This document shows positions 1 through 64,000 of a stretch of DNA of 64,000 nt, piece after piece. Position numbers and translations under genes: made by a program. The notes below the pieces were generated by a model. The model was not told where the DNA came from. It worked only from the letters and a program-made list of their open reading frames with translations, and made no database searches. The stretch's first letter is position 1, and every line of letters begins with the position of its first letter. The stretch comes from a virus. Its lineage: Duplodnaviria; Caudoviricetes. The stretch spans positions 32,001 to 96,000 of the IMG/VR virus record IMGVR_UViG_3300038499_000016. One strand, given 5' to 3'.

Positions 1-137
1 TGCAGATTTCTGAACCCATCGAATAGAAAACCAAAACCATGCATCTTGGCAAGGGCATAGCAGTATAGCTGATATTGAACCAAAGCTCCCAGCCCTTCCG
101 TTGATCCACCATTACTATTAGTCTTCAAATAGACCAT
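1..137 (-). CDS. Partial CDS (runs off the window start); possible glycosyltransferase-like protein
   Basis: ATG at 137 downstream of AAGGAG; open frame MVYLKTNSNGGSTEGLGALVQYQLYCYALAK... to the window edge; continues the operon. Confidence 0.5.
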   Translation of the reverse strand, partial: MVYLKTNSNGGSTEGLGALVQYQLYCYALAKMHGFGFLFDGFRNL

Positions 138-152
138 AACCGCCGCTGCTCC

Positions 153-1064
153 TTAAAACATTGACCTATAGGTTTTATAGAAATTCCGAGTTTCCTCTGA
201 GACGAACGGAAGATCCAAAGATGCTTTTCCCTTCACAAAATTAAGCGTGTTTCGATAACCGATGGTTTCGTTTTCAAGATTCTTAATCAAGTCTTGTTCA
301 TTCCTCGCCTGATAGACAGAAGCCCTGTTGAATATCAGACTATTGGGGAATCTATTCTGTAGAATATATCCACCCCAGATATCATCCATTCTTCCAGCAT
401 AAGGAAGAACAGTATAGTACGGAATGACTTCTCGAGCCAAGAAAGTATTCTGACTATTGAATGGGGCTATTGTATTGAAGAAATAAGGATGAGTCACATT
501 GAACTTCACGGTCTCATTCTGGGTCAATCGGGCCATGGCATCTATATCTGGATCCCCATCCCATAAATCGGCTTGAATCAAAGGAGTTATAGTCTTTTTA
601 CCACTATATGTGACTTCATGTCGTCTTTTTATTAGTTCAAGAGGATACCCTCTGTGCCACAACTGTTTCACATTAGTAACAGCCAAGGGATCCGCAACCA
701 GCAGCTCTGTCTCATAGTAGTCACAGACTGTTGGGACGCCTATGCAGAGATCCTCACCCCAACCTTCATAAGGAATATTATCATCATCAACAGTAGCAAT
801 GATATCCGCTTTGAGTTCGTGATAGGCGTAGACGAATCCAATATTTCGTCTCATTATCTTGTTCCATCCGATCGCGGCACTCAAATCCCCATATCTACGG
901 GTCTGTTCCTCGGGCGTCAGATAAACACAATTCATTCCACAATATTCAGAATGCGGAGTTTTCAGGTCTCCCACAATAACCAGGGACCATCCATTCATTT
1001 TACTAAATATTTTTGTGGCTTTGGACGGTGGGTAGATAGTAGTTGTAACGATCACCTTATTCAT
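153..1064 (-). CDS. STELLO/DUF288-like GT-A glycosyltransferase-related protein
   Basis: IVTTTIYPP, VIVGDLKTP, RRNIG, DDDN, NSQNT, RMDDIW motifs; start moved to ATG 1064, which forms an ATGA overlap with the upstream stop. Confidence 0.72.
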   Translation of the reverse strand: MNKVIVTTTIYPPSKATKIFSKMNGWSLVIVGDLKTPHSEYCGMNCVYLTPEEQTRRYGDLSAAIGWNKIMRRNIGFVYAYHELKADIIATVDDDNIPYEGWGEDLCIGVPTVCDYYETELLVADPLAVTNVKQLWHRGYPLELIKRRHEVTYSGKKTITPLIQADLWDGDPDIDAMARLTQNETVKFNVTHPYFFNTIAPFNSQNTFLAREVIPYYTVLPYAGRMDDIWGGYILQNRFPNSLIFNRASVYQARNEQDLIKNLENETIGYRNTLNFVKGKASLDLPFVSEETRNFYKTYRSMF

Positions 1065-2362
1065 ATGCGGTAGATTTCCTTTGCGGTCAAATCCCAACGA
1101 TACTTCTGAATCTGGTCCCTTGTATCGTCTGACAGATCTTGCATCAATAGGATTCTCAGGAATTCTGTAGGAAACTTGTACCTAACAGCGAAATACCACC
1201 ACTTATGGAGATTGTTGATCTCTTTCCTGTTCTGAATTCTGAGAGGAGTAGTCTCATAAAAATTCAAACAATCATCATCAGGATTCAAGAGCCCTCTATC
1301 TAGACAGTGCTTCCAGATATCCGTTCCGTAAAAAGGCTGCAGAATTGCTACCCAAGAGTCCGTCGGATTCAAATATCTATTGAACTCGAACGTCTCCAGA
1401 GCATCTCCTAACGGGTCATCTACTGGCAATCCAATGATATTCTGAAGCCTAACTTTTATTCCAACGCCCTCTAGACTCCGTGTAGCATCTTCCACCTGCT
1501 TATTGCTAATATTACCCCTTCGCAGCATTCTCTGAGTTTGGGGATTGGCTGATTCTAAAGCAATATTTAGAAAGATACAACCTGCGTTTTTCAAATTAAG
1601 AACCAACTCTGGGTCCAAGTTGTTTGCTCTCACCGATCCGCAGAAGGGTAATCCGATCTGACTTTGGTATAAAGAGAGAAACGTCAATAGCCAATCACGG
1701 TCGGTCGCCAGATCGTCATCATTGAAATACACAGTTCTTAAAGGATAACTATCCCTCACATGACCTATTTCAGCGACCATTTTAGCAGGAGATCTTCTCT
1801 GAAAGAACTTCGACTTCTGGTCAGAAAATATCTTGTGGTACACATGATTAAAACAATAGGTACAAGCATTGGGACAATCCCGACCTGCAATGAATCTCTT
1901 CATTCCTGCATTACCAAATTCCTCATATCGATAGAGGATGGATCGATCCGGCTCAGGTAGTGCTTCTACGTCAGGAAGAGTTCCTTTAATTACTTTACTG
2001 GATCCTCTATCCTCAAGAATATCAAGGACAGCTTTCTCTCCAGGCCCAATCACGACAAAATCAACGTCCGGATCACGTTCCCCTTGCTCTGGAAAAAAGG
2101 TGAAGTGAGGACCCCCCATTACAGACTTGAACTTGAATCTTGCCTTCAGTTCCTTATTTCTTTTCAGATACCACCTATGTTCTCCGCTCATCACGGAGTA
2201 CATCACAAAATCAACTGAATTATTTTCCAAATAGGCCTCAGCATTATCGACGTCATCTTGAATAAGCGTTACAGCATGCCCGCTTCTTCTCATAACTGCG
2301 GACAAGTACAGGATGCCTAGTTTATCAATCCTGAGCTTCTTTTCTACGAAGATTATTTTCAC
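1061..2362 (-). CDS. B12-binding radical SAM enzyme (class B methyltransferase-like)
   Basis: N-terminal LGILYLSA...GGPH.T...GPGE cobalamin-binding domain; CPNACTYC cluster motif; ESAN. Confidence 0.9.
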   Translation of the reverse strand: MKIIFVEKKLRIDKLGILYLSAVMRRSGHAVTLIQDDVDNAEAYLENNSVDFVMYSVMSGEHRWYLKRNKELKARFKFKSVMGGPHFTFFPEQGERDPDVDFVVIGPGEKAVLDILEDRGSSKVIKGTLPDVEALPEPDRSILYRYEEFGNAGMKRFIAGRDCPNACTYCFNHVYHKIFSDQKSKFFQRRSPAKMVAEIGHVRDSYPLRTVYFNDDDLATDRDWLLTFLSLYQSQIGLPFCGSVRANNLDPELVLNLKNAGCIFLNIALESANPQTQRMLRRGNISNKQVEDATRSLEGVGIKVRLQNIIGLPVDDPLGDALETFEFNRYLNPTDSWVAILQPFYGTDIWKHCLDRGLLNPDDDCLNFYETTPLRIQNRKEINNLHKWWYFAVRYKFPTEFLRILLMQDLSDDTRDQIQKYRWDLTAKEIYRI

Positions 2363-3432
2363 GATAGTCTATTTAAAGCATCGAGGACAACATTCTGCTG
2401 TTCTTCAGAGATGAACTCAGAAATTGGCAAAGACATCACTCTTTTAGAAAGAAAATCCGTCATGGGAAGTTCTTCATAAAAATCGACAAAGGGTTGTCTG
2501 TGACAAGGGACTGAATAATGGGTTCTACAATCCACCCCCATTCGCTTCATGTCTTCAACAGCTTTAAGATTATCTTTAACCGTCACAACAAAAAGATGAT
2601 AGGTGCTTATTGCATTGATGGGAGGATATAATACTCCTATATGATCCGGAAGATTATCTCGATAAAATTTAGCTCTTTTCTCTCTTTCATATATCCACCA
2701 ATCCAATAGCTTCAACTTATGAGAAAGGACTAACGCCTGTATCTCATCAAGTCTGGTGTTAGTTCCCAAAGAACTAAAAGTTTCTCTTCCGGTCTTTCCA
2801 AAATCCCTCAACAGCAAAAGACTCTTGTAGACATCTTCATTATCAGTTAAAATTGCCCCGCCATCTCCCAGAGCTCCGAGATTTTTGGTTGGAAAAAAAC
2901 TAAAGCACCCTGTATAACCAAAGGATCCCGTCTTCTTTCCTGCATAGGAGGCACCAGCAGCCTGGCAAGCATCTTCAATAACGGGAATACCATGACTATT
3001 TGCTACACCCATTATTTCGCCCATATTACATGGATGACCCATAAAATGAACAGGAATTACTGCCACAGTATTTTCATCTATCTTTTTTTCAAAATCTTTA
3101 GGATCCATTGTCCCTAATGAATTTACATCAACAAATTTAGGACGATACCCCGCTGCTAAAATTGCCATTACCGTAGCAGGAAAGGTAAAACTTACCGTAA
3201 GAACATCCCCATGTTTCACTTTTAAGGTTCTAAGGGACAGTATCAAGGCATCCGTCCCAGAGTTCACCCCCACACAGTAACGTGTCCCACAGTAACTGGC
3301 AAAAGATCGTTCAAATTCCTTCAAATGCCTGCCAAGAATGTATTGACCGGATTCAATCAAAGACCTCAACTCTGGCATGATCTCAGGAAGAAGATCTTTG
3401 TTATGCTTGGATACATCGATAAAGTCTATCAT
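2359..3432 (-). CDS. DegT/DnrJ/EryC1/StrS PLP-dependent sugar aminotransferase
   Basis: VNSGTDAL, IEDACQA, FSFFPTKNLGALGDGG. Confidence 0.95.
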   Translation of the reverse strand: MIDFIDVSKHNKDLLPEIMPELRSLIESGQYILGRHLKEFERSFASYCGTRYCVGVNSGTDALILSLRTLKVKHGDVLTVSFTFPATVMAILAAGYRPKFVDVNSLGTMDPKDFEKKIDENTVAVIPVHFMGHPCNMGEIMGVANSHGIPVIEDACQAAGASYAGKKTGSFGYTGCFSFFPTKNLGALGDGGAILTDNEDVYKSLLLLRDFGKTGRETFSSLGTNTRLDEIQALVLSHKLKLLDWWIYEREKRAKFYRDNLPDHIGVLYPPINAISTYHLFVVTVKDNLKAVEDMKRMGVDCRTHYSVPCHRQPFVDFYEELPMTDFLSKRVMSLPISEFISEEQQNVVLDALNRLS

Positions 3433-4001
3433 TTTTTACCTACGACTCCGTGACAGACATAAACACCCTTGGCATCGAATCCCAACACTTTCTTCATATC
3501 AACATCTAAAAATCTATCGTAAGATACTATAGTCATCCCTGCTTCTTCCAACAATAAATAATAGCCTCGTTTGCAGAATCTCCAATAATCTTCTCCCATA
3601 TGACCATCAGTGTAGGCATATGGTGTCCACACAAAAAGATGTCCCCCAGGTTCTATGGATTCAGAAAGATTCCGAATCATTGAGAAAGGATTCTTGCAAT
3701 GTTCTAGTATACTCATGCACAATATTGTATTGAATTTACCACTATATGGCAGACAAAAATCATGAACGATATCCGCTGTAGAGCGACGACCCATTTTTTC
3801 AACAAGGTTGTCTGAAAGATTGCTTATAGACACTCTATCAGCAATACCGTAAACAAATTCATGAAAATATCTCGGAGTAGACATGTCCAGTACATGTCCA
3901 GAAATGTACCCTCTATTTTTCCATAACCATTGTTCCTCATACGTCCCAACAAGACTCCCGCACCTTTCGTAATTCCCCACAAATGTTGATTCCTTATCCA
4001 T
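3429..4001 (-). CDS. Class I SAM-dependent methyltransferase
   Basis: FNTILCMSILEH...PGGHLFV...DYWRF pattern. Confidence 0.75.
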   Translation of the reverse strand: MDKESTFVGNYERCGSLVGTYEEQWLWKNRGYISGHVLDMSTPRYFHEFVYGIADRVSISNLSDNLVEKMGRRSTADIVHDFCLPYSGKFNTILCMSILEHCKNPFSMIRNLSESIEPGGHLFVWTPYAYTDGHMGEDYWRFCKRGYYLLLEEAGMTIVSYDRFLDVDMKKVLGFDAKGVYVCHGVVGKK

Positions 4002-4881
4002 CGATTAACCCCAAAGCCTCTTGATGGCATTGTTGAACGGATATTTTGTCTACATCATCTTTTCCAAAAAGATACTTCAATTTTTGATTATATCGACTTC
4101 TCCATACTTCATGTAGTCGAAAATACTCGTTCTGAGAAGCCAACAAATATACCGTAGGTGTTTCTGTAAGATAACCCAACATCACAGCCCCACACACAGT
4201 GGTAACCATACACGCGGACAGATTCAAACAAGCTATCTGAAGATCAACGAAATTTTCTGCATTACCAAAAAGTTTCCATAGACTAATACTTGTGCTGTTT
4301 AGAAAATTTGGTTTTGAAGGATACTCCGCCAATAACAAAATTGTGCAGTATCCTTCTGAATCAAATTTGCGTGCGATTTCTTCCCACTTAGATTCAGGCC
4401 ATGCATGTATTTTATTCTCAAGAAACAAATTTCTGCACAACAGAGAAACAATCGGCCGCCCTTTCGAAACGTCTTTAATTGTCTGTAAGGCTTGCTCACT
4501 CGCCGTCAATTTCTTAATCTTTTGAAAGTCTACTGATTTTTGTATTTGACTATGACCATGATCTCCGCCCAATATCAGTCCTTCATAATTCTGAGCCGGC
4601 CGTATGCGTACATCAGAATCTCTGGCATATCTTCCTGCATCTGGATGCAACACTATCCCAGTAGAATGGGCCATAAACGTGTTAGTGGAACTGTATATCG
4701 AATTAGTATCATGAGGCAGATAAATATCAGCAAAGTCATATAAACGGGATCGGCCATAATAAGAAGAAGCAATAGCCTCATGATTAGGGTATTTCTCTCG
4801 AATAGCCCTGCATTCCCCTATCCAATAGGATAACTCATAGCCAAATTCCCCAATCCACGGCCCAAAAAAAATGGTGCTCAT
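3994..4881 (-). CDS. Putative GT-B (GT9-like) glycosyltransferase
   Basis: FFGPWIGEFGYEL N-terminus, HAWPESKW, C-terminal SACMVTTVCGAVMLG..TETPTV; cluster context. Confidence 0.5.
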   Translation of the reverse strand: MSTIFFGPWIGEFGYELSYWIGECRAIREKYPNHEAIASSYYGRSRLYDFADIYLPHDTNSIYSSTNTFMAHSTGIVLHPDAGRYARDSDVRIRPAQNYEGLILGGDHGHSQIQKSVDFQKIKKLTASEQALQTIKDVSKGRPIVSLLCRNLFLENKIHAWPESKWEEIARKFDSEGYCTILLLAEYPSKPNFLNSTSISLWKLFGNAENFVDLQIACLNLSACMVTTVCGAVMLGYLTETPTVYLLASQNEYFRLHEVWRSRYNQKLKYLFGKDDVDKISVQQCHQEALGLIDG

Positions 4882-5855
4882 TTCAGGTGCATTTCTTTCA
4901 TGATCTTAATGTTAGAGTACACAGGATTCGTCATTGAATCCTCAAAGACTCCTTCTGCAAATTTATTCTTGAGGTCTCGCACGGCATCCTGTACCGTATG
5001 TCGTGTAGAAAATCCCAATACTTTTTGAATACTCTCTGAATTGATCCTATAAGACCTGGTATCGTCAGATTGAGTTGTGGTCAAAACTATCTTTTCCGGA
5101 AGCAATTCCCGGCATACCGTCTGAGCAATCTGACTGACAGTAAGATTTTCACCCCCTACATTAAAAACTCTCCCACGAATCAATTCCAAAGGTACTTGAA
5201 GCATCAACACATAAGCTCTGACCATATCCGCAATGTGTATGTTTGGACGGCCTTGATCCCCTCCATATACTTCAATCTTCTTATTCCGTATAGCTTGGTT
5301 CACAAAAATATTGACTACCAAATCAAATCTCTGTCTAGGGGAATATCCACAAACAGTTGCAGGTCTCAAAATAACCGGACTAAACGTGCTACTCATATGA
5401 GCTAAAAGTACCTTCTCGCACTCAGCCTTATACTTCGAATAGTCTGTTAGGGGTTCCAACAAAGAATCTTCTATTACCTCAGGCTCCTTCTTGATTCCAT
5501 ATACGCTACTGGAGGACGCATAAATGAACCTGCGGATGCCTGCCCTTACAGAAGCATCCACAAGAGGCTCAAAACAATCAAAATTGATACTCTTTCCCAG
5601 TTCAGGATCTAAATCAAAGCTAGGATCATTTGATATGCAGGCCAGATGAATGACCGCATCACAACCCTCTAAAGACGCCTTAACCATTAAAGGGTCCCTT
5701 ATATCCCCTTTTATCTTAATCAGGTTGGGATGGCCTGTAAGACGGTCTCCGTAGATAAATAGGTCTAGTACTCGTACTGTATGCCCCATAGCGATAAGCT
5801 CAGGCACTAGAACCGATCCGACATACCCAGCTCCCCCTGTCACTAAAATATTCAT
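4878..5855 (-). CDS. NAD-dependent NDP-sugar epimerase/dehydratase (extended SDR)
   Basis: GGAGYVG, ASSSSVYG, YSKYK catalytic motif. Confidence 0.95.
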   Translation of the reverse strand: MNILVTGGAGYVGSVLVPELIAMGHTVRVLDLFIYGDRLTGHPNLIKIKGDIRDPLMVKASLEGCDAVIHLACISNDPSFDLDPELGKSINFDCFEPLVDASVRAGIRRFIYASSSSVYGIKKEPEVIEDSLLEPLTDYSKYKAECEKVLLAHMSSTFSPVILRPATVCGYSPRQRFDLVVNIFVNQAIRNKKIEVYGGDQGRPNIHIADMVRAYVLMLQVPLELIRGRVFNVGGENLTVSQIAQTVCRELLPEKIVLTTTQSDDTRSYRINSESIQKVLGFSTRHTVQDAVRDLKNKFAEGVFEDSMTNPVYSNIKIMKEMHLK

Positions 5856-6517
5856 GTTGGCTCCGATATCAGTACGTTATAATGAACATCCCCAGGATAG
5901 TGAAGATCTTCAAGAAACCTGTCCCACCATTGAGGAGTTTCAATAACCGTATGGGTCTTGTCCCATTTTTTCATATAATCAAGTTCTAGAGGAGTCCGGC
6001 CACACTGTATCTCAAAAAAAAGTTTACCTCTCGAAACCCTAATGCATTCCCTTATAGACTTTTCCAAGACATTTCTTGGTATATGCGGCAAGACCTCTTT
6101 CACAATAACAAAATCAAAATTCCTATCCTCATATGGAAGATCGTCCATGCTTCCTTGGCACAAAAACTGTTTCACGTAGGGATGAGCCCTAGCTAAGGCA
6201 TATTCACTATAATCTAGGCCTCGAACCTCCAACCCCTGTTTAAAAAACTCCACAAGTAAAAAAGCTTTTGCACATCCTATCTCTAAAACAGACATCCCTT
6301 TCGTTAATCCATAATGACTAATCATTTTTTCCGCGACTTTTTGGTATCTCCCATCATACCTATATCCGCCATACCCTATACGTAGTTGTGGATTGTCAAA
6401 ATAATCCTCAGAAAAATTCATGTAGCTGTCCGTAAAATTGGCATCAGTGACCTGCTGAAGGATCTTCAATCTTTCCTCAGATCCGCGTTTTTTATGGTCA
6501 AAAAAATCAATGATCAT
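5852..6517 (-). CDS. Class I SAM-dependent methyltransferase
   Basis: VLEIGCAKAF, GLDYS, LPYEDRNFD. Confidence 0.9.
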   Translation of the reverse strand: MIIDFFDHKKRGSEERLKILQQVTDANFTDSYMNFSEDYFDNPQLRIGYGGYRYDGRYQKVAEKMISHYGLTKGMSVLEIGCAKAFLLVEFFKQGLEVRGLDYSEYALARAHPYVKQFLCQGSMDDLPYEDRNFDFVIVKEVLPHIPRNVLEKSIRECIRVSRGKLFFEIQCGRTPLELDYMKKWDKTHTVIETPQWWDRFLEDLHYPGDVHYNVLISEPT

Positions 6518-7296
6518 ATTTTTTTCAATACCCTAAGCTGTATTGGGGAATAGTTCAAAATAGGAGGAAAGTGCTTAAACATCTCGATGAAGGGATTGTT
6601 ATATTTCAGTTCTAAACGCCCCTCAATTAATGCCGGATACAAGATTCTAGCCCCATAATAGTACGTACTGAGAAAGTTTTCATCATTGCCTTCCAACAAA
6701 TCACTCTTGATAAATTTGTCACTAAGATATCGATCAAATTCATCGTCATCAAAAGGCTGACTCTGCCACGGAATAGGTATTTCTTCTACACCAACCACGT
6801 TCCTACTTTCATTGAGCATTTTCCAACCGGATTTGAAGGTCTCAATCAAGAGTAGAGTCCCGCCTATCTTCATAACACGACAGATCTCATCCAGAGCCCT
6901 CTTCTGATCCTCCCATGACACCAAGTTCATCAAACATCTTTCTGTGTACACAATATCGAATTCTTTCAAATTCTCAGGAATAAATTTAACGGATGCCGTT
7001 TCAAAGCAGACATTACTAAGAGAGGATCTCTGCTTACATAACCCTATCATGCTCTCATTCACATCAATGGCATAAAAAGATACCTCAGGAAACATTCGTG
7101 AAATAGTAGAGACTACATAACCATTCCCACATCCTACTTCAAGTATCCTTTTATTAGGCGCTATTGAAATATACTTACACAGGATTTTTATCTCTAAATC
7201 CCTCACCCCATTATCCGGCATGGTGCAGCTGGAAGCCATCCCCTTCTCAGATGATTCTTTCTCATACAGCCTATAAATATCCTTTTCGTTTATCAT
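6514..7296 (-). CDS. Class I SAM-dependent methyltransferase
   Basis: ILEVGCGNG, FDIVYTERCLMNL. Confidence 0.9.
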   Translation of the reverse strand: MINEKDIYRLYEKESSEKGMASSCTMPDNGVRDLEIKILCKYISIAPNKRILEVGCGNGYVVSTISRMFPEVSFYAIDVNESMIGLCKQRSSLSNVCFETASVKFIPENLKEFDIVYTERCLMNLVSWEDQKRALDEICRVMKIGGTLLLIETFKSGWKMLNESRNVVGVEEIPIPWQSQPFDDDEFDRYLSDKFIKSDLLEGNDENFLSTYYYGARILYPALIEGRLELKYNNPFIEMFKHFPPILNYSPIQLRVLKKI

Positions 7297-8123
7297 ATTT
7301 TTGGAATAAAAATTGGATACGTAGTTCTGTAAGTCTCTTCATCAAGTAGAATCAAAGGCTTTCCTTTTGATTCTACAATCCCACTGTGCCACAGCCGACC
7401 ATAAGATCCCCCTATGAATGCGTATCTCTTTTTTCTGTTGTCAATAATATAACCAGGCTCAAAAGGTACAAAATCAAGCGCTCTAGCATGTTTCCTGATA
7501 TCTGCCACTTTGCTTAAATCCTTCATAAGAGCAAGAGAGGATCTTTTCTTTATCGATTCATTTTCTACACTAATAGGAATGGCTTTCAAATCTCCTTTGG
7601 ATATTTTTTCCAAATTTCTTCTAAACACTATATCCGATACCATTTTTGTTCTTTCATACAGCTCTCTTGCGGTCTCGTCCTGATAAATAGGGAAAATTTC
7701 CTGGTCAATTATACTTCCACTATCGAGCTCTTCCCCTAATAACTGAAGAGTAGTTCCGTATGTAGGAGAGTCTTCTAAAATTGCATGAGAACATCCATTA
7801 CATCCTCTATAGTGTGGTAACGGTGATTCATGTAAATTAATTCCAAACCATTTTGCTTTTCTTATCAATTCAGGCTCTATGATATACCCATACATCAATG
7901 ACCATATAATGTCATAATCAATTTTCTTCAGTTCTTCCCGTTTCAACACAGGAATGTCGTAATGTCTTAGTAAGAATTCAAACTCATCAGAATCCCACCA
8001 AGCATTCCTGTACCCATACCTTGGAACTCCACCAACAATACCAAAAAGATTGGAGTGGAAAAGCATTTTAAGCCAAGAAACACCCTGAGGCTTTTCCCCC
8101 AACACTATTACTCTAGGCTTCAT
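7293..8123 (-). CDS. Formyltransferase (sugar N-formyltransferase/Fmt-like)
   Basis: NLHESPLPHYRG, GTTL...LDSG; start moved to MKPRVIVLG. Confidence 0.85.
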   Translation of the reverse strand: MKPRVIVLGEKPQGVSWLKMLFHSNLFGIVGGVPRYGYRNAWWDSDEFEFLLRHYDIPVLKREELKKIDYDIIWSLMYGYIIEPELIRKAKWFGINLHESPLPHYRGCNGCSHAILEDSPTYGTTLQLLGEELDSGSIIDQEIFPIYQDETARELYERTKMVSDIVFRRNLEKISKGDLKAIPISVENESIKKRSSLALMKDLSKVADIRKHARALDFVPFEPGYIIDNRKKRYAFIGGSYGRLWHSGIVESKGKPLILLDEETYRTTYPIFIPKI

Positions 8124-8931
8124 ACAACTTTTCGAAAAGGGTAAATACATCCTCCGAACTTAATGTCTCCAAAGATGTTACCTGTAGATAATGTTTAAGC
8201 CCAGAAACTTCGTCTGCTAAAGAAGGACCAAACAGCCCTAATACAGGGATCCCTAAAGCTATAGCAATATGTAGACCTAGACTGTCTGTTGAGATCATGA
8301 ACTCAGATCGTGAAATCTCATCTACAAAATCCTCAATAGCTATACTCTTTTGACTTTCAGTCTCTAATCCGATTGCCTCAATCTTATCTCGAAGACTTGC
8401 CCATCTATCCCATCTTTTTTCAGGAAGCTTAGGCCCTACTCCCTTATTCAAAAAAATAAGCCCTTTTTCCTTCTTTATAAGTCGATGGGGTAAGAGAAGA
8501 GGCTGATCATTCCACTTCTCTCCAAACAAAGAAAAAAGTTTCTCCGACCAGCTGTTTCCAGAATAAGGAGAACTGATATGTATTTCTTCCCTATCGTAGT
8601 AATATCCCACAAACTTTGAATGTGGTTGCATCAATTTTTTTGCTAACTGGCAAGCTCCACGAGAACTCTCAAGATTAACAATTCTATCCCACTGATAAGT
8701 TTCCAACCCAAGTACATCCAGAGTATTCACCAGATGTATTTTCGAGATCTCTTTAAGCCCATATAACAAAGGGACCGCTTTGATATCAGTAAGCCAATGT
8801 ACTTCTTGATCCCTAAATAAATGCAGAATAGGAGTAGTCCTCAAAACATCTCCAAAACTAACCGCAGCATATGTAAGATCTGGACGGAATGTTTCACAAT
8901 ATCCCGTCTTAATTATCAAAACCCTCTGCAT
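8113..8931 (-). CDS. GT9 (heptosyltransferase-like) glycosyltransferase
   Basis: GDVLRTTP, KRW, ISTDSLGLHIAIALGIPVLGLFGP. Confidence 0.82.
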   Translation of the reverse strand: MQRVLIIKTGYCETFRPDLTYAAVSFGDVLRTTPILHLFRDQEVHWLTDIKAVPLLYGLKEISKIHLVNTLDVLGLETYQWDRIVNLESSRGACQLAKKLMQPHSKFVGYYYDREEIHISSPYSGNSWSEKLFSLFGEKWNDQPLLLPHRLIKKEKGLIFLNKGVGPKLPEKRWDRWASLRDKIEAIGLETESQKSIAIEDFVDEISRSEFMISTDSLGLHIAIALGIPVLGLFGPSLADEVSGLKHYLQVTSLETLSSEDVFTLFEKLYEA

Positions 8932-9769
8932 TTTTTTCAATCTCCACAGAACAATAACCCCATTCCTGAAACCTATTGTTCTTAATCTTCACATCACACG
9001 GATTACACTTAGTTGGATAGGAGCACTTAACCCACACAGGACTCAGCGACGCAGGCGACTCCCTACGAATATCTATAATAGCATCCCTACCCGTATACAG
9101 GTCATAATGGCACTTGTAGACCCTTAAATCTGGACCAACTATTAAATCATTATTACGACACATCACTGAAACATCTTTGTCATAGTGATATTTAAACATA
9201 TCGGGACTGACGGATCTATCAAGATACTCTTTAAGTCTGAAATCTATTCTATATTGGGCGCACACCTCTCTTGTAGCTTTAATCTCTTCTGCCCATTTCG
9301 GATGATCCAGCATATATAAACCAATATTGTATCCACGCTCGACCAAGTACCTCATCCGATCAATGAGAATACTCCTTCCGACTTGCCCTACATGATAACT
9401 GACTCGTATAGAAGGGAATGGTGCCTTTCTATTGAACATTTCTGGAGGAACTTTATCTGAGAATTCCACGACATCAAAATTCAAATTGGTCATCAAATTA
9501 AAGGATTTGCCCTCTAAATTGACCCCTGAAATTATGTCATAAAATTCTGGATGTGTTGTAGGTTCACCACCCTGAAGGGTTATAGGCACGTCCCCAGAAA
9601 TGTTCAGAGAATTGAAAAAAGATATCCAATCAGATGCAGAGACCGTACGCTTACCACTTAATCCATCCAAACGCGTGATACAATAAGGGCAGCTAAGGTT
9701 GCATGAAAAAGTCAAAAAAACAGCTATATAGTTATACCCATCTATTTTCACGTGGTCACAACTCCACAT
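8909..9769 (-). CDS. Radical SAM protein with C-terminal SPASM/twitch-like cysteines
   Basis: CNLSCPYC, GGEPT, C-terminal C...C...C..CNPC. Confidence 0.85.
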   Translation of the reverse strand: MWSCDHVKIDGYNYIAVFLTFSCNLSCPYCITRLDGLSGKRTVSASDWISFFNSLNISGDVPITLQGGEPTTHPEFYDIISGVNLEGKSFNLMTNLNFDVVEFSDKVPPEMFNRKAPFPSIRVSYHVGQVGRSILIDRMRYLVERGYNIGLYMLDHPKWAEEIKATREVCAQYRIDFRLKEYLDRSVSPDMFKYHYDKDVSVMCRNNDLIVGPDLRVYKCHYDLYTGRDAIIDIRRESPASLSPVWVKCSYPTKCNPCDVKIKNNRFQEWGYCSVEIEKNAEGFDN

Positions 9770-10517
9770 AGGGCCATTTATTGATCCGGGAAGATCCGTA
9801 TCTCAAAAAAGTACCCTCGTATAGTCGGATATTATGTACAGCGGAAGGAGCCCGCCGGCCTGGAAGGCCTTCTTGTCTTTCTATATGCTCTATTGAATGC
9901 ACACAATGAAGAGTCGGAAGGACCTTCGTACAGTTGTACTTCTCTTTGATGTTGATCTCTGCATAGGTGTGTATCCAGTTATCCCAAGCATATCTACCCA
10001 TAATGAAATTAGGCATGGCATCAGCCATCTTAGCATAGAACTCTTTCGAAGCTATGAAAATATCTGCACTGGACATCTCATCATAAATTCGACGTTCCTC
10101 TCCCTGTATCCTTGCATAGCTCTCTGGCGAATCCACTTCATACGGCAGCTTAATCTGATATCGGGTTCCGGTCATGAAAATATCCGGCCCGTATTTAAGG
10201 ACTATCTGGGCTATCTTATCCGCGAAGTCTTCCAAAATAATGATATCAGAGTTTATGAAACCGACCAGCGGTGTGCTAATCTTTGGTAGGGCCTGTTTGA
10301 TGAGATCATTTATCAAAGGGGAAGATGTTTTGAATTTCAAATCTCGGCCGGTCTTCACGCCCTCAAGAGTTGTCAGACCTGCGTACGTATATAGTTCATC
10401 CGAAATCGCGTAGACAGGTACGGCATTAGCCCCCCAGGAGTATAGAGCGCTACGCTGAATAGGCCCAAACTCTTCATCGAATTTCTTCAGAGCGGTTATG
10501 AAAGATATACAGGACAC
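9756..10517 (-). CDS. Putative GT-A fold glycosyltransferase
   Basis: FINSDIII, GRYAWDNW, H..H motifs; cluster context. Confidence 0.55.
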   Translation of the reverse strand: MSCISFITALKKFDEEFGPIQRSALYSWGANAVPVYAISDELYTYAGLTTLEGVKTGRDLKFKTSSPLINDLIKQALPKISTPLVGFINSDIIILEDFADKIAQIVLKYGPDIFMTGTRYQIKLPYEVDSPESYARIQGEERRIYDEMSSADIFIASKEFYAKMADAMPNFIMGRYAWDNWIHTYAEINIKEKYNCTKVLPTLHCVHSIEHIERQEGLPGRRAPSAVHNIRLYEGTFLRYGSSRINKWPYVEL

Positions 10518-10526
10518 AGAATCACC

Positions 10527-11486
10527 TTAAATAAATTCCCATTTTTTATCATATGTTCCTGTCTTTCCTGTGAGGGCGTGATTAACTGCCTCCACAATAA
10601 TATCTGCCTTATCTGTTATCGACCAAATACTGGGATTTAAACAGTTATATGTTTCAGCTCTTTGCATACCTTGTTTATACAAAAAATTAGTCTCAACATA
10701 AGGAGCTGAACCGTTTGCCCTGATACCATATCCCGGAACCACCATCACATAAGGTTTATTATACCCCATAGATAAAGTAAAACTACCACTCCAGCCGTGG
10801 ACTCCTGCTCGACACTGAGAGACTAAAGCAAAAAATTTACCCAATGCAGTACCTGACTCATCGTTAAAACAATTATAATCCTCCCACAATAACCGAACTC
10901 CTGCATCTTCCATTCTTTTTAGATCATCTATTGGAAGAAATTTCCTTCCTCCATAAACGACAATGACCCCCTCTAATTTTTTAGAGCATTCTATAACTAA
11001 ATCAAAATTCATGTTTCTAGATTCTTCCTTTACATCACTAGATAAAGGATGAATTAAAATAGAATTCATCATTTTTAAGTTTTCAATATATTTGAATTCT
11101 TTTTCAGTGAAATACCATTCAGGTTTTGTTAAAGGGGGAATCTCGACCCCTTTAATAATCTGACTTACACCGGCACCTTGAAAAAGATGCACATTATCCA
11201 TGTCTTTTGTCGCTTCAATAACCTCTTTAACACCTCCACAGGTAGAATTGGGAATCAAAATATAATCATAAAAAGAATTCTCAATTACACCTCTAATCTT
11301 TTTTGACGCCTCCATAGCCATTTCAACAAAGATTTTTCCTACATACGGATTAGCATGAAAAGGATTCCCTGTATACTTCATTAAAAACATATCTACTTCA
11401 TAACCCTTCTCAACAAATAGACGTGGCCAAGAGGTCGTCCATGAACTATCTCCAAAACCACAACAAGCAATGAGTAATATTTTCAT
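10527..11486 (-). CDS. Putative GT9-like glycosyltransferase
   Basis: GFGD, NPYV, ILIHP, GWSG..LSMGYNKP; GAGGTG RBS before ATG 11486. Confidence 0.55.
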   Translation of the reverse strand: MKILLIACCGFGDSSWTTSWPRLFVEKGYEVDMFLMKYTGNPFHANPYVGKIFVEMAMEASKKIRGVIENSFYDYILIPNSTCGGVKEVIEATKDMDNVHLFQGAGVSQIIKGVEIPPLTKPEWYFTEKEFKYIENLKMMNSILIHPLSSDVKEESRNMNFDLVIECSKKLEGVIVVYGGRKFLPIDDLKRMEDAGVRLLWEDYNCFNDESGTALGKFFALVSQCRAGVHGWSGSFTLSMGYNKPYVMVVPGYGIRANGSAPYVETNFLYKQGMQRAETYNCLNPSIWSITDKADIIVEAVNHALTGKTGTYDKKWEFI

Positions 11487-11566
11487 AATCACCTCTTTCA
11501 TACTTTAAGAAAAGAAAAATTGGATGTGACGTCTGCTGACCACAGGTCTCCAAGCTACCAACTACA

Positions 11567-12292
11567 TTACGTCAGCCACTTGTGGTAGAAAACACTCACA
11601 CTGTCGGTCATATAACCGGCCCGTTGATATGTCCTCAGGGCCGCAATGTTGTGTCCCTGAGTTACAATTTTAACCACAGAAAATCCCATAGAAGCAGCCT
11701 GTTGCTCAACTGACTGGATGAGGGCACTTCCTATGCCCTTGCCCTGCTCACTTTCCGAGACACCGAGCAGATCAATGAATCCTACCCGTTCTTTCGTTTT
11801 CAAGGTGGCAAACCCAACAGGCCGGTCATCCCTCAAGTATGTTAGGAAATGTTGGCAGTATCCCTCATAGAAAGACTTTCTGAACCACTCTCTGTATAAC
11901 TCCTGACTCTTGGCATATCCGAAATGTGGGTCGAGCGAGAATCTACTCTTCCTTGATAACAAATCAACAATAGGAATCAGATCCACAAAATAATGCTCAA
12001 ACGGTTTGTAACATATTCGATTGTTTTGCACTTGTGGCTTAACAGGGTCAATTGGCTTGGAAAGCGTTGTCTTGAAATCAACAAGTAAGAACTGATTGGA
12101 GGAACAGTACTCCAGAAGTTTTAACTGGCTGAAAGATATCTCGACATACAAACATTCAATATGACTCATCCGAGCTTGCTCCAGTGCCTTGTCAAGGTCT
12201 TGCAATCCTACCTGTTCTTCTGAGACTACCAGCCGCCCGATACTGTGACCTAAAAAATCGGTGTCCCACGGAAGTGCCACAATGTTCCCCAT
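11567..12292 (-). CDS. GNAT N-acetyltransferase, WecD-like (NDP-amino-sugar acetyltransferase)
   Basis: LPWDTDF, SRFSLDPHF, QGKGIG acetyl-CoA motif, TQGHNIAALRTY. Confidence 0.85.
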   Translation of the reverse strand: MGNIVALPWDTDFLGHSIGRLVVSEEQVGLQDLDKALEQARMSHIECLYVEISFSQLKLLEYCSSNQFLLVDFKTTLSKPIDPVKPQVQNNRICYKPFEHYFVDLIPIVDLLSRKSRFSLDPHFGYAKSQELYREWFRKSFYEGYCQHFLTYLRDDRPVGFATLKTKERVGFIDLLGVSESEQGKGIGSALIQSVEQQAASMGFSVVKIVTQGHNIAALRTYQRAGYMTDSVSVFYHKWLT

Positions 12293-12436
12293 GTGTTCCC
12301 TCACACATCCTTCCAGCAAATGATAATACTACGCACACGCATTTATGTTAAATGTTCTTATTGAATTAGAGCTTATTGACACACTACCCGAATCCTGTGG
12401 AGAGTTACGCCTGAGGCATGCCGGTTGAATGCCTCA

Positions 12437-13084
12437 TTAACGATTAGCTCCTGTAAAAAACTTATATTGTGACAAATCTGTATACGGGTCCGGTTCTAAA
12501 AGATTAAAATCAGACAACCATTGCATTAATACCAACCCCCGAGAAGCCTGCTCAGGAGTCATGTAACAATTCCAGCCGGGCATTACCAAAGTATCGTCCT
12601 GTAAGGGCTTTTCATGTCTTCCATCAAATCGAGCCGCACGGAACCATTCAACACTTTCTTTATCATTAGTAAGTATTGCACCTCCTCTTCCAATGGGAAC
12701 AGACTTTTTTGCATGAAAACTCAGACATATGTATACATATGCTTGTTTCGACTCATTTTTAATTTCCATAAACATATTTCTAGATAAGTACTTGGCAGAA
12801 TCGATAATCCCCGTAGGATTCAATTCATACCATCCCTTTTCCTGCCAACACATTTCTTTACAGAATTTTATTCTACCTCCGGCATGCACAATTGCTGAGG
12901 CCACGCTTGGATATGTTATGGAAGGAATTTCTACCTCAGGGAGGACTCTTACACGTAATGGAGGATAATTGCAGCAGAGAACCAAAGCATTGCTACAACT
13001 ATCTACGGTTACAACATGAGGTGCCCCTGTATATTCCGCAATATATCTTTCAAACTCCCGTACACTGCCATATGCATCCATCAT
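12437..13084 (-). CDS. Short DegT-family PLP aminotransferase
   Basis: VDSCSNAL, IDSA, SFHAKKSVPIGRGGAILT. Confidence 0.8.
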   Translation of the reverse strand: MMDAYGSVREFERYIAEYTGAPHVVTVDSCSNALVLCCNYPPLRVRVLPEVEIPSITYPSVASAIVHAGGRIKFCKEMCWQEKGWYELNPTGIIDSAKYLSRNMFMEIKNESKQAYVYICLSFHAKKSVPIGRGGAILTNDKESVEWFRAARFDGRHEKPLQDDTLVMPGWNCYMTPEQASRGLVLMQWLSDFNLLEPDPYTDLSQYKFFTGANR

Positions 13085-13380
13085 AACACCCTTGTTTTTA
13101 TTTCATCCCAACCATATTTTTTTAGCTCAGCCCAATCGTGTTCTTCTATTTTTTCCCAATCATATTTCTTTTCTCTTATAATTGAAATGAGAGTTTCGTT
13201 TAGTTCGTTCCATGAATCGTGCCTTATTTCATTGTTTTTTCTCGTCAAAAAATCTGCTTGTGTAATTCTTTTAAAATCTGGATTTTCTAAAGAAAATTCA
13301 TCCATTTTGAAATGCTCTTCCTTACACATTTCAAAACACGCCCTGATAAGCTCACACACTATTTCTGACACTCTTCTCAT
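13081..13380 (-). CDS. Hypothetical protein
   Basis: ATGA overlap with the downstream gene, operon context. Confidence 0.6.
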   Translation of the reverse strand: MRRVSEIVCELIRACFEMCKEEHFKMDEFSLENPDFKRITQADFLTRKNNEIRHDSWNELNETLISIIREKKYDWEKIEEHDWAELKKYGWDEIKTRVL

Positions 13381-13396
13381 ATTATGTTACAGCTCT

Positions 13397-13702
13397 TCAT
13401 TTTAATGTTTCGAAAGTTCTTACGTCTTCTCTGAATTTATAGTCATTTTTCTCAACAATTATTTTTAGTTTAGCATCGAGAGCGTTACACAAAGAGTGCC
13501 TTTCTTCATTTGCTAATCGAGCTTTTTCCATAATTTTACTAATTTTTTCTTCATCCGGATTGTCTTTAGACTGTTCTGCGTGTTTGTCCCAATCAAATTT
13601 AGTCAGCTTAATACAGGCAGAGATAAGTCGATCCAATAAATAAGCAAATGAATCATTATCCGCTATTAATTCAAGCATGTTGATATAATCTTTATTATCC
13701 AT
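13397..13702 (-). CDS. Hypothetical helical protein
   Basis: AGGAG RBS; LLDRLI..IKL...NEER..L...LD pattern. Confidence 0.65.
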   Translation of the reverse strand: MDNKDYINMLELIADNDSFAYLLDRLISACIKLTKFDWDKHAEQSKDNPDEEKISKIMEKARLANEERHSLCNALDAKLKIIVEKNDYKFREDVRTFETLK

Positions 13703-14300
13703 TCCAGCATACTCCTATATAAGTCCACACAGCTTTATAGTTACCAATAGTGATTATTTCATCGGTCTGAGAGAATATCACAGGTCTTTCAAAAAAGACA
13801 CCTAAGAGATCTACAAAATCTTCATATGTATACTCATGCAAATGAACTTCAGCCCTACCCCTGGATAATTCTTCTTTAGGTAACTTTTTGGGTGTCGAAA
13901 TAAATAACAATCCTTTAGGCTTAAGACATTTCTTAAGATTTTCTAAAGCTAGGATTCCCTCTTCTTTACTAACATGCTCTATCGTTTCATAACAAACAAT
14001 TACGTCATACTGTCCTTTGACAGTAAGAATATTACCTTGTTGAAAGTCCCTATTTTCACCCCCATAATTTTTAGTTGCGTAATCTACCGTATCATGATTA
14101 ATATCCACACCTGTAACACTTTTACAAAAATCACTTAACATTCTGGCACCATAGCCTGTGCCACAAGCTATGTCTAGCACACTATCGGTTGATTTGAGAA
14201 ACCCCTTAACGAATTTATATCTAACTAAATGATATATTATATGAGGAAGATGCCCAGCCCCATTAAGAATATCAATACCATGAGACGGCGCTGTTATCAT
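13695..14300 (-). CDS. Class I SAM-dependent methyltransferase
   Basis: HLVRY, VLDIACGTGYG, ETIEHV, ISTP; start moved to ATG 14300 after AGGAGAAGGA. Confidence 0.9.
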   Translation of the reverse strand: MITAPSHGIDILNGAGHLPHIIYHLVRYKFVKGFLKSTDSVLDIACGTGYGARMLSDFCKSVTGVDINHDTVDYATKNYGGENRDFQQGNILTVKGQYDVIVCYETIEHVSKEEGILALENLKKCLKPKGLLFISTPKKLPKEELSRGRAEVHLHEYTYEDFVDLLGVFFERPVIFSQTDEIITIGNYKAVWTYIGVCWNG

Positions 14301-14325
14301 ATTCCTTCTCCTAATTATTTCAAAC

Positions 14326-15009
14326 TCATAATTTAATCCATACAATAGAAGTTTGAGGAACTGCATTAATTTCAAGTTTTCTTTCATTAGCCCATTTGAT
14401 AATTTCTGAACATTCCTTAAACCCAGAATAATTCTGTCCACTGAAATGTCTAGCAGTAACTCTAGGATAGTTGGGATCAATCTGAGTCACGACATAAGAA
14501 TCAGAAGTCACCGAGACATCATGAAATACAAGAACCGGATTATGTAACAAAGAAACCCACTCGTTTAAAAATTTAGCGGAAAAAGAATAGATGGCCGGAT
14601 CATGTATATCATAAAAAATAAAATATCTTGAATCGTCCACAATCACTGTCTTAGGATCGATGAGTTTAAAATCACTGCAAATAGTTTTAATATCCCCCAT
14701 ATTGATATCATACTGTAAAAGAAGTTCTTTTTGAATAACTGGCGTAGCATTATTCCAATGTTGATGAGAAATATCTATTGTTGTAAGTCTATTCACTTTT
14801 CTGTTCAAACTTTTTAAGCCATAGGCAAGGGATAAAGTAGAAGCACCAAAATTAGTCCCTATATCGATGACAAAATCTGGATCTGTTTCCACACACAAAT
14901 CGTACAGAAACTTACACGAAACATGATTTTGATTAGGATATCTTGGTTGATTGTATGTTTTATTGAAATGTTCCGTAAAATTCTGGATCAGGGCCTCAAA
15001 AAAATCCAT
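14326..15009 (-). CDS. SAM-dependent methyltransferase (Methyltransf_24-like)
   Basis: VIDIGTNFGAST, TID, VFHD. Confidence 0.7.
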   Translation of the reverse strand: MDFFEALIQNFTEHFNKTYNQPRYPNQNHVSCKFLYDLCVETDPDFVIDIGTNFGASTLSLAYGLKSLNRKVNRLTTIDISHQHWNNATPVIQKELLLQYDINMGDIKTICSDFKLIDPKTVIVDDSRYFIFYDIHDPAIYSFSAKFLNEWVSLLHNPVLVFHDVSVTSDSYVVTQIDPNYPRVTARHFSGQNYSGFKECSEIIKWANERKLEINAVPQTSIVWIKL

Positions 15010-15024
15010 GGCATCTCCTATACA

Positions 15025-15654
15025 TTAGATTTTTATAAGCATCAGGATTCGCGGATCATCAACTCCAAATATTCTTGTCAAAGTCTTCTTATAGTTTGGA
15101 CTACCTACAAACGCCATCTCTACCATCTCCTCAGGAGACCATTGAGTATACGTCCCATCTTCTTCTAAGACCAATTTTCGAGCATCAGAAGAATACTCAG
15201 AACAAAATCGATCAAATTTTCTATCCTGAATTAGATTCATAAGATCTCTGAATGGAAGCGGAAACCCATCTCTATGCACATAGTGCGCAGCAAAATAGGG
15301 ATCCATAAAGAACTCAATACCGTCATACTCAACTATAATTCCAATGTGCGTCAACCCGTAAAACGAAACACCGTAATTGTACGGCCTCGTCCTAATTCCA
15401 TACCAATACATAAGTAAGTCAAAAAAAGTTGCATTAAGACCGCACCAACCTCCCGCCTTATATTGCTTAAAATCCCAATAAAGATTAAGAACATTGTTGG
15501 TATGAAAATTCATACGAAGATCAGTTGGTTCCTTAAACCAGGGCACTGTCGAAAAAACAAAATCCCGTACTTTCAAGATATCCTGAAACGTTCGTATTTC
15601 AGGAACATCCTGCAGCTCAGGAATCAACTTAGGCAGGTCATTAACAAGCGGCAT
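15025..15654 (-). CDS. Arylamine N-acetyltransferase/transglutaminase-like protein
   Basis: GGWCGLNA...THIGII...FMDPYF gives a candidate Cys-His-Asp triad. Confidence 0.55.
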   Translation of the reverse strand: MPLVNDLPKLIPELQDVPEIRTFQDILKVRDFVFSTVPWFKEPTDLRMNFHTNNVLNLYWDFKQYKAGGWCGLNATFFDLLMYWYGIRTRPYNYGVSFYGLTHIGIIVEYDGIEFFMDPYFAAHYVHRDGFPLPFRDLMNLIQDRKFDRFCSEYSSDARKLVLEEDGTYTQWSPEEMVEMAFVGSPNYKKTLTRIFGVDDPRILMLIKI

Positions 15655-15698
15655 CTTTCCTCACCTGTTGTTCGATCCAGTTGTAGAGCGACTCACGA

Positions 15699-16709
15699 TC
15701 AATTCGTCCAAGCATAGTCCTCTTTGCCCTCCCGAACCTGCTGCTCTATCCAAGCATAGGCCTTCACAAGACCCTTCCTCAAAGGATAGTCCGGAGCCCA
15801 CCCAAGTTTCTCCTTGATAAGCCTGTTGTCGGACGTCCTCCCCCGCACACCCAAAGGTCCAGAAACATGCTTAATGCGTATGCCTGGCTTCCCAGCGATA
15901 TCCTTAACCATTTCTACCAATTGATTGATGGACACCATCTCATCAGACCCTATATTAAGAGGCCCCATGAAATCAGAATCCATAAACTTTCTAATACCAT
16001 CGAGACACTCGCTGATATACAAAAATGAACGGGTCTGATTACCATCCCCCCAAACCTCTATCTCCCCACCATCAGAAGCCTGAGCTACCTTCCGACACAT
16101 GGCCGCAGGAGACTTCTCACGACCATTACCCCAGGCACCCTCTGTTCCAAAAACATTATGAAAACGAGCAATCCTGATATCTAATCCACGATTCCGATGG
16201 CAGGCCTGATAGACGCGCTCACTCATGATCTTCTCAAAACCATAGTCACTGTCTGGGTATGCCGGATACGCCGAATCTTCCGCTGTCGTAGGATTATCAA
16301 CAGATTCCTGCTTCAACTGATTGTATACGCAGGCTGAGCTACTAAAAAACAACTTCCCCACCTTAGTCCTACAAGCCATTTCTGAGGCATTGATATTCAA
16401 CAGCAGGGAATCATGAACAATCTTTGAATCATTGTCCCCCACAAAGATCACGCCCGCGCCTCCCATCCAGGCACTGAGCTGATAAACCTCATCAAAAGGC
16501 TTACCACTCAATCCACGAAACACAGACCTACAAACATCAAAATCCCTGAGATCCCCTATCACATAATCATCTACCTCATTCTTAAAAGTATCACTGTAGG
16601 GAAACTCCTTAATATCCACCGTCCTTACCCAAAATCCCATACACTTAAGATCCCGGGCAAGATGATGCCCTATAAAACCATGCCCACCAAGTACCAATGC
16701 CGTTTTCAT
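15699..16709 (-). CDS. GDP-mannose 3,5-epimerase-like NDP-sugar epimerase
   Basis: GGHGFIG, MGGAG, SSACVY, YGFEK, GREKSPAAMCRK, WGDGNQTRSF, GVRGR. Confidence 0.88.
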   Translation of the reverse strand: MKTALVLGGHGFIGHHLARDLKCMGFWVRTVDIKEFPYSDTFKNEVDDYVIGDLRDFDVCRSVFRGLSGKPFDEVYQLSAWMGGAGVIFVGDNDSKIVHDSLLLNINASEMACRTKVGKLFFSSSACVYNQLKQESVDNPTTAEDSAYPAYPDSDYGFEKIMSERVYQACHRNRGLDIRIARFHNVFGTEGAWGNGREKSPAAMCRKVAQASDGGEIEVWGDGNQTRSFLYISECLDGIRKFMDSDFMGPLNIGSDEMVSINQLVEMVKDIAGKPGIRIKHVSGPLGVRGRTSDNRLIKEKLGWAPDYPLRKGLVKAYAWIEQQVREGKEDYAWTN

Positions 16710-16722
16710 AACAAACGCTCCT

Positions 16723-17532
16723 TTACTCCAACCATATGATTCCATTCCGATTTATTTCCTGAACCCCTCCCAAACCCCAATCCGACCCATTCTTGGTATA
16801 CCCACTCGTTTTGAAATTCCAACGAATATCCCCGCAGTCAGTCCGCTTAAACCCATTTGACCATGACGAAGCATGCCGCCAATGAGTAAAACACCCCAAA
16901 TTCACAACAGGCATCCTCAACAAATCCGCCATGATGTACACCATAAACGCATCCTTATGAAGCTTCTGATCTGGAAATGCCTCACAATATCCAGTAGTCT
17001 CAAACCACGTACCCCTGTCAGCGAGCAGGAAATCACCGGAAGCATTCATGTATCCCTTATTCTCTTCTATCTTGTATTTAGCATCCAAAGGGAACGCCAC
17101 ACGCAAATAATCCGACTTAATATCTATTCGATTGGCACGATACACCGTCCGCTTAGAAAGCTCTCCCTTCAGCTTACTTACCAGTTCCGGATCAAAAATC
17201 ACATCCGAATTAGTGCAAAGTACGAACTCTCCTAAACACCTGCGAATAGCCGCATTCTTGGCTGCCCACTCCCCAAACATCTCCGGCGTTGAACAATACT
17301 TGCATTGAAACTTAGGATGAATAACATAGTACTTCACCCTACCACCAAAAATGTTTCTCAAAAAATCACAAGTCAGGGGCTTATCCAGAATAGGGTTCCA
17401 CTCTACGAAAATGAGCTCCGAATAAGGCATACTCTCAATATGCCGAGCCAGGCTTATCGCTAACCGCTCATTGAAATCACCATCATAGTTGTCATTCCGA
17501 CCAGTAGTTATGATGGATAGACTGAATCCCAT
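16723..17532 (-). CDS. GT-A fold glycosyltransferase-like protein
   Basis: GRNDNY, VEWN, AKNAAIRR, TNSDV, ASGDF. Confidence 0.7.
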   Translation of the reverse strand: MGFSLSIITTGRNDNYDGDFNERLAISLARHIESMPYSELIFVEWNPILDKPLTCDFLRNIFGGRVKYYVIHPKFQCKYCSTPEMFGEWAAKNAAIRRCLGEFVLCTNSDVIFDPELVSKLKGELSKRTVYRANRIDIKSDYLRVAFPLDAKYKIEENKGYMNASGDFLLADRGTWFETTGYCEAFPDQKLHKDAFMVYIMADLLRMPVVNLGCFTHWRHASSWSNGFKRTDCGDIRWNFKTSGYTKNGSDWGLGGVQEINRNGIIWLE

Positions 17533-17582
17533 GAATTTTTCCAGTGTTGCTGCTGTTGCCGAAAATACATAAAGAAAAAGAG

Positions 17583-17598
17583 TATCAGTAGATTATTA
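17583..17598 (-). promoter_or_regulatory. Putative late-promoter motif copy (TAATAATCTACTGATA) facing the leftward glycan operon
   Basis: Variant of the motif at 47921 and 53182; 50 nt before ATG 17532. Confidence 0.65.
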
Positions 17599-17612
17599 GG
17601 TATGGGACGGCC

Positions 17613-17628
17613 TAATAATCTCTTGATA
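17613..17628 (+). promoter_or_regulatory. Putative late-promoter motif copy (TAATAATCTCTTGATA) facing the + strand cassette
   Basis: 15/16 match to the head-gene motif; 39 nt before ATG 17668. Confidence 0.7.
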
Positions 17629-17667
17629 CTTCCTATAAGGAATACGCAAACACCAAAAAGCAGAAGC

Positions 17668-18954
17668 ATGACAATGCACAAAGATCTACTAAATCCCACT
17701 TACGTAGCCTGGAAAGCCTTCCTGAAGGATACTGATACCTGGTCCTTAGAACAGATCCAAACCTATCAACTCTCAGAACTCCAAAGAATCATTGCCCACG
17801 CCTATACCCACACTACAGGATACCGAAACCTCTACAACACCCCTCCAGATATCAAATCCCTAGAAGACCTCCAATCCTTACCCACCATAGATAAAGAAAC
17901 CCTCAGAGACAATCTTGAAGCATTCTCAATCGATATGCCCAATAGGTCCTACGTCACCACCGGTGGCAGTACAGGCATTCCTCTAGGCCTATACCGAGAC
18001 TCAGAAGCCTTTCCCAAAGAACTAGCATCAAAAGCCCACCAATATCACCGCATAGGATGGAAGGAAGAAGATCCTCAACTAGTCTTCCGCGGACTACCAA
18101 TAGATACACCAGACCACACGACCTTTGTCCCAGAGTTCAATGAGCTACGATGCTCATCTTACCACCTCACCCCGGAATGGATGGAAGTCTTCAGGAAAAA
18201 AGCCTGGGAATACAAACCCAAATGGATCCGATGCTACCCATCCAGTGGTTATCTCTTCGCCCGATGGCTTGAAGATTCCGACAGACCCTTCCCCAAAATA
18301 GAAGGCATCCTATGTGCCTCTGAGAACCTCTACGACTTCCAAAGGGACCTTCTAAGACGGGTATTCAATGCCAGGGTGTTCTCGCACTACGGACACTATG
18401 AACTGGCCGTACTGGCAGGCTTCTGCGAGCATACAGACTTCTATCACGTTCTCCCACAGTATGGCTACGCGGAACTCCTATATCCCGACGGAAAACCGGT
18501 CACAGAACCCGGACAAATGGGTGAAATCGTAGGCACGTCCTTTATCACGTATGCCACACCCATCATCCGATATCATACCCGGGATTACGCCATATTGAAA
18601 GACTGGTCCTGTCCGGACTGCGGTAGACCTTATCAGATATGGAAAAGGGTAGAAGGAAGACTTCAGGAGTTTATAATAACGGGTACCGGCCGATACATCT
18701 CAATGACCGCAATAAACTTTCACGATGATATCTTCGATCAAGTCTTCCAGTTCCAGTTTCATCAGAATGCCCAAGGTATCGTAACCTTCCGATACATCCC
18801 CAGGGAAGGATTCAACGAAGCAGATATACGACAAAGATTAATGGTCAAACTCGGATCAGATACCCAACTTTTCTTCCAACCGGTAACGGAAATACCTCCT
18901 ACCAGTCGTGGAAAACACAGATTCCTCATTCAGGAGTTATCCATTGGCCTATAA
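17668..18954 (+). CDS. Phenylacetate-CoA ligase (PaaK/CapK)-like adenylate-forming enzyme
   Basis: TTGGSTG, YPS, YGHYE, PIIRY, EGR, GKHR; ATG 17602 lies upstream of the promoter motif, so 17668 or 17674 is preferred. Confidence 0.88.
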   Translation: MTMHKDLLNPTYVAWKAFLKDTDTWSLEQIQTYQLSELQRIIAHAYTHTTGYRNLYNTPPDIKSLEDLQSLPTIDKETLRDNLEAFSIDMPNRSYVTTGGSTGIPLGLYRDSEAFPKELASKAHQYHRIGWKEEDPQLVFRGLPIDTPDHTTFVPEFNELRCSSYHLTPEWMEVFRKKAWEYKPKWIRCYPSSGYLFARWLEDSDRPFPKIEGILCASENLYDFQRDLLRRVFNARVFSHYGHYELAVLAGFCEHTDFYHVLPQYGYAELLYPDGKPVTEPGQMGEIVGTSFITYATPIIRYHTRDYAILKDWSCPDCGRPYQIWKRVEGRLQEFIITGTGRYISMTAINFHDDIFDQVFQFQFHQNAQGIVTFRYIPREGFNEADIRQRLMVKLGSDTQLFFQPVTEIPPTSRGKHRFLIQELSIGL

Positions 18955-20353
18955 AGTTGCCGTCTGTTCCAAAATCCAGGACTACCCGACAGGTCTCTTT
19001 GACCCTGCCGAGACCTATCCAGAGTACCCCTTCATGTCCCTATCCATGAGTAATGAGGTCTACAAAGCCGTACGAGACCTTTTCCATCTCCTAAATCTAG
19101 ACGATGAGAACTGGAACACACCTAAATGGAATCCTCTTGGATATCTAATCAAGCCTGGAATGACCGTTGTCATAAAGCCCAATTTCGTTCTCAGTCAGCA
19201 TAATAATGGCGGTAATCTATTCTCAATAATCACCCACCCATCAGTCATCAGAGCGATAACAGACTACTGCTACATAGCCATGAAGGGGGCAGGCCGGGTG
19301 ATTGTAGCGGATGCCCCACAATACGACTGTCATTGGGAACAACTTATATGGGCCACCGATCTTAAAACCGTTCAAAAATTCTACAACAGTAAGACATTCA
19401 CCTTCGAGATTCAGGATCTACGTTCCTATTGGTCGAGAAAGAAACATTTCGAGTCCATGCTCGAGCCCTTGCCAGGAGACCCTCTAGGCTCCTTACCAAT
19501 AAACATAAAAACCAACAGCATGATCTGGATCAACGAAGATCTCTACGGAGCCTGCTACAACCGCAAAGAGCTCCTACGCTACCATCACGACAACACCCAT
19601 AAATACGTCGTATCAAAAACCATTATGAATGCCGACGTAGTGATTTCAGTACCAAAACTGAAAGTACACAAAAAGGTCGGCGTAACTCTGAACATCAAAG
19701 GACTAGTAGGCACCGTCACAAACAAAAACTGTCTTGCTCACTACACCCTGAAATCCGCCCTAAGAATGGGTGATCAATATCCGGACGGATTATTAACCTG
19801 CACAGAACGCTTCCTCATAGGTCTAGAACGATGGATGTACGACCACCTATTGTGCAGAGGCTTCTTCCTGGAACACCTGCACCACAGTATCTATTGGCTG
19901 CACAATCACACCACAAAACTACTCGGTCTGAAAGTAGATCCCCTGAAAAGACTTCTGGATGCCGGCAACTGGTATGGGAATGACACGGCCTGGAGAATGG
20001 CTGATGACCTCTACAAGATTTTCATGTTTGTAGACCGTCATGGACAGCTACAAGAAAAACCACAAAGAAAAGTTTTCACCATCATCGACGGCGTGATAGG
20101 AGGGGAAAATAACGGTCCCCTTACCCCCACACCGGTGAAAGCAGGAGTCCTCATAGCCAGCGACAACTTACTTACCGCGGACCTGGTAGCCACACAGCTC
20201 ATGGGTTTTGACCCTATGAGACTTCGTATGTACTCAAATCTCATGACCGGAGAATACGGTCCCCATACGCTTGAAGACATTCAGGTTTTGTCCAATGAAC
20301 CGATCGTCTGTCCAACATTCAAACCACATCCCGGATGGATAGGGCACATATGA
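18908..20353 (+). CDS. DUF362 family protein
   Basis: VVIKPNFV, ITHP, VPKLKVHKKVGVTLNIKGLVG, IIDG..GGE.NGP; start uncertain. Confidence 0.82.
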   Translation: MENTDSSFRSYPLAYKVAVCSKIQDYPTGLFDPAETYPEYPFMSLSMSNEVYKAVRDLFHLLNLDDENWNTPKWNPLGYLIKPGMTVVIKPNFVLSQHNNGGNLFSIITHPSVIRAITDYCYIAMKGAGRVIVADAPQYDCHWEQLIWATDLKTVQKFYNSKTFTFEIQDLRSYWSRKKHFESMLEPLPGDPLGSLPINIKTNSMIWINEDLYGACYNRKELLRYHHDNTHKYVVSKTIMNADVVISVPKLKVHKKVGVTLNIKGLVGTVTNKNCLAHYTLKSALRMGDQYPDGLLTCTERFLIGLERWMYDHLLCRGFFLEHLHHSIYWLHNHTTKLLGLKVDPLKRLLDAGNWYGNDTAWRMADDLYKIFMFVDRHGQLQEKPQRKVFTIIDGVIGGENNGPLTPTPVKAGVLIASDNLLTADLVATQLMGFDPMRLRMYSNLMTGEYGPHTLEDIQVLSNEPIVCPTFKPHPGWIGHI

Positions 20354-21663
20354 CATCAATATCTGTTATAGGACTTGGTAAGTTAGGACTCTGCCTGGCA
20401 GTTTGTTATGCGGAACGGGGATTCAAGGTCATTGGAGTAGACATCAATGATGAAGTCATAGACAAGGTGAATGCCGGCAAAGCCCCTTGGTTCGAACCTC
20501 GTCTTGCTGAGCTCTTGGCAAAACACGGTGGAACCAACCTTCAAGCCACTAATCAGCACTATAGAGCCATCAACGAGACAGACATCACCATCATTCTGAC
20601 GGCTACTCCAAGTAATCCTGATGGCAGCTTCTCAAATTGTTACATAGAGGATGCTCTGAAAGCTTTAGCCGAGTCTTTCAAGGACAAAAAGGCATACCAC
20701 CTGTTCGTGATATCCTCCACGGTTATGCCAGGATCTATTGGAGGATTCATCGATATCCTAGAAAAACATTCTGGTAAAGCCTATAACGAGCAATTCGGGG
20801 TAGCATATGACCCTGATTTCGTGGCACTGGGTAATGTCATCAAGGGCTTTCTGGAACCCGACCTGGTAGTCATTGGTCAGTCCCGTCCTGAAGTAGGAGA
20901 CAGGATAGAGGCCCTGCACCACGAGCTCTGCATCAACAAGCCGGCCATCAACAGGATGTCTCTTATCTCTGCGGAGATGGCCAAGGTCTGCCTGAATGCT
21001 TACATAACCATGAAGATTTCTTTCGCAAACACCATTGGGAATCTTTGTGAGAAGATACCCAATACGGATCCCGATGCCATCACAAGAGCTATAGGAGCGG
21101 ACAGACGTATTTCTCCGTACTACCTGCAGAGTGGATTAAGTTTTGGTGGTACGTGTTTTGGAAGAGATGTTAAAGCTTTTACGGCATTGACTCAGAAATA
21201 CGATGTTGATACCGGGGCCGTACTGATGAAGACGGTGAACGCCATCAATCGTTATCAGGACAAACGCCTGGCGGAAATTGTAGAAGGTCTAGCAGGAAAG
21301 AAGTCGACTGTAGGGATATTGGGTCTTTCATTCACGGACAACACCCCGGTCATTGTTGAGTCCCCGGCCGTTAAACTTATCAAAATCCTTCTCGATAGCG
21401 AGATCTCGGTTACGGTTTACGACCCTCTAGCTATGGACAATACCCGGGCCCTGTTTGAGAACTCGGTCATATATGCCCGGTCCATGCAGGAGTGTCTGTC
21501 CGCGGATGTATGTGTTGTCACTCTGAGGTCTCAAAAATACAAAGAGGCCGTAGAGACTTTTATTCCCAAGAAGTCATTGACCGTGGTGGATTGCTGGAGG
21601 ATTCTGAATCCTGCTGTGCTGCGGGACAATAAAATCAGGCTGATTCGACTGTGGGCCTCTTGA
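20350..21663 (+). CDS. UDP-glucose/GDP-mannose dehydrogenase family protein
   Basis: GLGKLG, SSTVMPG, AEMAK, FGGTCFGRD. Confidence 0.93.
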   Translation: MTSISVIGLGKLGLCLAVCYAERGFKVIGVDINDEVIDKVNAGKAPWFEPRLAELLAKHGGTNLQATNQHYRAINETDITIILTATPSNPDGSFSNCYIEDALKALAESFKDKKAYHLFVISSTVMPGSIGGFIDILEKHSGKAYNEQFGVAYDPDFVALGNVIKGFLEPDLVVIGQSRPEVGDRIEALHHELCINKPAINRMSLISAEMAKVCLNAYITMKISFANTIGNLCEKIPNTDPDAITRAIGADRRISPYYLQSGLSFGGTCFGRDVKAFTALTQKYDVDTGAVLMKTVNAINRYQDKRLAEIVEGLAGKKSTVGILGLSFTDNTPVIVESPAVKLIKILLDSEISVTVYDPLAMDNTRALFENSVIYARSMQECLSADVCVVTLRSQKYKEAVETFIPKKSLTVVDCWRILNPAVLRDNKIRLIRLWAS

Positions 21664-21973
21664 GGATCGCGTATCTGCTAAGCCCAGGCTGTCGGATTTC
21701 TCGGAATGCGTCCAGAAAATCCGACAGGTCTTTTAAGCATTTGAATGTAATCATTTGATGGACATCGGAAAACTTTAAAGAAACAGAATATTTTGGCTCG
21801 AGCTCAGTGACGAGACTTTTAATAATGTGATCAAGATCAATCTTAAGGAATTTCCTAAGAATATATTCTTGATCTTCTGCGCGCAATCCCTCTAAGACAT
21901 CACAATACTTGTTCACTTTTCTTTCTTCCGAGCAAACTGTTCCAGAACTTTTTTGATTTTCTTGATGTTCCAA
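21635..21973 (-). CDS. Hypothetical protein (start uncertain)
   Basis: ORF track; last gene of the leftward unit, converging on the + cassette. Confidence 0.45.
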   Translation of the reverse strand: MEHQENQKSSGTVCSEERKVNKYCDVLEGLRAEDQEYILRKFLKIDLDHIIKSLVTELEPKYSVSLKFSDVHQMITFKCLKDLSDFLDAFREIRQPGLSRYAILKRPTVESA

Positions 21974-22101
21974 AAACGAGGGGACCGCTTAAAATCACAG
22001 GCGCACCACTTACCTTCTACCGTTAGCTTACACGCAGTGCATTTTGTAGCCTTGCAGAACTCTACCAACAATTCAAAATCACTTTTTTTCTTGTTCACCA
22101 C
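21913..22101 (-). CDS. Small Cys-rich hypothetical protein
   Basis: FC....C..C........C.......W pattern, similar to ORF 35297-35485. Confidence 0.55.
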   Translation of the reverse strand: MVNKKKSDFELLVEFCKATKCTACKLTVEGKWCACDFKRSPRFWNIKKIKKVLEQFARKKEK

Positions 22102-22342
22102 TTTTTATATTCCATCGAATTAAGTTATCGATTTCTTGTTTCAGGTCAGACCGACGGTAATCCTCTTTAACAGGATCACCTAAAAAAATGTAAACATCAC
22201 ATAGAGTTGTCACAAGATTTCTGTTACGTTCCTCTGATTCCAGATACATTTTAATATATCGCTGTCTGTCAACATACCATAAAACACAATAAAGACTCCC
22301 AAGTACTAATCCTGCCAATGTCCATAATACTACATCAGACAT
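22079..22342 (-). CDS. Small protein with N-terminal transmembrane helix
   Basis: VVLWTLAGLVLGSLYCVLWY; GAGGAG RBS. Confidence 0.6.
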   Translation of the reverse strand: MSDVVLWTLAGLVLGSLYCVLWYVDRQRYIKMYLESEERNRNLVTTLCDVYIFLGDPVKEDYRRSDLKQEIDNLIRWNIKSGEQEKK

Positions 22343-25196
22343 GGAACAACTCCTCTTTCCAACGCCGAGCTACATCTGCCCAGCTATACTTCTCAGTATT
22401 CTTGAATCCTCTCTCAGACCACTCTCTCCAGTAGTACTGATCAGTCATCAGTTTAATGGCCTGATCTAAAAATTGCTCCCGACCTTCTTTCGAATAAGGC
22501 CAGTAAGCTTCACCATTCCCAAGAAGGATACCACTATCCCCTATAGTAGTGATCGTTCCCGCGTACTTATTGGCAAGAACAGGCACCCCAGACCTCTGAC
22601 ACTCAATTCCGGTTATCCCGAACGTCTCTGAAAAAGCAGATGCATATAGCCATAAAGAAGCCTTTTTAGTCTCTATGGCCAAATCCTTCTGCCCTACCCG
22701 ACCGTGATAATATACGCCCTCCTGACACATCGCCTGCTCAAGTTCATCAATCTTCTTGAGCCCCTCCTTATCCCCTTTCTGCTCACAAGACTTCCTATAA
22801 TTCAGAGTGCCATAAAAAATGTGCAGCTCTAAATCAGGAACCGCCTTCTTTATAAACGGAAAGAGATACAAAACATTATCCAAACCCCTATCCAGAGAAG
22901 ACGACCAGTGCAATCTGTGTGGATGCCGTTCAACCTGTATCGAATCAAACTTTTCAAAACAGATCCCATTCGATGTCAGAGCCCACTTATCCTCAGGAAT
23001 CTTATGGTAGTCTTTCACAAAATCCCAATGCCACTTACTCAAAACACAGAACTTGTCCACCTTATCGAGAAAAAGCTGGGTCTTCTCTGAAAGCAGCCAC
23101 ACATCATGGATCATCACAAAGACTTTACCCGCCCTTATAGGGAACCGCAAAGTATCCGTAGTTCTGGACGATATGAAATAATCTATCCAGTGCTGTTCTA
23201 TGTATTGAGGATACTCGGTATAATGGAGATAGGGTATGTCCCCATCACTCAATCCTCGTTGTGGGCAATCAGCAAAAACCGTGACCCTATAGTCCAACTT
23301 CTGAAGTTCCCTGGCAAGCATCACCGCCCATGTCTCAGATCCTCCTATACCTCCCTCATCAACATTCCTGAAATCCCACGGCTGCCACATAGGCCCTGTG
23401 TAAATGACAACACTCTTCCTACCCCACAATGCATTGAGATGCTCATTAGTCTTCTTGTCTGCAGCATGATAGGATCCAGGGTCCTCAGCCTCAAGCAATT
23501 TTCTTGATACGGCACCCTGATGAAAGACGAATGACCTGTATGTCTGAAGGACCTTATACCCCTGCTGACGTATCCTCCGACATAGGTCTACATCTTCTCC
23601 ACTGTTCGTGAATTCCTCATTCAGAAGCCCTGCCTTATCTAAAGCCTCCCTCCGAATAAGAGTGCAATAGAACGCTACCCATTCCAAATCCTTTTCATTG
23701 GTATAAGGAGACTGATAAGCATATATCTGAGGTATGATAGGAATAATCTGCTCAAAAGTATTCACCCCAGGAAGTAACTCTACTCCACCGATATTGAAAG
23801 ACAGATTATGGGTCCATCCACGATCGCAATTAGAAAGAGGTCCTACAACCCCAACCTTGCCCTTACAGGCATCCACCATATGTCTCAACCAACCCTTACT
23901 AACAATCACATCATCATTCAGGATCATCACGTAAGGATTCTTACCCGCCTTAATACCTGCATTCACAGCCTGAGCAAAATTGCACCGATCCCGCTTTATG
24001 TATGTGATATCCCCCTGTTCCGAGAGATACTTATGTAACTCTTCATCGAGTCCATTGTTCACCACAATAGTCCGATACATCACATCAGTACAAGCCCTGA
24101 TGCTATCAAGACACAGCTTCAGACCCCGTAGATTTTTGTAGGTCGGTATGACTATGTCGACCTTCTTGGTATCCTGAAACGCGGATAGCCACTTAGATCC
24201 GATAGCCTCTAAAGAATAGCCCTTAGCAGCTATCAAAGCCCTCTGACCGAGTTCTCTTCGGATCTCTAGATCCTTAAGACTCTCCAGATGCTGTTTCCAT
24301 TCATCCTGGTCAGTAGCTATGAGGCAGCATCCTGGATGCTTCTCTAAGACTTGTAGATAGGCATACAGAGGTGAACAGATGACAGGTTTCCCTAATGATA
24401 GGGCTTGGGTCAAACGGTTATTGGACTTGGCGGGCTGGGTCTGATAGTTTGCCGGAACGATGATGATGTCAGCCCTCTTTAGATGCCCAAGCCAGGTATT
24501 ACGGTCCCACTTGATATCAGCGTTGTCCCACTCATGGATCGTAGTCAGAGTCATACCAAGTTCAGTAATCATAGGGCGGAGTTCTTCAGCCGAAACCGAG
24601 TTACCCCCGTAGCCTATCCAGTAGACTTTCAGAGGTCCCGCCTTCTCATAGGCAACTAACCATGAATGAGGGTTTTCCACTATAGTTACCCCAGGAAGGA
24701 CTTCTTCAAATTCTTTCCTGCCTATGTATCTAAGATGGAGCTCATTATCATCCGGTTTTGCCGGCGTAGTCGCCAATAGAGTTCCGCCTGGTTTAAGGAC
24801 ACGTAGGATCTCTTTAAGGGCCTTATCCAGATCAAGCACATGTTCTAAGATCTCACCAGCTATGACCACATCAAATAAGGCGTCTTCAAACTCAGTATCT
24901 TCTATGGGACGAACAAAGCACTCGGCCTTAGGAGCGTTCTTCTTCGTGTTCTCAACGAAGAAGGTAGCGATATCTATGGCTGTGACGTGGCATCCGACCT
25001 GTTCGGTCAGATACTTAGCTAGACCTCCGTTAGAGCACCCACAATCGAGGACTTTGTCTGTAGGCCTGATGTACTTGAGGTAGAACTCGGTACGATGCCA
25101 GTGAGGCCCTTCAGGACCAAACTTATCCAGATAAGGATAAGCAGGGGCATGGTCCTCGTGCCATTGTCGGTACTCTTCAAAAGTTTTTGGAGCCAT
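22335..25196 (-). CDS. Multidomain protein: SAM methyltransferase + GT-B C-terminal half + GT2 + GT4
   Basis: VLDCGCSNGG/EILEHV; KSNNRLTQALSLGKPVI; DIVIPTY..LNDDV; GIGGSETW..ETFGITGIE..GVPV. Confidence 0.88.
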   Translation of the reverse strand: MAPKTFEEYRQWHEDHAPAYPYLDKFGPEGPHWHRTEFYLKYIRPTDKVLDCGCSNGGLAKYLTEQVGCHVTAIDIATFFVENTKKNAPKAECFVRPIEDTEFEDALFDVVIAGEILEHVLDLDKALKEILRVLKPGGTLLATTPAKPDDNELHLRYIGRKEFEEVLPGVTIVENPHSWLVAYEKAGPLKVYWIGYGGNSVSAEELRPMITELGMTLTTIHEWDNADIKWDRNTWLGHLKRADIIIVPANYQTQPAKSNNRLTQALSLGKPVICSPLYAYLQVLEKHPGCCLIATDQDEWKQHLESLKDLEIRRELGQRALIAAKGYSLEAIGSKWLSAFQDTKKVDIVIPTYKNLRGLKLCLDSIRACTDVMYRTIVVNNGLDEELHKYLSEQGDITYIKRDRCNFAQAVNAGIKAGKNPYVMILNDDVIVSKGWLRHMVDACKGKVGVVGPLSNCDRGWTHNLSFNIGGVELLPGVNTFEQIIPIIPQIYAYQSPYTNEKDLEWVAFYCTLIRREALDKAGLLNEEFTNSGEDVDLCRRIRQQGYKVLQTYRSFVFHQGAVSRKLLEAEDPGSYHAADKKTNEHLNALWGRKSVVIYTGPMWQPWDFRNVDEGGIGGSETWAVMLARELQKLDYRVTVFADCPQRGLSDGDIPYLHYTEYPQYIEQHWIDYFISSRTTDTLRFPIRAGKVFVMIHDVWLLSEKTQLFLDKVDKFCVLSKWHWDFVKDYHKIPEDKWALTSNGICFEKFDSIQVERHPHRLHWSSSLDRGLDNVLYLFPFIKKAVPDLELHIFYGTLNYRKSCEQKGDKEGLKKIDELEQAMCQEGVYYHGRVGQKDLAIETKKASLWLYASAFSETFGITGIECQRSGVPVLANKYAGTITTIGDSGILLGNGEAYWPYSKEGREQFLDQAIKLMTDQYYWREWSERGFKNTEKYSWADVARRWKEELFHV

Positions 25197-25241
25197 TACA
25201 AGGTTCGGAAGCCCTATTTCTAAGGCCTCCGAAATCTCCTC

Positions 25242-26087
25242 TTAATTGATGATTTCCAGATCCTCAAAACCAAAGGCTGAGAGTTTATTGAGGTCCAGTT
25301 TATAGATTCTGAGAGGCTCGATATTACGTCTGATGAGGCCCAGCCTCCGAGATTCTTCTTCAAGATTCTTGATGGTCTGCTTCAGTGTATCAAGCTTTTT
25401 CACGTATTTCTGCAGCAGACTTCTCAGAGTACCTATCCGAGCTATCGCGGCATCTTCTTTTGTGCTATCAAGAGTATCCTCTATATCAAGAATAGCATCA
25501 GGAGAAGAAGTCCCAAGTCCAATACTTCCCGAAACTCCACAAGGGTCTGTTGTGCCACACAAACCTTGGATCCCTGTTGTACCTTGAAAACTGTTCATCG
25601 TGTAGCACGCAGAGGCTCCTACAATACCTTGAACTATTGACTCTTCCTTTTTCATGAACTCATCAAGTTCATCAAAACACGGCTTAAAGGCATCAAAGCC
25701 TTCCTCGAAACTAACGGCATGACCTCCTAGTTTTTGTGTCGTTACTTTATTGAAATCAAAAACAACATCACCACATTTTTTGACTATCTCATCTATCTGT
25801 CTTTGGAAAGGCTTGAGAAGGGTTTCCTTCTCATCATGACGCTCCACATAGAACAAATCCATTTCTCGAAGAATTTGTCTCTTCTTCTCAATGAACTCCT
25901 CTATCTTCGTCGCTATGCCTCTGTATTCCAGGACCTTCTGGATGATCGACTTTACCCGAGCATCAATGGCCTGCTGTACTTCAGAGCCTTTCTTCTCAAA
26001 CAGGATACCGATAATAGTGCCCTCAATGCCCGAAGCTGTGCAGAGAGGATCGTCAGCACTGATTCGCAACTGAGATCTGTAATCCAT
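25242..26087 (-). CDS. Coiled-coil hypothetical protein with a short collagen-like insert
   Basis: Heptad-rich termini; QGTTGIQGLCGTT; AAGGAG RBS. Confidence 0.7.
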   Translation of the reverse strand: MDYRSQLRISADDPLCTASGIEGTIIGILFEKKGSEVQQAIDARVKSIIQKVLEYRGIATKIEEFIEKKRQILREMDLFYVERHDEKETLLKPFQRQIDEIVKKCGDVVFDFNKVTTQKLGGHAVSFEEGFDAFKPCFDELDEFMKKEESIVQGIVGASACYTMNSFQGTTGIQGLCGTTDPCGVSGSIGLGTSSPDAILDIEDTLDSTKEDAAIARIGTLRSLLQKYVKKLDTLKQTIKNLEEESRRLGLIRRNIEPLRIYKLDLNKLSAFGFEDLEIIN

Positions 26088-26163
26088 CTGGTACTCCTTC
26101 TGATGGGTATTCGTACTTATTTTGCGAATCGTGCCTTATGTAGGTCTATCGACTCTGTCTTCG

Positions 26164-26358
26164 TCAATCTATCAACAATTTTTCAAATGTCTTAGCAACA
26201 GGCTTTAGAAGTTTTGTGAGCACTTTTGTATTCACTTCTTTTATAGATAGCATACCCAAAACAGCATTAACACTAGCTCTGCTATCACAAATCTCTTCCT
26301 GCTGTTTCTTAGTCAGCTTCTTCCACACGTGCCAACCGAGATATTCTTTAGGGAGCAT
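26164..26358 (-). CDS. Hypothetical protein
   Basis: ORF track; GGAG upstream. Confidence 0.5.
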   Translation of the reverse strand: MLPKEYLGWHVWKKLTKKQQEEICDSRASVNAVLGMLSIKEVNTKVLTKLLKPVAKTFEKLLID

Positions 26359-26387
26359 ATTATTTTTCTCCCGGAATTAAGACGACT

Positions 26388-26795
26388 TTAACACCGTTTT
26401 TCAAGCAACCAAGCAAGATACCGTAACCATTCCGGAATGCACTTAGTTACATAATAGGAGTTCGGCGTACTGTCTACTAAGCGCATTTTAGATATGATAT
26501 ATTCTAAACACTGAGATATTGTCACTCCACTACTCAACAATTCTTTCATCTCCTTCGCATTTTTCTCGCTGTAGTAATCCTCACTAGGACCTATACCAGT
26601 ACTTCCAGATACAAGAGGCGGTATTTCCAAACACTTAGCATTTCCAACTCCTTGAATACCTCGAACTGCTTGAATATTATGCAGAGCCTCATGTACTTCT
26701 ATTATTCGTTCCAATTCCCCAAAGCCAGCCGTACAGGTTTGAGCTACAGGATTTTGCGCTACACCTGCTTTTTCCATCGTGGGGTCTGAACTCAT
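26388..26795 (-). CDS. Hypothetical protein
   Basis: ATG 26795 with GAAGGAG RBS and ATGA overlap. Confidence 0.55.
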   Translation of the reverse strand: MSSDPTMEKAGVAQNPVAQTCTAGFGELERIIEVHEALHNIQAVRGIQGVGNAKCLEIPPLVSGSTGIGPSEDYYSEKNAKEMKELLSSGVTISQCLEYIISKMRLVDSTPNSYYVTKCIPEWLRYLAWLLEKRC

Positions 26796-27016
26796 ACAAA
26801 CTCCTTCTGAATGTTTATTGGGTCCGTCTTCGGGAAATGATAAGTCCATCCATGTCCTCTAGGACATACGAGATCATAATAGACCCCATGCCAGCCGTAC
26901 AGTATCTTCGATTTGGGAAACCCACACACATGGCAAGGACCGTACTCCTCAATAGGAGCAACATTCAATTCCTGATAGGGATTATGATTCCCAGGCGTCT
27001 TCGATGACTTCAACAT
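26792..27016 (-). CDS. Small Zn-ribbon-like hypothetical protein (true start probably downstream)
   Basis: CHVCG...CPRGH. Confidence 0.45.
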   Translation of the reverse strand: MLKSSKTPGNHNPYQELNVAPIEEYGPCHVCGFPKSKILYGWHGVYYDLVCPRGHGWTYHFPKTDPINIQKEFV

Positions 27017-28991
27017 TTGGATTCACCACCCTCGTCTGTTCAGCTAAGACATGAGAACAACATAATACTTTATCACAGAGTCCCAAAGTCTCTTTGACCC
27101 ATGGAAATTCAAAGATAGACTCACAGAGATCGGCATACACCGTCTTACCATTCTTCTTAAGATCACGAACAGCGTTATAGTCCCCTTCCGAGAAGGACTT
27201 ACCCACAATCGCAATGTCATACCCATCCCTGAGTATGGCCTGATAGTCCACTATCTTTGACCAATACCCCTGCGACTTGAGCCACCGGTCAACATTCAAA
27301 ACACGTATCCGAGTCTGAGCAGCATCCCAATTCTCAACAGAAATCCACCCTATCTTAGGCCCAACTTGCGCCTTAATAGCCTTGACACTGATAGAAGGCG
27401 TTCCCCATCCATCATAATTCTCAATGCTGTGTACGAGAAACCCCGCATCTGTTAAGAGTATATTAATCTCACTATTCGAGAACCCTGAACGATGAAACTG
27501 CGCCTCATCAGGCTCCCCAGCCTGCCCCTTCTGAATCCCATAAATAGTACACTTGAACCAATGACGGGTCTTAAAGAAATTCTGATGATTAATAGGAGCA
27601 TCCAAATAACTCCTACAGCATTGCTCAAGATCAGGGATCTTCAACAGAAGCTCTCCACCCGGCTTCAATACCCGATACCATTCCTTCAACGTATCCCTGA
27701 CATCATCAAACGGCAGGTGCTCAAGGGCATGCTCTGAATGAATAGCAGCAATAGTTCCGGACTTATAAGGGATGTCACTGAGATCGAATACTTCATCTAC
27801 AATCTTACCCCTGAAGATATCGACGTTCACATAACCCGGGACAGACTTATCACCACAGCCTAAATTCAGCTTCTTACCTTCACCATCCTTACGATATCGA
27901 TCACCCGTGATAGTTGGTAAGAGAATATTACGATTGTTGATTGCCCGGGAATCCTTAGGCCGAGCTCTCAATACCTCATCGTTGTGCTCAAAAGCCTTCC
28001 GAACATTGCCTATGTTGTTGTAACACACGCAGAGCTGTAGATGTGGCAGCCAGCCATAATACTCAGGCTGATAGGATGCCAGCAATTCACCAGGCTTTTC
28101 CACAGAAAGACACATTTCAAACCAGTGTATAGCCTTATTCCACTGCTGCCTGCCTATATAATAGTCTCCCAACTGATAGTAGGGCTCTGCACGGCGGGGC
28201 TCTATTTTTATGGACTCGAAGATACAACGAAAGAACTCTGCATCATTATGAATCTGCAGATTACAGAGTGCCAACCGATACCAAGCATAATAGATGTCTT
28301 CCCAAAACCCATTTGACAGTCGTACGAACTCGGTCAGGCACTGAATAGCCTTATCAGTTTTCCCGAAATCCGCGTACTCTTTCCCGAGATAATAAATGTT
28401 CCTGGAATTGATGCCCTCTTTAATCTTTCCTTCCCCATCTAGTACAATACGCTCTAGAATTTCTAGATTACGTTCAGACGTCCCCCGCTGCTTATGGTGC
28501 TGGATAGGAATGTTCTCTATCCTCTGCCGGTCCCGAAGCGGCACACATTCATGAATGGACTCTTCCCACTTCCTGTTCAAGGACCGGCGTATGAACCGTT
28601 CCCGAGGAACCACACTGATAACTGCGCCAAACTCATCCCGGGCATAGTTATAGGGCATGATAACCATGTCCACATCAGATAGCTTGATACGCTTTATCTT
28701 CTCAACATCCTCAGGATTAATGGTATCATCCGAATCCATCCAGAAGATGAAGTCTCCGATCGTACATAGGCTAAAAGAGTAGTTTCTAGCCGCGGAAAAA
28801 TCGTGAATCCATGTGAAGGTATGTACGACCGGAGTGTACTCTTTAGCTATCTCGATAGATCGGTCCTTAGAACCCGTGTCGACTATCACATACTCATCGA
28901 CAAAGCCTTTGACGCTGTCTAGGCATGCCTTGAGGGTCTTCTCGGCATCCCGTACGATTATCGCGAAGCTAATCTTGTGCCCGTCTATCAT
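26982..28991 (-). CDS. GT2-TPR protein glycosyltransferase fused to a methyltransferase and a GT-B N-terminal half
   Basis: IVDTGSKD, DFSAARN, MDSDD, IHE (SunS-like GT2); TPR repeats; KLNLGCG..HALEH; C-terminal AQTRIRV..YADLCE..CCSHVLAE. Confidence 0.9.
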   Translation of the reverse strand: MIDGHKISFAIIVRDAEKTLKACLDSVKGFVDEYVIVDTGSKDRSIEIAKEYTPVVHTFTWIHDFSAARNYSFSLCTIGDFIFWMDSDDTINPEDVEKIKRIKLSDVDMVIMPYNYARDEFGAVISVVPRERFIRRSLNRKWEESIHECVPLRDRQRIENIPIQHHKQRGTSERNLEILERIVLDGEGKIKEGINSRNIYYLGKEYADFGKTDKAIQCLTEFVRLSNGFWEDIYYAWYRLALCNLQIHNDAEFFRCIFESIKIEPRRAEPYYQLGDYYIGRQQWNKAIHWFEMCLSVEKPGELLASYQPEYYGWLPHLQLCVCYNNIGNVRKAFEHNDEVLRARPKDSRAINNRNILLPTITGDRYRKDGEGKKLNLGCGDKSVPGYVNVDIFRGKIVDEVFDLSDIPYKSGTIAAIHSEHALEHLPFDDVRDTLKEWYRVLKPGGELLLKIPDLEQCCRSYLDAPINHQNFFKTRHWFKCTIYGIQKGQAGEPDEAQFHRSGFSNSEINILLTDAGFLVHSIENYDGWGTPSISVKAIKAQVGPKIGWISVENWDAAQTRIRVLNVDRWLKSQGYWSKIVDYQAILRDGYDIAIVGKSFSEGDYNAVRDLKKNGKTVYADLCESIFEFPWVKETLGLCDKVLCCSHVLAEQTRVVNPNVEVIEDAWES

Positions 28992-29221
28992 GCAACAAGC
29001 CCGGTGGAGGATACCGAGTCTGTGCGAAGGATATCTGACACAGGTTTATTCACGGCCGGCTTCTTACGCTCTTTTTTAATTATTCCGGTGAGTCCTGTCA
29101 CTCCATGACACTCTGGACACAGTAGCTCGCCACAAGAACACTCGTGGGTATCATTAATCGAAAACAAGGACTGACACGCCTGACACTGCAGCTTAACGCC
29201 TACCGCTTTCATCATGATCAA
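28988..29221 (-). CDS. Small zinc-finger protein
   Basis: CQAC...CSCG..CPEC. Confidence 0.6.
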   Translation of the reverse strand: MIMMKAVGVKLQCQACQSLFSINDTHECSCGELLCPECHGVTGLTGIIKKERKKPAVNKPVSDILRTDSVSSTGLVA

Positions 29222-29538
29222 CTCCTTGGTATTTGAGATAGAGCCTTCTGTATACGATCACTTATCTTAGTTTCATCTTCCGTACTACTGCCTTTATGCA
29301 AAAGGATGTCAAAATCGCACAACAAATCCCGCACAGACTTAACATCGAATCCTTGTTGGGCAAGACGAGGACATTCCTGAGGTATGGGCGTTCTTTCATC
29401 TTTCCCAGGAATAATCACAGAAGGTATCACAGGATACCCAGGCATAGCTCCGCAAGCGGTCCCATTACCGTAGGTATCGGCTGGGCACCAATCTACACAC
29501 TGCCGGCAGTCATCGACTAATAAATAGTTTGGTCTCAT
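29218..29538 (-). CDS. Hypothetical Cys-containing protein
   Basis: CRQC...C...IPQECP pattern; start moved past the terminator-like hairpin. Confidence 0.55.
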   Translation of the reverse strand: MRPNYLLVDDCRQCVDWCPADTYGNGTACGAMPGYPVIPSVIIPGKDERTPIPQECPRLAQQGFDVKSVRDLLCDFDILLHKGSSTEDETKISDRIQKALSQIPRS

Positions 29539-29568
29539 ACTGATGATATGAAACCAAAACATAAAGAT

Positions 29569-29606
29569 AAAGCCCGCCGCATAGAAATTTCTACGAGACA
29601 GGCTTT
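29569..29606 (-). terminator. Probable intrinsic terminator
   Basis: AAAGCCUGUC/GGCGGGCUUU stem with G.U pairs on the minus strand, then a U-rich tail. Confidence 0.5.
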
Positions 29607-29625
29607 AAGGGCAGGAAAACAGGCC

Positions 29626-29748
29626 TTAGGCCTTAGGCTCTACCTTCTCCGGTGGGACTTCAGGTGCTTTTGCAGGCTCTACTTTGAGCTTCTTCTTGGG
29701 AAGGAACCACTTCAAGAACTTCCAAATAGCCTTCAGGATTTTCTTCAC
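29626..29748 (-). CDS. 40-aa cationic amphipathic peptide (not in ORF track)
   Basis: GTG after AAGGAG, GTGA overlap with the upstream stop; MKKILKAIWKFLKWFLPKKKLKVEPAKAPEVPPEKVEPKA. Confidence 0.65.
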   Translation of the reverse strand: MKKILKAIWKFLKWFLPKKKLKVEPAKAPEVPPEKVEPKA

Positions 29749-30458
29749 GGAACGCTCCTTTCAAAGGTTCGGTAATATTGCCCTAATCTTTGATTTAGAT
29801 ATGATGCTTTTGAAGCCGGCACTCGTTCCCGAAGCCCTCCTATGTAGAATGCCATTGAATCAGCTATGTCATCCCATGGATTACGGCTGGCATAAAACCT
29901 TGTGAACTCTGCCATATCTGGGTCATAAAACCATTCCCCAATAACCTCTGGAACATCCTTCTCCCTGATAATGAGTCGCTTCAAGCCTGGTTTAGGTACA
30001 GGACTCCAACCAGATAAGGATAACCATTCAGGCTGAAGAGATAACTGTCCCTGCTCGGCATCGAATCCGTGAGCCAATTCATGATAAAGCGTCTGTTCAG
30101 GCCGTGTCAGGAAATAGCCGTGGTAGTCGTAAAAATCCTTTGGGCAGTCAGGATTTATGTAGGTATCCGCATTCATGTGTACTTCGCGATTAACGTAATA
30201 GCCGTGGTTAGGGTAGAATTCACGACTCGGACCCAGGTCCCCCCGAAGAACGAGCTTATCGACTCCACAGGCTTTTACCAAGGGAGGTGGAAGGATAGAA
30301 AGGATCTGGTAGGTTTGCCGGATAAGGGTAGAGGGGTCTGGAACCCCCTGCTGGACCTCAAGGTCCATGCCATATTCCCGCTTGATCTTACCTTCCCAAT
30401 CCTGTGCAGAAAAAATGGTCCGTAGGGCCTGGGATAGTGAATGCATGTTAGAATACAT
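29745..30458 (-). CDS. Zincin-like putative metallopeptidase
   Basis: TLYHELAH (HExxH); YASRNPWDDIADS. Confidence 0.65.
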   Translation of the reverse strand: MYSNMHSLSQALRTIFSAQDWEGKIKREYGMDLEVQQGVPDPSTLIRQTYQILSILPPPLVKACGVDKLVLRGDLGPSREFYPNHGYYVNREVHMNADTYINPDCPKDFYDYHGYFLTRPEQTLYHELAHGFDAEQGQLSLQPEWLSLSGWSPVPKPGLKRLIIREKDVPEVIGEWFYDPDMAEFTRFYASRNPWDDIADSMAFYIGGLRERVPASKASYLNQRLGQYYRTFERSVP

Positions 30459-30460
30459 GA

Positions 30461-30476
30461 ATTTAAGAGATTATTA
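30461..30476 (-). promoter_or_regulatory. Putative late-promoter motif copy (TAATAATCTCTTAAAT)
   Basis: 14/16 match to the motif at 47921. Confidence 0.6.
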
Positions 30477-30638
30477 GGAGTCTAAATCTACGCTAGGAGG
30501 CCTGTTGCGTCGATTGTCCGTAATGCGCTTAGGAGAGCCATTGGAACTATGCGTTCGACGATGATGGGCGTAGTACAGCAAAAAACTAAAGATAAGCACC
30601 ACGAGAACGATTCCATAGCCCAAAAGCCATAGCCACAT
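30474..30638 (-). CDS. 54-aa single-pass membrane protein (not in ORF track)
   Basis: MWLWLLGYGIVLVVLIFSFLLYYAHHRR...; fills the intergenic gap. Confidence 0.45.
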   Translation of the reverse strand: MWLWLLGYGIVLVVLIFSFLLYYAHHRRTHSSNGSPKRITDNRRNRPPSVDLDS

Positions 30639-30659
30639 AACGGTAAAATACTAAATTAG

Positions 30660-31457
30660 CTACACATAGCCCAACTCTTCAAGAACATCCCCTGTCACGA
30701 ATAGTGGTTCTTTAATGGGAATTGGGTTATTGTTGAGCAGGGCCTTGAGACTACCAAAAGACTTCCCTATACTCTTCTCCTGCTCAGGAGTCATCAAAGG
30801 GGCCTTCCACTTAATGGTAGGTTTAGCCATACTGGGAGCTAGGAAAGTTTTGGCTACATAGAACTCCTGAAAATCTTCCAGAACTAGAATTCCGATTCCT
30901 ATATTCAAATGACAGAAATTGTCCTCAATGCCGTATTCGAGCTGTCCACAATTCAGCATAACTGCATGCATCAACACATCCGCGGCAGTAGGGTCCGTAT
31001 AGTAGTTCTTTTGAACTATGTTACCAAAGAACTCATAGGTCTTCGGATCCACGCGTTCCTCAAAACGTTCAAAACAATGATGGGTGAAAAAAACCGATTC
31101 ATAAACTTTATTGTACGAAGGTATACCAAATAGGGTTCCGAACTCGGTCTTGTAGACTTCACTGAAATTGGTGATAAACTTGATATCAGCGGGATCCTTG
31201 GCCTTAAAATCCAAAAGATTGATGTATTTACCATAGCAGCTTCTCAGACGATTCACTATGGCCTCGTATAACTTCTTCTGCTTACGCTGACTGATGCGCT
31301 TCTTAGCAAAATCCTTCCCAAGCACCCTAGTCATGGCCTGGTCAAAGATTATTGAGAGCATGGCCTTGGGATGCTTCTCAAAAGACGTGGTCCTGAAATA
31401 CCTATTGAGCATCTTCAGGGTCTCGTCGTGATACTGTATTGGCATTGTTACCGGCAT
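30660..31457 (-). CDS. Hypothetical protein
   Basis: 265-aa ORF; FTHHCFERFEER...KTFL loosely resembles BECR-fold nucleases. Confidence 0.7.
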   Translation of the reverse strand: MPVTMPIQYHDETLKMLNRYFRTTSFEKHPKAMLSIIFDQAMTRVLGKDFAKKRISQRKQKKLYEAIVNRLRSCYGKYINLLDFKAKDPADIKFITNFSEVYKTEFGTLFGIPSYNKVYESVFFTHHCFERFEERVDPKTYEFFGNIVQKNYYTDPTAADVLMHAVMLNCGQLEYGIEDNFCHLNIGIGILVLEDFQEFYVAKTFLAPSMAKPTIKWKAPLMTPEQEKSIGKSFGSLKALLNNNPIPIKEPLFVTGDVLEELGYV

Positions 31458-31458
31458 A

Positions 31459-32073
31459 TCACCGCCATGATACTTTTCTTGGGGATATCGCTTCCATTGA
31501 ACTTTCTATATTTCTTTGAAAGATACACATAGAATCATGGATTCCAGGCCAACAAAGAAGCGAAATATACTCTTTTACAGACCATTCTTTTTCCAAGAGA
31601 TCAAAAAAGGCATCATCCGCAGTACATCCACCTGCACTCTCTCCTACAAAAATGAAATACTTCCCTTTGTATTCTTTCAAGGCCTCAGTTATCCAAGATT
31701 CCCCCAGAGTTGGCCAACTAACAAAAAGAGTCCGGTCAGGATACTTCCTAACCGCATCAATAGCCGAAAGGGCTTCTACATGGGTCCATATTTTAGAAAA
31801 CTCATACTGATTACTCATGGGCTCAGGACTGATATCGGTCGCAATGACATCGATGGTCTTTTTCCGCATCTCGTAAGCCCAGTAGCCTGTCCCTGCTCCT
31901 ACTTCCAACAACGGGTTGTACAATCTGATTTTATCCAAGGACTCTTCGGTAGGTATAGAAAAGCTGTGCGTTTTTACGGTTGTTTGCCGATGGTTCCAAC
32001 AATTAAAAATAAGACTGCTGTCAGTGTAGGAGTTTACCCCTAGTTTAGAGGCGAACTCTTCAAGTTCCGTCAT
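31459..32073 (-). CDS. SAM methyltransferase-like protein
   Basis: LLEVGAGTGYWA, VIATD, SWP, FVGE..GCT. Confidence 0.75.
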   Translation of the reverse strand: MTELEEFASKLGVNSYTDSSLIFNCWNHRQTTVKTHSFSIPTEESLDKIRLYNPLLEVGAGTGYWAYEMRKKTIDVIATDISPEPMSNQYEFSKIWTHVEALSAIDAVRKYPDRTLFVSWPTLGESWITEALKEYKGKYFIFVGESAGGCTADDAFFDLLEKEWSVKEYISLLCWPGIHDSMCIFQRNIESSMEAISPRKVSWR

Positions 32074-32656
32074 GATTTCCCCGGCTTGCACATTTCACAA
32101 CTGTTTCGTAGGTCATCGGATTCAGGACCGCACTCCGGTCAACTCCCATAGCGTCCGCCAGCTTCTGATACCTCTTGTTTGATGCGTGGCATCTATTCAA
32201 TTCCAGATTAGAAATATGCACCTGGCGGATACCTGATTTATCTTCCAACTCTTTCTGGGTCATTCCCTTGAGCATACGAATCGTTCTCAGATTACCTGCC
32301 CACATCTTTTGCATGTACTCGCTGAATAGTTTCTTGATCTCATCAGACATACCAAAATCTCTCAACAAGTTCCAGGAGTTACCTATTTCCTTCTGGGCCT
32401 GTTGAATAGAAAAATTCTTCAAGATTGTCAATTCTGCTACCTGCACAGCGACCTTCTTGTATTCTTCTGATTTCTTCTTCTTGGAATGTTTGTATTCTTC
32501 GTAATCCAGTCCCCAATTTTTGCATTTATTCCACACGGCCTGGCGACTGACTCCCAGATGATTTGCTACATTAGCTAAACTTCCATGCTCTTCAAGAAGG
32601 AGCTTAAGTTCCTTACTTTTTTCTAAACGCTTTTGAAACAGTTTAATCTGATCCAC
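32060..32656 (-). CDS. Transcriptional regulator with an N-terminal HTH and a C-terminal XRE HTH
   Basis: VANHLGVSRQAV; LRTIR..KGMTQKEL..SGI...ISNLE. Confidence 0.85.
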   Translation of the reverse strand: MDQIKLFQKRLEKSKELKLLLEEHGSLANVANHLGVSRQAVWNKCKNWGLDYEEYKHSKKKKSEEYKKVAVQVAELTILKNFSIQQAQKEIGNSWNLLRDFGMSDEIKKLFSEYMQKMWAGNLRTIRMLKGMTQKELEDKSGIRQVHISNLELNRCHASNKRYQKLADAMGVDRSAVLNPMTYETVVKCASRGNHDGT

Positions 32657-33380
32657 CGAGTGACCCCCATCCAGTTTTCAGAAGATGTGGGGCATACCTC
32701 TTCCCCCACTCCAATACCCGGTAATAAGCCTGCCCGACATTTCCTCCCTGTTTCTTCATTTCCTTGGGGTCGTACGCGAGGTCACACTTCAGAGTATCAC
32801 GAACATAAATCTTGAACAGACTCTCCAGCCTATCCTGAAGGAGTCCTTTGATATCCGCAATGCGGACATCATAGCCTAACCACCGAAGCATGTCCCGAAG
32901 ACTCGTATTAACATACCCAGAACAGATTTCTATTCTATGGGTCTTGGATGAGGCATGAAACCGTTCCGTGATGATTGCAAGACCCTTCTCAGCATATCCT
33001 ACCAGATAAAGCTTCTTCGTGTACGTTTCACCCTGAAAAAACGAAACATCAACGGTGTCTGTTTCTACGACCTTTCCATCTGTCACTCCGACCATTACTC
33101 CAAGTAAAGGGAATCCCCAGCCACTATCGTCGCATTGCAGTGTGATCTTTGAGGCATCAGGATCTTTGAGGGTCCCCGACAAAATCTCCCCCAACACGAC
33201 TTCATCCGTACAGACAACGGATCCGCTTGTGTATATTTTGACGTTCCACTTCTCGGATATTGACTTGCCGGTCCCTTTGTACGAGACCTTCAGGTACTTA
33301 TTGTTTTCCGTTCGGGGAATCAATAAGCCGGCAGCACAGAACTCCTGAAGTTTTTGCTCTAACAAAATGCTTGAATTCAC
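32643..33380 (-). CDS. RNase HIII/HII-like protein
   Basis: N-terminal VKIYTSGSVV (TBP-like domain pattern) then CDDSGWG (cf. DESGxG); GTG start after GGAG. Confidence 0.55.
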   Translation of the reverse strand: MNSSILLEQKLQEFCAAGLLIPRTENNKYLKVSYKGTGKSISEKWNVKIYTSGSVVCTDEVVLGEILSGTLKDPDASKITLQCDDSGWGFPLLGVMVGVTDGKVVETDTVDVSFFQGETYTKKLYLVGYAEKGLAIITERFHASSKTHRIEICSGYVNTSLRDMLRWLGYDVRIADIKGLLQDRLESLFKIYVRDTLKCDLAYDPKEMKKQGGNVGQAYYRVLEWGKRYAPHLLKTGWGSLGGSD

Positions 33381-33454
33381 ACATGCTCCCAATTATATTT
33401 AAGACCTCTTCTTGTTCTTGCCAGGGGTCGACCGCTGAACACCCGGTCGGCCCT

Positions 33455-33631
33455 TTATTTTATACTCCGATCCTTTTTCTTGTATGTCTTTGTTGGTGGA
33501 ATTTTAGGTTCCATAGACTCTGCTAGAAGATTACCGAGTATCCTTTCATCCTCTTCGGCATAAAATCTGCACATAGGATCAGATACCTTCACAGCTTGCG
33601 TTTTTGATAACACATAAGGTTTCTTTTTCAC
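33455..33631 (-). CDS. 58-aa hypothetical protein (not in ORF track)
   Basis: GTGA overlap with the upstream stop; MKKKPYVLSK...KKDRSIK. Confidence 0.45.
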   Translation of the reverse strand: MKKKPYVLSKTQAVKVSDPMCRFYAEEDERILGNLLAESMEPKIPPTKTYKKKDRSIK

Positions 33632-34005
33632 ACAATTCCCTTCGTGTTAGCCTCACAACTCTTACAGACTTCCGCGGATACTTCACTGGCCTCTATCTCA
33701 GGATTAGTGCACATTCCATCTTCGTAAAAATCGCACACCAAATCTTGTACATCTACAGCAGACTCATCAATGAACACCCCGTTAGGATCTAATGCCGCCT
33801 TAGTTACTGCCTCACCGATATCCTCGAAATAGCTGATTCTATTTCCTTCCGTAGTTTCTTTAGGTGCCAACCTGATAATCACCTGACTCTCGCATAAAAC
33901 CACGGCATATTTCACACCCTCATGCTCAACGATTACCCCATCATTTTCACCCAAAAACTTCACCAGCGCTTTGGTGATCAACAACAGAGCTTTATCTTGA
34001 TCCAC
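33628..34005 (-). CDS. Hypothetical protein
   Basis: ORF track; AAGGA RBS. Confidence 0.65.
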   Translation of the reverse strand: MDQDKALLLITKALVKFLGENDGVIVEHEGVKYAVVLCESQVIIRLAPKETTEGNRISYFEDIGEAVTKAALDPNGVFIDESAVDVQDLVCDFYEDGMCTNPEIEASEVSAEVCKSCEANTKGIV

Positions 34006-34008
34006 ACC

Positions 34009-34257
34009 CTATCCTTTCTTGACTCCGCCAAATATCCTCACCACGTCTTTGCGGACCTTCTTACAGTCCGGACATCGCAGTGTCTTAGAAAAAGAGTACT
34101 GAACGCTGTCGATGTCGAGATCAGACATAAGTCCTGAACCCTCGTTATACCACGACCTACAGGCCCAACCATAGGCTCTCTCTTTGCAGAGCACACCGCT
34201 TTTCGATCCGCAATGTGGACAATCAGGGATATGGGTGAGAGAAGTCTCTACATTCAT
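34009..34257 (-). CDS. Zn-ribbon protein
   Basis: CPHCG...CPDC. Confidence 0.6.
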   Translation of the reverse strand: MNVETSLTHIPDCPHCGSKSGVLCKERAYGWACRSWYNEGSGLMSDLDIDSVQYSFSKTLRCPDCKKVRKDVVRIFGGVKKG

Positions 34258-34502
34258 TAGGGTTCCGTCTGATTATGAATGTGACACTCTTTAACCACAC
34301 TTTTACGATCTCTTATGAGACGTCTCTGCTCCCATTTATCGTTCTTTAACCAACGGTCACATTCTTTATCGAGCTTATTCCGCAACCACTTTCTTGCTGC
34401 CCGGATATCGATTTCATTGTCATAGGAGCACTCTTCTGATGCTAGATAATCCACAGCTTCATTGTAGACAATTATTTTAGCATCACGAGATATTCGTTTC
34501 AT
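34257..34502 (-). CDS. Hypothetical protein
   Basis: Overlapping start/stop with both neighbours. Confidence 0.55.
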   Translation of the reverse strand: MKRISRDAKIIVYNEAVDYLASEECSYDNEIDIRAARKWLRNKLDKECDRWLKNDKWEQRRLIRDRKSVVKECHIHNQTEP

Positions 34503-34711
34503 GCTTCCACCCGATAATCCACAGCACTCGTTCTATACGTAGGGAATGGAGGCAACTGCTCTGACAACAGACGGTGATCCTGTCTATCAGTATTCTTACA
34601 GTCTTCTGGGTACGGCATCTCGTCATCATCACGGGGACACTCACCACAAGTACCCCAACGACCATTGGCTTGGTAACAACGCCAAGCTATCTGTTCCGGT
34701 GTGTAGCTCAT
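34499..34711 (-). CDS. Hypothetical protein
   Basis: ATGA overlap; Cys motif. Confidence 0.5.
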   Translation of the reverse strand: MSYTPEQIAWRCYQANGRWGTCGECPRDDDEMPYPEDCKNTDRQDHRLLSEQLPPFPTYRTSAVDYRVEA

Positions 34712-34740
34712 CTTGTGTTCTTTCCTGCGACTGGGATCCG

Positions 34741-35304
34741 TTACTGTAAAAGTGCTCTGTATGGGATGGTACTCATTTTCACAGACAGATCCTTGGAATA
34801 CATAAACCCATAGATATTCCGAGACATCTCTTCTATGGCTTGTGTAGTTTGTCTAAGAAAATTCTCTCGCTCCTGGGTCCAAGGGATAAAGACTTCATTT
34901 CCGTTTGTGTAAAAGAACTCTCTCTTGACGACTTCCTCTGGACCACGCATGTAATGGTAGACAGGTTTTCCATCCATAACTGTTTTTTCAACCATAGCCC
35001 AGCTCAAATCCAAAGTGGCTGTTTTTCCACCAGCTCTAGAAAAACAATCGTGCGTATGGAACTCCTTTGGGTCTTGAGTTGATATAATGAGGAACTTCTC
35101 ACTTTTGGTTTTGTCTTTTAGAAACTGAGAAACCAGCGTCTTGAACAAATCCTCAACGCCGGTTTGGGTCTCAGAACGAATAATATCTGTTTTTGAATAA
35201 GAAGTAAGTTCCTCTGGGAGCAGTATCCTGAACTGTCTCTCGTCTGAGGAGTAGGTCACCCGCACAGTGTACTCTTCGTACTTGAAATCCTTTATCTTAG
35301 GCAT
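34741..35304 (-). CDS. Hypothetical protein
   Basis: AAGGAG RBS, 187 aa. Confidence 0.7.
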   Translation of the reverse strand: MPKIKDFKYEEYTVRVTYSSDERQFRILLPEELTSYSKTDIIRSETQTGVEDLFKTLVSQFLKDKTKSEKFLIISTQDPKEFHTHDCFSRAGGKTATLDLSWAMVEKTVMDGKPVYHYMRGPEEVVKREFFYTNGNEVFIPWTQERENFLRQTTQAIEEMSRNIYGFMYSKDLSVKMSTIPYRALLQ

Positions 35305-35485
35305 TTGTTTTCTCCTTTTTGATGACAGCCAGGGCCTGACGCAGCTTACCGAGTTTCCATTTCAGTGGAAGGTACATGAATATGCACGCCGAATTCGTTT
35401 TTGGTTCCAGGTTGATTGGACAGCTTAGGCAGTGCCCTTTTCGACTCATACAAAAATCCCGGACCTTCCTGAATTCCTCTACCAT
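35297..35485 (-). CDS. Small Cys-rich hypothetical protein
   Basis: FC.....C..CP........C......W. Confidence 0.55.
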   Translation of the reverse strand: MVEEFRKVRDFCMSRKGHCLSCPINLEPKTNSACIFMYLPLKWKLGKLRQALAVIKKEKTNA

Positions 35486-35512
35486 GGTTTTTTCCTCGTC
35501 CCAATTCTTTGC

Positions 35513-35809
35513 CTATTGACTGTATTCTTTGTTCTCGTACGGACAAAGTTTGCTTGACGGACATTCATCACAATAACCTGGGTTCTTATCTCCAGTTATG
35601 CAACCCCAAGGACTCTTATCATTTATATCCCAATCTCGATCTACCGGGACATGCTGAGCAGCCAAAGTACACAACTTTTGCAATTCAGCCCTGTCAATGA
35701 CAATCTTTTTCTTATCAGTACATGTTATCTGATCATACTCTTCTTTTGATAATAGGTACTGCATTTTATCCCTTCCCGACACGATTTTTTCTTCGTCCCA
35801 CGCCTTCAA
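35513..35809 (-). CDS. Hypothetical protein
   Basis: PWGC...YCDECP...CP. Confidence 0.6.
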   Translation of the reverse strand: MKAWDEEKIVSGRDKMQYLLSKEEYDQITCTDKKKIVIDRAELQKLCTLAAQHVPVDRDWDINDKSPWGCITGDKNPGYCDECPSSKLCPYENKEYSQ

Positions 35810-37131
35810 TCAGTGCCCATTGAATCCTTCATGTTATGTTTTGGTCGGATCCGTTCCAAAATATCTGCGGTAGGCTCGATGCAAGCCTCTATGACTCTCG
35901 CATCTTTATAAGCATCAGGAGCCTCATCCAGAGTACCCATCCCCACCGAAGTCGAATAGATACCCTCCATCTGTTTCTTGAAAGTATCGAGGTCCACTCG
36001 TTTCTTAGCTTGGGCCCGACTCATGATGCGCCCCGCTCCATGAGGAGCCGAACAGTTCCAATCTGGATTAGACTTACCAGTACACAATAAAATGCCATCT
36101 CGCATGTTGAAAGGTAGCAAGAAGCGCTCTCCAGCATAGGCTCGGATAGCACCCTTCCTGATTATAAAGTCCCGAAAGTCAATGAAATTATGAACCGTCT
36201 CAATCTCATTAACAGGATCTTTTACATTCAGTATGTCCAAGATGATGCGGAGCATGTATTCCCTGTTCACCTCTGCATACGTCTGAGCGAAAATCATATC
36301 TGAAAGGTATCCCTGAGCATCATCTCCTTCCAACCACCGTAGATCATCCGGGCAATCATAAGAAGAATGCTTGACTTCTTCGTTTTTCAAGGCCTTTATC
36401 CGGTGATACAACTCTTCACCTTTATATTCAGCCTTGAGTTTAGCCAGAGCCTCCCTGTGCTCTTCTTTGCTCATGCGATTGACCCTACTGACAGCTAGAG
36501 TCTGCCAGAAATTGCAGATTTTCAGCCCAAAATTACGAGACCCCGAGTGTATCGTGACCCAGTACTCTCCTTTGTCGGATTGACCTATCTCAATAAAATG
36601 ATTACCTCCACCGAGACTGGCAATGCTTTTTATTGCACGGCCTAGATCCATGCCTATATCACGGCACTTCTGTTCGAACCAACCCATATCGTATCTGACG
36701 ACACCGAACCGGACTCCAAATTCCTTCTCGTATGCCTGTGCAAAATGCTCCGCCAAAACATTTGCTCTGTGCCAAGGAAATTCCCGCTCAATATCTAGGA
36801 CGGATCTATCGTGAACATTCATTCCAAAAGGTATCTGTTTACGGATACGATGATCCAGCACCTCTAAGGAGAGAAATAAAGACGACCCAATGTTCACGGA
36901 CCGAAGTCCACACCCTATATCGACCCCGATAACAGTAGGGATCAACTTATCGGCCATCTTCATCGTGAACCCAATTACTGACCCCTTCCCAGCATGAACA
37001 TCGCTCATGATGGCAATGGGATTAGTAAAAGCAATATGATTCACGAAACCTTGTATCTGACTCGTAGCAGTGTCTTCTACTTGGTCGATCATGACCTTCG
37101 CAGTTGTGTACTTACCAGAAATTGTGATCAT
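35806..37131 (-). CDS. rtcB: RtcB family 3'-phosphate/5'-OH RNA ligase
   Basis: DVHAG, GVDIGCG, SLGGGNHFIE, HSGSR, HN, RKGA, HGAGR, DEAPDAYK. Confidence 0.96.
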   Translation of the reverse strand: MITISGKYTTAKVMIDQVEDTATSQIQGFVNHIAFTNPIAIMSDVHAGKGSVIGFTMKMADKLIPTVIGVDIGCGLRSVNIGSSLFLSLEVLDHRIRKQIPFGMNVHDRSVLDIEREFPWHRANVLAEHFAQAYEKEFGVRFGVVRYDMGWFEQKCRDIGMDLGRAIKSIASLGGGNHFIEIGQSDKGEYWVTIHSGSRNFGLKICNFWQTLAVSRVNRMSKEEHREALAKLKAEYKGEELYHRIKALKNEEVKHSSYDCPDDLRWLEGDDAQGYLSDMIFAQTYAEVNREYMLRIILDILNVKDPVNEIETVHNFIDFRDFIIRKGAIRAYAGERFLLPFNMRDGILLCTGKSNPDWNCSAPHGAGRIMSRAQAKKRVDLDTFKKQMEGIYSTSVGMGTLDEAPDAYKDARVIEACIEPTADILERIRPKHNMKDSMGTD

Positions 37132-37141
37132 ACTACATCTT

Positions 37142-38038
37142 TCAGACTAAAGTATTGTTGACCTGCAAAACACAAAGACCCAAAGATCTCCACATGTTCA
37201 CAACCTTAGTTCTGTCATCTATGACATAAACCGTGTGGTAGTAAGGTTCAATCTGACTCTTATAGATCTCCTTCTTGACCACGGCATCCGGCCGGCTATC
37301 CCCCGTCTTCCGCATCAATATAAGACGACAAGGAATTTGATAACGCCTAATCCACCTTTGCGTATCGTCGTAACACGAATCTTCCCGACCCGATACCATG
37401 AGAACCATGAACATCCGAGCGAGGTCCTTCACCAACAGAATGACATCTTCACAAGGCTTATCATTACTTACCTTGGTGAGATCATAGTAATCCCGAACAC
37501 CCTCATTAAGAGCTACCGTCCCATCAACATCCACTATGATGCACTTAGGCAAAGAAGTCTGAGCCAACCGTCTAGAAACCGTCACCACTGGCGGTATATA
37601 GGAGTCCCTTACTTCAACCCTTCTGTTCTTCAAATATCTATCGTAAGTACCCTCTATAGCATCTTGGGGCAGTGACTCAGGACGCTTGGAATTACGGATC
37701 AAAGCCTCCTTAAGCGTTACCTCAAAAAACTTCTCAAAAATACGCACATTCCCTATACGCTGAGCAATCGCACAGGCTTGATCGAAAATATCATCCCGTA
37801 GATTAGTATTGTCAGAAATGACATCATAGCCGCTTTTGAGAGCTTTCTCCGTGATTAAATCACATACCTCATTGATGAACTTCTCGTTCTTCGGAGAATG
37901 CCGGCCATTGTCCAACATCTTCCTCATAAGGTCCTTGTTGACCCTCTTATACTTATCAGGATACTTCCGCATCTCCTCCAGAGCCCACGTGCTCTTACCG
38001 GATGCCTGAAGCCCCTTAGCGAGTACATACGTACGCAT
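37142..38038 (-). CDS. pseT: T4 Pnkp-like polynucleotide 5'-kinase/3'-phosphatase
   Basis: GLQASGKST P-loop, DNTNL; HAD motifs DVDGT, SGR, DDR. Confidence 0.92.
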   Translation of the reverse strand: MRTYVLAKGLQASGKSTWALEEMRKYPDKYKRVNKDLMRKMLDNGRHSPKNEKFINEVCDLITEKALKSGYDVISDNTNLRDDIFDQACAIAQRIGNVRIFEKFFEVTLKEALIRNSKRPESLPQDAIEGTYDRYLKNRRVEVRDSYIPPVVTVSRRLAQTSLPKCIIVDVDGTVALNEGVRDYYDLTKVSNDKPCEDVILLVKDLARMFMVLMVSGREDSCYDDTQRWIRRYQIPCRLILMRKTGDSRPDAVVKKEIYKSQIEPYYHTVYVIDDRTKVVNMWRSLGLCVLQVNNTLV

Positions 38039-38042
38039 GAAG

Positions 38043-39113
38043 TCAACCTTTCAACCTATTGGGGACTACCGGCCTGCTCATCCAAAACTCGTCCGTCTGT
38101 ACATGACCCTTACGAACCACCTTCGCAGTACTCCTGCGATAGTCCTTATATGAGATCTGGTTGGCCACTCGAATAACGTAACCTTCCAAGTCATCCCTGG
38201 TCGTTTTCTTGTATCGCTCTATACTTTCATCTATGAGAGCTCTAGCGCTGTCCTGAGACCCCCACACGAACCTACAGAGGGTAGGTACTACCTGGAGTCC
38301 CAACAGCTCAGCATAGATGAGTGTATCGTCCCAAGACAGTGCGATGTTTCTTTCATCCCAGATGTTGAAGACGTAGAAATAATCCTTGAGTTCTTCATAG
38401 TGTATGGAATGGGTAGCGTACAGGTTCTCCCCACAGATTCTCCACCCCTCCGGAATATCTCGTGCAATCCGCCCATGAAGAGCCTTCACCCAACTCCTAG
38501 ACTCATGATGCTTGGAATCAGTAGACCGAGCATGAATATAGTCTGGATAGAGACTCGTATTCTCACCGTCCAACTTAGCCGTAACGACGACTTCTTTGCC
38601 TATAAAAAAATCAACATTTTCATGCTGCCGGTCATCATTCTGAAGATTAGGACTCCACGGGCAATGATACGTTCTCGGATATTTCACATATTTCAGAAAA
38701 ACACCAAGTAAATTGGCCTCTTTGAGTACCTTCTGGACCCGGTCTTCCCCAAACAATTCCCCCTTGATACGCATCCCTGATGGACGAACGATGTTGCCCC
38801 AATGGTCATACTTCTCATCGGCATAGAAATGATCGGGTAAAACTACCTCTGTGATGCCTGCAGCCTCTCGAAGCTCGTCACAAGACAATGTAGTGGTCTC
38901 AGCCGCGTAGTGATGGGTCGCACAGAGGGATACGCCATTCTGAAGGTAATACCCTCCAGAGTCACCCCAAAGGGACCTGTCTAAGAGATGGTGGGCAGCA
39001 GCGGGGCTCAACTCGCTCACGGCATCCGCAACAGGCTGCTTGCAGATAACACACTGCCCATGGTCCCTTTTGAAGACCTCGGTACGGAAGGTGTCTCTGG
39101 TGAGCAGCAACAT
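38043..39113 (-). CDS. ATP-dependent RNA ligase with an N-terminal HNH-like domain
   Basis: CVIC..AHH..NGVSLCATHH; KYPRTYH, KLDGEN, GEN, EGYVIR, KVVR. Confidence 0.88.
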   Translation of the reverse strand: MLLLTRDTFRTEVFKRDHGQCVICKQPVADAVSELSPAAAHHLLDRSLWGDSGGYYLQNGVSLCATHHYAAETTTLSCDELREAAGITEVVLPDHFYADEKYDHWGNIVRPSGMRIKGELFGEDRVQKVLKEANLLGVFLKYVKYPRTYHCPWSPNLQNDDRQHENVDFFIGKEVVVTAKLDGENTSLYPDYIHARSTDSKHHESRSWVKALHGRIARDIPEGWRICGENLYATHSIHYEELKDYFYVFNIWDERNIALSWDDTLIYAELLGLQVVPTLCRFVWGSQDSARALIDESIERYKKTTRDDLEGYVIRVANQISYKDYRRSTAKVVRKGHVQTDEFWMSRPVVPNRLKG

Positions 39114-39137
39114 AAATGATCCTCTACTTGATACATC

Positions 39138-39365
39138 TTAACCAATGTCCACGTGATTAGTATTATACACCCGAAACTCAAAAACAATCGTATTCAGAAC
39201 AAGTAGGGACACCTCAAACATGGGTTTGTGGTCCCCCTTGTAGAGGTCAAGATTAATTTTCAACTCAAAAAAAGTCACACCGTCCGAGAACTTACGCACA
39301 AAATTCAAAAAGTACAGTTCCAGGGCGTAGTTCTTAGATATTCTCGCATCGAATCCCATTTTCAA
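39138..39365 (-). CDS. Hypothetical protein
   Basis: Overlap with the upstream stop; D..GDH.P pattern. Confidence 0.55.
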   Translation of the reverse strand: MKMGFDARISKNYALELYFLNFVRKFSDGVTFFELKINLDLYKGDHKPMFEVSLLVLNTIVFEFRVYNTNHVDIG

Positions 39366-39637
39366 TCCTTTCGGAATTCATCACATATTCCTTTTCCACT
39401 CACTTCCCGCTTTCTAAAATTCCATGCTTCCCACGCCTCCCACTGTTTCTCAAAAGCGTCATCGTTTTCATCCGTTCTTGGTAGTGCGAGTTTCGGATAT
39501 GGAGGTACAGTACTACTGCCAAAACAACAGTAATATTCTGTTGGATCGTCGTAATGTCCAATACTCAGTATGCTCTTGCACACGGCACAACAATCTACCG
39601 GAAACCTATATGACTTTGGAACAAATTCTTTTTCCAC
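39362..39637 (-). CDS. Hypothetical Cys-containing protein
   Basis: CCAVC...ICDEF. Confidence 0.6.
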   Translation of the reverse strand: MEKEFVPKSYRFPVDCCAVCKSILSIGHYDDPTEYYCCFGSSTVPPYPKLALPRTDENDDAFEKQWEAWEAWNFRKREVSGKGICDEFRKD

Positions 39638-39715
39638 ATCTTCCTCTCTTATGACGAAACTTCACGCCCATTCTTTGTTGATGATATTCTCTATTCACGA
39701 ATAGAGAACGCACCA

Positions 39716-40330
39716 TCATACACAAGGACTCGAAGGCTTGCCTTTCCACTTGTTGTCACAGCTCTTAGCGCTCTCGCACGTCTTGCAATCTGTTGCTGTA
39801 AGCCGGCACTCAGAAACATTATCAATGAAGATCTTATCGAGGTCTACGAAAACCACATCAAATCCATCCATGACGTCAGGTAGTTCCCGATATACCTTCA
39901 AAACCGATTGCATCATAACGCCAGCCACCTTCTTTGAATCCAACCCCCCTACCCCAGTCCCCAAGGCCGTACAACCCATCCGCTTGACCCCATTAGCCGC
40001 GGCTAAGACTAGAGCCGACCCAAAAGCCCTTCCTACCACTTCAAGCGCTGTAGGCCCCCCAGGCTGCTTCATAGTCACGGCATGGACTATGTGCTTGATA
40101 CCCCGGGCCCCCAACTTACCTGGTATCGTGATATAGGCCTGCCCGGGCTTAGGATTCTGTAACCCACATACCAAGAAAGCATCCTTCTGGATCTCGTCTC
40201 CACCGGCCTTCCTAATAGCTCCGGCGATACCACGACCCATTGGGCCGACGCCATTAGCAGCCGATTGTATGCCGTCCAGCTTCAATTCCTCGATGAGGTC
40301 TATGAGGTTACCTACTCGTTTGGTGATCAT
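39716..40330 (-). CDS. Macro domain (ADP-ribose binding/hydrolase) protein
   Basis: AANGVGPMGRGIAGAI, IVHAV, ALGTGVGG. Confidence 0.92.
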   Translation of the reverse strand: MITKRVGNLIDLIEELKLDGIQSAANGVGPMGRGIAGAIRKAGGDEIQKDAFLVCGLQNPKPGQAYITIPGKLGARGIKHIVHAVTMKQPGGPTALEVVGRAFGSALVLAAANGVKRMGCTALGTGVGGLDSKKVAGVMMQSVLKVYRELPDVMDGFDVVFVDLDKIFIDNVSECRLTATDCKTCESAKSCDNKWKGKPSSPCV

Positions 40331-40556
40331 GATTTTTCCTATGAAAAATACCAGTTACAAAACTTCTGAATACACAGTACGCGAGCACACTGGGGCCACA
40401 AAAAAATGACAACAACAAAAAACCTAACCAACCCTTAAGATCCTCACGATCTCTATCCAATACGTCTTGTACTGCAAGCATTGTGATGAACAGGCCGGCG
40501 ATACCATAACAAATTGGAACCAACCACCAAGGATTCATTTCGCCTCCAACAGACAC
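40308..40556 (-). CDS. Small two-TM membrane protein
   Basis: Two hydrophobic segments; likely start at 40538 after GGAGG. Confidence 0.55.
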   Translation of the reverse strand: MSVGGEMNPWWLVPICYGIAGLFITMLAVQDVLDRDREDLKGWLGFLLLSFFCGPSVLAYCVFRSFVTGIFHRKNHDHQTSR

Positions 40557-41002
40557 AAAAATCCCGTATCCTTCAAAGAACGGTCAATGTCCGTAAGTTT
40601 CTCTGTCAATTTCTTTAGAGCATCCAGACCGTTCATCTCCACCCACAGCCCGTACTTGAACTTCTTTCCATTGGGCAGCATAGGAACGATTGAATAGCCT
40701 TCTGGAACCTTACACGACGGCTCACAATCAGCAAAAAAAGACAGGGGAAGACCTATCAAACAAACTCTGCTCGATAGCTCTCTCAAGAGATCCTCAATAT
40801 CAGCAAGAGTCATGTTGTAGGTCGTCATCGCTTCCATGATATACTGCCCTGCAATCATGGCATTGTTGTACTCTGGAAGATCTATGATTTGATGCATCCT
40901 TCCAAAATAGCCTAAAACATCTTTAGTCATGCCCTTACTCCCGACAGAAAATTTGAGAACAGGCCATGCATCACGCTCCAGGACTTTTAGACAACTTTTC
41001 AA
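40535..41002 (-). CDS. Hypothetical protein
   Basis: ORF track, overlaps neighbours. Confidence 0.55.
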   Translation of the reverse strand: MKSCLKVLERDAWPVLKFSVGSKGMTKDVLGYFGRMHQIIDLPEYNNAMIAGQYIMEAMTTYNMTLADIEDLLRELSSRVCLIGLPLSFFADCEPSCKVPEGYSIVPMLPNGKKFKYGLWVEMNGLDALKKLTEKLTDIDRSLKDTGFLCLLEAK

Positions 41003-42980
41003 GAATCATGTCAAACTTCTTGTTCACGTCAGACAACGAAATATACTCCTCACTCCGAGCCTCCTGTACTCCGCTTTCACTATAGTGCTCCTCAAGTATC
41101 TCAAGCAACAACTTCTTCAAAGCCCCCGCCTGAGGCAGCGGAGGTAATTTACACTTAGTAGCCAGATCCGAGACGTGATCCATCCGCCTCTGAAACTCCC
41201 GATCAAACCGGTCAAAATCCCCCCACTCCCCAGCACGCATCAACTTACTTTCTTCCTTACTCCTCATCAGATCTATGTCACCTACCGTTAGGATCTGTTC
41301 CAGTTGGTCAAGAAGCCGTAGAGTATGGTAAGCCATTTTACAGTTTCCTTGTACAGCTATTTTTCCATCCAATCTTGTTATCAAAGTTCCATTAGGAACT
41401 TCAAAACAAACAACGTTACCAGAATATTTTTTTACACAGCCTCCACGCAGCTTCAATTTTTTGGTGTGTGTAATTCCTGTGGTATTAAAACAAACGGCTT
41501 TGGGTCTTGACTTTTTTCTCACGTTAACTAAAGTTTGATAAATCAACCCTGTTCTTTCTACCCCCTTAGAATCAACATATATTGAACTGTAGGGACCCAT
41601 AATATTTGAATCATATCCAGATAGTAAGGCTAATATTTGATACAAATCACTAAGATTTTTTACAGTAGAGTAATATATTTCTTGCCTATAGATTTTTTTC
41701 TCAGTACCATCCCCGAGAAACATGCCATATCGCATAGCTTCTGCCTCCATCACCGACATATCCAAAACCCATGCAGGATATTTCTTATTTTTACCTGCTC
41801 CAAAATCTTTGTATATACTTTTTATCATGGGTTTTTTGTGTGTTATCCACACTGTTTCTACAACAGGAATTTTACTAAAAGTACCGTTTGGCTTGTGTGT
41901 ATAGGTATACTCCCTTAGACCAAACTTACTTTTTACCTTACGCATGAAATCAAAAACTTCTTTCTTGCCCATCCTGGTTTGTGAAAATCTTAAAGCTCTG
42001 ACCCTAGATGTCCTGTAAGACACAGACCCTTCCGATAAATATAACCCTATCAACACTAATTCATCTAGATCTTTTCCCAGCCCTTTTCTATTATTATTAA
42101 CAGAAGTTCTTAAATGATACCAACTTCTTTTATTATCAGATAAGTCTTTAATAGGACTTAAATTCCAATAACAATCTTTGTCTGAATATTGAAGAGTTCT
42201 AGATCGGTGGCAAGGAGAATTTAAAATATTGTGCCCTCCTGTTACAGAAAATTTAGTGAAATTGTTTTCAATGTTGTATATTTTATAAATGCCCTTTTTT
42301 ATTATTCTTGATAAAGGTCTTTGAAAATCTATGTTCCCTGTAACTACATCTACAGTAGCTAATTTTTCTGATGTTATGTCCCCGTAGAGTTTCCAACCAG
42401 AATTGGTTAAAAATTCTGTACTATCTATGTAACAGTCAAAACCATGTTTCTCAATCAAAGCCTTCCGATCTTCTGTCTCTGGATTCCTCTGCCGGATACG
42501 ATGCATCTGCCCATTCGCATACCCCTTAAAGGCATGAAATGTCTTCATGGATATGAAAAGCCTTCTGTTATCTCTAAGGAACCATCCCATTTTGGTCCCA
42601 ACAGTGACCAATTCCCTACGCACAAACAGACACTCGATCAGATTAGGTGACCCCTTGAGACCAGCATGTATAAAGAACTCAATAAGGGATACCCACTCAG
42701 CCTCAAAGGGCTTATCCCCTATCATTATCTTTTTCTTACCCTTGAGCTCCTTTCTGCGGAAATCTGGAAGCGCATCAAACCCCAGCACAAAGCCATACTT
42801 CTGAGGAAACAAATGCTCATGCTTGGGAAGGACTATGGCAAGAATGTCATAATCAGATTTTTCCGTAGAACATCCATAAGCACGCGATCCTACTATAGTC
42901 TCCAAGAGCAGATTGTCCACAAGCCACTGCTCATGCTTCTGGAACTTACCGTTCTGAGCATACCACTGGGTATAGTTCAC
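40971..42980 (-). CDS. Pol-beta superfamily nucleotidyltransferase (RlaP-like), intein-containing
   Basis: GSRAYG..SDYD, PNLIE, GYA; splicing restores GFD-CKMAYH..RL (cf. GYDxKxAYH). Confidence 0.85.
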   Translation of the reverse strand: MNYTQWYAQNGKFQKHEQWLVDNLLLETIVGSRAYGCSTEKSDYDILAIVLPKHEHLFPQKYGFVLGFDALPDFRRKELKGKKKIMIGDKPFEAEWVSLIEFFIHAGLKGSPNLIECLFVRRELVTVGTKMGWFLRDNRRLFISMKTFHAFKGYANGQMHRIRQRNPETEDRKALIEKHGFDCYIDSTEFLTNSGWKLYGDITSEKLATVDVVTGNIDFQRPLSRIIKKGIYKIYNIENNFTKFSVTGGHNILNSPCHRSRTLQYSDKDCYWNLSPIKDLSDNKRSWYHLRTSVNNNRKGLGKDLDELVLIGLYLSEGSVSYRTSRVRALRFSQTRMGKKEVFDFMRKVKSKFGLREYTYTHKPNGTFSKIPVVETVWITHKKPMIKSIYKDFGAGKNKKYPAWVLDMSVMEAEAMRYGMFLGDGTEKKIYRQEIYYSTVKNLSDLYQILALLSGYDSNIMGPYSSIYVDSKGVERTGLIYQTLVNVRKKSRPKAVCFNTTGITHTKKLKLRGGCVKKYSGNVVCFEVPNGTLITRLDGKIAVQGNCKMAYHTLRLLDQLEQILTVGDIDLMRSKEESKLMRAGEWGDFDRFDREFQRRMDHVSDLATKCKLPPLPQAGALKKLLLEILEEHYSESGVQEARSEEYISLSDVNKKFDMILEKLSKSPGA
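41343..42434 (-). mobile_element. Intein (364 aa) with LAGLIDADG homing endonuclease
   Basis: Starts CYIDSTEFLT..GW; block B TGGH; LIGLYLSEGS and GMFLGDG; ends CFEVPNG...VQGN followed by Cys; visibly AT-richer than its exteins. Confidence 0.92.
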
Positions 42981-43237
42981 AAAACCGCCTTCCGAAAAAT
43001 ATCTCCACCCTTTTGTAACAAAACAGTACTGATACCATAACGTATTCTCACAGTCTTTGTAACCGGTATATCAATCAAACACGTAGCACCATCTGGTGAA
43101 CTATGAATGATCTCAACATCCGTACCTTTCGCAACTACCAACTCAATAGTCCTCGGCGATAAACTAGATGCCTGAGACACGCCAATACGGAGTTCTTCCT
43201 CAAGTATATCCCAGCTCATAGTAAACTCCTTTAACAA
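42977..43237 (-). CDS. Hypothetical protein (likely start 43219)
   Basis: AAGGAG RBS; ATGA overlap with the nucleotidyltransferase gene. Confidence 0.6.
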   Translation of the reverse strand: MLKEFTMSWDILEEELRIGVSQASSLSPRTIELVVAKGTDVEIIHSSPDGATCLIDIPVTKTVRIRYGISTVLLQKGGDIFRKAVL

Positions 43238-43254
43238 GTGGGTTAGACACCAGT

Positions 43255-43283
43255 ATTATACACCCGAAAGATGGAAAAATAAA
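43255..43283 (-). promoter_or_regulatory. Sigma70-like promoter (GGTG-TATAAT -10, weak -35)
   Basis: Perfect TATAAT at 43255-43260, upstream of the accessory/RNA-repair operon. Confidence 0.5.
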
Positions 43284-43291
43284 GGAAGGGC

Positions 43292-43315
43292 GGGCCGCCA
43301 TGACTATGACGGCCC
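43292..43315 (-). terminator. Probable terminator hairpin
   Basis: GGGCCGUCAU/AUGGCGGCCC stem just after stop 43325; U-rich tail offset by a few nt. Confidence 0.5.
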
Positions 43316-43324
43316 TGAATATAC

Positions 43325-43963
43325 CTAAGCAGTCCGCCTATTCAAAGCACGGCCCTCAAGATACAACTGGTCATTGATGGCAAGCGGGGTCATTCCATAC
43401 TTATCGGCAAGGCGATTAGTAAGCACCATCAACCGAACATGGTCCTGGAAGGAAGGTTTGCCTTCATCCACCTTAGGCTCAAATCCATCAATTGCATTCA
43501 CAGCCGCTATGACATGACTGCCAAACGGCAACATCCCGCGGTAATGGATAGCCACCTTATAATGATGGTGCAAAAACATCTTAAGGGCAAAGAGCAACGA
43601 AAAACACGGTTCCAGACTAGCAAACTCCTCAAGAATCCCAACCACAGGATATTCTATGGTTGCAAGCTCATATGCCCTATTGTTATGACCCAATACTGTA
43701 AAACGTTTCTTCAGAACTCCTGCGTCCTGAGGCACATAACCAAGGTCAGGACTTCCAAACTTCTTCTGCAAAAAAACAGGAGCATCCTCATAGGTCACAC
43801 GAGCATCAAGACAGGCATAAAACCTCTCCGAAAAAACTCTGTCCTTATCCTTACTACCCAACGAGTTCTTGGGTTGAGAAAGATAGTGGAGAAGAGTAGA
43901 GCCAACCGGAATCTGTTGAAAGGCAAGATCTAGAGAAGCGGCAGCAATAATGGAGACGCGCAT
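43325..43963 (-). CDS. Hypothetical protein
   Basis: GGAGGA RBS; own promoter and terminator. Confidence 0.75.
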   Translation of the reverse strand: MRVSIIAAASLDLAFQQIPVGSTLLHYLSQPKNSLGSKDKDRVFSERFYACLDARVTYEDAPVFLQKKFGSPDLGYVPQDAGVLKKRFTVLGHNNRAYELATIEYPVVGILEEFASLEPCFSLLFALKMFLHHHYKVAIHYRGMLPFGSHVIAAVNAIDGFEPKVDEGKPSFQDHVRLMVLTNRLADKYGMTPLAINDQLYLEGRALNRRTA

Positions 43964-44049
43964 TGGAATCCTCCGCGCTATGGGTTGGATGAAACAGCGG
44001 ACACAAGGACCGCAAGACCAGCCTACACAGTTAAAGCTGGACTGCAGAT

Positions 44050-44078
44050 AGTATACACCAAGAAAAGAATAATGTCAA
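44050..44078 (-). promoter_or_regulatory. Sigma70 promoter TTGACA-N17-TATACT
   Basis: -35 at 44073-44078, -10 at 44050-44055, 17-nt spacer. Confidence 0.8.
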
Positions 44079-44114
44079 ATAAAAAGGCCCAGGAGAATAC
44101 CCATCCCCTGGACC
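44077..44114 (-). terminator. Intrinsic terminator ending the protein + ncRNA unit
   Basis: GGUCCAGGGGA/UCUCCUGGGCC stem with G.U pairs, then UUUUUAUUU. Confidence 0.85.
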
Positions 44115-44434
44115 CGTCTGTTATTACAATCGTATAATGATTGCTAACAATTGTTAAGTGTCTCCTGTCGTGACTTCTGTTGGTCAACATTATATCTCTG
44201 CTCTACCGCTGAGCTACAGACCCTCATAGTTCTCAATGAGTCATAAAGAACTGTGAGGGTCTGAGGGGATTTGAACCTCTGACCGAGAGTATTCCAACAG
44301 AATCGTCAAAGAGCACTTTGTTAAGTATGAGCATGGAACGGTAATAATGTAAGTCTTAACATGACATTCCCACTAGTTTCATCTCATGGACTTACCAAGT
44401 GGGTATGAGCATGAATATGAATATTTCCGTTCTT
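44077..44434 (-). ncRNA. ~350-nt structured ncRNA with a circularly permuted tRNA-like domain
   Basis: T-arm AGAGG-UUCAAAU-CCCCU precedes the acceptor-like hairpin CAGACCC/GGGUCUG and D-arm UAGCUCAGCGGUAGAGCA; enclosed by UUCUGUUGG/CCAACAGAA; repeat-rich 5' domain; no substantial ORF. Confidence 0.8.
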
Positions 44435-45199
44435 CTATTCTCCTTTGTTTATGTACTTGAATAATCGCTGGCTGATCCGGTTAGAAGGAACCACCTGCTC
44501 ATTGGCACGAGACCGAGCCTTCTTAATAGCCTCAATGAGCATATCCACACGTTCCAGAAGGGTACTCTTCTCAGCCGGCGAAATCAACCCGCTAAAGTAA
44601 GTCTGATTCCACGTTCCCACAATCACGTCCTCATTCACCAACTGCACCTGGGGAGGATGCTTATCAGTACCCGGATGCAGAACAAGCGGCCTAGATACCT
44701 TCCGGGTCCCCTGCCTGCGGGTCTGACCAGTCCTGTAGTACCCACTCCCCCGCTGCTCATCCGACTTCCAATCCTTGGCCGGATCAAGCGTCGGAATGGT
44801 ATCGTAGACCTTTCCCCGAATCAGTTCCAGAAGGTTCTCCATTTGAACAAGTGCCGCCACAGGCACAGCCTCTGCAAGGATCACCTGGGTCTCATCGTTC
44901 AAGACCACAATGTCTGCCACAGCCTGTGTGTTGGCCATTTCCTTCTGCAGAACCACATCAAACAACTTGGCGAGATGCTTCTGGAAATACTCCAGCTTAT
45001 CGCCAACCGTCGTGATAGGGGTGGGTTTCTCTTCTTCCGGACGTTCCACATCATCGGCCTTTAGCGGGTCCCATTCCTTGGCATGGGTGCTGAAGAGATG
45101 GGCCTTCTTCGTGAAAGTCCCGTGCGTCTCCTCAATGATCTTAGCTACGGTAGACCGAACGTCCTTCTCAGCTGCTACGAGCTCATGCAACTTTCCCAT
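44435..45199 (-). CDS. Uncharacterised 254-aa protein directly upstream of the ncRNA
   Basis: AAGGAGG RBS; KLHELVAAEK...KEMAN..A.ADI...PTLDP...W...TRK......TDKHPPQV....D..VG.W....FSG......RVD.L..AIKKAR..AN resembles, from memory and unverified, a widespread bacterial/phage family of unknown function. Confidence 0.9.
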   Translation of the reverse strand: MGKLHELVAAEKDVRSTVAKIIEETHGTFTKKAHLFSTHAKEWDPLKADDVERPEEEKPTPITTVGDKLEYFQKHLAKLFDVVLQKEMANTQAVADIVVLNDETQVILAEAVPVAALVQMENLLELIRGKVYDTIPTLDPAKDWKSDEQRGSGYYRTGQTRRQGTRKVSRPLVLHPGTDKHPPQVQLVNEDVIVGTWNQTYFSGLISPAEKSTLLERVDMLIEAIKKARSRANEQVVPSNRISQRLFKYINKGE

Positions 45200-45238
45200 A
45201 GATGGCCTCCTTATGTGATGTATGATCTAATTTCTGAG

Positions 45239-45266
45239 AATATAATACACACACAGAAAAAATCAA
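45239..45266 (-). promoter_or_regulatory. Possible sigma70-like promoter for the 254-aa gene/ncRNA unit
   Basis: TTGATT-N16-TATATT; contains GTGTATTAT, similar to the sites at 43255 and 44050. Confidence 0.45.
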
Positions 45267-45421
45267 AAATCTTTTGGCTTAGTAGAACTGGTTGACCAAG
45301 CTACCAACCCATAAACAGTCATGATCGCATACGCAACGCAGACCATCCCAAAATATTAACAAGCATCATTGCTCTACTTCCCAAGATACTAGAAAACTTC
45401 TCCTATAAACTCCCACAAGCA

Positions 45422-45451
45422 AAGGGGCCGCTAGTTTCCTAGCAGCCCCTT
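45422..45451 (-). terminator. Hairpin terminator after the major capsid gene
   Basis: AAGGGGCUGCUAG-GAAA-CUAGCGGCCCCUU. Confidence 0.75.
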
Positions 45452-45475
45452 CAAGTCCCTACCTTACGGTAAAGC

Positions 45476-46351
45476 CTAGCCGCGTGACAGGACCACTCTG
45501 CAGAGCCCGAGCGGGTTGTGACACCCGATGCCCAGGTTCTCAAAGCAGCTGAATCCTATTACCCTGTTCTTGGGGTCATCTGCACTCAACACCGAAAGTT
45601 CCGTACGTACAGGAATACGTCCAAAGAACTCTGGCTCGCAGCACACATAGATGTACCCAGTCGGAACGCGCCTTGACACGATAACCTGGGCACCCCAAAC
45701 GGTGGCCATGAGACCGGTCTTCAGCAACACAGCCTGAGTCTCGATGTCCAAGACATCCCGACCCCATTTGCGTATGTCACTATAGTCAAGGGCATTACAG
45801 AACACGCGTGCAACCCTCAGGTCGTGGCGCTCAATACGGGCAAACGCATCGGCCAGATCAGCCGGTGTGAGAGGAGCAGTGGCCGGAATATCGGCGTTTG
45901 TCGCACCGATGTTGTCGAACCCAGCCGTTGCAACCGCATCGAGAACTTCGAAGACACGAGTGTCTTCTTCGGCCTGAATCTCCGCCTTCGCCAGGTCCTG
46001 GGCACGTTCGATAAGATCATACCGACGTTCCTTGATCTGGGTGAGCGGAATTTCGGGGTTGGAAGAGATTTCGAACAGCGGGAAAATCACCCTACGGGGC
46101 TTCGTGATGGCCAAAATGTTCTGACCTTCTTCACCCACGACATAGGCAGTCACTGCCGGGTCTTTGTCGTAGATAGGAAGCGCACCATCAGGCAGCTGCT
46201 CAACGAGAAACGTCTTGCGTCCAACAGATGTGTAGTCCCTCCTAAGGCGGAGGGGTTGAATCATGGACGCAGCCAACTTCGCTCTTCCTGAAGCCGTCTT
46301 CATGTACTCATCAATGATTTGGGCCTTCAGTTCATTACTAACTTCAGCCAT
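45476..46351 (-). CDS. Major capsid protein (HK97 fold)
   Basis: Spine-helix-like DLIERAQDLAKAEIQAEEDTRVF; LADAFARIE...VFCNALDY; WGAQVIVSRRVPTG; GGAGGTG RBS; follows protease, scaffold and decoration genes. Confidence 0.88.
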   Translation of the reverse strand: MAEVSNELKAQIIDEYMKTASGRAKLAASMIQPLRLRRDYTSVGRKTFLVEQLPDGALPIYDKDPAVTAYVVGEEGQNILAITKPRRVIFPLFEISSNPEIPLTQIKERRYDLIERAQDLAKAEIQAEEDTRVFEVLDAVATAGFDNIGATNADIPATAPLTPADLADAFARIERHDLRVARVFCNALDYSDIRKWGRDVLDIETQAVLLKTGLMATVWGAQVIVSRRVPTGYIYVCCEPEFFGRIPVRTELSVLSADDPKNRVIGFSCFENLGIGCHNPLGLCRVVLSRG

Positions 46352-46368
46352 GACTAACTCACCTCCTC

Positions 46369-46941
46369 TTAGATTTTGAGTTGAACGGTCATGTACGGAT
46401 CCGTACCGGCCGCCGGGGCCTTCAGAACGATACCGAGCAGCGTAGCATTATGCCGTGTCGTGTCCATTCCACCCGCATTGATCAAAAGACCGTTGCGAGA
46501 AGAATAAACCAGGTCTCCGGCCGTAAACGCTACCGCTGACGTACCATTACTGGCGAAGGTCTCGTAAATATCGGTGCTGAACACCGTTCCTGAACCATGT
46601 GCATACACAACTCTGTTCGAAGCAACCGCGGAACTTGACTCATACGGATTGCCCAATGCGTCATTGATTGCAATTCCTACAGCCTTATCAAAGGTTGAGG
46701 AGTTATCACCAGCGCACGGACCGATGAGACCATCTCCAGCGACAGCAACGACACTACCGGCCAGAATGCCCTTATTGGTCTTGGCAGTCAGGCGGCTGTT
46801 GTTCACCTTCTGGTTGTTCCCAACTCTGTTGTCCTGTGTCAAGCCTGCAGCAACGATCTGACCATACGAGTTGTAGGTCTGACGATACAGAACATTCATG
46901 TGGGTATCAGGTGATGGAAGATTTGAACCCATTCGACTCAC
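46369..46941 (-). CDS. Putative capsid decoration/cement protein
   Basis: Gly/Ala-rich beta protein (GSVVAV, AVGI, TDIYE, AGDLVY...GLL, LGIVLKAP) directly upstream of the MCP. Confidence 0.7.
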   Translation of the reverse strand: MSRMGSNLPSPDTHMNVLYRQTYNSYGQIVAAGLTQDNRVGNNQKVNNSRLTAKTNKGILAGSVVAVAGDGLIGPCAGDNSSTFDKAVGIAINDALGNPYESSSAVASNRVVYAHGSGTVFSTDIYETFASNGTSAVAFTAGDLVYSSRNGLLINAGGMDTTRHNATLLGIVLKAPAAGTDPYMTVQLKI

Positions 46942-46954
46942 CTCCTCTTTCGGG

Positions 46955-46994
46955 TATTAAAAGATTACACTCACCCCGCCAGGAAGCGGGGTGT
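46955..46994 (-). promoter_or_regulatory. GC hairpin plus partial late-motif copy (TAATCTTTTAATA)
   Basis: CACCCCGC/GCGGGGTG stem at about 46972-46994; partial motif at 46955-46967. Confidence 0.4.
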
Positions 46995-46998
46995 ATTA

Positions 46999-47877
46999 CT
47001 AACGCTTAAAAGCCTTGGATACGTCTGGAGGAGCATCCCACAGTTTTGTGGAGAGGTCACCCTCGGACGCTGCTTTCACGAGTCCACTCAGTTTCTTGGC
47101 ACCAAGCTTCGGGGTCATCTGTGCCATTTCCTGAGCAAAAATCTGATCGAGTACATCACCGGCACTCTTTGCATCAAGCTCGATCTCTTTCTCTTCCGGT
47201 TCCTTTTTGGCCTTGGCTTCTACTTCCTCGCCTTCGGGCATAGGAGCAGCAGGCATCGGGGCAGGAGCGCCACCGGCAGGCTGAACCGTGCAATCAATGG
47301 TTCCTACCTGTTCAGCCTTCTTCTTCTCAACTGGAGGAGTAGTCTCTTCCTCGGCGGGAGGAACCACTTCTTCCTTCTTTGCGGCTTCCTTCTCCTCAGG
47401 CACTTCTTCCTCAGGATCCTTCTTTGCGGCTTCCTTCTCCTCAACCTCTTCAGGATCCTTCTCACACTTTGAACCGGAAGCAAGCTTCTCAGCTATGGAT
47501 GCCTGACGATTGAGTGTGGCTAGAATGGCCTTCTCAGGCAGATACATGAGGTCCGTTGCCTGTTCCTCAAGCATGGACTGATCTGCGGCCGGCAGCATGC
47601 GCTGTGCAATGGTCAGGCACTTGATTGCCTTATCTTCCAGCTTACGAGCAGCAACCACAGCCTCACGAGCAGCACCAGGAGCCGGATGACCGGTCTCTGT
47701 ACGGCCTTCATTCTTCCACGGAGCATTCATATTCGGTGTCTCACCCCATGCATCTGGATCCCCGGTATGATATTTCTCAACCGGCGGATTCGAGCGGGTC
47801 TGATTCATGGTATAAGGATCGGCCTGCTTCTCAATCTCAGCAACCTTCTCCTTATCCCAACTTAGTCTCTGTCGCAT
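46999..47877 (-). CDS. Putative capsid scaffolding protein
   Basis: E/K/P/A-rich low-complexity protein between the protease and MCP; GAGGAGG RBS. Confidence 0.7.
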   Translation of the reverse strand: MRQRLSWDKEKVAEIEKQADPYTMNQTRSNPPVEKYHTGDPDAWGETPNMNAPWKNEGRTETGHPAPGAAREAVVAARKLEDKAIKCLTIAQRMLPAADQSMLEEQATDLMYLPEKAILATLNRQASIAEKLASGSKCEKDPEEVEEKEAAKKDPEEEVPEEKEAAKKEEVVPPAEEETTPPVEKKKAEQVGTIDCTVQPAGGAPAPMPAAPMPEGEEVEAKAKKEPEEKEIELDAKSAGDVLDQIFAQEMAQMTPKLGAKKLSGLVKAASEGDLSTKLWDAPPDVSKAFKR

Positions 47878-47920
47878 CGGATCCTCCTCTGATGACTGTT
47901 CGTTCTGAACTTTTACTGGA

Positions 47921-47936
47921 TATTAAGAGATTATTA
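47921..47936 (-). promoter_or_regulatory. Putative late-promoter motif TAATAATCTCTTAATA
   Basis: Identical to 53182-53197; 43 nt before the scaffold start. Confidence 0.75.
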
Positions 47937-47954
47937 CAAAGTGTTCAAAACATT

Positions 47955-50900
47955 CTACTTACGATATGCATCGAGCATATTCAGCCACACAAGTGATCTG
48001 CGGGCCTCTTCTTTTGATAGTTTCCTACCTACCGCATTTACTATCTCCCCTAAGAGCTCCACGGAACTTTTCTTATTTGTTCCGCCCAATTTAGCCACAG
48101 CTGCTTTTATGATTACTGAGAGTGGATTAGGACTTACACTATCCAGATAAGACAGGACCGCTAGGAAATCTCTTTTCCCATACCCATAATCAGCAAGTAC
48201 GGTAGGTTTATTGCTGGTCAGGAGTATGTGGGCCCCATACTTGAGCTTATTGAAAGCTTTCTCATCCAGATTACCTGTGGTCTTTCTCACAAATCGGTCC
48301 CATACCGTTTTTGTATTCCACAGATTTCTGTATACGCTTGCGGGCTTTATGATTGACTCATCGAGCGTCTCGAGCTCTTGAGGACGCTCTTCTTTTTCCG
48401 TAAAATCATCGGCTATCTCATCGCTGATTTGTTGAAGGATCCGCTTCTTGATCTGATCCTTCATCTTCCTCATATCATCGCCGGGTTCCTCTTCCTCAGG
48501 AAGTCCACCTTCCTCAGGAGCTTCTTCTGCTGGGGCTTCTGCTGGGGCTTCTGCTGGGGCTTCTGCTGGGGCTTCTGCTGGGGGCTCATCAGCAGGAGGT
48601 TCATCGGGCTTATCGGCAGGGGGTTTATCTTGAGCAATCAAATGAGCTGCAGCCTTCAGATAGTCCCCTTCTTTGGGCTGATAGGACTTCTTATCCAGAG
48701 CCGCCTCAATCTTGGATATGATATCAAGGGATGGTTCTACGGAACAACGACGTACTGCACCTACAAAGGCCGGATTCTTAACCCAAGATGCATCACAGAA
48801 CACGACACTCTCTGGGTCTGATTTATGCCCACAAAGCTCTGCAACCCTTCGCTGTACGCCATTATCATCATAGAAAAAATTATTCTTCTCATATTTCACA
48901 TGCTGGCATGCTTGGGTCTCATCAACAGATTTATTACCACACTTAGTGCATATGGAATATTGAATCTTGCAGTTATGGACTGCCATGTCATTAGCTACAT
49001 AGGAGTTATCGTCCCACACCTCAAAATTATAGACCCATCCTTCATAAGGAAGTTTCTCTATACTCTGAATAGGATGAAGCATCCACCCTAGATTATTATT
49101 AGCTTTCCACGTATTGAGTAATTTGCGCTTTTTATCATCATCAATATTTTGATACTTTTTCTGATACTTATACGGGAAGGCGTAATTGAGTTCATTTTCA
49201 ATGACATTCAAAGCCTGAAAATTAAGCTGGATCTGATGAGCATCTGAACGATACCCTTCGTAATGATTCACCACTTCAACACCATCAGCGGTCATTTTTC
49301 GTACATCTGTCTTATACAAAGATCCTTCAACATGATACATATTATGTATCATGCGGAGTCTGTTTAGAATAACACGGTATTGGTCAGCCAAGTGGCGTGA
49401 CCCCGTGGTATTCATATCACCAATAACCCATGTAGCTATAAGATGCCGCTGGATCGATGTATCCCAATACAACACCTCTTCAGGCATCCTCTTATCATTA
49501 AAGTATTCCCCACAATACTTAGAGAAGAATTCAGCAATATCCTCTCCTACAATCTTCACTGCTTTGGGGTATCTCAACACCGTAGCATTAGGAAAAGCCT
49601 TAGCGGAGAGTTCAGCAATTTCCTTATTAACCGTCTCGTACTCATGCTCTCCAAGGGAGAATTCTGCTCCTATTTTCTTTCGAGTTTTAGAAGCTTCTTT
49701 AAAACCAGGATCATTTTTTCGCCCATCACCACGTATCAAATTACGACGTATTTTGGCATTCACGGGAGCATCAGGAAACTGCATCCTATAGGTTTCTAAA
49801 TTCAACCCGTGCTTTGGAATATGAGTAGTGAGCTTGTTATAAAGATTCCCACAAACCTTACAACGAACTAAGTAATCATTCTCTTCACCCTGAAACACTA
49901 CATCTTTTACAAAAGATCCTTCCGCCAAGAAATATCCAATAAGTCGGGCTTTCTCAACGGTAGCATCATCAGATTTGATTATAGTCTGAGAAATAGGCGA
50001 AGAAACTATATCTCCTACCTGAAGATCTTGTGCATCCACCCACCCAAGATCAAGATTTTCCCTTATGGGGTTAGAATCTCGTAAAGCCTTGTACTCATCA
50101 ATAGAATAAGTTTGGGTATTGGGATTAACAACACGAGCATAATGACCCGTCAAAAATCTTGAATAAGCTGGATTGCCATCCATCATTTTGCTGTCATGGC
50201 CACACAGAGTAGTGGTAATCTTTCCCCCACAACCACAGGCGCACAAATGCTCTCTTTTGAAAGCCCAATAAGGATGTTCTGGGGTTACATATGTTATCTT
50301 GTAATCCCCCTCAACCTTAATAGCTAAGATGTCGCCCTTATACCAACGCTTTTGAGTATTCTTTACCGCTCGAATATTACCGGAATGGCTTAATACCATA
50401 TCTCCGGGATGGAGGACTTCAATAGCCGTCTTAGTCCCGTCCGAAAGAGTGATTTCCGTACCTTCAAGAAAACAGCCCATAGACAAAGTAGAAAGTTCCC
50501 CTGACTCAATCTTTCGTACCAAGTCCTCGTGCTTGCGATCTGTAGCTACAAGGATATCAACGTAATAGGTAGTAAGGTCTTCCCCGGAGGCGGTCTTCCC
50601 GATGGGTATTTCTCTTAAAACCGCATCAACCACTTTACCTTTTGACAGATTCTCTATCTGTACGTGTTCTACGAAATTATTACATCCTATGAATGATTGA
50701 TAGCATTGCTTGAGAAGGTCCTTATCCCAAGCATCGCCATTATTATTTACGAATTTTGAAAAGGAGGGATGGATGTAGTAGTTACTATTAGCATCTTTGG
50801 GATTTGCGAGCTCGGTCTGTACAGCGGCTATAATTGAGCAATGACTCAACAAGTATTTCCGAGGGTCATACTTAGCAATAACGGTCTTGGCGGTTTTCAT

Positions 50901-51008
50901 CCGGCAACGGCCGTCACTACAGGCGCTTTCATAGACCTTATTGACCCACTGGTCTCCGGTCATTCCTGTTTCTATGACGGCCGCATGGCCATAGCGCATC
51001 ATCGCCAT
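47955..51008 (-). CDS. Putative prohead maturation protease, intein-containing (516 aa after splicing)
   Basis: NNNGDAW, NFVEH, KGKVVDA, LSMG|C..CTKCG...C.H, SWVKNPAF; position in the head module. Confidence 0.75.
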   Translation of the reverse strand: MAMMRYGHAAVIETGMTGDQWVNKVYESACSDGRCRMKTAKTVIAKYDPRKYLLSHCSIIAAVQTELANPKDANSNYYIHPSFSKFVNNNGDAWDKDLLKQCYQSFIGCNNFVEHVQIENLSKGKVVDAVLREIPIGKTASGEDLTTYYVDILVATDRKHEDLVRKIESGELSTLSMGCFLEGTEITLSDGTKTAIEVLHPGDMVLSHSGNIRAVKNTQKRWYKGDILAIKVEGDYKITYVTPEHPYWAFKREHLCACGCGGKITTTLCGHDSKMMDGNPAYSRFLTGHYARVVNPNTQTYSIDEYKALRDSNPIRENLDLGWVDAQDLQVGDIVSSPISQTIIKSDDATVEKARLIGYFLAEGSFVKDVVFQGEENDYLVRCKVCGNLYNKLTTHIPKHGLNLETYRMQFPDAPVNAKIRRNLIRGDGRKNDPGFKEASKTRKKIGAEFSLGEHEYETVNKEIAELSAKAFPNATVLRYPKAVKIVGEDIAEFFSKYCGEYFNDKRMPEEVLYWDTSIQRHLIATWVIGDMNTTGSRHLADQYRVILNRLRMIHNMYHVEGSLYKTDVRKMTADGVEVVNHYEGYRSDAHQIQLNFQALNVIENELNYAFPYKYQKKYQNIDDDKKRKLLNTWKANNNLGWMLHPIQSIEKLPYEGWVYNFEVWDDNSYVANDMAVHNCKIQYSICTKCGNKSVDETQACQHVKYEKNNFFYDDNGVQRRVAELCGHKSDPESVVFCDASWVKNPAFVGAVRRCSVEPSLDIISKIEAALDKKSYQPKEGDYLKAAAHLIAQDKPPADKPDEPPADEPPAEAPAEAPAEAPAEAPAEEAPEEGGLPEEEEPGDDMRKMKDQIKKRILQQISDEIADDFTEKEERPQELETLDESIIKPASVYRNLWNTKTVWDRFVRKTTGNLDEKAFNKLKYGAHILLTSNKPTVLADYGYGKRDFLAVLSYLDSVSPNPLSVIIKAAVAKLGGTNKKSSVELLGEIVNAVGRKLSKEEARRSLVWLNMLDAYRK
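48525..48583 (-). repeat. 12-bp tandem repeat, ~5 copies, encoding an (APAE)n linker
   Basis: TTCTGCTGGGGC repeated on the + strand. Confidence 0.95.
48972..50474 (-). mobile_element. Intein (501 aa) with a degenerate LAGLIDADG domain and zinc-finger inserts
   Basis: Starts CFLEGTEITL; block B VTPEHPY; LIGYFLAEGS; ends VYNFEV...AVHN followed by Cys. Confidence 0.93.
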
Positions 51009-51020
51009 TTCAAAATACCC

Positions 51021-51401
51021 CTAGAACTTGTAAACACTCTTCATCTGCTTAAGGGATTGCTGTGCGTTCATTGCTTCTTGGATGATTTTCTCAATCTCTT
51101 TATTGAGCGTCTCTACCCGTTCCACAATCCTGATGTTCATCTTTTCATCCGCTTCGTGGGTAGTCATCGGAGCCCCAATAGGTACGGGAGCTTTAGGAAA
51201 CTTCCCTATTCCGCTAATGGTTTTGGTCAGACTTTCAAGATTCTTTTTTAGAGATTCTTGAAGCCGTTCCAAGTCCATAATAGGATTACCGGAAGGTTTG
51301 AACTTCTCTGGTGGAACGAACGCTTTTACCAATCTTCTGATACAGTTTGCGACGGTATTGATCATAGTAGTTACACGACTACTTTCTTTTTCGCGGGTCA
51401 T
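51021..51401 (-). CDS. Hypothetical coiled-coil protein (head module)
   Basis: ORF track; operon position. Confidence 0.65.
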   Translation of the reverse strand: MTREKESSRVTTMINTVANCIRRLVKAFVPPEKFKPSGNPIMDLERLQESLKKNLESLTKTISGIGKFPKAPVPIGAPMTTHEADEKMNIRIVERVETLNKEIEKIIQEAMNAQQSLKQMKSVYKF

Positions 51402-51700
51402 TCCGCGGAAGGTGTCTTCTTCTGACGTTCCTGCCAGAGCTCATCCAGCTTATTGGCCTGTTTCCTAATAAAATCCGTTACATTCGACTTGATCTTCTTC
51501 TCAGTCTTTTCCTCTTCAGGCTCATCTTCCTTACTGAACTTCAGGTCCTTCAAATAAGAGAGGGTTTGACTCACGCCGGCACCTGAAGAAGATCCCTGCC
51601 AATCTCTGGGTTCAAGATTGACGATGCTGCCAGGTCTGGACCTGGTCTTGGTCACTAGATAGAATTCCCGGCTGCCATCTTTGTACTTATGGAGATACAT
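51398..51700 (-). CDS. Hypothetical protein (head module)
   Basis: AAGGA RBS; ATGA overlap. Confidence 0.65.
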   Translation of the reverse strand: MYLHKYKDGSREFYLVTKTRSRPGSIVNLEPRDWQGSSSGAGVSQTLSYLKDLKFSKEDEPEEEKTEKKIKSNVTDFIRKQANKLDELWQERQKKTPSAE

Positions 51701-51703
51701 GAC

Positions 51704-52216
51704 TTATTCCTTGGTGATGTCTTCGTAGACTTTTTGAACGGATGATCGGACGATGTAGTCCGAACAGATGGATGCATACTTCTGATAGACTCGATTATAG
51801 GTCTGCACTTCACCCAGACCTTTATCATGGCAGGACACGATATCGTCTATCAGTTTGCCCACGACATCGATGGCAAAAGTATGGGCAATACGAAGGGCCA
51901 TGCGTTCCGTTGCCATGACCCTTTTCGGTAGACATCCACGGAGTTTCTCTGATACGCTCTTCTCATAGGAGCTGTATCCCAAGTCTCTGTGGACCGTAGG
52001 CATTCCATAGATCAGGGGATTAACCTTTATCAGAGTCTCCGGACTTTCCTGTTCATTGGCGGTCGGCCACTGTACCCAGACCTTATAGGTTGAGGGCACA
52101 ATATGTGTAACTACTCCAGTGAAGGGGCTGACATTCGAGTCCGTTACGAACTTCCTAACGCAGTCTCCAACCCTGAAGTCTTCTGGAGCCGACATCATCG
52201 GGAACAGTGCAGGCAT
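51704..52216 (-). CDS. Hypothetical protein with an SH3-like N-terminus (head module)
   Basis: FRVGDCV...GVVTHI....KVWVQWP; GAGGAGG RBS. Confidence 0.7.
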   Translation of the reverse strand: MPALFPMMSAPEDFRVGDCVRKFVTDSNVSPFTGVVTHIVPSTYKVWVQWPTANEQESPETLIKVNPLIYGMPTVHRDLGYSSYEKSVSEKLRGCLPKRVMATERMALRIAHTFAIDVVGKLIDDIVSCHDKGLGEVQTYNRVYQKYASICSDYIVRSSVQKVYEDITKE

Positions 52217-52233
52217 TGCAGCCTCCTCAGGAG

Positions 52234-52545
52234 TTACTCAACCTTCTGATAGGCCTTCTTGACCGCTACGGGACTCTTCTTGATCTCAGCAACTTGTTCG
52301 AAGTTACTCTTGTTGTAGTTGTCCATGTAGGGTTCATCGGGCTGACGGCTACGTACCTGATAGTTGAACCGATTGGCCATGTATCTGGACTCATCGGGAT
52401 CTGACTTCAGGGTTGATGCATCCTTACGGCCGTCGATGACATCGGAAACCCTATCGATCTCTAGGGCGATCTCAGGGTTGCTGGCCTGGACTTCCTCAGC
52501 GATCTTGTCGAGTCTCTCGGTATACTGCTTAGCGTTCTTCAACAT
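52234..52545 (-). CDS. Hypothetical small protein, probable head protein
   Basis: AGGAGG RBS; LDKIAEEV...ALEIDRVSD. Confidence 0.7.
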   Translation of the reverse strand: MLKNAKQYTERLDKIAEEVQASNPEIALEIDRVSDVIDGRKDASTLKSDPDESRYMANRFNYQVRSRQPDEPYMDNYNKSNFEQVAEIKKSPVAVKKAYQKVE

Positions 52546-52558
52546 CGGACCCTCCTAT

Positions 52559-53140
52559 TCATGGGACTTTCTGATAGATAGCTTTCTTAAGAAGTGTTTT
52601 TCCCCGTTCTCTGTACATATGAGGAACACCTTCTGGTGTCCTCGTACGGGCACGTTCTCTGGTTGGTACATCTTTGATTTTCAAACCCAGCTGTTTCAGG
52701 ACAGGGGCTTTCACCTCTATTGGTTCTGGCTTAGGTTCGGGAGCTTTCTTTTTCTTGGCTAACACAGGGGGGGCCATACCTATAGAAGATTCCAGAGTAC
52801 TGAGAAGGACTTTGTAGCGGTTTGCATTGATCTTTCCGTCATACATGCCATTGGCAAAAGACCGTACAGCCAGGGAAAGAGCATCATCACAGGCCACCTG
52901 TTTGCTGAATTTTGCGAGTATCGGATTGATCATGGTCTTGGCGCTGGCCACCAGCACATCATAGTCAGCATCTGTGAGGTCTTCAGGGCCCTGGTAGGTA
53001 CGTGCAATATCGAATCGAGGGACTCGTTCTTCTACTACTCGTCGGTCGTAATTGAAGTACTTATAGGCGTTATTCGTGACTTCCGGGAACCGACTCCAGT
53101 AGCTTCGAATCACTTTGGGTATCAGAAGGATGAGATTCAT
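52559..53140 (-). CDS. Hypothetical protein (head module)
   Basis: First gene after the late motif at 53182. Confidence 0.7.
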   Translation of the reverse strand: MNLILLIPKVIRSYWSRFPEVTNNAYKYFNYDRRVVEERVPRFDIARTYQGPEDLTDADYDVLVASAKTMINPILAKFSKQVACDDALSLAVRSFANGMYDGKINANRYKVLLSTLESSIGMAPPVLAKKKKAPEPKPEPIEVKAPVLKQLGLKIKDVPTRERARTRTPEGVPHMYRERGKTLLKKAIYQKVP

Positions 53141-53181
53141 GTTATAACTTCTGTGGTTCTAAATGGTTGCCTAAATTTAGG

Positions 53182-53197
53182 TATTAAGAGATTATTA
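53182..53197 (-). promoter_or_regulatory. Putative late-promoter motif TAATAATCTCTTAATA
   Basis: Identical to 47921-47936; 41 nt before ATG 53140. Confidence 0.75.
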
Positions 53198-53485
53198 GGT
53201 TGTCTCTTTCAAGTATCGTTCAACGACCCTTGATGCGAACCGACTATCTTTCATAGGTTTGGCGTTCTTGACCATGTGCTTGAGGTCCGCCACTAAAATT
53301 GACAGTTCGAAGGCCTGTTTGAGGGCCTCATTGACCTTTTTTGCGATATCATCATCATAGCTATCCAGGGATTGGAGGCCTTTTTTAAGGGGTGTTTTAT
53401 GGAAGTCTGTCAGACTTTGTCCGAGGGCTTCCATTATTTCCAGAGATTTATCCAAGTCGCGTCCGAGTCCTTTTTTCTTAGCCAT
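53195..53485 (-). CDS. Hypothetical small protein, probable head protein
   Basis: AAGGA RBS; ends RFASRVVERYL. Confidence 0.7.
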   Translation of the reverse strand: MAKKKGLGRDLDKSLEIMEALGQSLTDFHKTPLKKGLQSLDSYDDDIAKKVNEALKQAFELSILVADLKHMVKNAKPMKDSRFASRVVERYLKETT

Positions 53486-53527
53486 ATTGGATTAGGTCCT
53501 TCCTGAGGGTACTCAGGCTGGGGTATA

Positions 53528-53543
53528 AATTAACAGATTATTA
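53528..53543 (-). promoter_or_regulatory. Putative late-promoter motif copy (TAATAATCTGTTAATT)
   Basis: 14/16 match; 42 nt before ATG 53485. Confidence 0.6.
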
Positions 53544-54006
53544 CGTTCAGATGCATGATCCCACTCAAATGGTATATATTATCATTTGTTGAATCTAGAT
53601 AGACTCTTGGAATGACCACAGAAGAGCCCTCGTGGTTATATGCAATAACCTTCGACTTATACCATGTTCCATCTTGAGCATATGGAGACCAGCTTACCTT
53701 TACCTGCCTAGAAACCCCATCATGCAAAAGCCGTTTAGTTTGCCGTTCTACTGAGTGGGTATAGTGGACCAACACTTTAGAAATCTTATCAGTAGAATCA
53801 AAATAGGTGTCCGGATTCACTGTTTGAATAAGATTCACCAAATTAGGTACATTTACAGTGCTTGTTACGGAAGTATTGTCTCCTGCCTGAGAAATGTTGA
53901 AATAATTGATAGCTAAATTGGTAACTGTGCCTACTGTACCTTGCCAAGCGCCTTTATCTACTTTAATGCTTTGATAAGCACCTTTGTTTAAATGACTATA
54001 TGCCAT
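53530..54006 (-). CDS. Hypothetical protein, paralogue family A
   Basis: YFDS..K...H...RQ.KR...WS.Y..DGTW.K domain shared with 55160-55813 and 59448-59840. Confidence 0.75.
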   Translation of the reverse strand: MAYSHLNKGAYQSIKVDKGAWQGTVGTVTNLAINYFNISQAGDNTSVTSTVNVPNLVNLIQTVNPDTYFDSTDKISKVLVHYTHSVERQTKRLLHDGVSRQVKVSWSPYAQDGTWYKSKVIAYNHEGSSVVIPRVYLDSTNDNIYHLSGIMHLNVIIC

Positions 54007-55035
54007 TTACACTCCTAGACTTATTGATAATCCGGCATCTAATGCCGGTGAGCCAACGGTAAGTGAGAACACTCCAATAGCTGGAGTAGTAAATAAAGGA
54101 TCTCCTGTACTAACCTCATAGTCCTGGAAAATTGTTGTAGTGTCTTCGTTTACCCACATATCTACGTTACGAGCATCATCTCCATGATTTTTCCAGAAAA
54201 AGTTGCTGTCTCTCTGAGTAGTAGAAGAAATCCCACTAACAGTACACGAATCAACGGCATTATTTACTATACAACTTCTATAGGCTGTGCCCATAAATAA
54301 TGCCTTTTTACAATTATAAAAAGTATTATTTAAAAAAATGTGATCATTTCCACTTACCTTAATTCCAATTAATATGTTATTTAATATATTAAATTCAATC
54401 ATACTACCAGCTCCACCTGCAAAGATTCCCTGTCTGTCACCATCATCAATCCCATTATATAAATCATGAAAATAACAAAATAATACTTTCGTAGCACTAC
54501 CAGTAGTTATACCACTACCAGTTCCGGTTATTTCGCAATTAATAATCATACTTTGAGTACCAAACTCCGCAGCGTAATAGGTATTAGTTCCATCTGAATT
54601 AATTTTACAATTCTCAGCAATACAATAACCTCCAGTTACAACGCCGTTAGTAGATAACTTTGCTACTCTAAATGATATATTTCTAATAACATAATAATTA
54701 CCAAAAGTAATAGCATTAGTGTCACAATCAAAATAAGGTCTATTAGCTGACAGTCTAGCCCAATCAGAATATGCTACTGCTGCTCCTTCATTAGTACATG
54801 TACTTTTTACGCCTATTAGGGCTATTGGTGCTGATAAAGTCCCAGCTCTTGCTGATGAACTAAACTCACTATCGAGTGTATAAGTTCCTTCTTTAATAAA
54901 TATCACGTCACCAGCTACTACTGTACCTTCCATAAAAGTTTCAAACTCTGGTTCACCAAAAGCAGTGGCCCAAGTGGTACCATCTTTTGCACCAGCACCA
55001 CTAGGTGTTACGTGATAATAAGCATGAATAGCCAT
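54007..55035 (-). CDS. Right-handed beta-helix (pectin-lyase-like) protein
   Basis: GAGAKDGTTWATA, AGDVIFIKEGTY, NC.I/NNTF repeats, DPLF...SPALDAG. Confidence 0.75.
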   Translation of the reverse strand: MAIHAYYHVTPSGAGAKDGTTWATAFGEPEFETFMEGTVVAGDVIFIKEGTYTLDSEFSSSARAGTLSAPIALIGVKSTCTNEGAAVAYSDWARLSANRPYFDCDTNAITFGNYYVIRNISFRVAKLSTNGVVTGGYCIAENCKINSDGTNTYYAAEFGTQSMIINCEITGTGSGITTGSATKVLFCYFHDLYNGIDDGDRQGIFAGGAGSMIEFNILNNILIGIKVSGNDHIFLNNTFYNCKKALFMGTAYRSCIVNNAVDSCTVSGISSTTQRDSNFFWKNHGDDARNVDMWVNEDTTTIFQDYEVSTGDPLFTTPAIGVFSLTVGSPALDAGLSISLGV

Positions 55036-55065
55036 AATTAAATCTGCTACTTTCTATGTGAGCCC

Positions 55066-55163
55066 TTGAATATACTCAGACTGGGTCAGCAGTCTGCTGA
55101 GTACTGTGCCTATGCCGCTTGCGGCAGTGGCGTGGCCATGACTTTAGTCATGGGAGCTGTCAC
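55066..55163 (+). mobile_element. Possible non-autonomous IS200/IS605-type remnant
   Basis: Three hairpins, ending CCATGACTTTAGTCATGG-GAGCTG-TCAC, like IS605/TnpB right ends; no transposase nearby. Confidence 0.4.
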
Positions 55164-55813
55164 GACACCAAATTCATTACCCCATTCAAATGATATATAT
55201 CAGCATTAGTTGTGTCTATGTACTCTCTTGAAAGAGTCACAGAAGATCCTTCGTGGTTATATGCAATTATCTTCGATTTATACCACGTTCCGTCTTGGGC
55301 GTATGGCGACCAACTTACAGAAGCTTGTTTCGACACATCCCCTTCATGAATAATTCGCTTTCCCTGTCGGCCCCCTGAATGGTAGTAATAGACCCATATC
55401 TTAGAAAATTTATCAATAGAATCAAAATAGGCATCCGGATTAATGCCTTGAATAACGCCCATCAAGTCAGAAACATTTACAGTACTGGTTACTGACGTTT
55501 GATCTCCTACCTGTGGCACATTGAAATAACTAAGTCCATCATAAATTGTCTCAAAAACATCCCCTTCAGCATAGTATTCAATAGCCGTATGACCGACGAC
55601 TTTAAATTTTACTTCTGCAGTTGGGGTTCCAGATACCGTCCAATTGTAATAATTCCAATCGTCTGGAGGTACTATGATTGAATTCGCAACTGTTGCTAGG
55701 GGCAACACATCGTAATGGACACCACCGTCCCAAGACACATAAATATCGACTTGCGTATCCTCTATATCCCGCCACCGAAAGGGATATTGCTGGTCGATCT
55801 TGTAGGTGGCCAT
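55160..55813 (-). CDS. Hypothetical protein: Ig-like N-terminus + paralogue family A domain
   Basis: VDIYVSWDGG...Y.W.V; C-terminal domain closely matches 53530-54006. Confidence 0.75.
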   Translation of the reverse strand: MATYKIDQQYPFRWRDIEDTQVDIYVSWDGGVHYDVLPLATVANSIIVPPDDWNYYNWTVSGTPTAEVKFKVVGHTAIEYYAEGDVFETIYDGLSYFNVPQVGDQTSVTSTVNVSDLMGVIQGINPDAYFDSIDKFSKIWVYYYHSGGRQGKRIIHEGDVSKQASVSWSPYAQDGTWYKSKIIAYNHEGSSVTLSREYIDTTNADIYHLNGVMNLVS

Positions 55814-55814
55814 A

Positions 55815-58800
55815 TTAATGGGCCTCCGGACGAAATATTTTCAAACCATAGGCAACTGTGTCGGATACCCCTGCTGCTGTTGTAACTATCAAATCATAAT
55901 ACCCTCTGGATATAATTGGTATAGGAATTGCAACTGATGTGTTCGTCCAAGTTATTGCAGTACCTAAAGATGTGCTATTGCACTTAATCGTTCCGATCCC
56001 TTGTGAGGCACCAAAACCTGTCCCCGTAATGTTAAGGGTATCTCCAGGTTTGAGCCAATCCTTACGCAAATTTGTTACCAGCCGGCCTGACCTATCTACC
56101 CATCCAACGGCACGTTTAGTCCCTATAGGAAGAACTGGAAGTCTCGCATGAGTTAGTACTGGATAGGTTACATCCGGCAGCCTACCTATCATGTATCTCG
56201 TATTCAAGGAAGCTTCTGTTCTCGATGTGAGTAGTTTAAGCTGCATTACATCAGTACGTGCTGATGTAATCGTCGCCGATGTTCCTGCAGAGTCTAAAGA
56301 GAAACCACTGACATTTGTTACTGACGGATAAAGTGGAGAATTAAACTGCAATACTAACGTATCCCCACTCGTTGTTACGGCGGTTAAATGCGGATAGGGT
56401 GACCTTATTCCATTGCGATAACGAACATAGGCCGCCGCAAGTCTAGGTCCCAAGCTATCCTGACCTTTATAACTTAGATGAAATTGTGATTGCACTGCTA
56501 AATCATATGTGGGTGCGGCAAATATTGCTTCATTTGTACCTCTATCCAACCCATATTGCATGTTACGAAGGTGTGTGTAATTCGTGTCATACGGAATATT
56601 TGCCGTCTGACTATCGATAGATACCTGCACAATAAGAGTTGGCATAGAATCCAAGCCAAGATCCAGCTTCATTCGTGCCTGAAGTGTATCAAATCTCGTT
56701 GGATAGACGAGAATTGAGTCCTTTATATACTGACATTCTGTTTCACCCTGATACCACTCAAAGAAAACAGGCTTTCGACCTTGCAAACCATTTTCAATAA
56801 ACGATATCTCTTTACCATACATGAAGGTACTGTCCCATGGATTATCCGGATTTCTCATTCCCCAGGAGATTGCTTTGTGCCAATAATATCCCACGAGATT
56901 TGATGTTATTCTGGCAGCATTTATAAGAGCTACCGGTTTTCGAAGATAACGAACTAATGATGTTGAAAGACTAGGACCCATAGACGCATTACTACCCACC
57001 ATTGGGTCTGTGCAGCGCATCCACGTGCCTTCTAAATTCTGTATACTTGTTCGTCGATAGCCGAGGGCAGAGTCCGTCTTGGCAGTGTCTCTAGAAGCAT
57101 GTAGTACAGCAGCACCTTGAGCGTTACTTTGGCCTAGAAGAACACCAATTATAGTGCTATCCGTTAGTGAATTAGTCGCGTAGGTGATTTGTACGGAGTC
57201 CACACCGGTTCCATGATCATAGATAATCCATACTGTGCCAACAGCATGAGCCGGCGCGGTGAACGATACCCAAGCATCGTGCTGAGCTGTTAGTGCAGCT
57301 GGAACTCCATCAACCGTTACAGATCCACCGGAACTCCGAAGATGTGCACCTTGAATTATCACCCTACCACCTGTTGGTGGGAGTGACGCCGGAATGGTGT
57401 AATTAACCAACGGTCTATCAAACGCCCAATTAACGGTGCCACCGCCATCAACACATCCTGTTGTGCAGAGGCCTGGATAGCCTTGAGCTTCTTGGTCTCG
57501 AATATATCTGAAACTGTCACACTGAGGGACTGTTGTGGCAATCATTGCCAATTGACCTGGATTTGTGGAGATGGTAGAGTCTAAGGCACCCGATATACCT
57601 GAAAAATCGCCAGGAACATAACCCACAATTTGCAAACTGGTCCCACTTTGGAAGGCAAGTTTCTTACCGCCTGCACCACTGGAGAGAAGAACACGCTTCA
57701 CCCGGTCGTTGGCAGAATCCTTAAGAAATGATCCGCCATTTACAAAATTGAATTTAAGCGAGTCTAACAATCGCTGTGCATTGGTGTTGGTTATCCGTAC
57801 CGTTGCAACATTTGCGAGACGAATCCATTTTGCATTCGCACGGTTTCCAAACAATGTATCAGTTCCAGAAAGAAGAAGGTTTCCAGTGAGGTTGAACCCA
57901 GCCGTGAGCGGCTTCAATTTACCAGATAGCACGGAAACATTGTGATATGAACCGGCAGAGTCTACAACGCTATCTGTCAGGCCTACCCCAGGATTGAAAA
58001 AGAAGTCATACAAATCTTTACTATTCGTCAATAATATGCCAGCACTATCCATAGTCCACGAACTCGTTCCGGGAATATAGGCATGGCTGGTGCCCATTGA
58101 AAAGGAACCAGAGCAATAGCCCACAAGAGTCTGAAAGCTGTCGATATTTGCACCAGAGTTTCTGGTCGTACCGTCAAAAGCATTTATAGAGTATGTGCCC
58201 GAACCATATGACCCGACTACAGCTGCAGATGCGTGGGTAGATCCCAATTGAAGAATGTTGCATGTCACATTTGAACTTGCATTGATCCATCGCAAGGTCA
58301 CTCCAGAAGTATTTGTTTGGAAACTAAATACCCTCGTTGCTGCATTTGCTACAGTCAAATTCCCAGTCTGGTTGATCGTGGTGGACCCATAGGCAATTAA
58401 GCTAGTGCTGTTTGGACCTAAGTTGGCGGTAGGCATCGTGTATGGAGTTGTCCCTACAAGCACGCTAATGCCGCCCGCGCCGATGATGCTTGCGCCAGAA
58501 GCCTGGTACCATAGGTAACTACCGGCACCTGGAAGGTATAACGTAAGTCCTGCTGCGTTCGTCAGTACCGCGTTGCTTTCTAGCTTAATTGACGTATCGG
58601 ATGCAGCACAGGTAATGGAAAACGCAGAAGCACCAGAATTCGTCACCAATGCACTTGAGCCTAAATTCAATCGTCCATAGTACATGGCACCCAAATCCTG
58701 ATCTAACACACACCCGGCCGTTCCATTGAACGTTAACACCGTTGCACTTGCTGAATACCCCGCAGCACACCCACTTCCTACGTGATATGTGGACGTTGCA

Positions 58801-59153
58801 CCATTCATGGTAACAACAGTACCAAGATAGTGCGTTCCTGTTATGCCATCGTCAATAAAATCGTTCGATAGCTGAAAGCCCCTCGTGCCATTCCACGACC
58901 ACGTACGAGTGTACGCACTGGTTATGCGAATTGACGCAAATGGATTTGTCAAACCTTGCGTTGCAGTATTTGGTGTTTTGCTGCCGCCTGTCACATCGAA
59001 AATGCATGTGTCAGTTGCACCAGGAGCCACACCTCCAGACCAGTTCAGAACATTAGACCACCACGTATTAACAGTACTATCCGCAGCAGTAAATGTGATA
59101 GCGGCAGCGTTGGCAATCCCAACCAACGCCAATATCGCAATTAAAATTCTCAT
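55815..59153 (-). CDS. Large exported protein: signal peptide, beta-rich repeats, IPT/TIG domains and an SGNH (sialate O-acetylesterase-like) domain
   Basis: MRILIAILALVGIANA signal peptide; LLGQSNA, WYQGE, distal His (QFHL); GG.VII.G..L / GDTLNITGTGFG TIG patterns. Confidence 0.78.
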   Translation of the reverse strand: MRILIAILALVGIANAAAITFTAADSTVNTWWSNVLNWSGGVAPGATDTCIFDVTGGSKTPNTATQGLTNPFASIRITSAYTRTWSWNGTRGFQLSNDFIDDGITGTHYLGTVVTMNGATSTYHVGSGCAAGYSASATVLTFNGTAGCVLDQDLGAMYYGRLNLGSSALVTNSGASAFSITCAASDTSIKLESNAVLTNAAGLTLYLPGAGSYLWYQASGASIIGAGGISVLVGTTPYTMPTANLGPNSTSLIAYGSTTINQTGNLTVANAATRVFSFQTNTSGVTLRWINASSNVTCNILQLGSTHASAAVVGSYGSGTYSINAFDGTTRNSGANIDSFQTLVGYCSGSFSMGTSHAYIPGTSSWTMDSAGILLTNSKDLYDFFFNPGVGLTDSVVDSAGSYHNVSVLSGKLKPLTAGFNLTGNLLLSGTDTLFGNRANAKWIRLANVATVRITNTNAQRLLDSLKFNFVNGGSFLKDSANDRVKRVLLSSGAGGKKLAFQSGTSLQIVGYVPGDFSGISGALDSTISTNPGQLAMIATTVPQCDSFRYIRDQEAQGYPGLCTTGCVDGGGTVNWAFDRPLVNYTIPASLPPTGGRVIIQGAHLRSSGGSVTVDGVPAALTAQHDAWVSFTAPAHAVGTVWIIYDHGTGVDSVQITYATNSLTDSTIIGVLLGQSNAQGAAVLHASRDTAKTDSALGYRRTSIQNLEGTWMRCTDPMVGSNASMGPSLSTSLVRYLRKPVALINAARITSNLVGYYWHKAISWGMRNPDNPWDSTFMYGKEISFIENGLQGRKPVFFEWYQGETECQYIKDSILVYPTRFDTLQARMKLDLGLDSMPTLIVQVSIDSQTANIPYDTNYTHLRNMQYGLDRGTNEAIFAAPTYDLAVQSQFHLSYKGQDSLGPRLAAAYVRYRNGIRSPYPHLTAVTTSGDTLVLQFNSPLYPSVTNVSGFSLDSAGTSATITSARTDVMQLKLLTSRTEASLNTRYMIGRLPDVTYPVLTHARLPVLPIGTKRAVGWVDRSGRLVTNLRKDWLKPGDTLNITGTGFGASQGIGTIKCNSTSLGTAITWTNTSVAIPIPIISRGYYDLIVTTAAGVSDTVAYGLKIFRPEAH

Positions 59154-59428
59154 TGCTTCTCCAGCACCGGCGGATCTTTGACTTCTGTAGTTTTTTCCGC
59201 AAACGTGCTTTGTGTCACCTTACCTGTTAGACCTGCACCAACAAGACTAAATACTAAGACACACACATTCCATGGAATTTCTTGAAGTTTACCCTGTTTT
59301 ACACTGGAATAACCCCAAGCTGTAAGAATAACAAGTACGGGGAATACACAAAGAAATACCGCAATCACTCGAATGCTGGACCAATTAACACCATCATCCG
59401 ATATGAACATTGAAAATAGACTCTTCAT
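59150..59428 (-). CDS. Holin-like two-TM protein
   Basis: SSIRV then two hydrophobic helices and a charged C-terminal tail. Confidence 0.5.
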   Translation of the reverse strand: MKSLFSMFISDDGVNWSSIRVIAVFLCVFPVLVILTAWGYSSVKQGKLQEIPWNVCVLVFSLVGAGLTGKVTQSTFAEKTTEVKDPPVLEKQ

Positions 59429-59447
59429 ATTTTTCCCCCTCTTAATC

Positions 59448-59840
59448 CTAATTATTTATTAAAGTCATGGTCCCATCACTATGGGTCAAATCCCCGGAAG
59501 ACCCTATTGTAGATCTAGGTATACTGAGAATTGCATTTTCCCAATCATATACCTTTATTTCATTTTTCTGCCATGTCCCATCATGCGTGTAAGAAGACCA
59601 AGACATACTTGAAGAAAAATCAGGACCTAAAAGAACAATCCTTTTAGTCTGACGTCCATCCTGATGATCAAAATGTGTATCTACTCTAGCCAACTTACTT
59701 GTTGAATCAAAGTAAGGATCATAATTGGTAAGCCCTATAAGCGTATCAAGATTATAAGACATGACAACATTCTGGCCATCAACTACACTAGCACTTGAAA
59801 AAACAGTTCCAGTAGCCATATTTCTTTCTCCTATACTCAA
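59448..59840 (-). CDS. Hypothetical protein, paralogue family A
   Basis: DPYFDSTSKL...H.DGRQTKR...WSSYTHDGTWQK. Confidence 0.72.
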   Translation of the reverse strand: MSIGERNMATGTVFSSASVVDGQNVVMSYNLDTLIGLTNYDPYFDSTSKLARVDTHFDHQDGRQTKRIVLLGPDFSSSMSWSSYTHDGTWQKNEIKVYDWENAILSIPRSTIGSSGDLTHSDGTMTLINN

Positions 59841-60091
59841 TCCTTAAGAGCTTTGCGTTTCCGTCTCCGCCACTTTTTGACCTTATCAGGCATCTTTTGA
59901 TAATCTTTACCCTTTTCCTCGCGGTATTCGTGCATGTATTCTTTCATGTAGTCTGACCGCTGACTCTTATTCTTTATGGAAGGCCTTCTTCGAGGGGGCT
60001 TAATTTTAGGCTGCTCTCGAAACTTTATGGTTACTTCTCCTTCAGGCAGAAGAGCCACAATATTCCGTATACGATCATGAAGAGTGTCCAT
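59837..60091 (-). CDS. Small basic hypothetical protein
   Basis: GAGGA RBS before MDTLHDRIR; YMKEYMHEYR repeat; ATGA overlap downstream. Confidence 0.6.
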   Translation of the reverse strand: MDTLHDRIRNIVALLPEGEVTIKFREQPKIKPPRRRPSIKNKSQRSDYMKEYMHEYREEKGKDYQKMPDKVKKWRRRKRKALKD

Positions 60092-60099
60092 ATGTGTCC

Positions 60100-60747
60100 T
60101 CAAGCAACTATGAATATCCTTTTTCGTCTTCTTCGTGTAGGCTGTCGTGTCCCCAGTACATTTACGGTATCTGAGGGATTGCTTAGGGTCCCGATCAGGT
60201 CCCCAATATCCACGCCTAAGCTGGGAACAATTTCTCCGGAGTTCCAGTCTCCTACATCTCCTATATCCACGCCTAAGCTGGGAACAATTTCTCCGGAGTT
60301 CCAATCTCCTACATCTCCAATATCAACGCCTAAGCTGGGAACAATTTCTCCGGAGTTCCAATCTCCTACATCTCCTACATCACACCCTAAAGTATCACCA
60401 GTAAGAGTGATGCTTTGATTTGCCGCTGTCGAGACTGAACCCCAGATGTCCTTAATTGTGAGCCCAGAACTATTTATCCCTCCGTATATATAATCATGTG
60501 AAGTAGTCGTTGTGTCGGCTATCTGAGAAAAAGTTCCATCCCCGTATGTCCAATAATAATCGTAAGTATGACTGGGATAACCAAAAATATTGACTTCATA
60601 GTTAATTATCGAGTGTTCTCCGCTATCATCCCACTGTTCATGCTGTAATTGATAGTACCCCGGTTGAGAATAAATATGAGATGGATTCTGAAGACTGCTG
60701 GTTGTTCCATCTCCAAAATCCCATGCCCATGCAGTGACTGTTGCCAT
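60100..60747 (-). CDS. PKD-domain protein with 19-aa tandem repeats
   Basis: WAWDFGDG...QNPSHIY..PG; WTYGDG; (DVGDWNSGEIVPSLGVDIG)x3. Confidence 0.75.
   Translation of the reverse strand: MATVTAWAWDFGDGTTSSLQNPSHIYSQPGYYQLQHEQWDDSGEHSIINYEVNIFGYPSHTYDYYWTYGDGTFSQIADTTTTSHDYIYGGINSSGLTIKDIWGSVSTAANQSITLTGDTLGCDVGDVGDWNSGEIVPSLGVDIGDVGDWNSGEIVPSLGVDIGDVGDWNSGEIVPSLGVDIGDLIGTLSNPSDTVNVLGTRQPTRRRRKRIFIVA
60206..60376 (-). repeat. 57-bp tandem repeat, 3 copies, in frame
   Basis: Units start at 60206, 60263 and 60320 on the + strand. Confidence 0.95.
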
Positions 60748-60748
60748 G

Positions 60749-61834
60749 TCATACTGCCGTGAAGTTAATGGTTAAGGGGGCATGGCCAGTCAAAGCACTC
60801 ACGCTGAACTGGGCCTGAAGATCAAGCTTCAGAGCTCTGACATTATCATTTGAGCACATGTAGAGATAGGGTGTTCGATAATACAACTGACGTGGGCAGT
60901 AGTATTGAACATTAGAATCAAGGTACACAAAACGAGATGTTAGGGTCAGGTCATAGACTCCAATACCATAATTACGTAAAGCAAAAAACAGGTACTGCCC
61001 ATCGGTAGTAATGCTGTAAACTTCATTATATTGAACATAATTTGGCAGAGTGATAGTAGTTATAAGGGTAAACGATGATCCATCATATGAAAGCTTATGA
61101 ATTTTTCCCTGACCGGATTCCTGACTTGTAGCTAGATAATAGTAGGTACCATCATAACCAAGGCCACAGGGCGTTGCAGTAAAAGTAGATAGAGATCCAC
61201 AAAGAACCCACCCACCTCCTGATGTAAACGTATATGCTCTAATCTCATAAGTCGTACTCATAGAAGTGCCAAACACCAATCCGCCGCCAGTTCTTGGCAT
61301 TATTGCAGTTCTATAATCTCTTCCACTATCAGAATTAGAATTAACTTGCGTAAAACCGGTACCAGAAGAAAAAGTGTACACGTATCTATAATCACTTGTA
61401 CAAAAAACATAAATATAACCATCTGTGTCATAATACAAATCTCTTGGAGTAGCCCCTGTGGCATAAATAGCTAACGTGTACCAATAAGTACCGGTAAAAA
61501 CACCTCCAGATATTGCAAAAGCCCACAAAGTTACACTTGCAATATATCCGCCGGTGTACTCCCCCGTCACAACAAAAATCCATCCTGGGGGTCCCATCAC
61601 AAGTGATATAGGCCAATCTGGATTGGTTACAGTAGGTATATCAATCTGGCTGGTTTTAGTGAATGTGGACCCATTAAAAGTGCCCGCATACAAACACTTT
61701 CTTCCTCCCAAGGTCTGTTCTCCATCATCTCCAACGTATAGATAAGTCCCATCAGAAGCAATACACGTTTTTCGCGTACCACTTCCTGTATAACCAAAAT
61801 TAGTACTACCCTTTGAATTGAACAAATACGACAT
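60749..61834 (-). CDS. Beta-propeller-like probable virion protein ending in the first strands of a PKD domain
   Basis: Repeated DGTYLYV/DGYIYV/DGTYYYL/DGQYLFF blades; ends AQFSVSALTGHAPLTINFTAV. Confidence 0.7.
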   Translation of the reverse strand: MSYLFNSKGSTNFGYTGSGTRKTCIASDGTYLYVGDDGEQTLGGRKCLYAGTFNGSTFTKTSQIDIPTVTNPDWPISLVMGPPGWIFVVTGEYTGGYIASVTLWAFAISGGVFTGTYWYTLAIYATGATPRDLYYDTDGYIYVFCTSDYRYVYTFSSGTGFTQVNSNSDSGRDYRTAIMPRTGGGLVFGTSMSTTYEIRAYTFTSGGGWVLCGSLSTFTATPCGLGYDGTYYYLATSQESGQGKIHKLSYDGSSFTLITTITLPNYVQYNEVYSITTDGQYLFFALRNYGIGVYDLTLTSRFVYLDSNVQYYCPRQLYYRTPYLYMCSNDNVRALKLDLQAQFSVSALTGHAPLTINFTAV

Positions 61835-61835
61835 A

Positions 61836-63320
61836 TTACACCGCCGACGTAGAATCTCTGACTAATAATGTTGGATTATTTAATGATGAGTACACAAGAG
61901 CCTTATAATCAATGCCCCCTATGGTTCGCTTATCGACATAAGAACTGATTCCAGTACTATTAGTCAAATACACATCTTGAAGAGTACCGTAAACCCGATT
62001 CATGTCTACAGAACTACTACCAGCAGCATTGACATATTCCACCAATATAGGTCTTTGACAGTAATAATAAGTATTGGCCCCAACAGAAGTCGTAGCAGTC
62101 AGTATTATAGACTTACAATCCAGCGCGGCCTGGGTATAAATCAGCCCTGATTGAGGGTGCATGTTGTATGCTTCAACAGGACTCGACATGTAAGGTATCT
62201 GAGTTAGATTAGACGTTTCAGTCCAATTATCATCACCAGAATACTGGTATGTCACAACATTTCCGGTAGTCACTTGGAATCTATGCGGATACGCCGCTAT
62301 CACTGAACCAGACGGAAAATTCCTAAAAATGGTGTCTACAGTTATGGTATCCGCACCCAAATCCCTAGCGGTAATTTGAGGGTAGTTCAGCCAAGTATGA
62401 TCACCAAAATCATACAAAAAGTATCTGTTTCCTATTGTGAAATTAGCAGCTTGTCCCGACCCTAAACTCAGAACAACATTATTACCTGCGGTTGCCCCAG
62501 AAATAAGCGTTCCAGTTTTGCTTAGGTCTTCTACAAAATCCGTACTTGCTTCCCAATCTCCAGTCCTGACAGAGTACCACCCTATACCAGTTCCAGGTAA
62601 CGGGTATACACTAGTACTCGCAATAAACAAGCTATCCGTATTTCCTCTAAAACTATAAGAATGCCACGCCGAGTCATTGATAACTACTTGGTATAGACAC
62701 CCAGAATAAATTCCATAAGCTCTGTGGGTTGAAACATTCCACCACAAAGGAAAACGGAAGAAACAATAATTGAAATTACCAACACCTCCACCTCCAGAAT
62801 TGTTAGCATTTCCGCGTTCAATCCACAAAAATTTATGTACTTCATTCAGAGTAGGACTTGGTACGTTACAGTAGCATCTTTTTGGCCAGCCATATACATA
62901 GTGAGTGCCCGAACCTATTCCAGTAATATCAACATATGTCCCGTTGATAGCATTCAAATATGTAATAGCCACTCGTATGGTGTTTGCATCCACTACTACA
63001 GCGTAACTAAGAGGACCACCACTAGGAATTGGTGGTGTTGCAGCAATTCCACCACCGGACGTCAAAAAACTTACAGTCTGCCCAGTATGAAATCCGTGGG
63101 TATTGATGGTAATGGTATCATTGACAGTAGAAACAGCAGCAGGAAGAAATGAGTACCAAGGAGCTGCGGAATCCGATGATAAATCATCTATCAAATACCA
63201 CCCTGCCCCTCCCGACGCAACCGGCGTAGTCAGGAATGTATTCAGCTTGTAATAAAAGCTGTTGCTGTCCGAAAAACTACCGCCAGTCCAATACCCGTCA
63301 TTAACATTCCAAGCCGACAT
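61836..63320 (-). CDS. Probable tail/fibre structural protein
   Basis: G/S/T/Y-rich; DTITINTHGFHTGQTV...VVDANTI domain; C-terminal half paralogous to the next ORF. Confidence 0.65.
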   Translation of the reverse strand: MSAWNVNDGYWTGGSFSDSNSFYYKLNTFLTTPVASGGAGWYLIDDLSSDSAAPWYSFLPAAVSTVNDTITINTHGFHTGQTVSFLTSGGGIAATPPIPSGGPLSYAVVVDANTIRVAITYLNAINGTYVDITGIGSGTHYVYGWPKRCYCNVPSPTLNEVHKFLWIERGNANNSGGGGVGNFNYCFFRFPLWWNVSTHRAYGIYSGCLYQVVINDSAWHSYSFRGNTDSLFIASTSVYPLPGTGIGWYSVRTGDWEASTDFVEDLSKTGTLISGATAGNNVVLSLGSGQAANFTIGNRYFLYDFGDHTWLNYPQITARDLGADTITVDTIFRNFPSGSVIAAYPHRFQVTTGNVVTYQYSGDDNWTETSNLTQIPYMSSPVEAYNMHPQSGLIYTQAALDCKSIILTATTSVGANTYYYCQRPILVEYVNAAGSSSVDMNRVYGTLQDVYLTNSTGISSYVDKRTIGGIDYKALVYSSLNNPTLLVRDSTSAV

Positions 63321-63329
63321 ACAACATCC

Positions 63330-64000
63330 TTATTGCAGAGTATTTTGAACAATAACTGAAAAAGTAACTGGATAAGTACAATTACAGAAAGAAGATGCGG
63401 CTGTACTTAACCAGGTATAATTCAATCCACCTATCGTTCGGGTTGCAGTGCTGAAATTAGTGTTTGTTCCTATATAAATATTGTTCGCCGTCCCATAGAA
63501 TCTATCACACCCCGAAGTAGAACTTACACTGTTGTTTCGATACGCCTCGTAAATTGTTGGCCTCTGAACAAGATAACGCCCGTTATCATCCGGATCAACT
63601 CTGGTTATTGCATACGTAATCTGAGCATCAATAGAGCAGGCCCCATAAATATACCCCACCTGACCATGAAAGACATATCCCGGAGCTGCAGATACATAAG
63701 GGATAGCAGAACGAGAACCAGATATACCCGTACCCTGACTATAAGAAAAATTGTCCGCAAAGCCTCCGAACGGATTCGCTGAAGTACTTACCGCTGCGTA
63801 AAAACGATGTGGGTAAGGCCCCAACACAGCCCCTACGGGGTAATTGTAACTAATAGCATCCACCGTAATTTGATCAAGCCCTGTATCCCTAGCAGTAATC
63901 CTAACATAATCCACCCAACTATGATTTGTAAAATCATAGATATAGTAATAATTTCCGACGGTGAAATTAGAAGCCTGACCAGTTCCCAATTGAAGAGTTA
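63330..64000 (-). CDS. Partial probable tail/fibre protein (5' end outside the window)
   Basis: Frame open to the window end; shares GQA.NFT.GN.Y..YDF..H.W....ITARD...YPHRF with 61836-63320. Confidence 0.7.
   Translation of the reverse strand, partial: TLQLGTGQASNFTVGNYYYIYDFTNHSWVDYVRITARDTGLDQITVDAISYNYPVGAVLGPYPHRFYAAVSTSANPFGGFADNFSYSQGTGISGSRSAIPYVSAAPGYVFHGQVGYIYGACSIDAQITYAITRVDPDDNGRYLVQRPTIYEAYRNNSVSSTSGCDRFYGTANNIYIGTNTNFSTATRTIGGLNYTWLSTAASSFCNCTYPVTFSVIVQNTLQ

Follow-up and report, generated by a model that had tools for sequence, protein, structure and literature searches.

A permuted ssrA gene gives rise to a two-piece tmRNA in alpha- and beta-proteobacteria and in cyanobacteria. 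Its order is T arm, acceptor 3' strand, CCA, removable linker and acceptor 5' strand, and a long helix replaces the anticodon arm. Besides, Burroughs and Aravind reportedly proposed in 2016 (in NAR) that a Ro-independent tRNA-like RNA goes together with SPFH/Band-7 proteins in RNA-repair systems. The nearest RNA family in Rfam to the locus described here is YrlA, a group of Y RNAs with a permuted tRNA-like domain, a closed acceptor and no anticodon loop (PMC4201824; 10.1101/312249). YrlA RNAs occur in bacteria and mycobacteriophages, are bound by Ro60/Rsr (PMC4201824; 10.1101/312249) and are defined by the presence of a Ro60/Rsr (TROVE) gene in the same orientation no more than ~4 kb away; a GNCGAA(N)G sequence near their 5' end is the putative Ro60 contact (PMC4201824). 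They are substrates of TruB and DusA (PMC4201824), and in M. smegmatis RNase P cuts the acceptor loop and the CCA end is completed, which yields a two-piece tRNA-like RNA (Chen 2014, PMC4201824). So far, tRNA-headed Y RNAs are known as Ro60 partners only, and the reader of their conserved elbow is still being sought (10.1101/312249). TROVE proteins are also encoded by some jumbo phages (PMC7824862).

Here we analysed a 64,000-nt stretch of a phage genome (hereafter the window; positions 32,001 to 96,000 of the 108-kb record IMGVR_UViG_3300038499_000016). Its minus strand at 44156-44318 almost certainly encodes a real RNA in the shape of a permuted, anticodon-less tRNA, which belongs to an RNA family linked to genes for DUF7873 proteins.

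Results

The original prediction for this locus had been a circularly permuted tRNA-like domain with a sealed acceptor and no anticodon. The positions of the elements and the predicted fold bear this out, and every element of the core (44156-44318, minus strand) lies, to the base, where it had been placed (Table 1). The core runs from the V loop through the T arm, the acceptor 3' strand, a 33-nt hairpin and the acceptor 5' strand to the D arm, with a long stalk beneath; the anticodon loop is absent and, in the fold, the stalk runs on where this loop would sit. Also as foreseen, the acceptor helix grows through the 33-nt insert to 17 pairs, interrupted by a single C.A mismatch, and CCA is not encoded in the window copy. 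This copy has UCAC instead of N-CCA, and its A-1 is paired to U73. The stem said to replace the anticodon arm is likewise present, formed by UUCUGUUGG (44294-44302) with CCAACAGAA (44175-44183) and by AAGUGCUC (44311-44318) with GAGACACUU (44156-44164). Pair 3:70 is G:C in the window copy and variable across the family. The minimum free energy (MFE) of the core is -61.5 kcal/mol, compared with -41.4 +/- 4.1 in shuffles (z = -4.86), and the fold of 44080-44440 reaches z = -5.26. The RNA would fold into the L-shape of a tRNA.

Table 1. Features of the DUF7873 gene and its downstream RNA (positions in the window)
Feature	Positions	Strand	Basis or remark
Promoter-like site TTGATT-16-TATATT	45239-45266	-	predicted, 9/12 consensus matches; upstream of DUF7873 start
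DUF7873 gene, 254 aa	44435-45199	-	Pfam PF25283, 233.8 bits, E 3.1e-69
5' stem-loop domain, closed by GAACGG/CCGUUC	44336-44432	-	fold; alignments with relatives
Stalk 5' strand, AAGUGCUC...UUCUGUUGG (with internal-loop 5' side)	44289-44318	-	sequence and MFE fold
Internal loop, 5' side, AAUAC	44289-44293	-	sequence and MFE fold
Closing stem 5' strand UCUC	44285-44288	-	tRNA nucleotides 40-43; pairs with GAGA 44195-44198
V loop GGUC	44281-44284	-	ends in C48
T arm AGAGG-UUCAAAU-CCCCU	44264-44280	-	read from sequence; one A.C mismatch in stem
Acceptor 3' strand CAGACCC	44257-44263	-	positions 66-72; sequence and MFE fold
33-nt linker hairpin	44224-44256	-	seals and extends acceptor helix; starts UCAC; sequence and MFE fold
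Acceptor 5' strand GGGUCUG	44217-44223	-	positions 1-7; sequence and MFE fold
U8 A9	44215-44216	-	read from sequence
D arm GCUC-AGCGGUA-GAGC	44200-44214	-	read from sequence
A26	44199	-	read from sequence
Closing stem 3' strand GAGA	44195-44198	-	partner of UCUC 44285-44288
Internal loop, 3' side, 11 nt, UAUAAUGUUGA	44184-44194	-	sequence and MFE fold
Stalk 3' strand	44156-44183	-	sequence and MFE fold
Small 3' hairpin between stalk and terminator	44120-44150	-	fold; stem CAAUC/GAUUG kept in L176, L177
Intrinsic terminator, 12-bp stem and U tract	44085-44115	-	single terminator of the unit; loop motif GGGUAUUCUC clade-conserved

This core sits within a structured non-coding RNA of ~350 nt that covers 44085-44434 on the minus strand. 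Its 5' domain occupies the spot at which two relatives (L003 and L012) have the first of their tRNA-like heads; in the window, our covariance model R1 (see below) detected a single head. For the 5' domain, a pseudoknot (GUAAGUC/GACUUAC) was considered and rejected: it is retained only in the near-identical relative L176 and thus has no covariation support. The RNA core begins at 44294, 141 nt past the end of the DUF7873 gene (44435) and on the same strand. A scan of the window revealed no promoter-like site between gene and RNA, and no minus-strand terminator-like site between the promoter-like site upstream of DUF7873 and 44115. RNA and DUF7873 are probably transcribed together from a promoter near 45240. 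The neighbours of the RNA in the window are DUF7873, a 212-aa open reading frame and RlaP, the latter being part of an RNA-repair cluster (RlaP, Macro, Rnl, Pnkp, RtcB) that begins 1.2 kb away.

The family was defined by R1, a covariance model of our own with the window copy among its seed sequences, together with gene context. Of 80 IMG/VR loci, 79 have an R1 match on the DUF7873 strand at most 1.2 kb downstream of the gene (the sole miss has just 122 bases of sequence remaining); of 80 bacterial loci, 65 have one after DUF7873 at E <= 1e-6, and the other 15 give no match at this threshold. The viral DUF7873 loci had been recovered by an alignment-based search; viral contigs searched with a single DUF7873 protein gave no match. 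The RNA also follows DUF7873 in six cultured phages, namely the Ralstonia phage phiRSL1, the Rhizobium phage RHph_TM30, Gordonia Ronaldo, Klebsiella KpLz-2_45, Arthrobacter Talia1610 and Vibrio K481. A blastn search of the window RNA against GenBank phages returned no match. As a seed sequence, the window copy scores 88.5 bits with R1, and non-seed relatives score 66-78 bits. Since R1 also scores tandem tRNA-tRNA junctions, up to ~45 bits, weak matches inside tRNA arrays were left out of membership. The proteins flanking the relatives are 35-95% identical, hence these loci are not recent copies of one sequence. One complete phage (L088) holds a genuine copy of the RNA 30 kb from its DUF7873 gene, which shows that the two need not be adjacent. 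Of the 80 viral loci, 42 have tRNA genes within 2.5 kb, and all 130 of these genes are on the DUF7873 strand; 23 of the 80 bacterial loci hold a tRNA gene as well; the bacterial loci contain no further conserved neighbour gene and no conserved repair genes alongside. What emerges is a large RNA family, absent from Rfam and apparently not described before, whose members immediately follow DUF7873 genes, in the same orientation, in both phages and bacteria. The window copy shares its hallmarks: a position within ~1 kb downstream of DUF7873, a 7-bp acceptor and a 5-bp T stem, the elbow nucleotides and the Levitt pair.

Covariation among homologues, on which the original prediction had staked itself beforehand, is strong. 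In the alignment, 94.2% of cells are paired (65% in shuffles), and the covariation score is 0.772 against 0.204 when shuffled, with none of 500 shuffles as high and slid registers at <=0.215. The signal is strong in three helices, the T, acceptor and closing stems, with compensatory changes at three of five, eight of eight modelled and four of four pairs, respectively. The D stem is nearly invariant. The expected intact D/T elbow is supported as well: the GG of the D loop and A14 are conserved, as is the T loop (UUCRANU), and the Levitt 15:48 pair covaries (G15:C48 in 51 copies, A15:U48 in 16, others in 4). Below the core, the stalk flanks of relatives pair better than shuffles (median z -2.3; 64% below -2), and the 3' strand of the internal loop carries a semi-conserved ...YU(G/A)A motif. 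Across the family, linkers are 5-109 nt long. The two A.C mismatches noted at the outset are both present. The one in the T stem is lineage noise: the 95% identical relative L176 has CCUCU and with it a perfect stem. The one in the extension (C.A) is seen again in L177, and L002 is mismatched at this spot too.

Most family members have a 7-bp acceptor, a short loop starting N-CCA, and U-1/G+1. N-CCA is encoded in 60 of ~75 phage and 30 of 67 bacterial copies, and G+1 is found in 50 of 72 phage and 61 of 66 bacterial copies. The window departs from this majority with its UCAC and A-1, and so does its clade (L176, L177, L002, L003, L012), where the variant form is UC[A/G]C; both the lack of CCA and the long, sealed acceptor are confined to this clade. 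The determinants U-1, G+1 and N-CCA are shared between the DUF7873-linked family and the M. smegmatis YrlA, as is the 7-bp acceptor; unlike the window copy, which has a helix in place of the loop and no CCA, that RNA is bound by Rsr and encoded beside rsr. By analogy, RNase P may open the acceptor in the family, a possibility to which we assign somewhat less than an even chance. For the window copy such opening is rather doubtful, being disfavoured because A-1 pairs with U73 and CCA is absent.

The original prediction was silent on the DUF7873 partner gene and on the absence of Ro60. DUF7873 forms a family of 2560 clusters at 50% identity with a uniform length of ~250 aa and a near-neutral pI (median 6.8), carried by at least 582 bacterial species genomes. 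Its AF2 model (pLDDT 88.6) consists of long helices and long beta hairpins. No RNA-binding or enzymatic fold could be recognised in fold and profile searches: with Foldseek, no PDB entry matched at E <= 0.001, the DUF7873 profile reached only E >= 0.19 against PDB sequences, there was no match in PHROGs and only noise in NCBIfam, and the best hit of a wide VIA-align search (Z 9.0) was a designed helical protein, with generic helical bundles ranking next, which is uninformative. An Atlas feature search returned solely DUF7873 clusters, and no longer, fused DUF7873 forms were found, which is weak evidence. Neither Pfam nor the fold searches linked DUF7873 to Band-7/SPFH. The DUF7873 module resembles the SPFH/Band-7 proposal in that a tRNA-like non-coding RNA accompanies a non-Ro60 scaffold protein in an RNA-repair context, but differs in the protein itself and in standing alone, without conserved repair genes.

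Readings as a tRNA or tmRNA were rejected. ARAGORN called neither tRNA nor tmRNA genes in the window, the Rfam tRNA model RF00005 had no match in the 108-kb record, and the absence of an anticodon stem-loop and of any tRNA-finder call speaks against a canonical or permuted tRNA gene. A split anticodon loop was considered for one clade with AUUAG/AUCAG after the closing stem, but the register of U33 is inconsistent. Glycine identity (G1:C72, C2:G71, G3:C70, U73) was dismissed too, the full set occurring in only 14 of 66 bacterial and none of 72 phage copies. As for tmRNA, ARAGORN was negative, the beta_tmRNA model scored 11.2 bits against a gathering score of 84, and no tag reading frame was identified. 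The two-piece tmRNA does share with the DUF7873-linked RNA its gene order and the long helix at the place of the anticodon arm; the DUF7873-linked RNA, in contrast, has a full tRNA D arm and neither G3:U70 nor a uniform acceptor identity.

Searched at gathering thresholds, Rfam had no match in the 64 kb; below them, YrlA was the sole meaningful one. The comparison with YrlA models that had been suggested gave a mixed outcome: RF02553 aligns over its full length (model 1-114 of 114), but at 32.5 bits, below its gathering score of 69 (E = 1.4e-4 in a 2.5-kb search, 1.4e-6 in the whole record). Six relatives score 31.7-37.6 bits with this model, and none of 20 related loci reaches the gathering score. 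Both RNAs have the permuted order, a basal stalk of 5' and 3' parts, the elbow nucleotides, the Levitt pair and an acceptor stem of variable length, and both lack an anticodon loop. Unlike YrlA, the DUF7873-linked RNA is longer (~350 nt) owing to additional domains on its 5' and 3' sides, mostly encodes N-CCA after a 7-bp acceptor, has no Ro60 gene nearby and has DUF7873 as its constant neighbour. A conserved Ro-binding GNCGAA motif was rejected: the window has GACGAU (one mismatch), L177 and L002 of the same clade have UAAGAA and GGAGAA, and across 72 relatives the motif is about as frequent as expected by chance. TROVE is absent from the 108-kb record (23% complete), including the 4 kb around the RNA, from four complete relatives (208-442 kb) and from three of five module-bearing bacterial genomes; in the other two it is present but unlinked. 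Conversely, DUF7873 is absent from two control genomes with TROVE. Ro60/Rsr plays no part in the linkage of the RNA with DUF7873.

Discussion

Our best reading, to which we give slightly better than an even chance, is that of a Ro-independent tRNA-mimic RNA that would work with DUF7873 in tRNA-related biology, a partnership suggested by gene linkage. As regards the functional pairing of the RNA with DUF7873 in itself, to which gene order points, we consider the case evenly balanced. Speaking against it are the near-neutral pI of DUF7873, in which no RNA-binding or enzymatic fold was recognised, the L088 copy that lies 30 kb from the gene, and the 15 bacterial loci that gave no R1 match at E <= 1e-6. 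RNA and protein would form a Ro-independent unit in tRNA processing, repair, quality control or counter-defence, in which the tRNA-shaped head may serve as a handle for tRNA-recognising enzymes or for DUF7873 itself. The family majority suggests that in most members RNase P may open the acceptor loop, giving a two-piece RNA with a CCA end as for the M. smegmatis YrlA. In the window's clade, with its UCAC and 17-bp sealed helix, the RNA probably stays in one piece. A bolder and, taken as a whole, rather improbable version would combine these elements into a Ro60-independent DUF7873-RNA ribonucleoprotein of hundreds of bacterial species and many large phages, with RNase P exposing the CCA in most members to produce a two-piece, anticodon-less cofactor used by, or regulating, DUF7873 (in tRNA repair, surveillance or counter-defence) and with the window's clade as a natural uncleaved variant.

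Other accounts of the locus have to be weighed against this. As the record is only 23% complete, a Ro60 gene may lie elsewhere in this phage or in its host, and some jumbo phages do encode TROVE proteins (PMC7824862); the RNA might then be an ordinary YrlA Y RNA that works with Ro60/Rsr, with DUF7873 a mere neighbour. The end-to-end alignment of the Rfam model, stalk and internal loop included, and a 5' strand only one base off GNCGAA fit this idea, yet the score stays under half of the gathering score here and in six relatives, with none of the 20 passing, the motif is lost within the window's own clade, and TROVE is missing from the four complete relatives, from three of the five bacterial genomes and from within 4 kb. 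We therefore regard it as very unlikely. A cis-acting role, in which the RNA is a 3'-UTR element that defines or protects the 3' end of the DUF7873 mRNA, for instance through RNase P cleavage as in MALAT1/mascRNA, and has no function in trans, would account for its place downstream on the same strand, for the lack of a promoter-like site in between and the one terminator closing the unit, and for the enrichment of RNase P determinants (U-1, G+1, 7-bp acceptor, CCA). It would leave unexplained why a unit of ~350 nt is kept, comprising several conserved domains and often a second head, which is beyond the needs of a 3'-end signal, why the full set of nucleotides for tRNA tertiary interactions is conserved, why an orphan copy exists far from any DUF7873 gene (L088) and why the acceptor is sealed and free of CCA in the window's clade; in our view, this explanation is unlikely.

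The near-obligate linkage to DUF7873 is, in turn, what is left unaccounted for if the RNA acts as a tRNA decoy or sponge independently of this protein, titrating during infection a host factor that recognises the elbow or acceptor (a defence nuclease, or a modification or processing enzyme). Its intact elbow and acceptor mimicry, its location in phage tRNA arrays and, in the window, beside an RNA-repair cluster, surroundings that are typical of counter-defence, and the precedent of YrlA as TruB and DusA substrate (PMC4201824) lend this idea some appeal. On the other hand, bacterial chromosomes carry the module just as commonly (DUF7873 is encoded in at least 582 species genomes), and a decoy for anticodon nucleases is impossible since there is no anticodon loop, so that we judge a decoy role quite unlikely. 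Finally, tRNA-tRNA junctions that are picked up by R1 at up to ~45 bits and the two A.C mismatches of the window copy might bring to mind a functionless remnant, i.e. a decayed tRNA duplication or a tandem tRNA junction. Against this stand the absence of any tRNA gene from the window and the 108-kb record, acceptor strands that pair with each other and covary, the position after DUF7873 that is conserved across phyla, and scores well above those of junctions (88.5 bits for the window copy as a seed, 66-78 bits for non-seed relatives); we give this origin a negligible chance.

Returning to the reading of a tRNA-mimic RNA that works with DUF7873, the locus ties a YrlA-like RNA design to a protein other than Ro60. 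DUF7873 is very conserved and its family is large, and the module is found in bacterial chromosomes as well as inside phage tRNA clusters. It is also present, unannotated, in cultured phages (phiRSL1, KpLz-2_45, Ronaldo, Talia1610, RHph_TM30) and cultured actinomycetes and is thus directly testable; for annotation, it is relevant that small open reading frames are called over the RNA in some GenBank records. If RNA and protein are a functional unit, the pair would represent a second, Ro-independent class of tRNA-mimic ribonucleoprotein and would give DUF7873 a function.

Architecture of the RNA and its genomic context

The RNA feature of the window is real and belongs to the tRNA-mimic RNA family, in which a permuted tRNA-like head sits on a stalk. 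Reading the minus strand bore out all permuted elements of the original prediction (see table), as well as an acceptor helix that the insert extends to 17 pairs with a single C.A mismatch and the absence of an encoded CCA from the window's RNA copy. A 4-bp stem (UCUC with GAGA) closes the head, and an asymmetric internal loop (AAUAC versus UAUAAUGUUGA) joins it to the long stalk. Stalk and acceptor hairpin were recovered in the minimum-energy fold (z = -4.86 versus shuffles), and the interval 44080-44440 as a whole folds strongly (z = -5.26), with the stalked head flanked by a 5' stem-loop domain on one side and by a small hairpin and a terminator on the other. The A.C mismatch in the T stem, previously taken as a possible sign of drift, is noise: L176, a relative with 95% identity to the window in the DUF7873 protein, has CCUCU as its T-stem strand. 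Besides, an exact 11-nt repeat, CAUGCUCAUAC, lies on either side of the 5' domain (44403-44413 and 44325-44335, minus strand); its second copy is preceded by CGUUC, an arrangement kept in L176 and recognisable in the relatives L177 and L002. This repeat may be a site of processing or binding.

Features of the tRNA-mimic RNA and of its surroundings (window positions)
Feature	Position	Strand	Basis or context
V loop GGUC	44281-44284	-	sequence reading
T arm AGAGG-UUCAAAU-CCCCU	44264-44280	-	sequence reading
Acceptor 3' strand CAGACCC	44257-44263	-	sequence reading
33-nt hairpin insert	44224-44256	-	sequence reading
Acceptor 5' strand GGGUCUG	44217-44223	-	sequence reading
U8 A9 and D arm GCUC-AGCGGUA-GAGC	44200-44216	-	sequence reading
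A26	44199	-	sequence reading
Stalk	44294-44318 paired with 44156-44183	-	sequence and minimum-energy fold
Promoter-like site	45266-45239	-	upstream of DUF7873
Terminator, sole one on the minus strand of the unit	44115-44085	-	terminator scan
RtcB	35806-37131	-	RNA-repair cluster
Pnkp kinase-phosphatase	37142-38038	-	RNA-repair cluster
ATP-dependent RNA ligase, extra N-terminal region	38043-39113	-	RNA-repair cluster
Macro domain protein	39716-40330	-	RNA-repair cluster
RlaP nucleotidyltransferase, 669 aa, split by intein-like LAGLIDADG segment	40971-42980	-	RNA-repair cluster

The IMG/VR record measures 108.7 kb at a completeness of only 23% (CheckV), and its source is therefore probably a jumbo phage. 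Its DUF7873 gene (44435-45199, minus strand; 254 aa; Pfam match 233.8 bits) comes after the major head protein gene (phrog_2522, 45476-46351, minus strand), and the RNA core begins 141 nt past its stop codon. The hairpin loop of the terminator carries the motif GGGUAUUCUC (GGGUAUCUUC in L177), kept among relatives (L177, L002, L003) whose DUF7873 is only 59-65% identical; such conservation is unusual for the loop of a plain terminator. Immediately past it, a near-consensus promoter (TTGACA-17-TATACT, 11/12; 44050-44078, minus strand) is predicted to drive a 212-aa ORF (43325-43963) that has no match in Pfam, PHROG or NCBIfam, and a complete RNA-repair cluster (35806-42980, minus strand) starts ~1.2 kb downstream of the RNA. 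Further minus-strand genes encode a cement-like protein (46369-46941) and a 1017-aa head-module protein (47955-51008), whose Hint/intein splicing domains mark the latter as a putative intein-containing structural or protease gene. The Rfam tRNA model found no tRNA genes in the whole 108-kb record, and ARAGORN called neither a tRNA nor a tmRNA in the window.

The DUF7873 family (PF25283) comprises ~2,560 clusters at 50% identity, uniformly of ~250 aa, with a median pI of 6.8 and conserved residues that include H5, E6, D81, N90, K167, H181, K211, R229 and N233; fused forms were not found. In the confident AF2 model (pLDDT 88.6), long beta hairpins accompany four long helices. Comparison of this model with the PDB (Foldseek, VIA-align) returned nothing informative, and no match was found in PHROGs, NCBIfam or PDB sequence profiles.

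Distribution of the RNA and selection on its structure

Metagenomic phage contigs encode many DUF7873 homologues. In every contig inspected, a gap of ~500 nt that contains no gene comes after DUF7873, and these gaps hold the same RNA, with differing stem sequences. A covariance model (R1), built from a MAFFT alignment of 14 copies, placed the RNA on the strand of the DUF7873 gene and no more than 1.2 kb downstream of it in 79 of 80 IMG/VR loci, with just 122 bases of sequence remaining in the lone miss; it also found the RNA in 65 of 80 loci of bacterial species genomes (E <= 1e-6), including Actinomycetota, Planctomycetota, Acidobacteriota, Bacteroidota and Abditibacteriota. Because R1 also scores tandem tRNA gene junctions (up to ~45 bits), only matches in the expected position were counted. 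No conserved protein-coding neighbour other than DUF7873 emerged in the bacterial loci. Among cultured phages, R1 matched the RNA in Ralstonia phiRSL1, Rhizobium RHph_TM30, Gordonia Ronaldo, Klebsiella KpLz-2_45, Arthrobacter Talia1610 and Vibrio K481, where it is unannotated or covered by small ORF calls; a seventh, Pseudanabaena PA-SR01, gave a weak match only. Calls on or beside the RNA in GenBank records, namely the small hypothetical CDS VPHK481_0059 of Vibrio phage K481 (L093:3408-3563) and gp124 and gp125 of Ronaldo (L086:3729-4198), are probably spurious. One complete phage genome of 209 kb also holds a genuine orphan copy, ~30 kb away from its DUF7873 gene (L088:1000-1084; G005:C1:159399-159483); this copy scores 55 bits, has a 7-bp acceptor and a G-CCA loop, and sits in an ORF-poor region that lacks tRNA genes.

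In 42/80 viral loci there are tRNA genes at a distance of up to 2.5 kb, all 130 of 130 on the DUF7873 strand, and tRNA genes are present in 23/80 bacterial loci; L177 (DUF7873 65% identical to the window's) has five immediately downstream of the RNA. In relatives, a gene for a vault-like MVP-shoulder protein of 876 aa follows the module at a distance of 2 kb, and genes for CCA-adding enzymes are found 1.4-7 kb from the module (positions for both: L003:12878-15508, L003:2028-3347 and L177:3665-3765).

To test covariation, we used the MAFFT alignment, made without fitting to a structure. Standard pairs filled 94.2% of cells (65% in shuffles), and the covariation score was 0.772 versus 0.204 in shuffles, with 0/500 shuffles as high and at most 0.215 when registers were slid by 1-3 columns. 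Compensatory changes were found in 15/21 pairs (8/8 acceptor, 4/4 closing stem, 3/5 T stem), and the tertiary Levitt pair covaries as well (G15:C48, n=51; A15:U48, n=16; other combinations, n=4). A lack of covariation among homologues had been named as the outcome that would speak for a decayed tRNA duplication; what we observed was strong covariation, in stems and Levitt pair alike. Together with the conservation of U8, A14, the D-loop GG and the T loop UUCRANU across copies, this indicates that selection maintains the folding of the RNA into a tRNA L-shape.

The acceptor end

U-1, G+1 and a 3' CCA, together with a 7-bp acceptor stacked on a T stem of 5 bp, make up the classic substrate of bacterial RNase P. 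N-CCA directly follows the 7-nt acceptor 3' strand in ~60 of the 75 distinct copies from phages and in 30 of the 67 from bacteria, and a linker of 5-109 nt runs from there back to the acceptor 5' strand; U precedes this strand in 44/72 phage and 50/66 bacterial copies, and G is its first nucleotide in 50/72 and 61/66, respectively. Among YrlA RNAs, only that of M. smegmatis has a 7-bp acceptor; in vivo, RNase P cuts it in the acceptor loop and its CCA end is completed (Chen et al. 2014, PMC4201824). From these determinants and this precedent, we infer that the acceptor loop may be opened in most family members, giving an RNA of two pieces that ends in CCA. The acceptor sequences of the family revealed no uniform aminoacylation identity.

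In the window's clade (the window, L176, L177, L002/L005, L003 and L012), UC(A/G)C replaces N-CCA and a long helix prolongs and seals the acceptor, with A-1 pairing with U73. Near the fourth extension pair, the window and L177 have a C.A mismatch and L002 has two mismatches. The 5' domain of L003 and L012 contains a first, short-acceptor head, at whose position the single-headed members (window, L176, L177, L002) form another stem-loop. Counted roughly, 21/79 viral and 36/65 bacterial loci contain at least two heads.

Relation to YrlA and implications

The permuted, anticodon-less architecture originally drawn for the window matches the published description of YrlA, the Ro60-bound Y RNA, as a circularly permuted tRNA that has tRNA tertiary contacts, lacks an anticodon loop and carries a closed acceptor stem whose length varies (Chen et al. 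2014, PMC4201824; Wang et al. 2018, 10.1101/312249). No Rfam family reached its gathering score anywhere in the 64-kb window, and at permissive thresholds the single meaningful match was YrlA (RF02553; E 1.4e-4): the proposed Infernal comparison thus yielded an alignment across all 114 positions of the model, including stalk and internal loop, but at 32.5 bits against a gathering score of 69. YrlA scores were likewise sub-threshold in every relative tried. Even the window's own clade does not conserve GNCGAA, the presumed Ro60-contact motif. TROVE, the domain of Ro60/Rsr genes, was found neither near the RNA or elsewhere in the 108.7-kb record, nor in four complete relatives (208-442 kb), nor in three of the five module-bearing bacterial genomes, and it lies far from the module in the other two; all 14 control genomes, the two TROVE-encoding ones among them, lack DUF7873. 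Hence, the tRNA-mimic RNA resembles YrlA in shape but lacks most of the defining features tested, and it lies outside the YrlA family as defined. Neither Rfam nor the searchable literature yielded a description of the tRNA-mimic RNA family.

As to function, the most likely mechanism is a Ro-independent unit that DUF7873 and the tRNA-mimic RNA would form in tRNA-related biology; their partnership, suggested by gene linkage only, has roughly an even chance.
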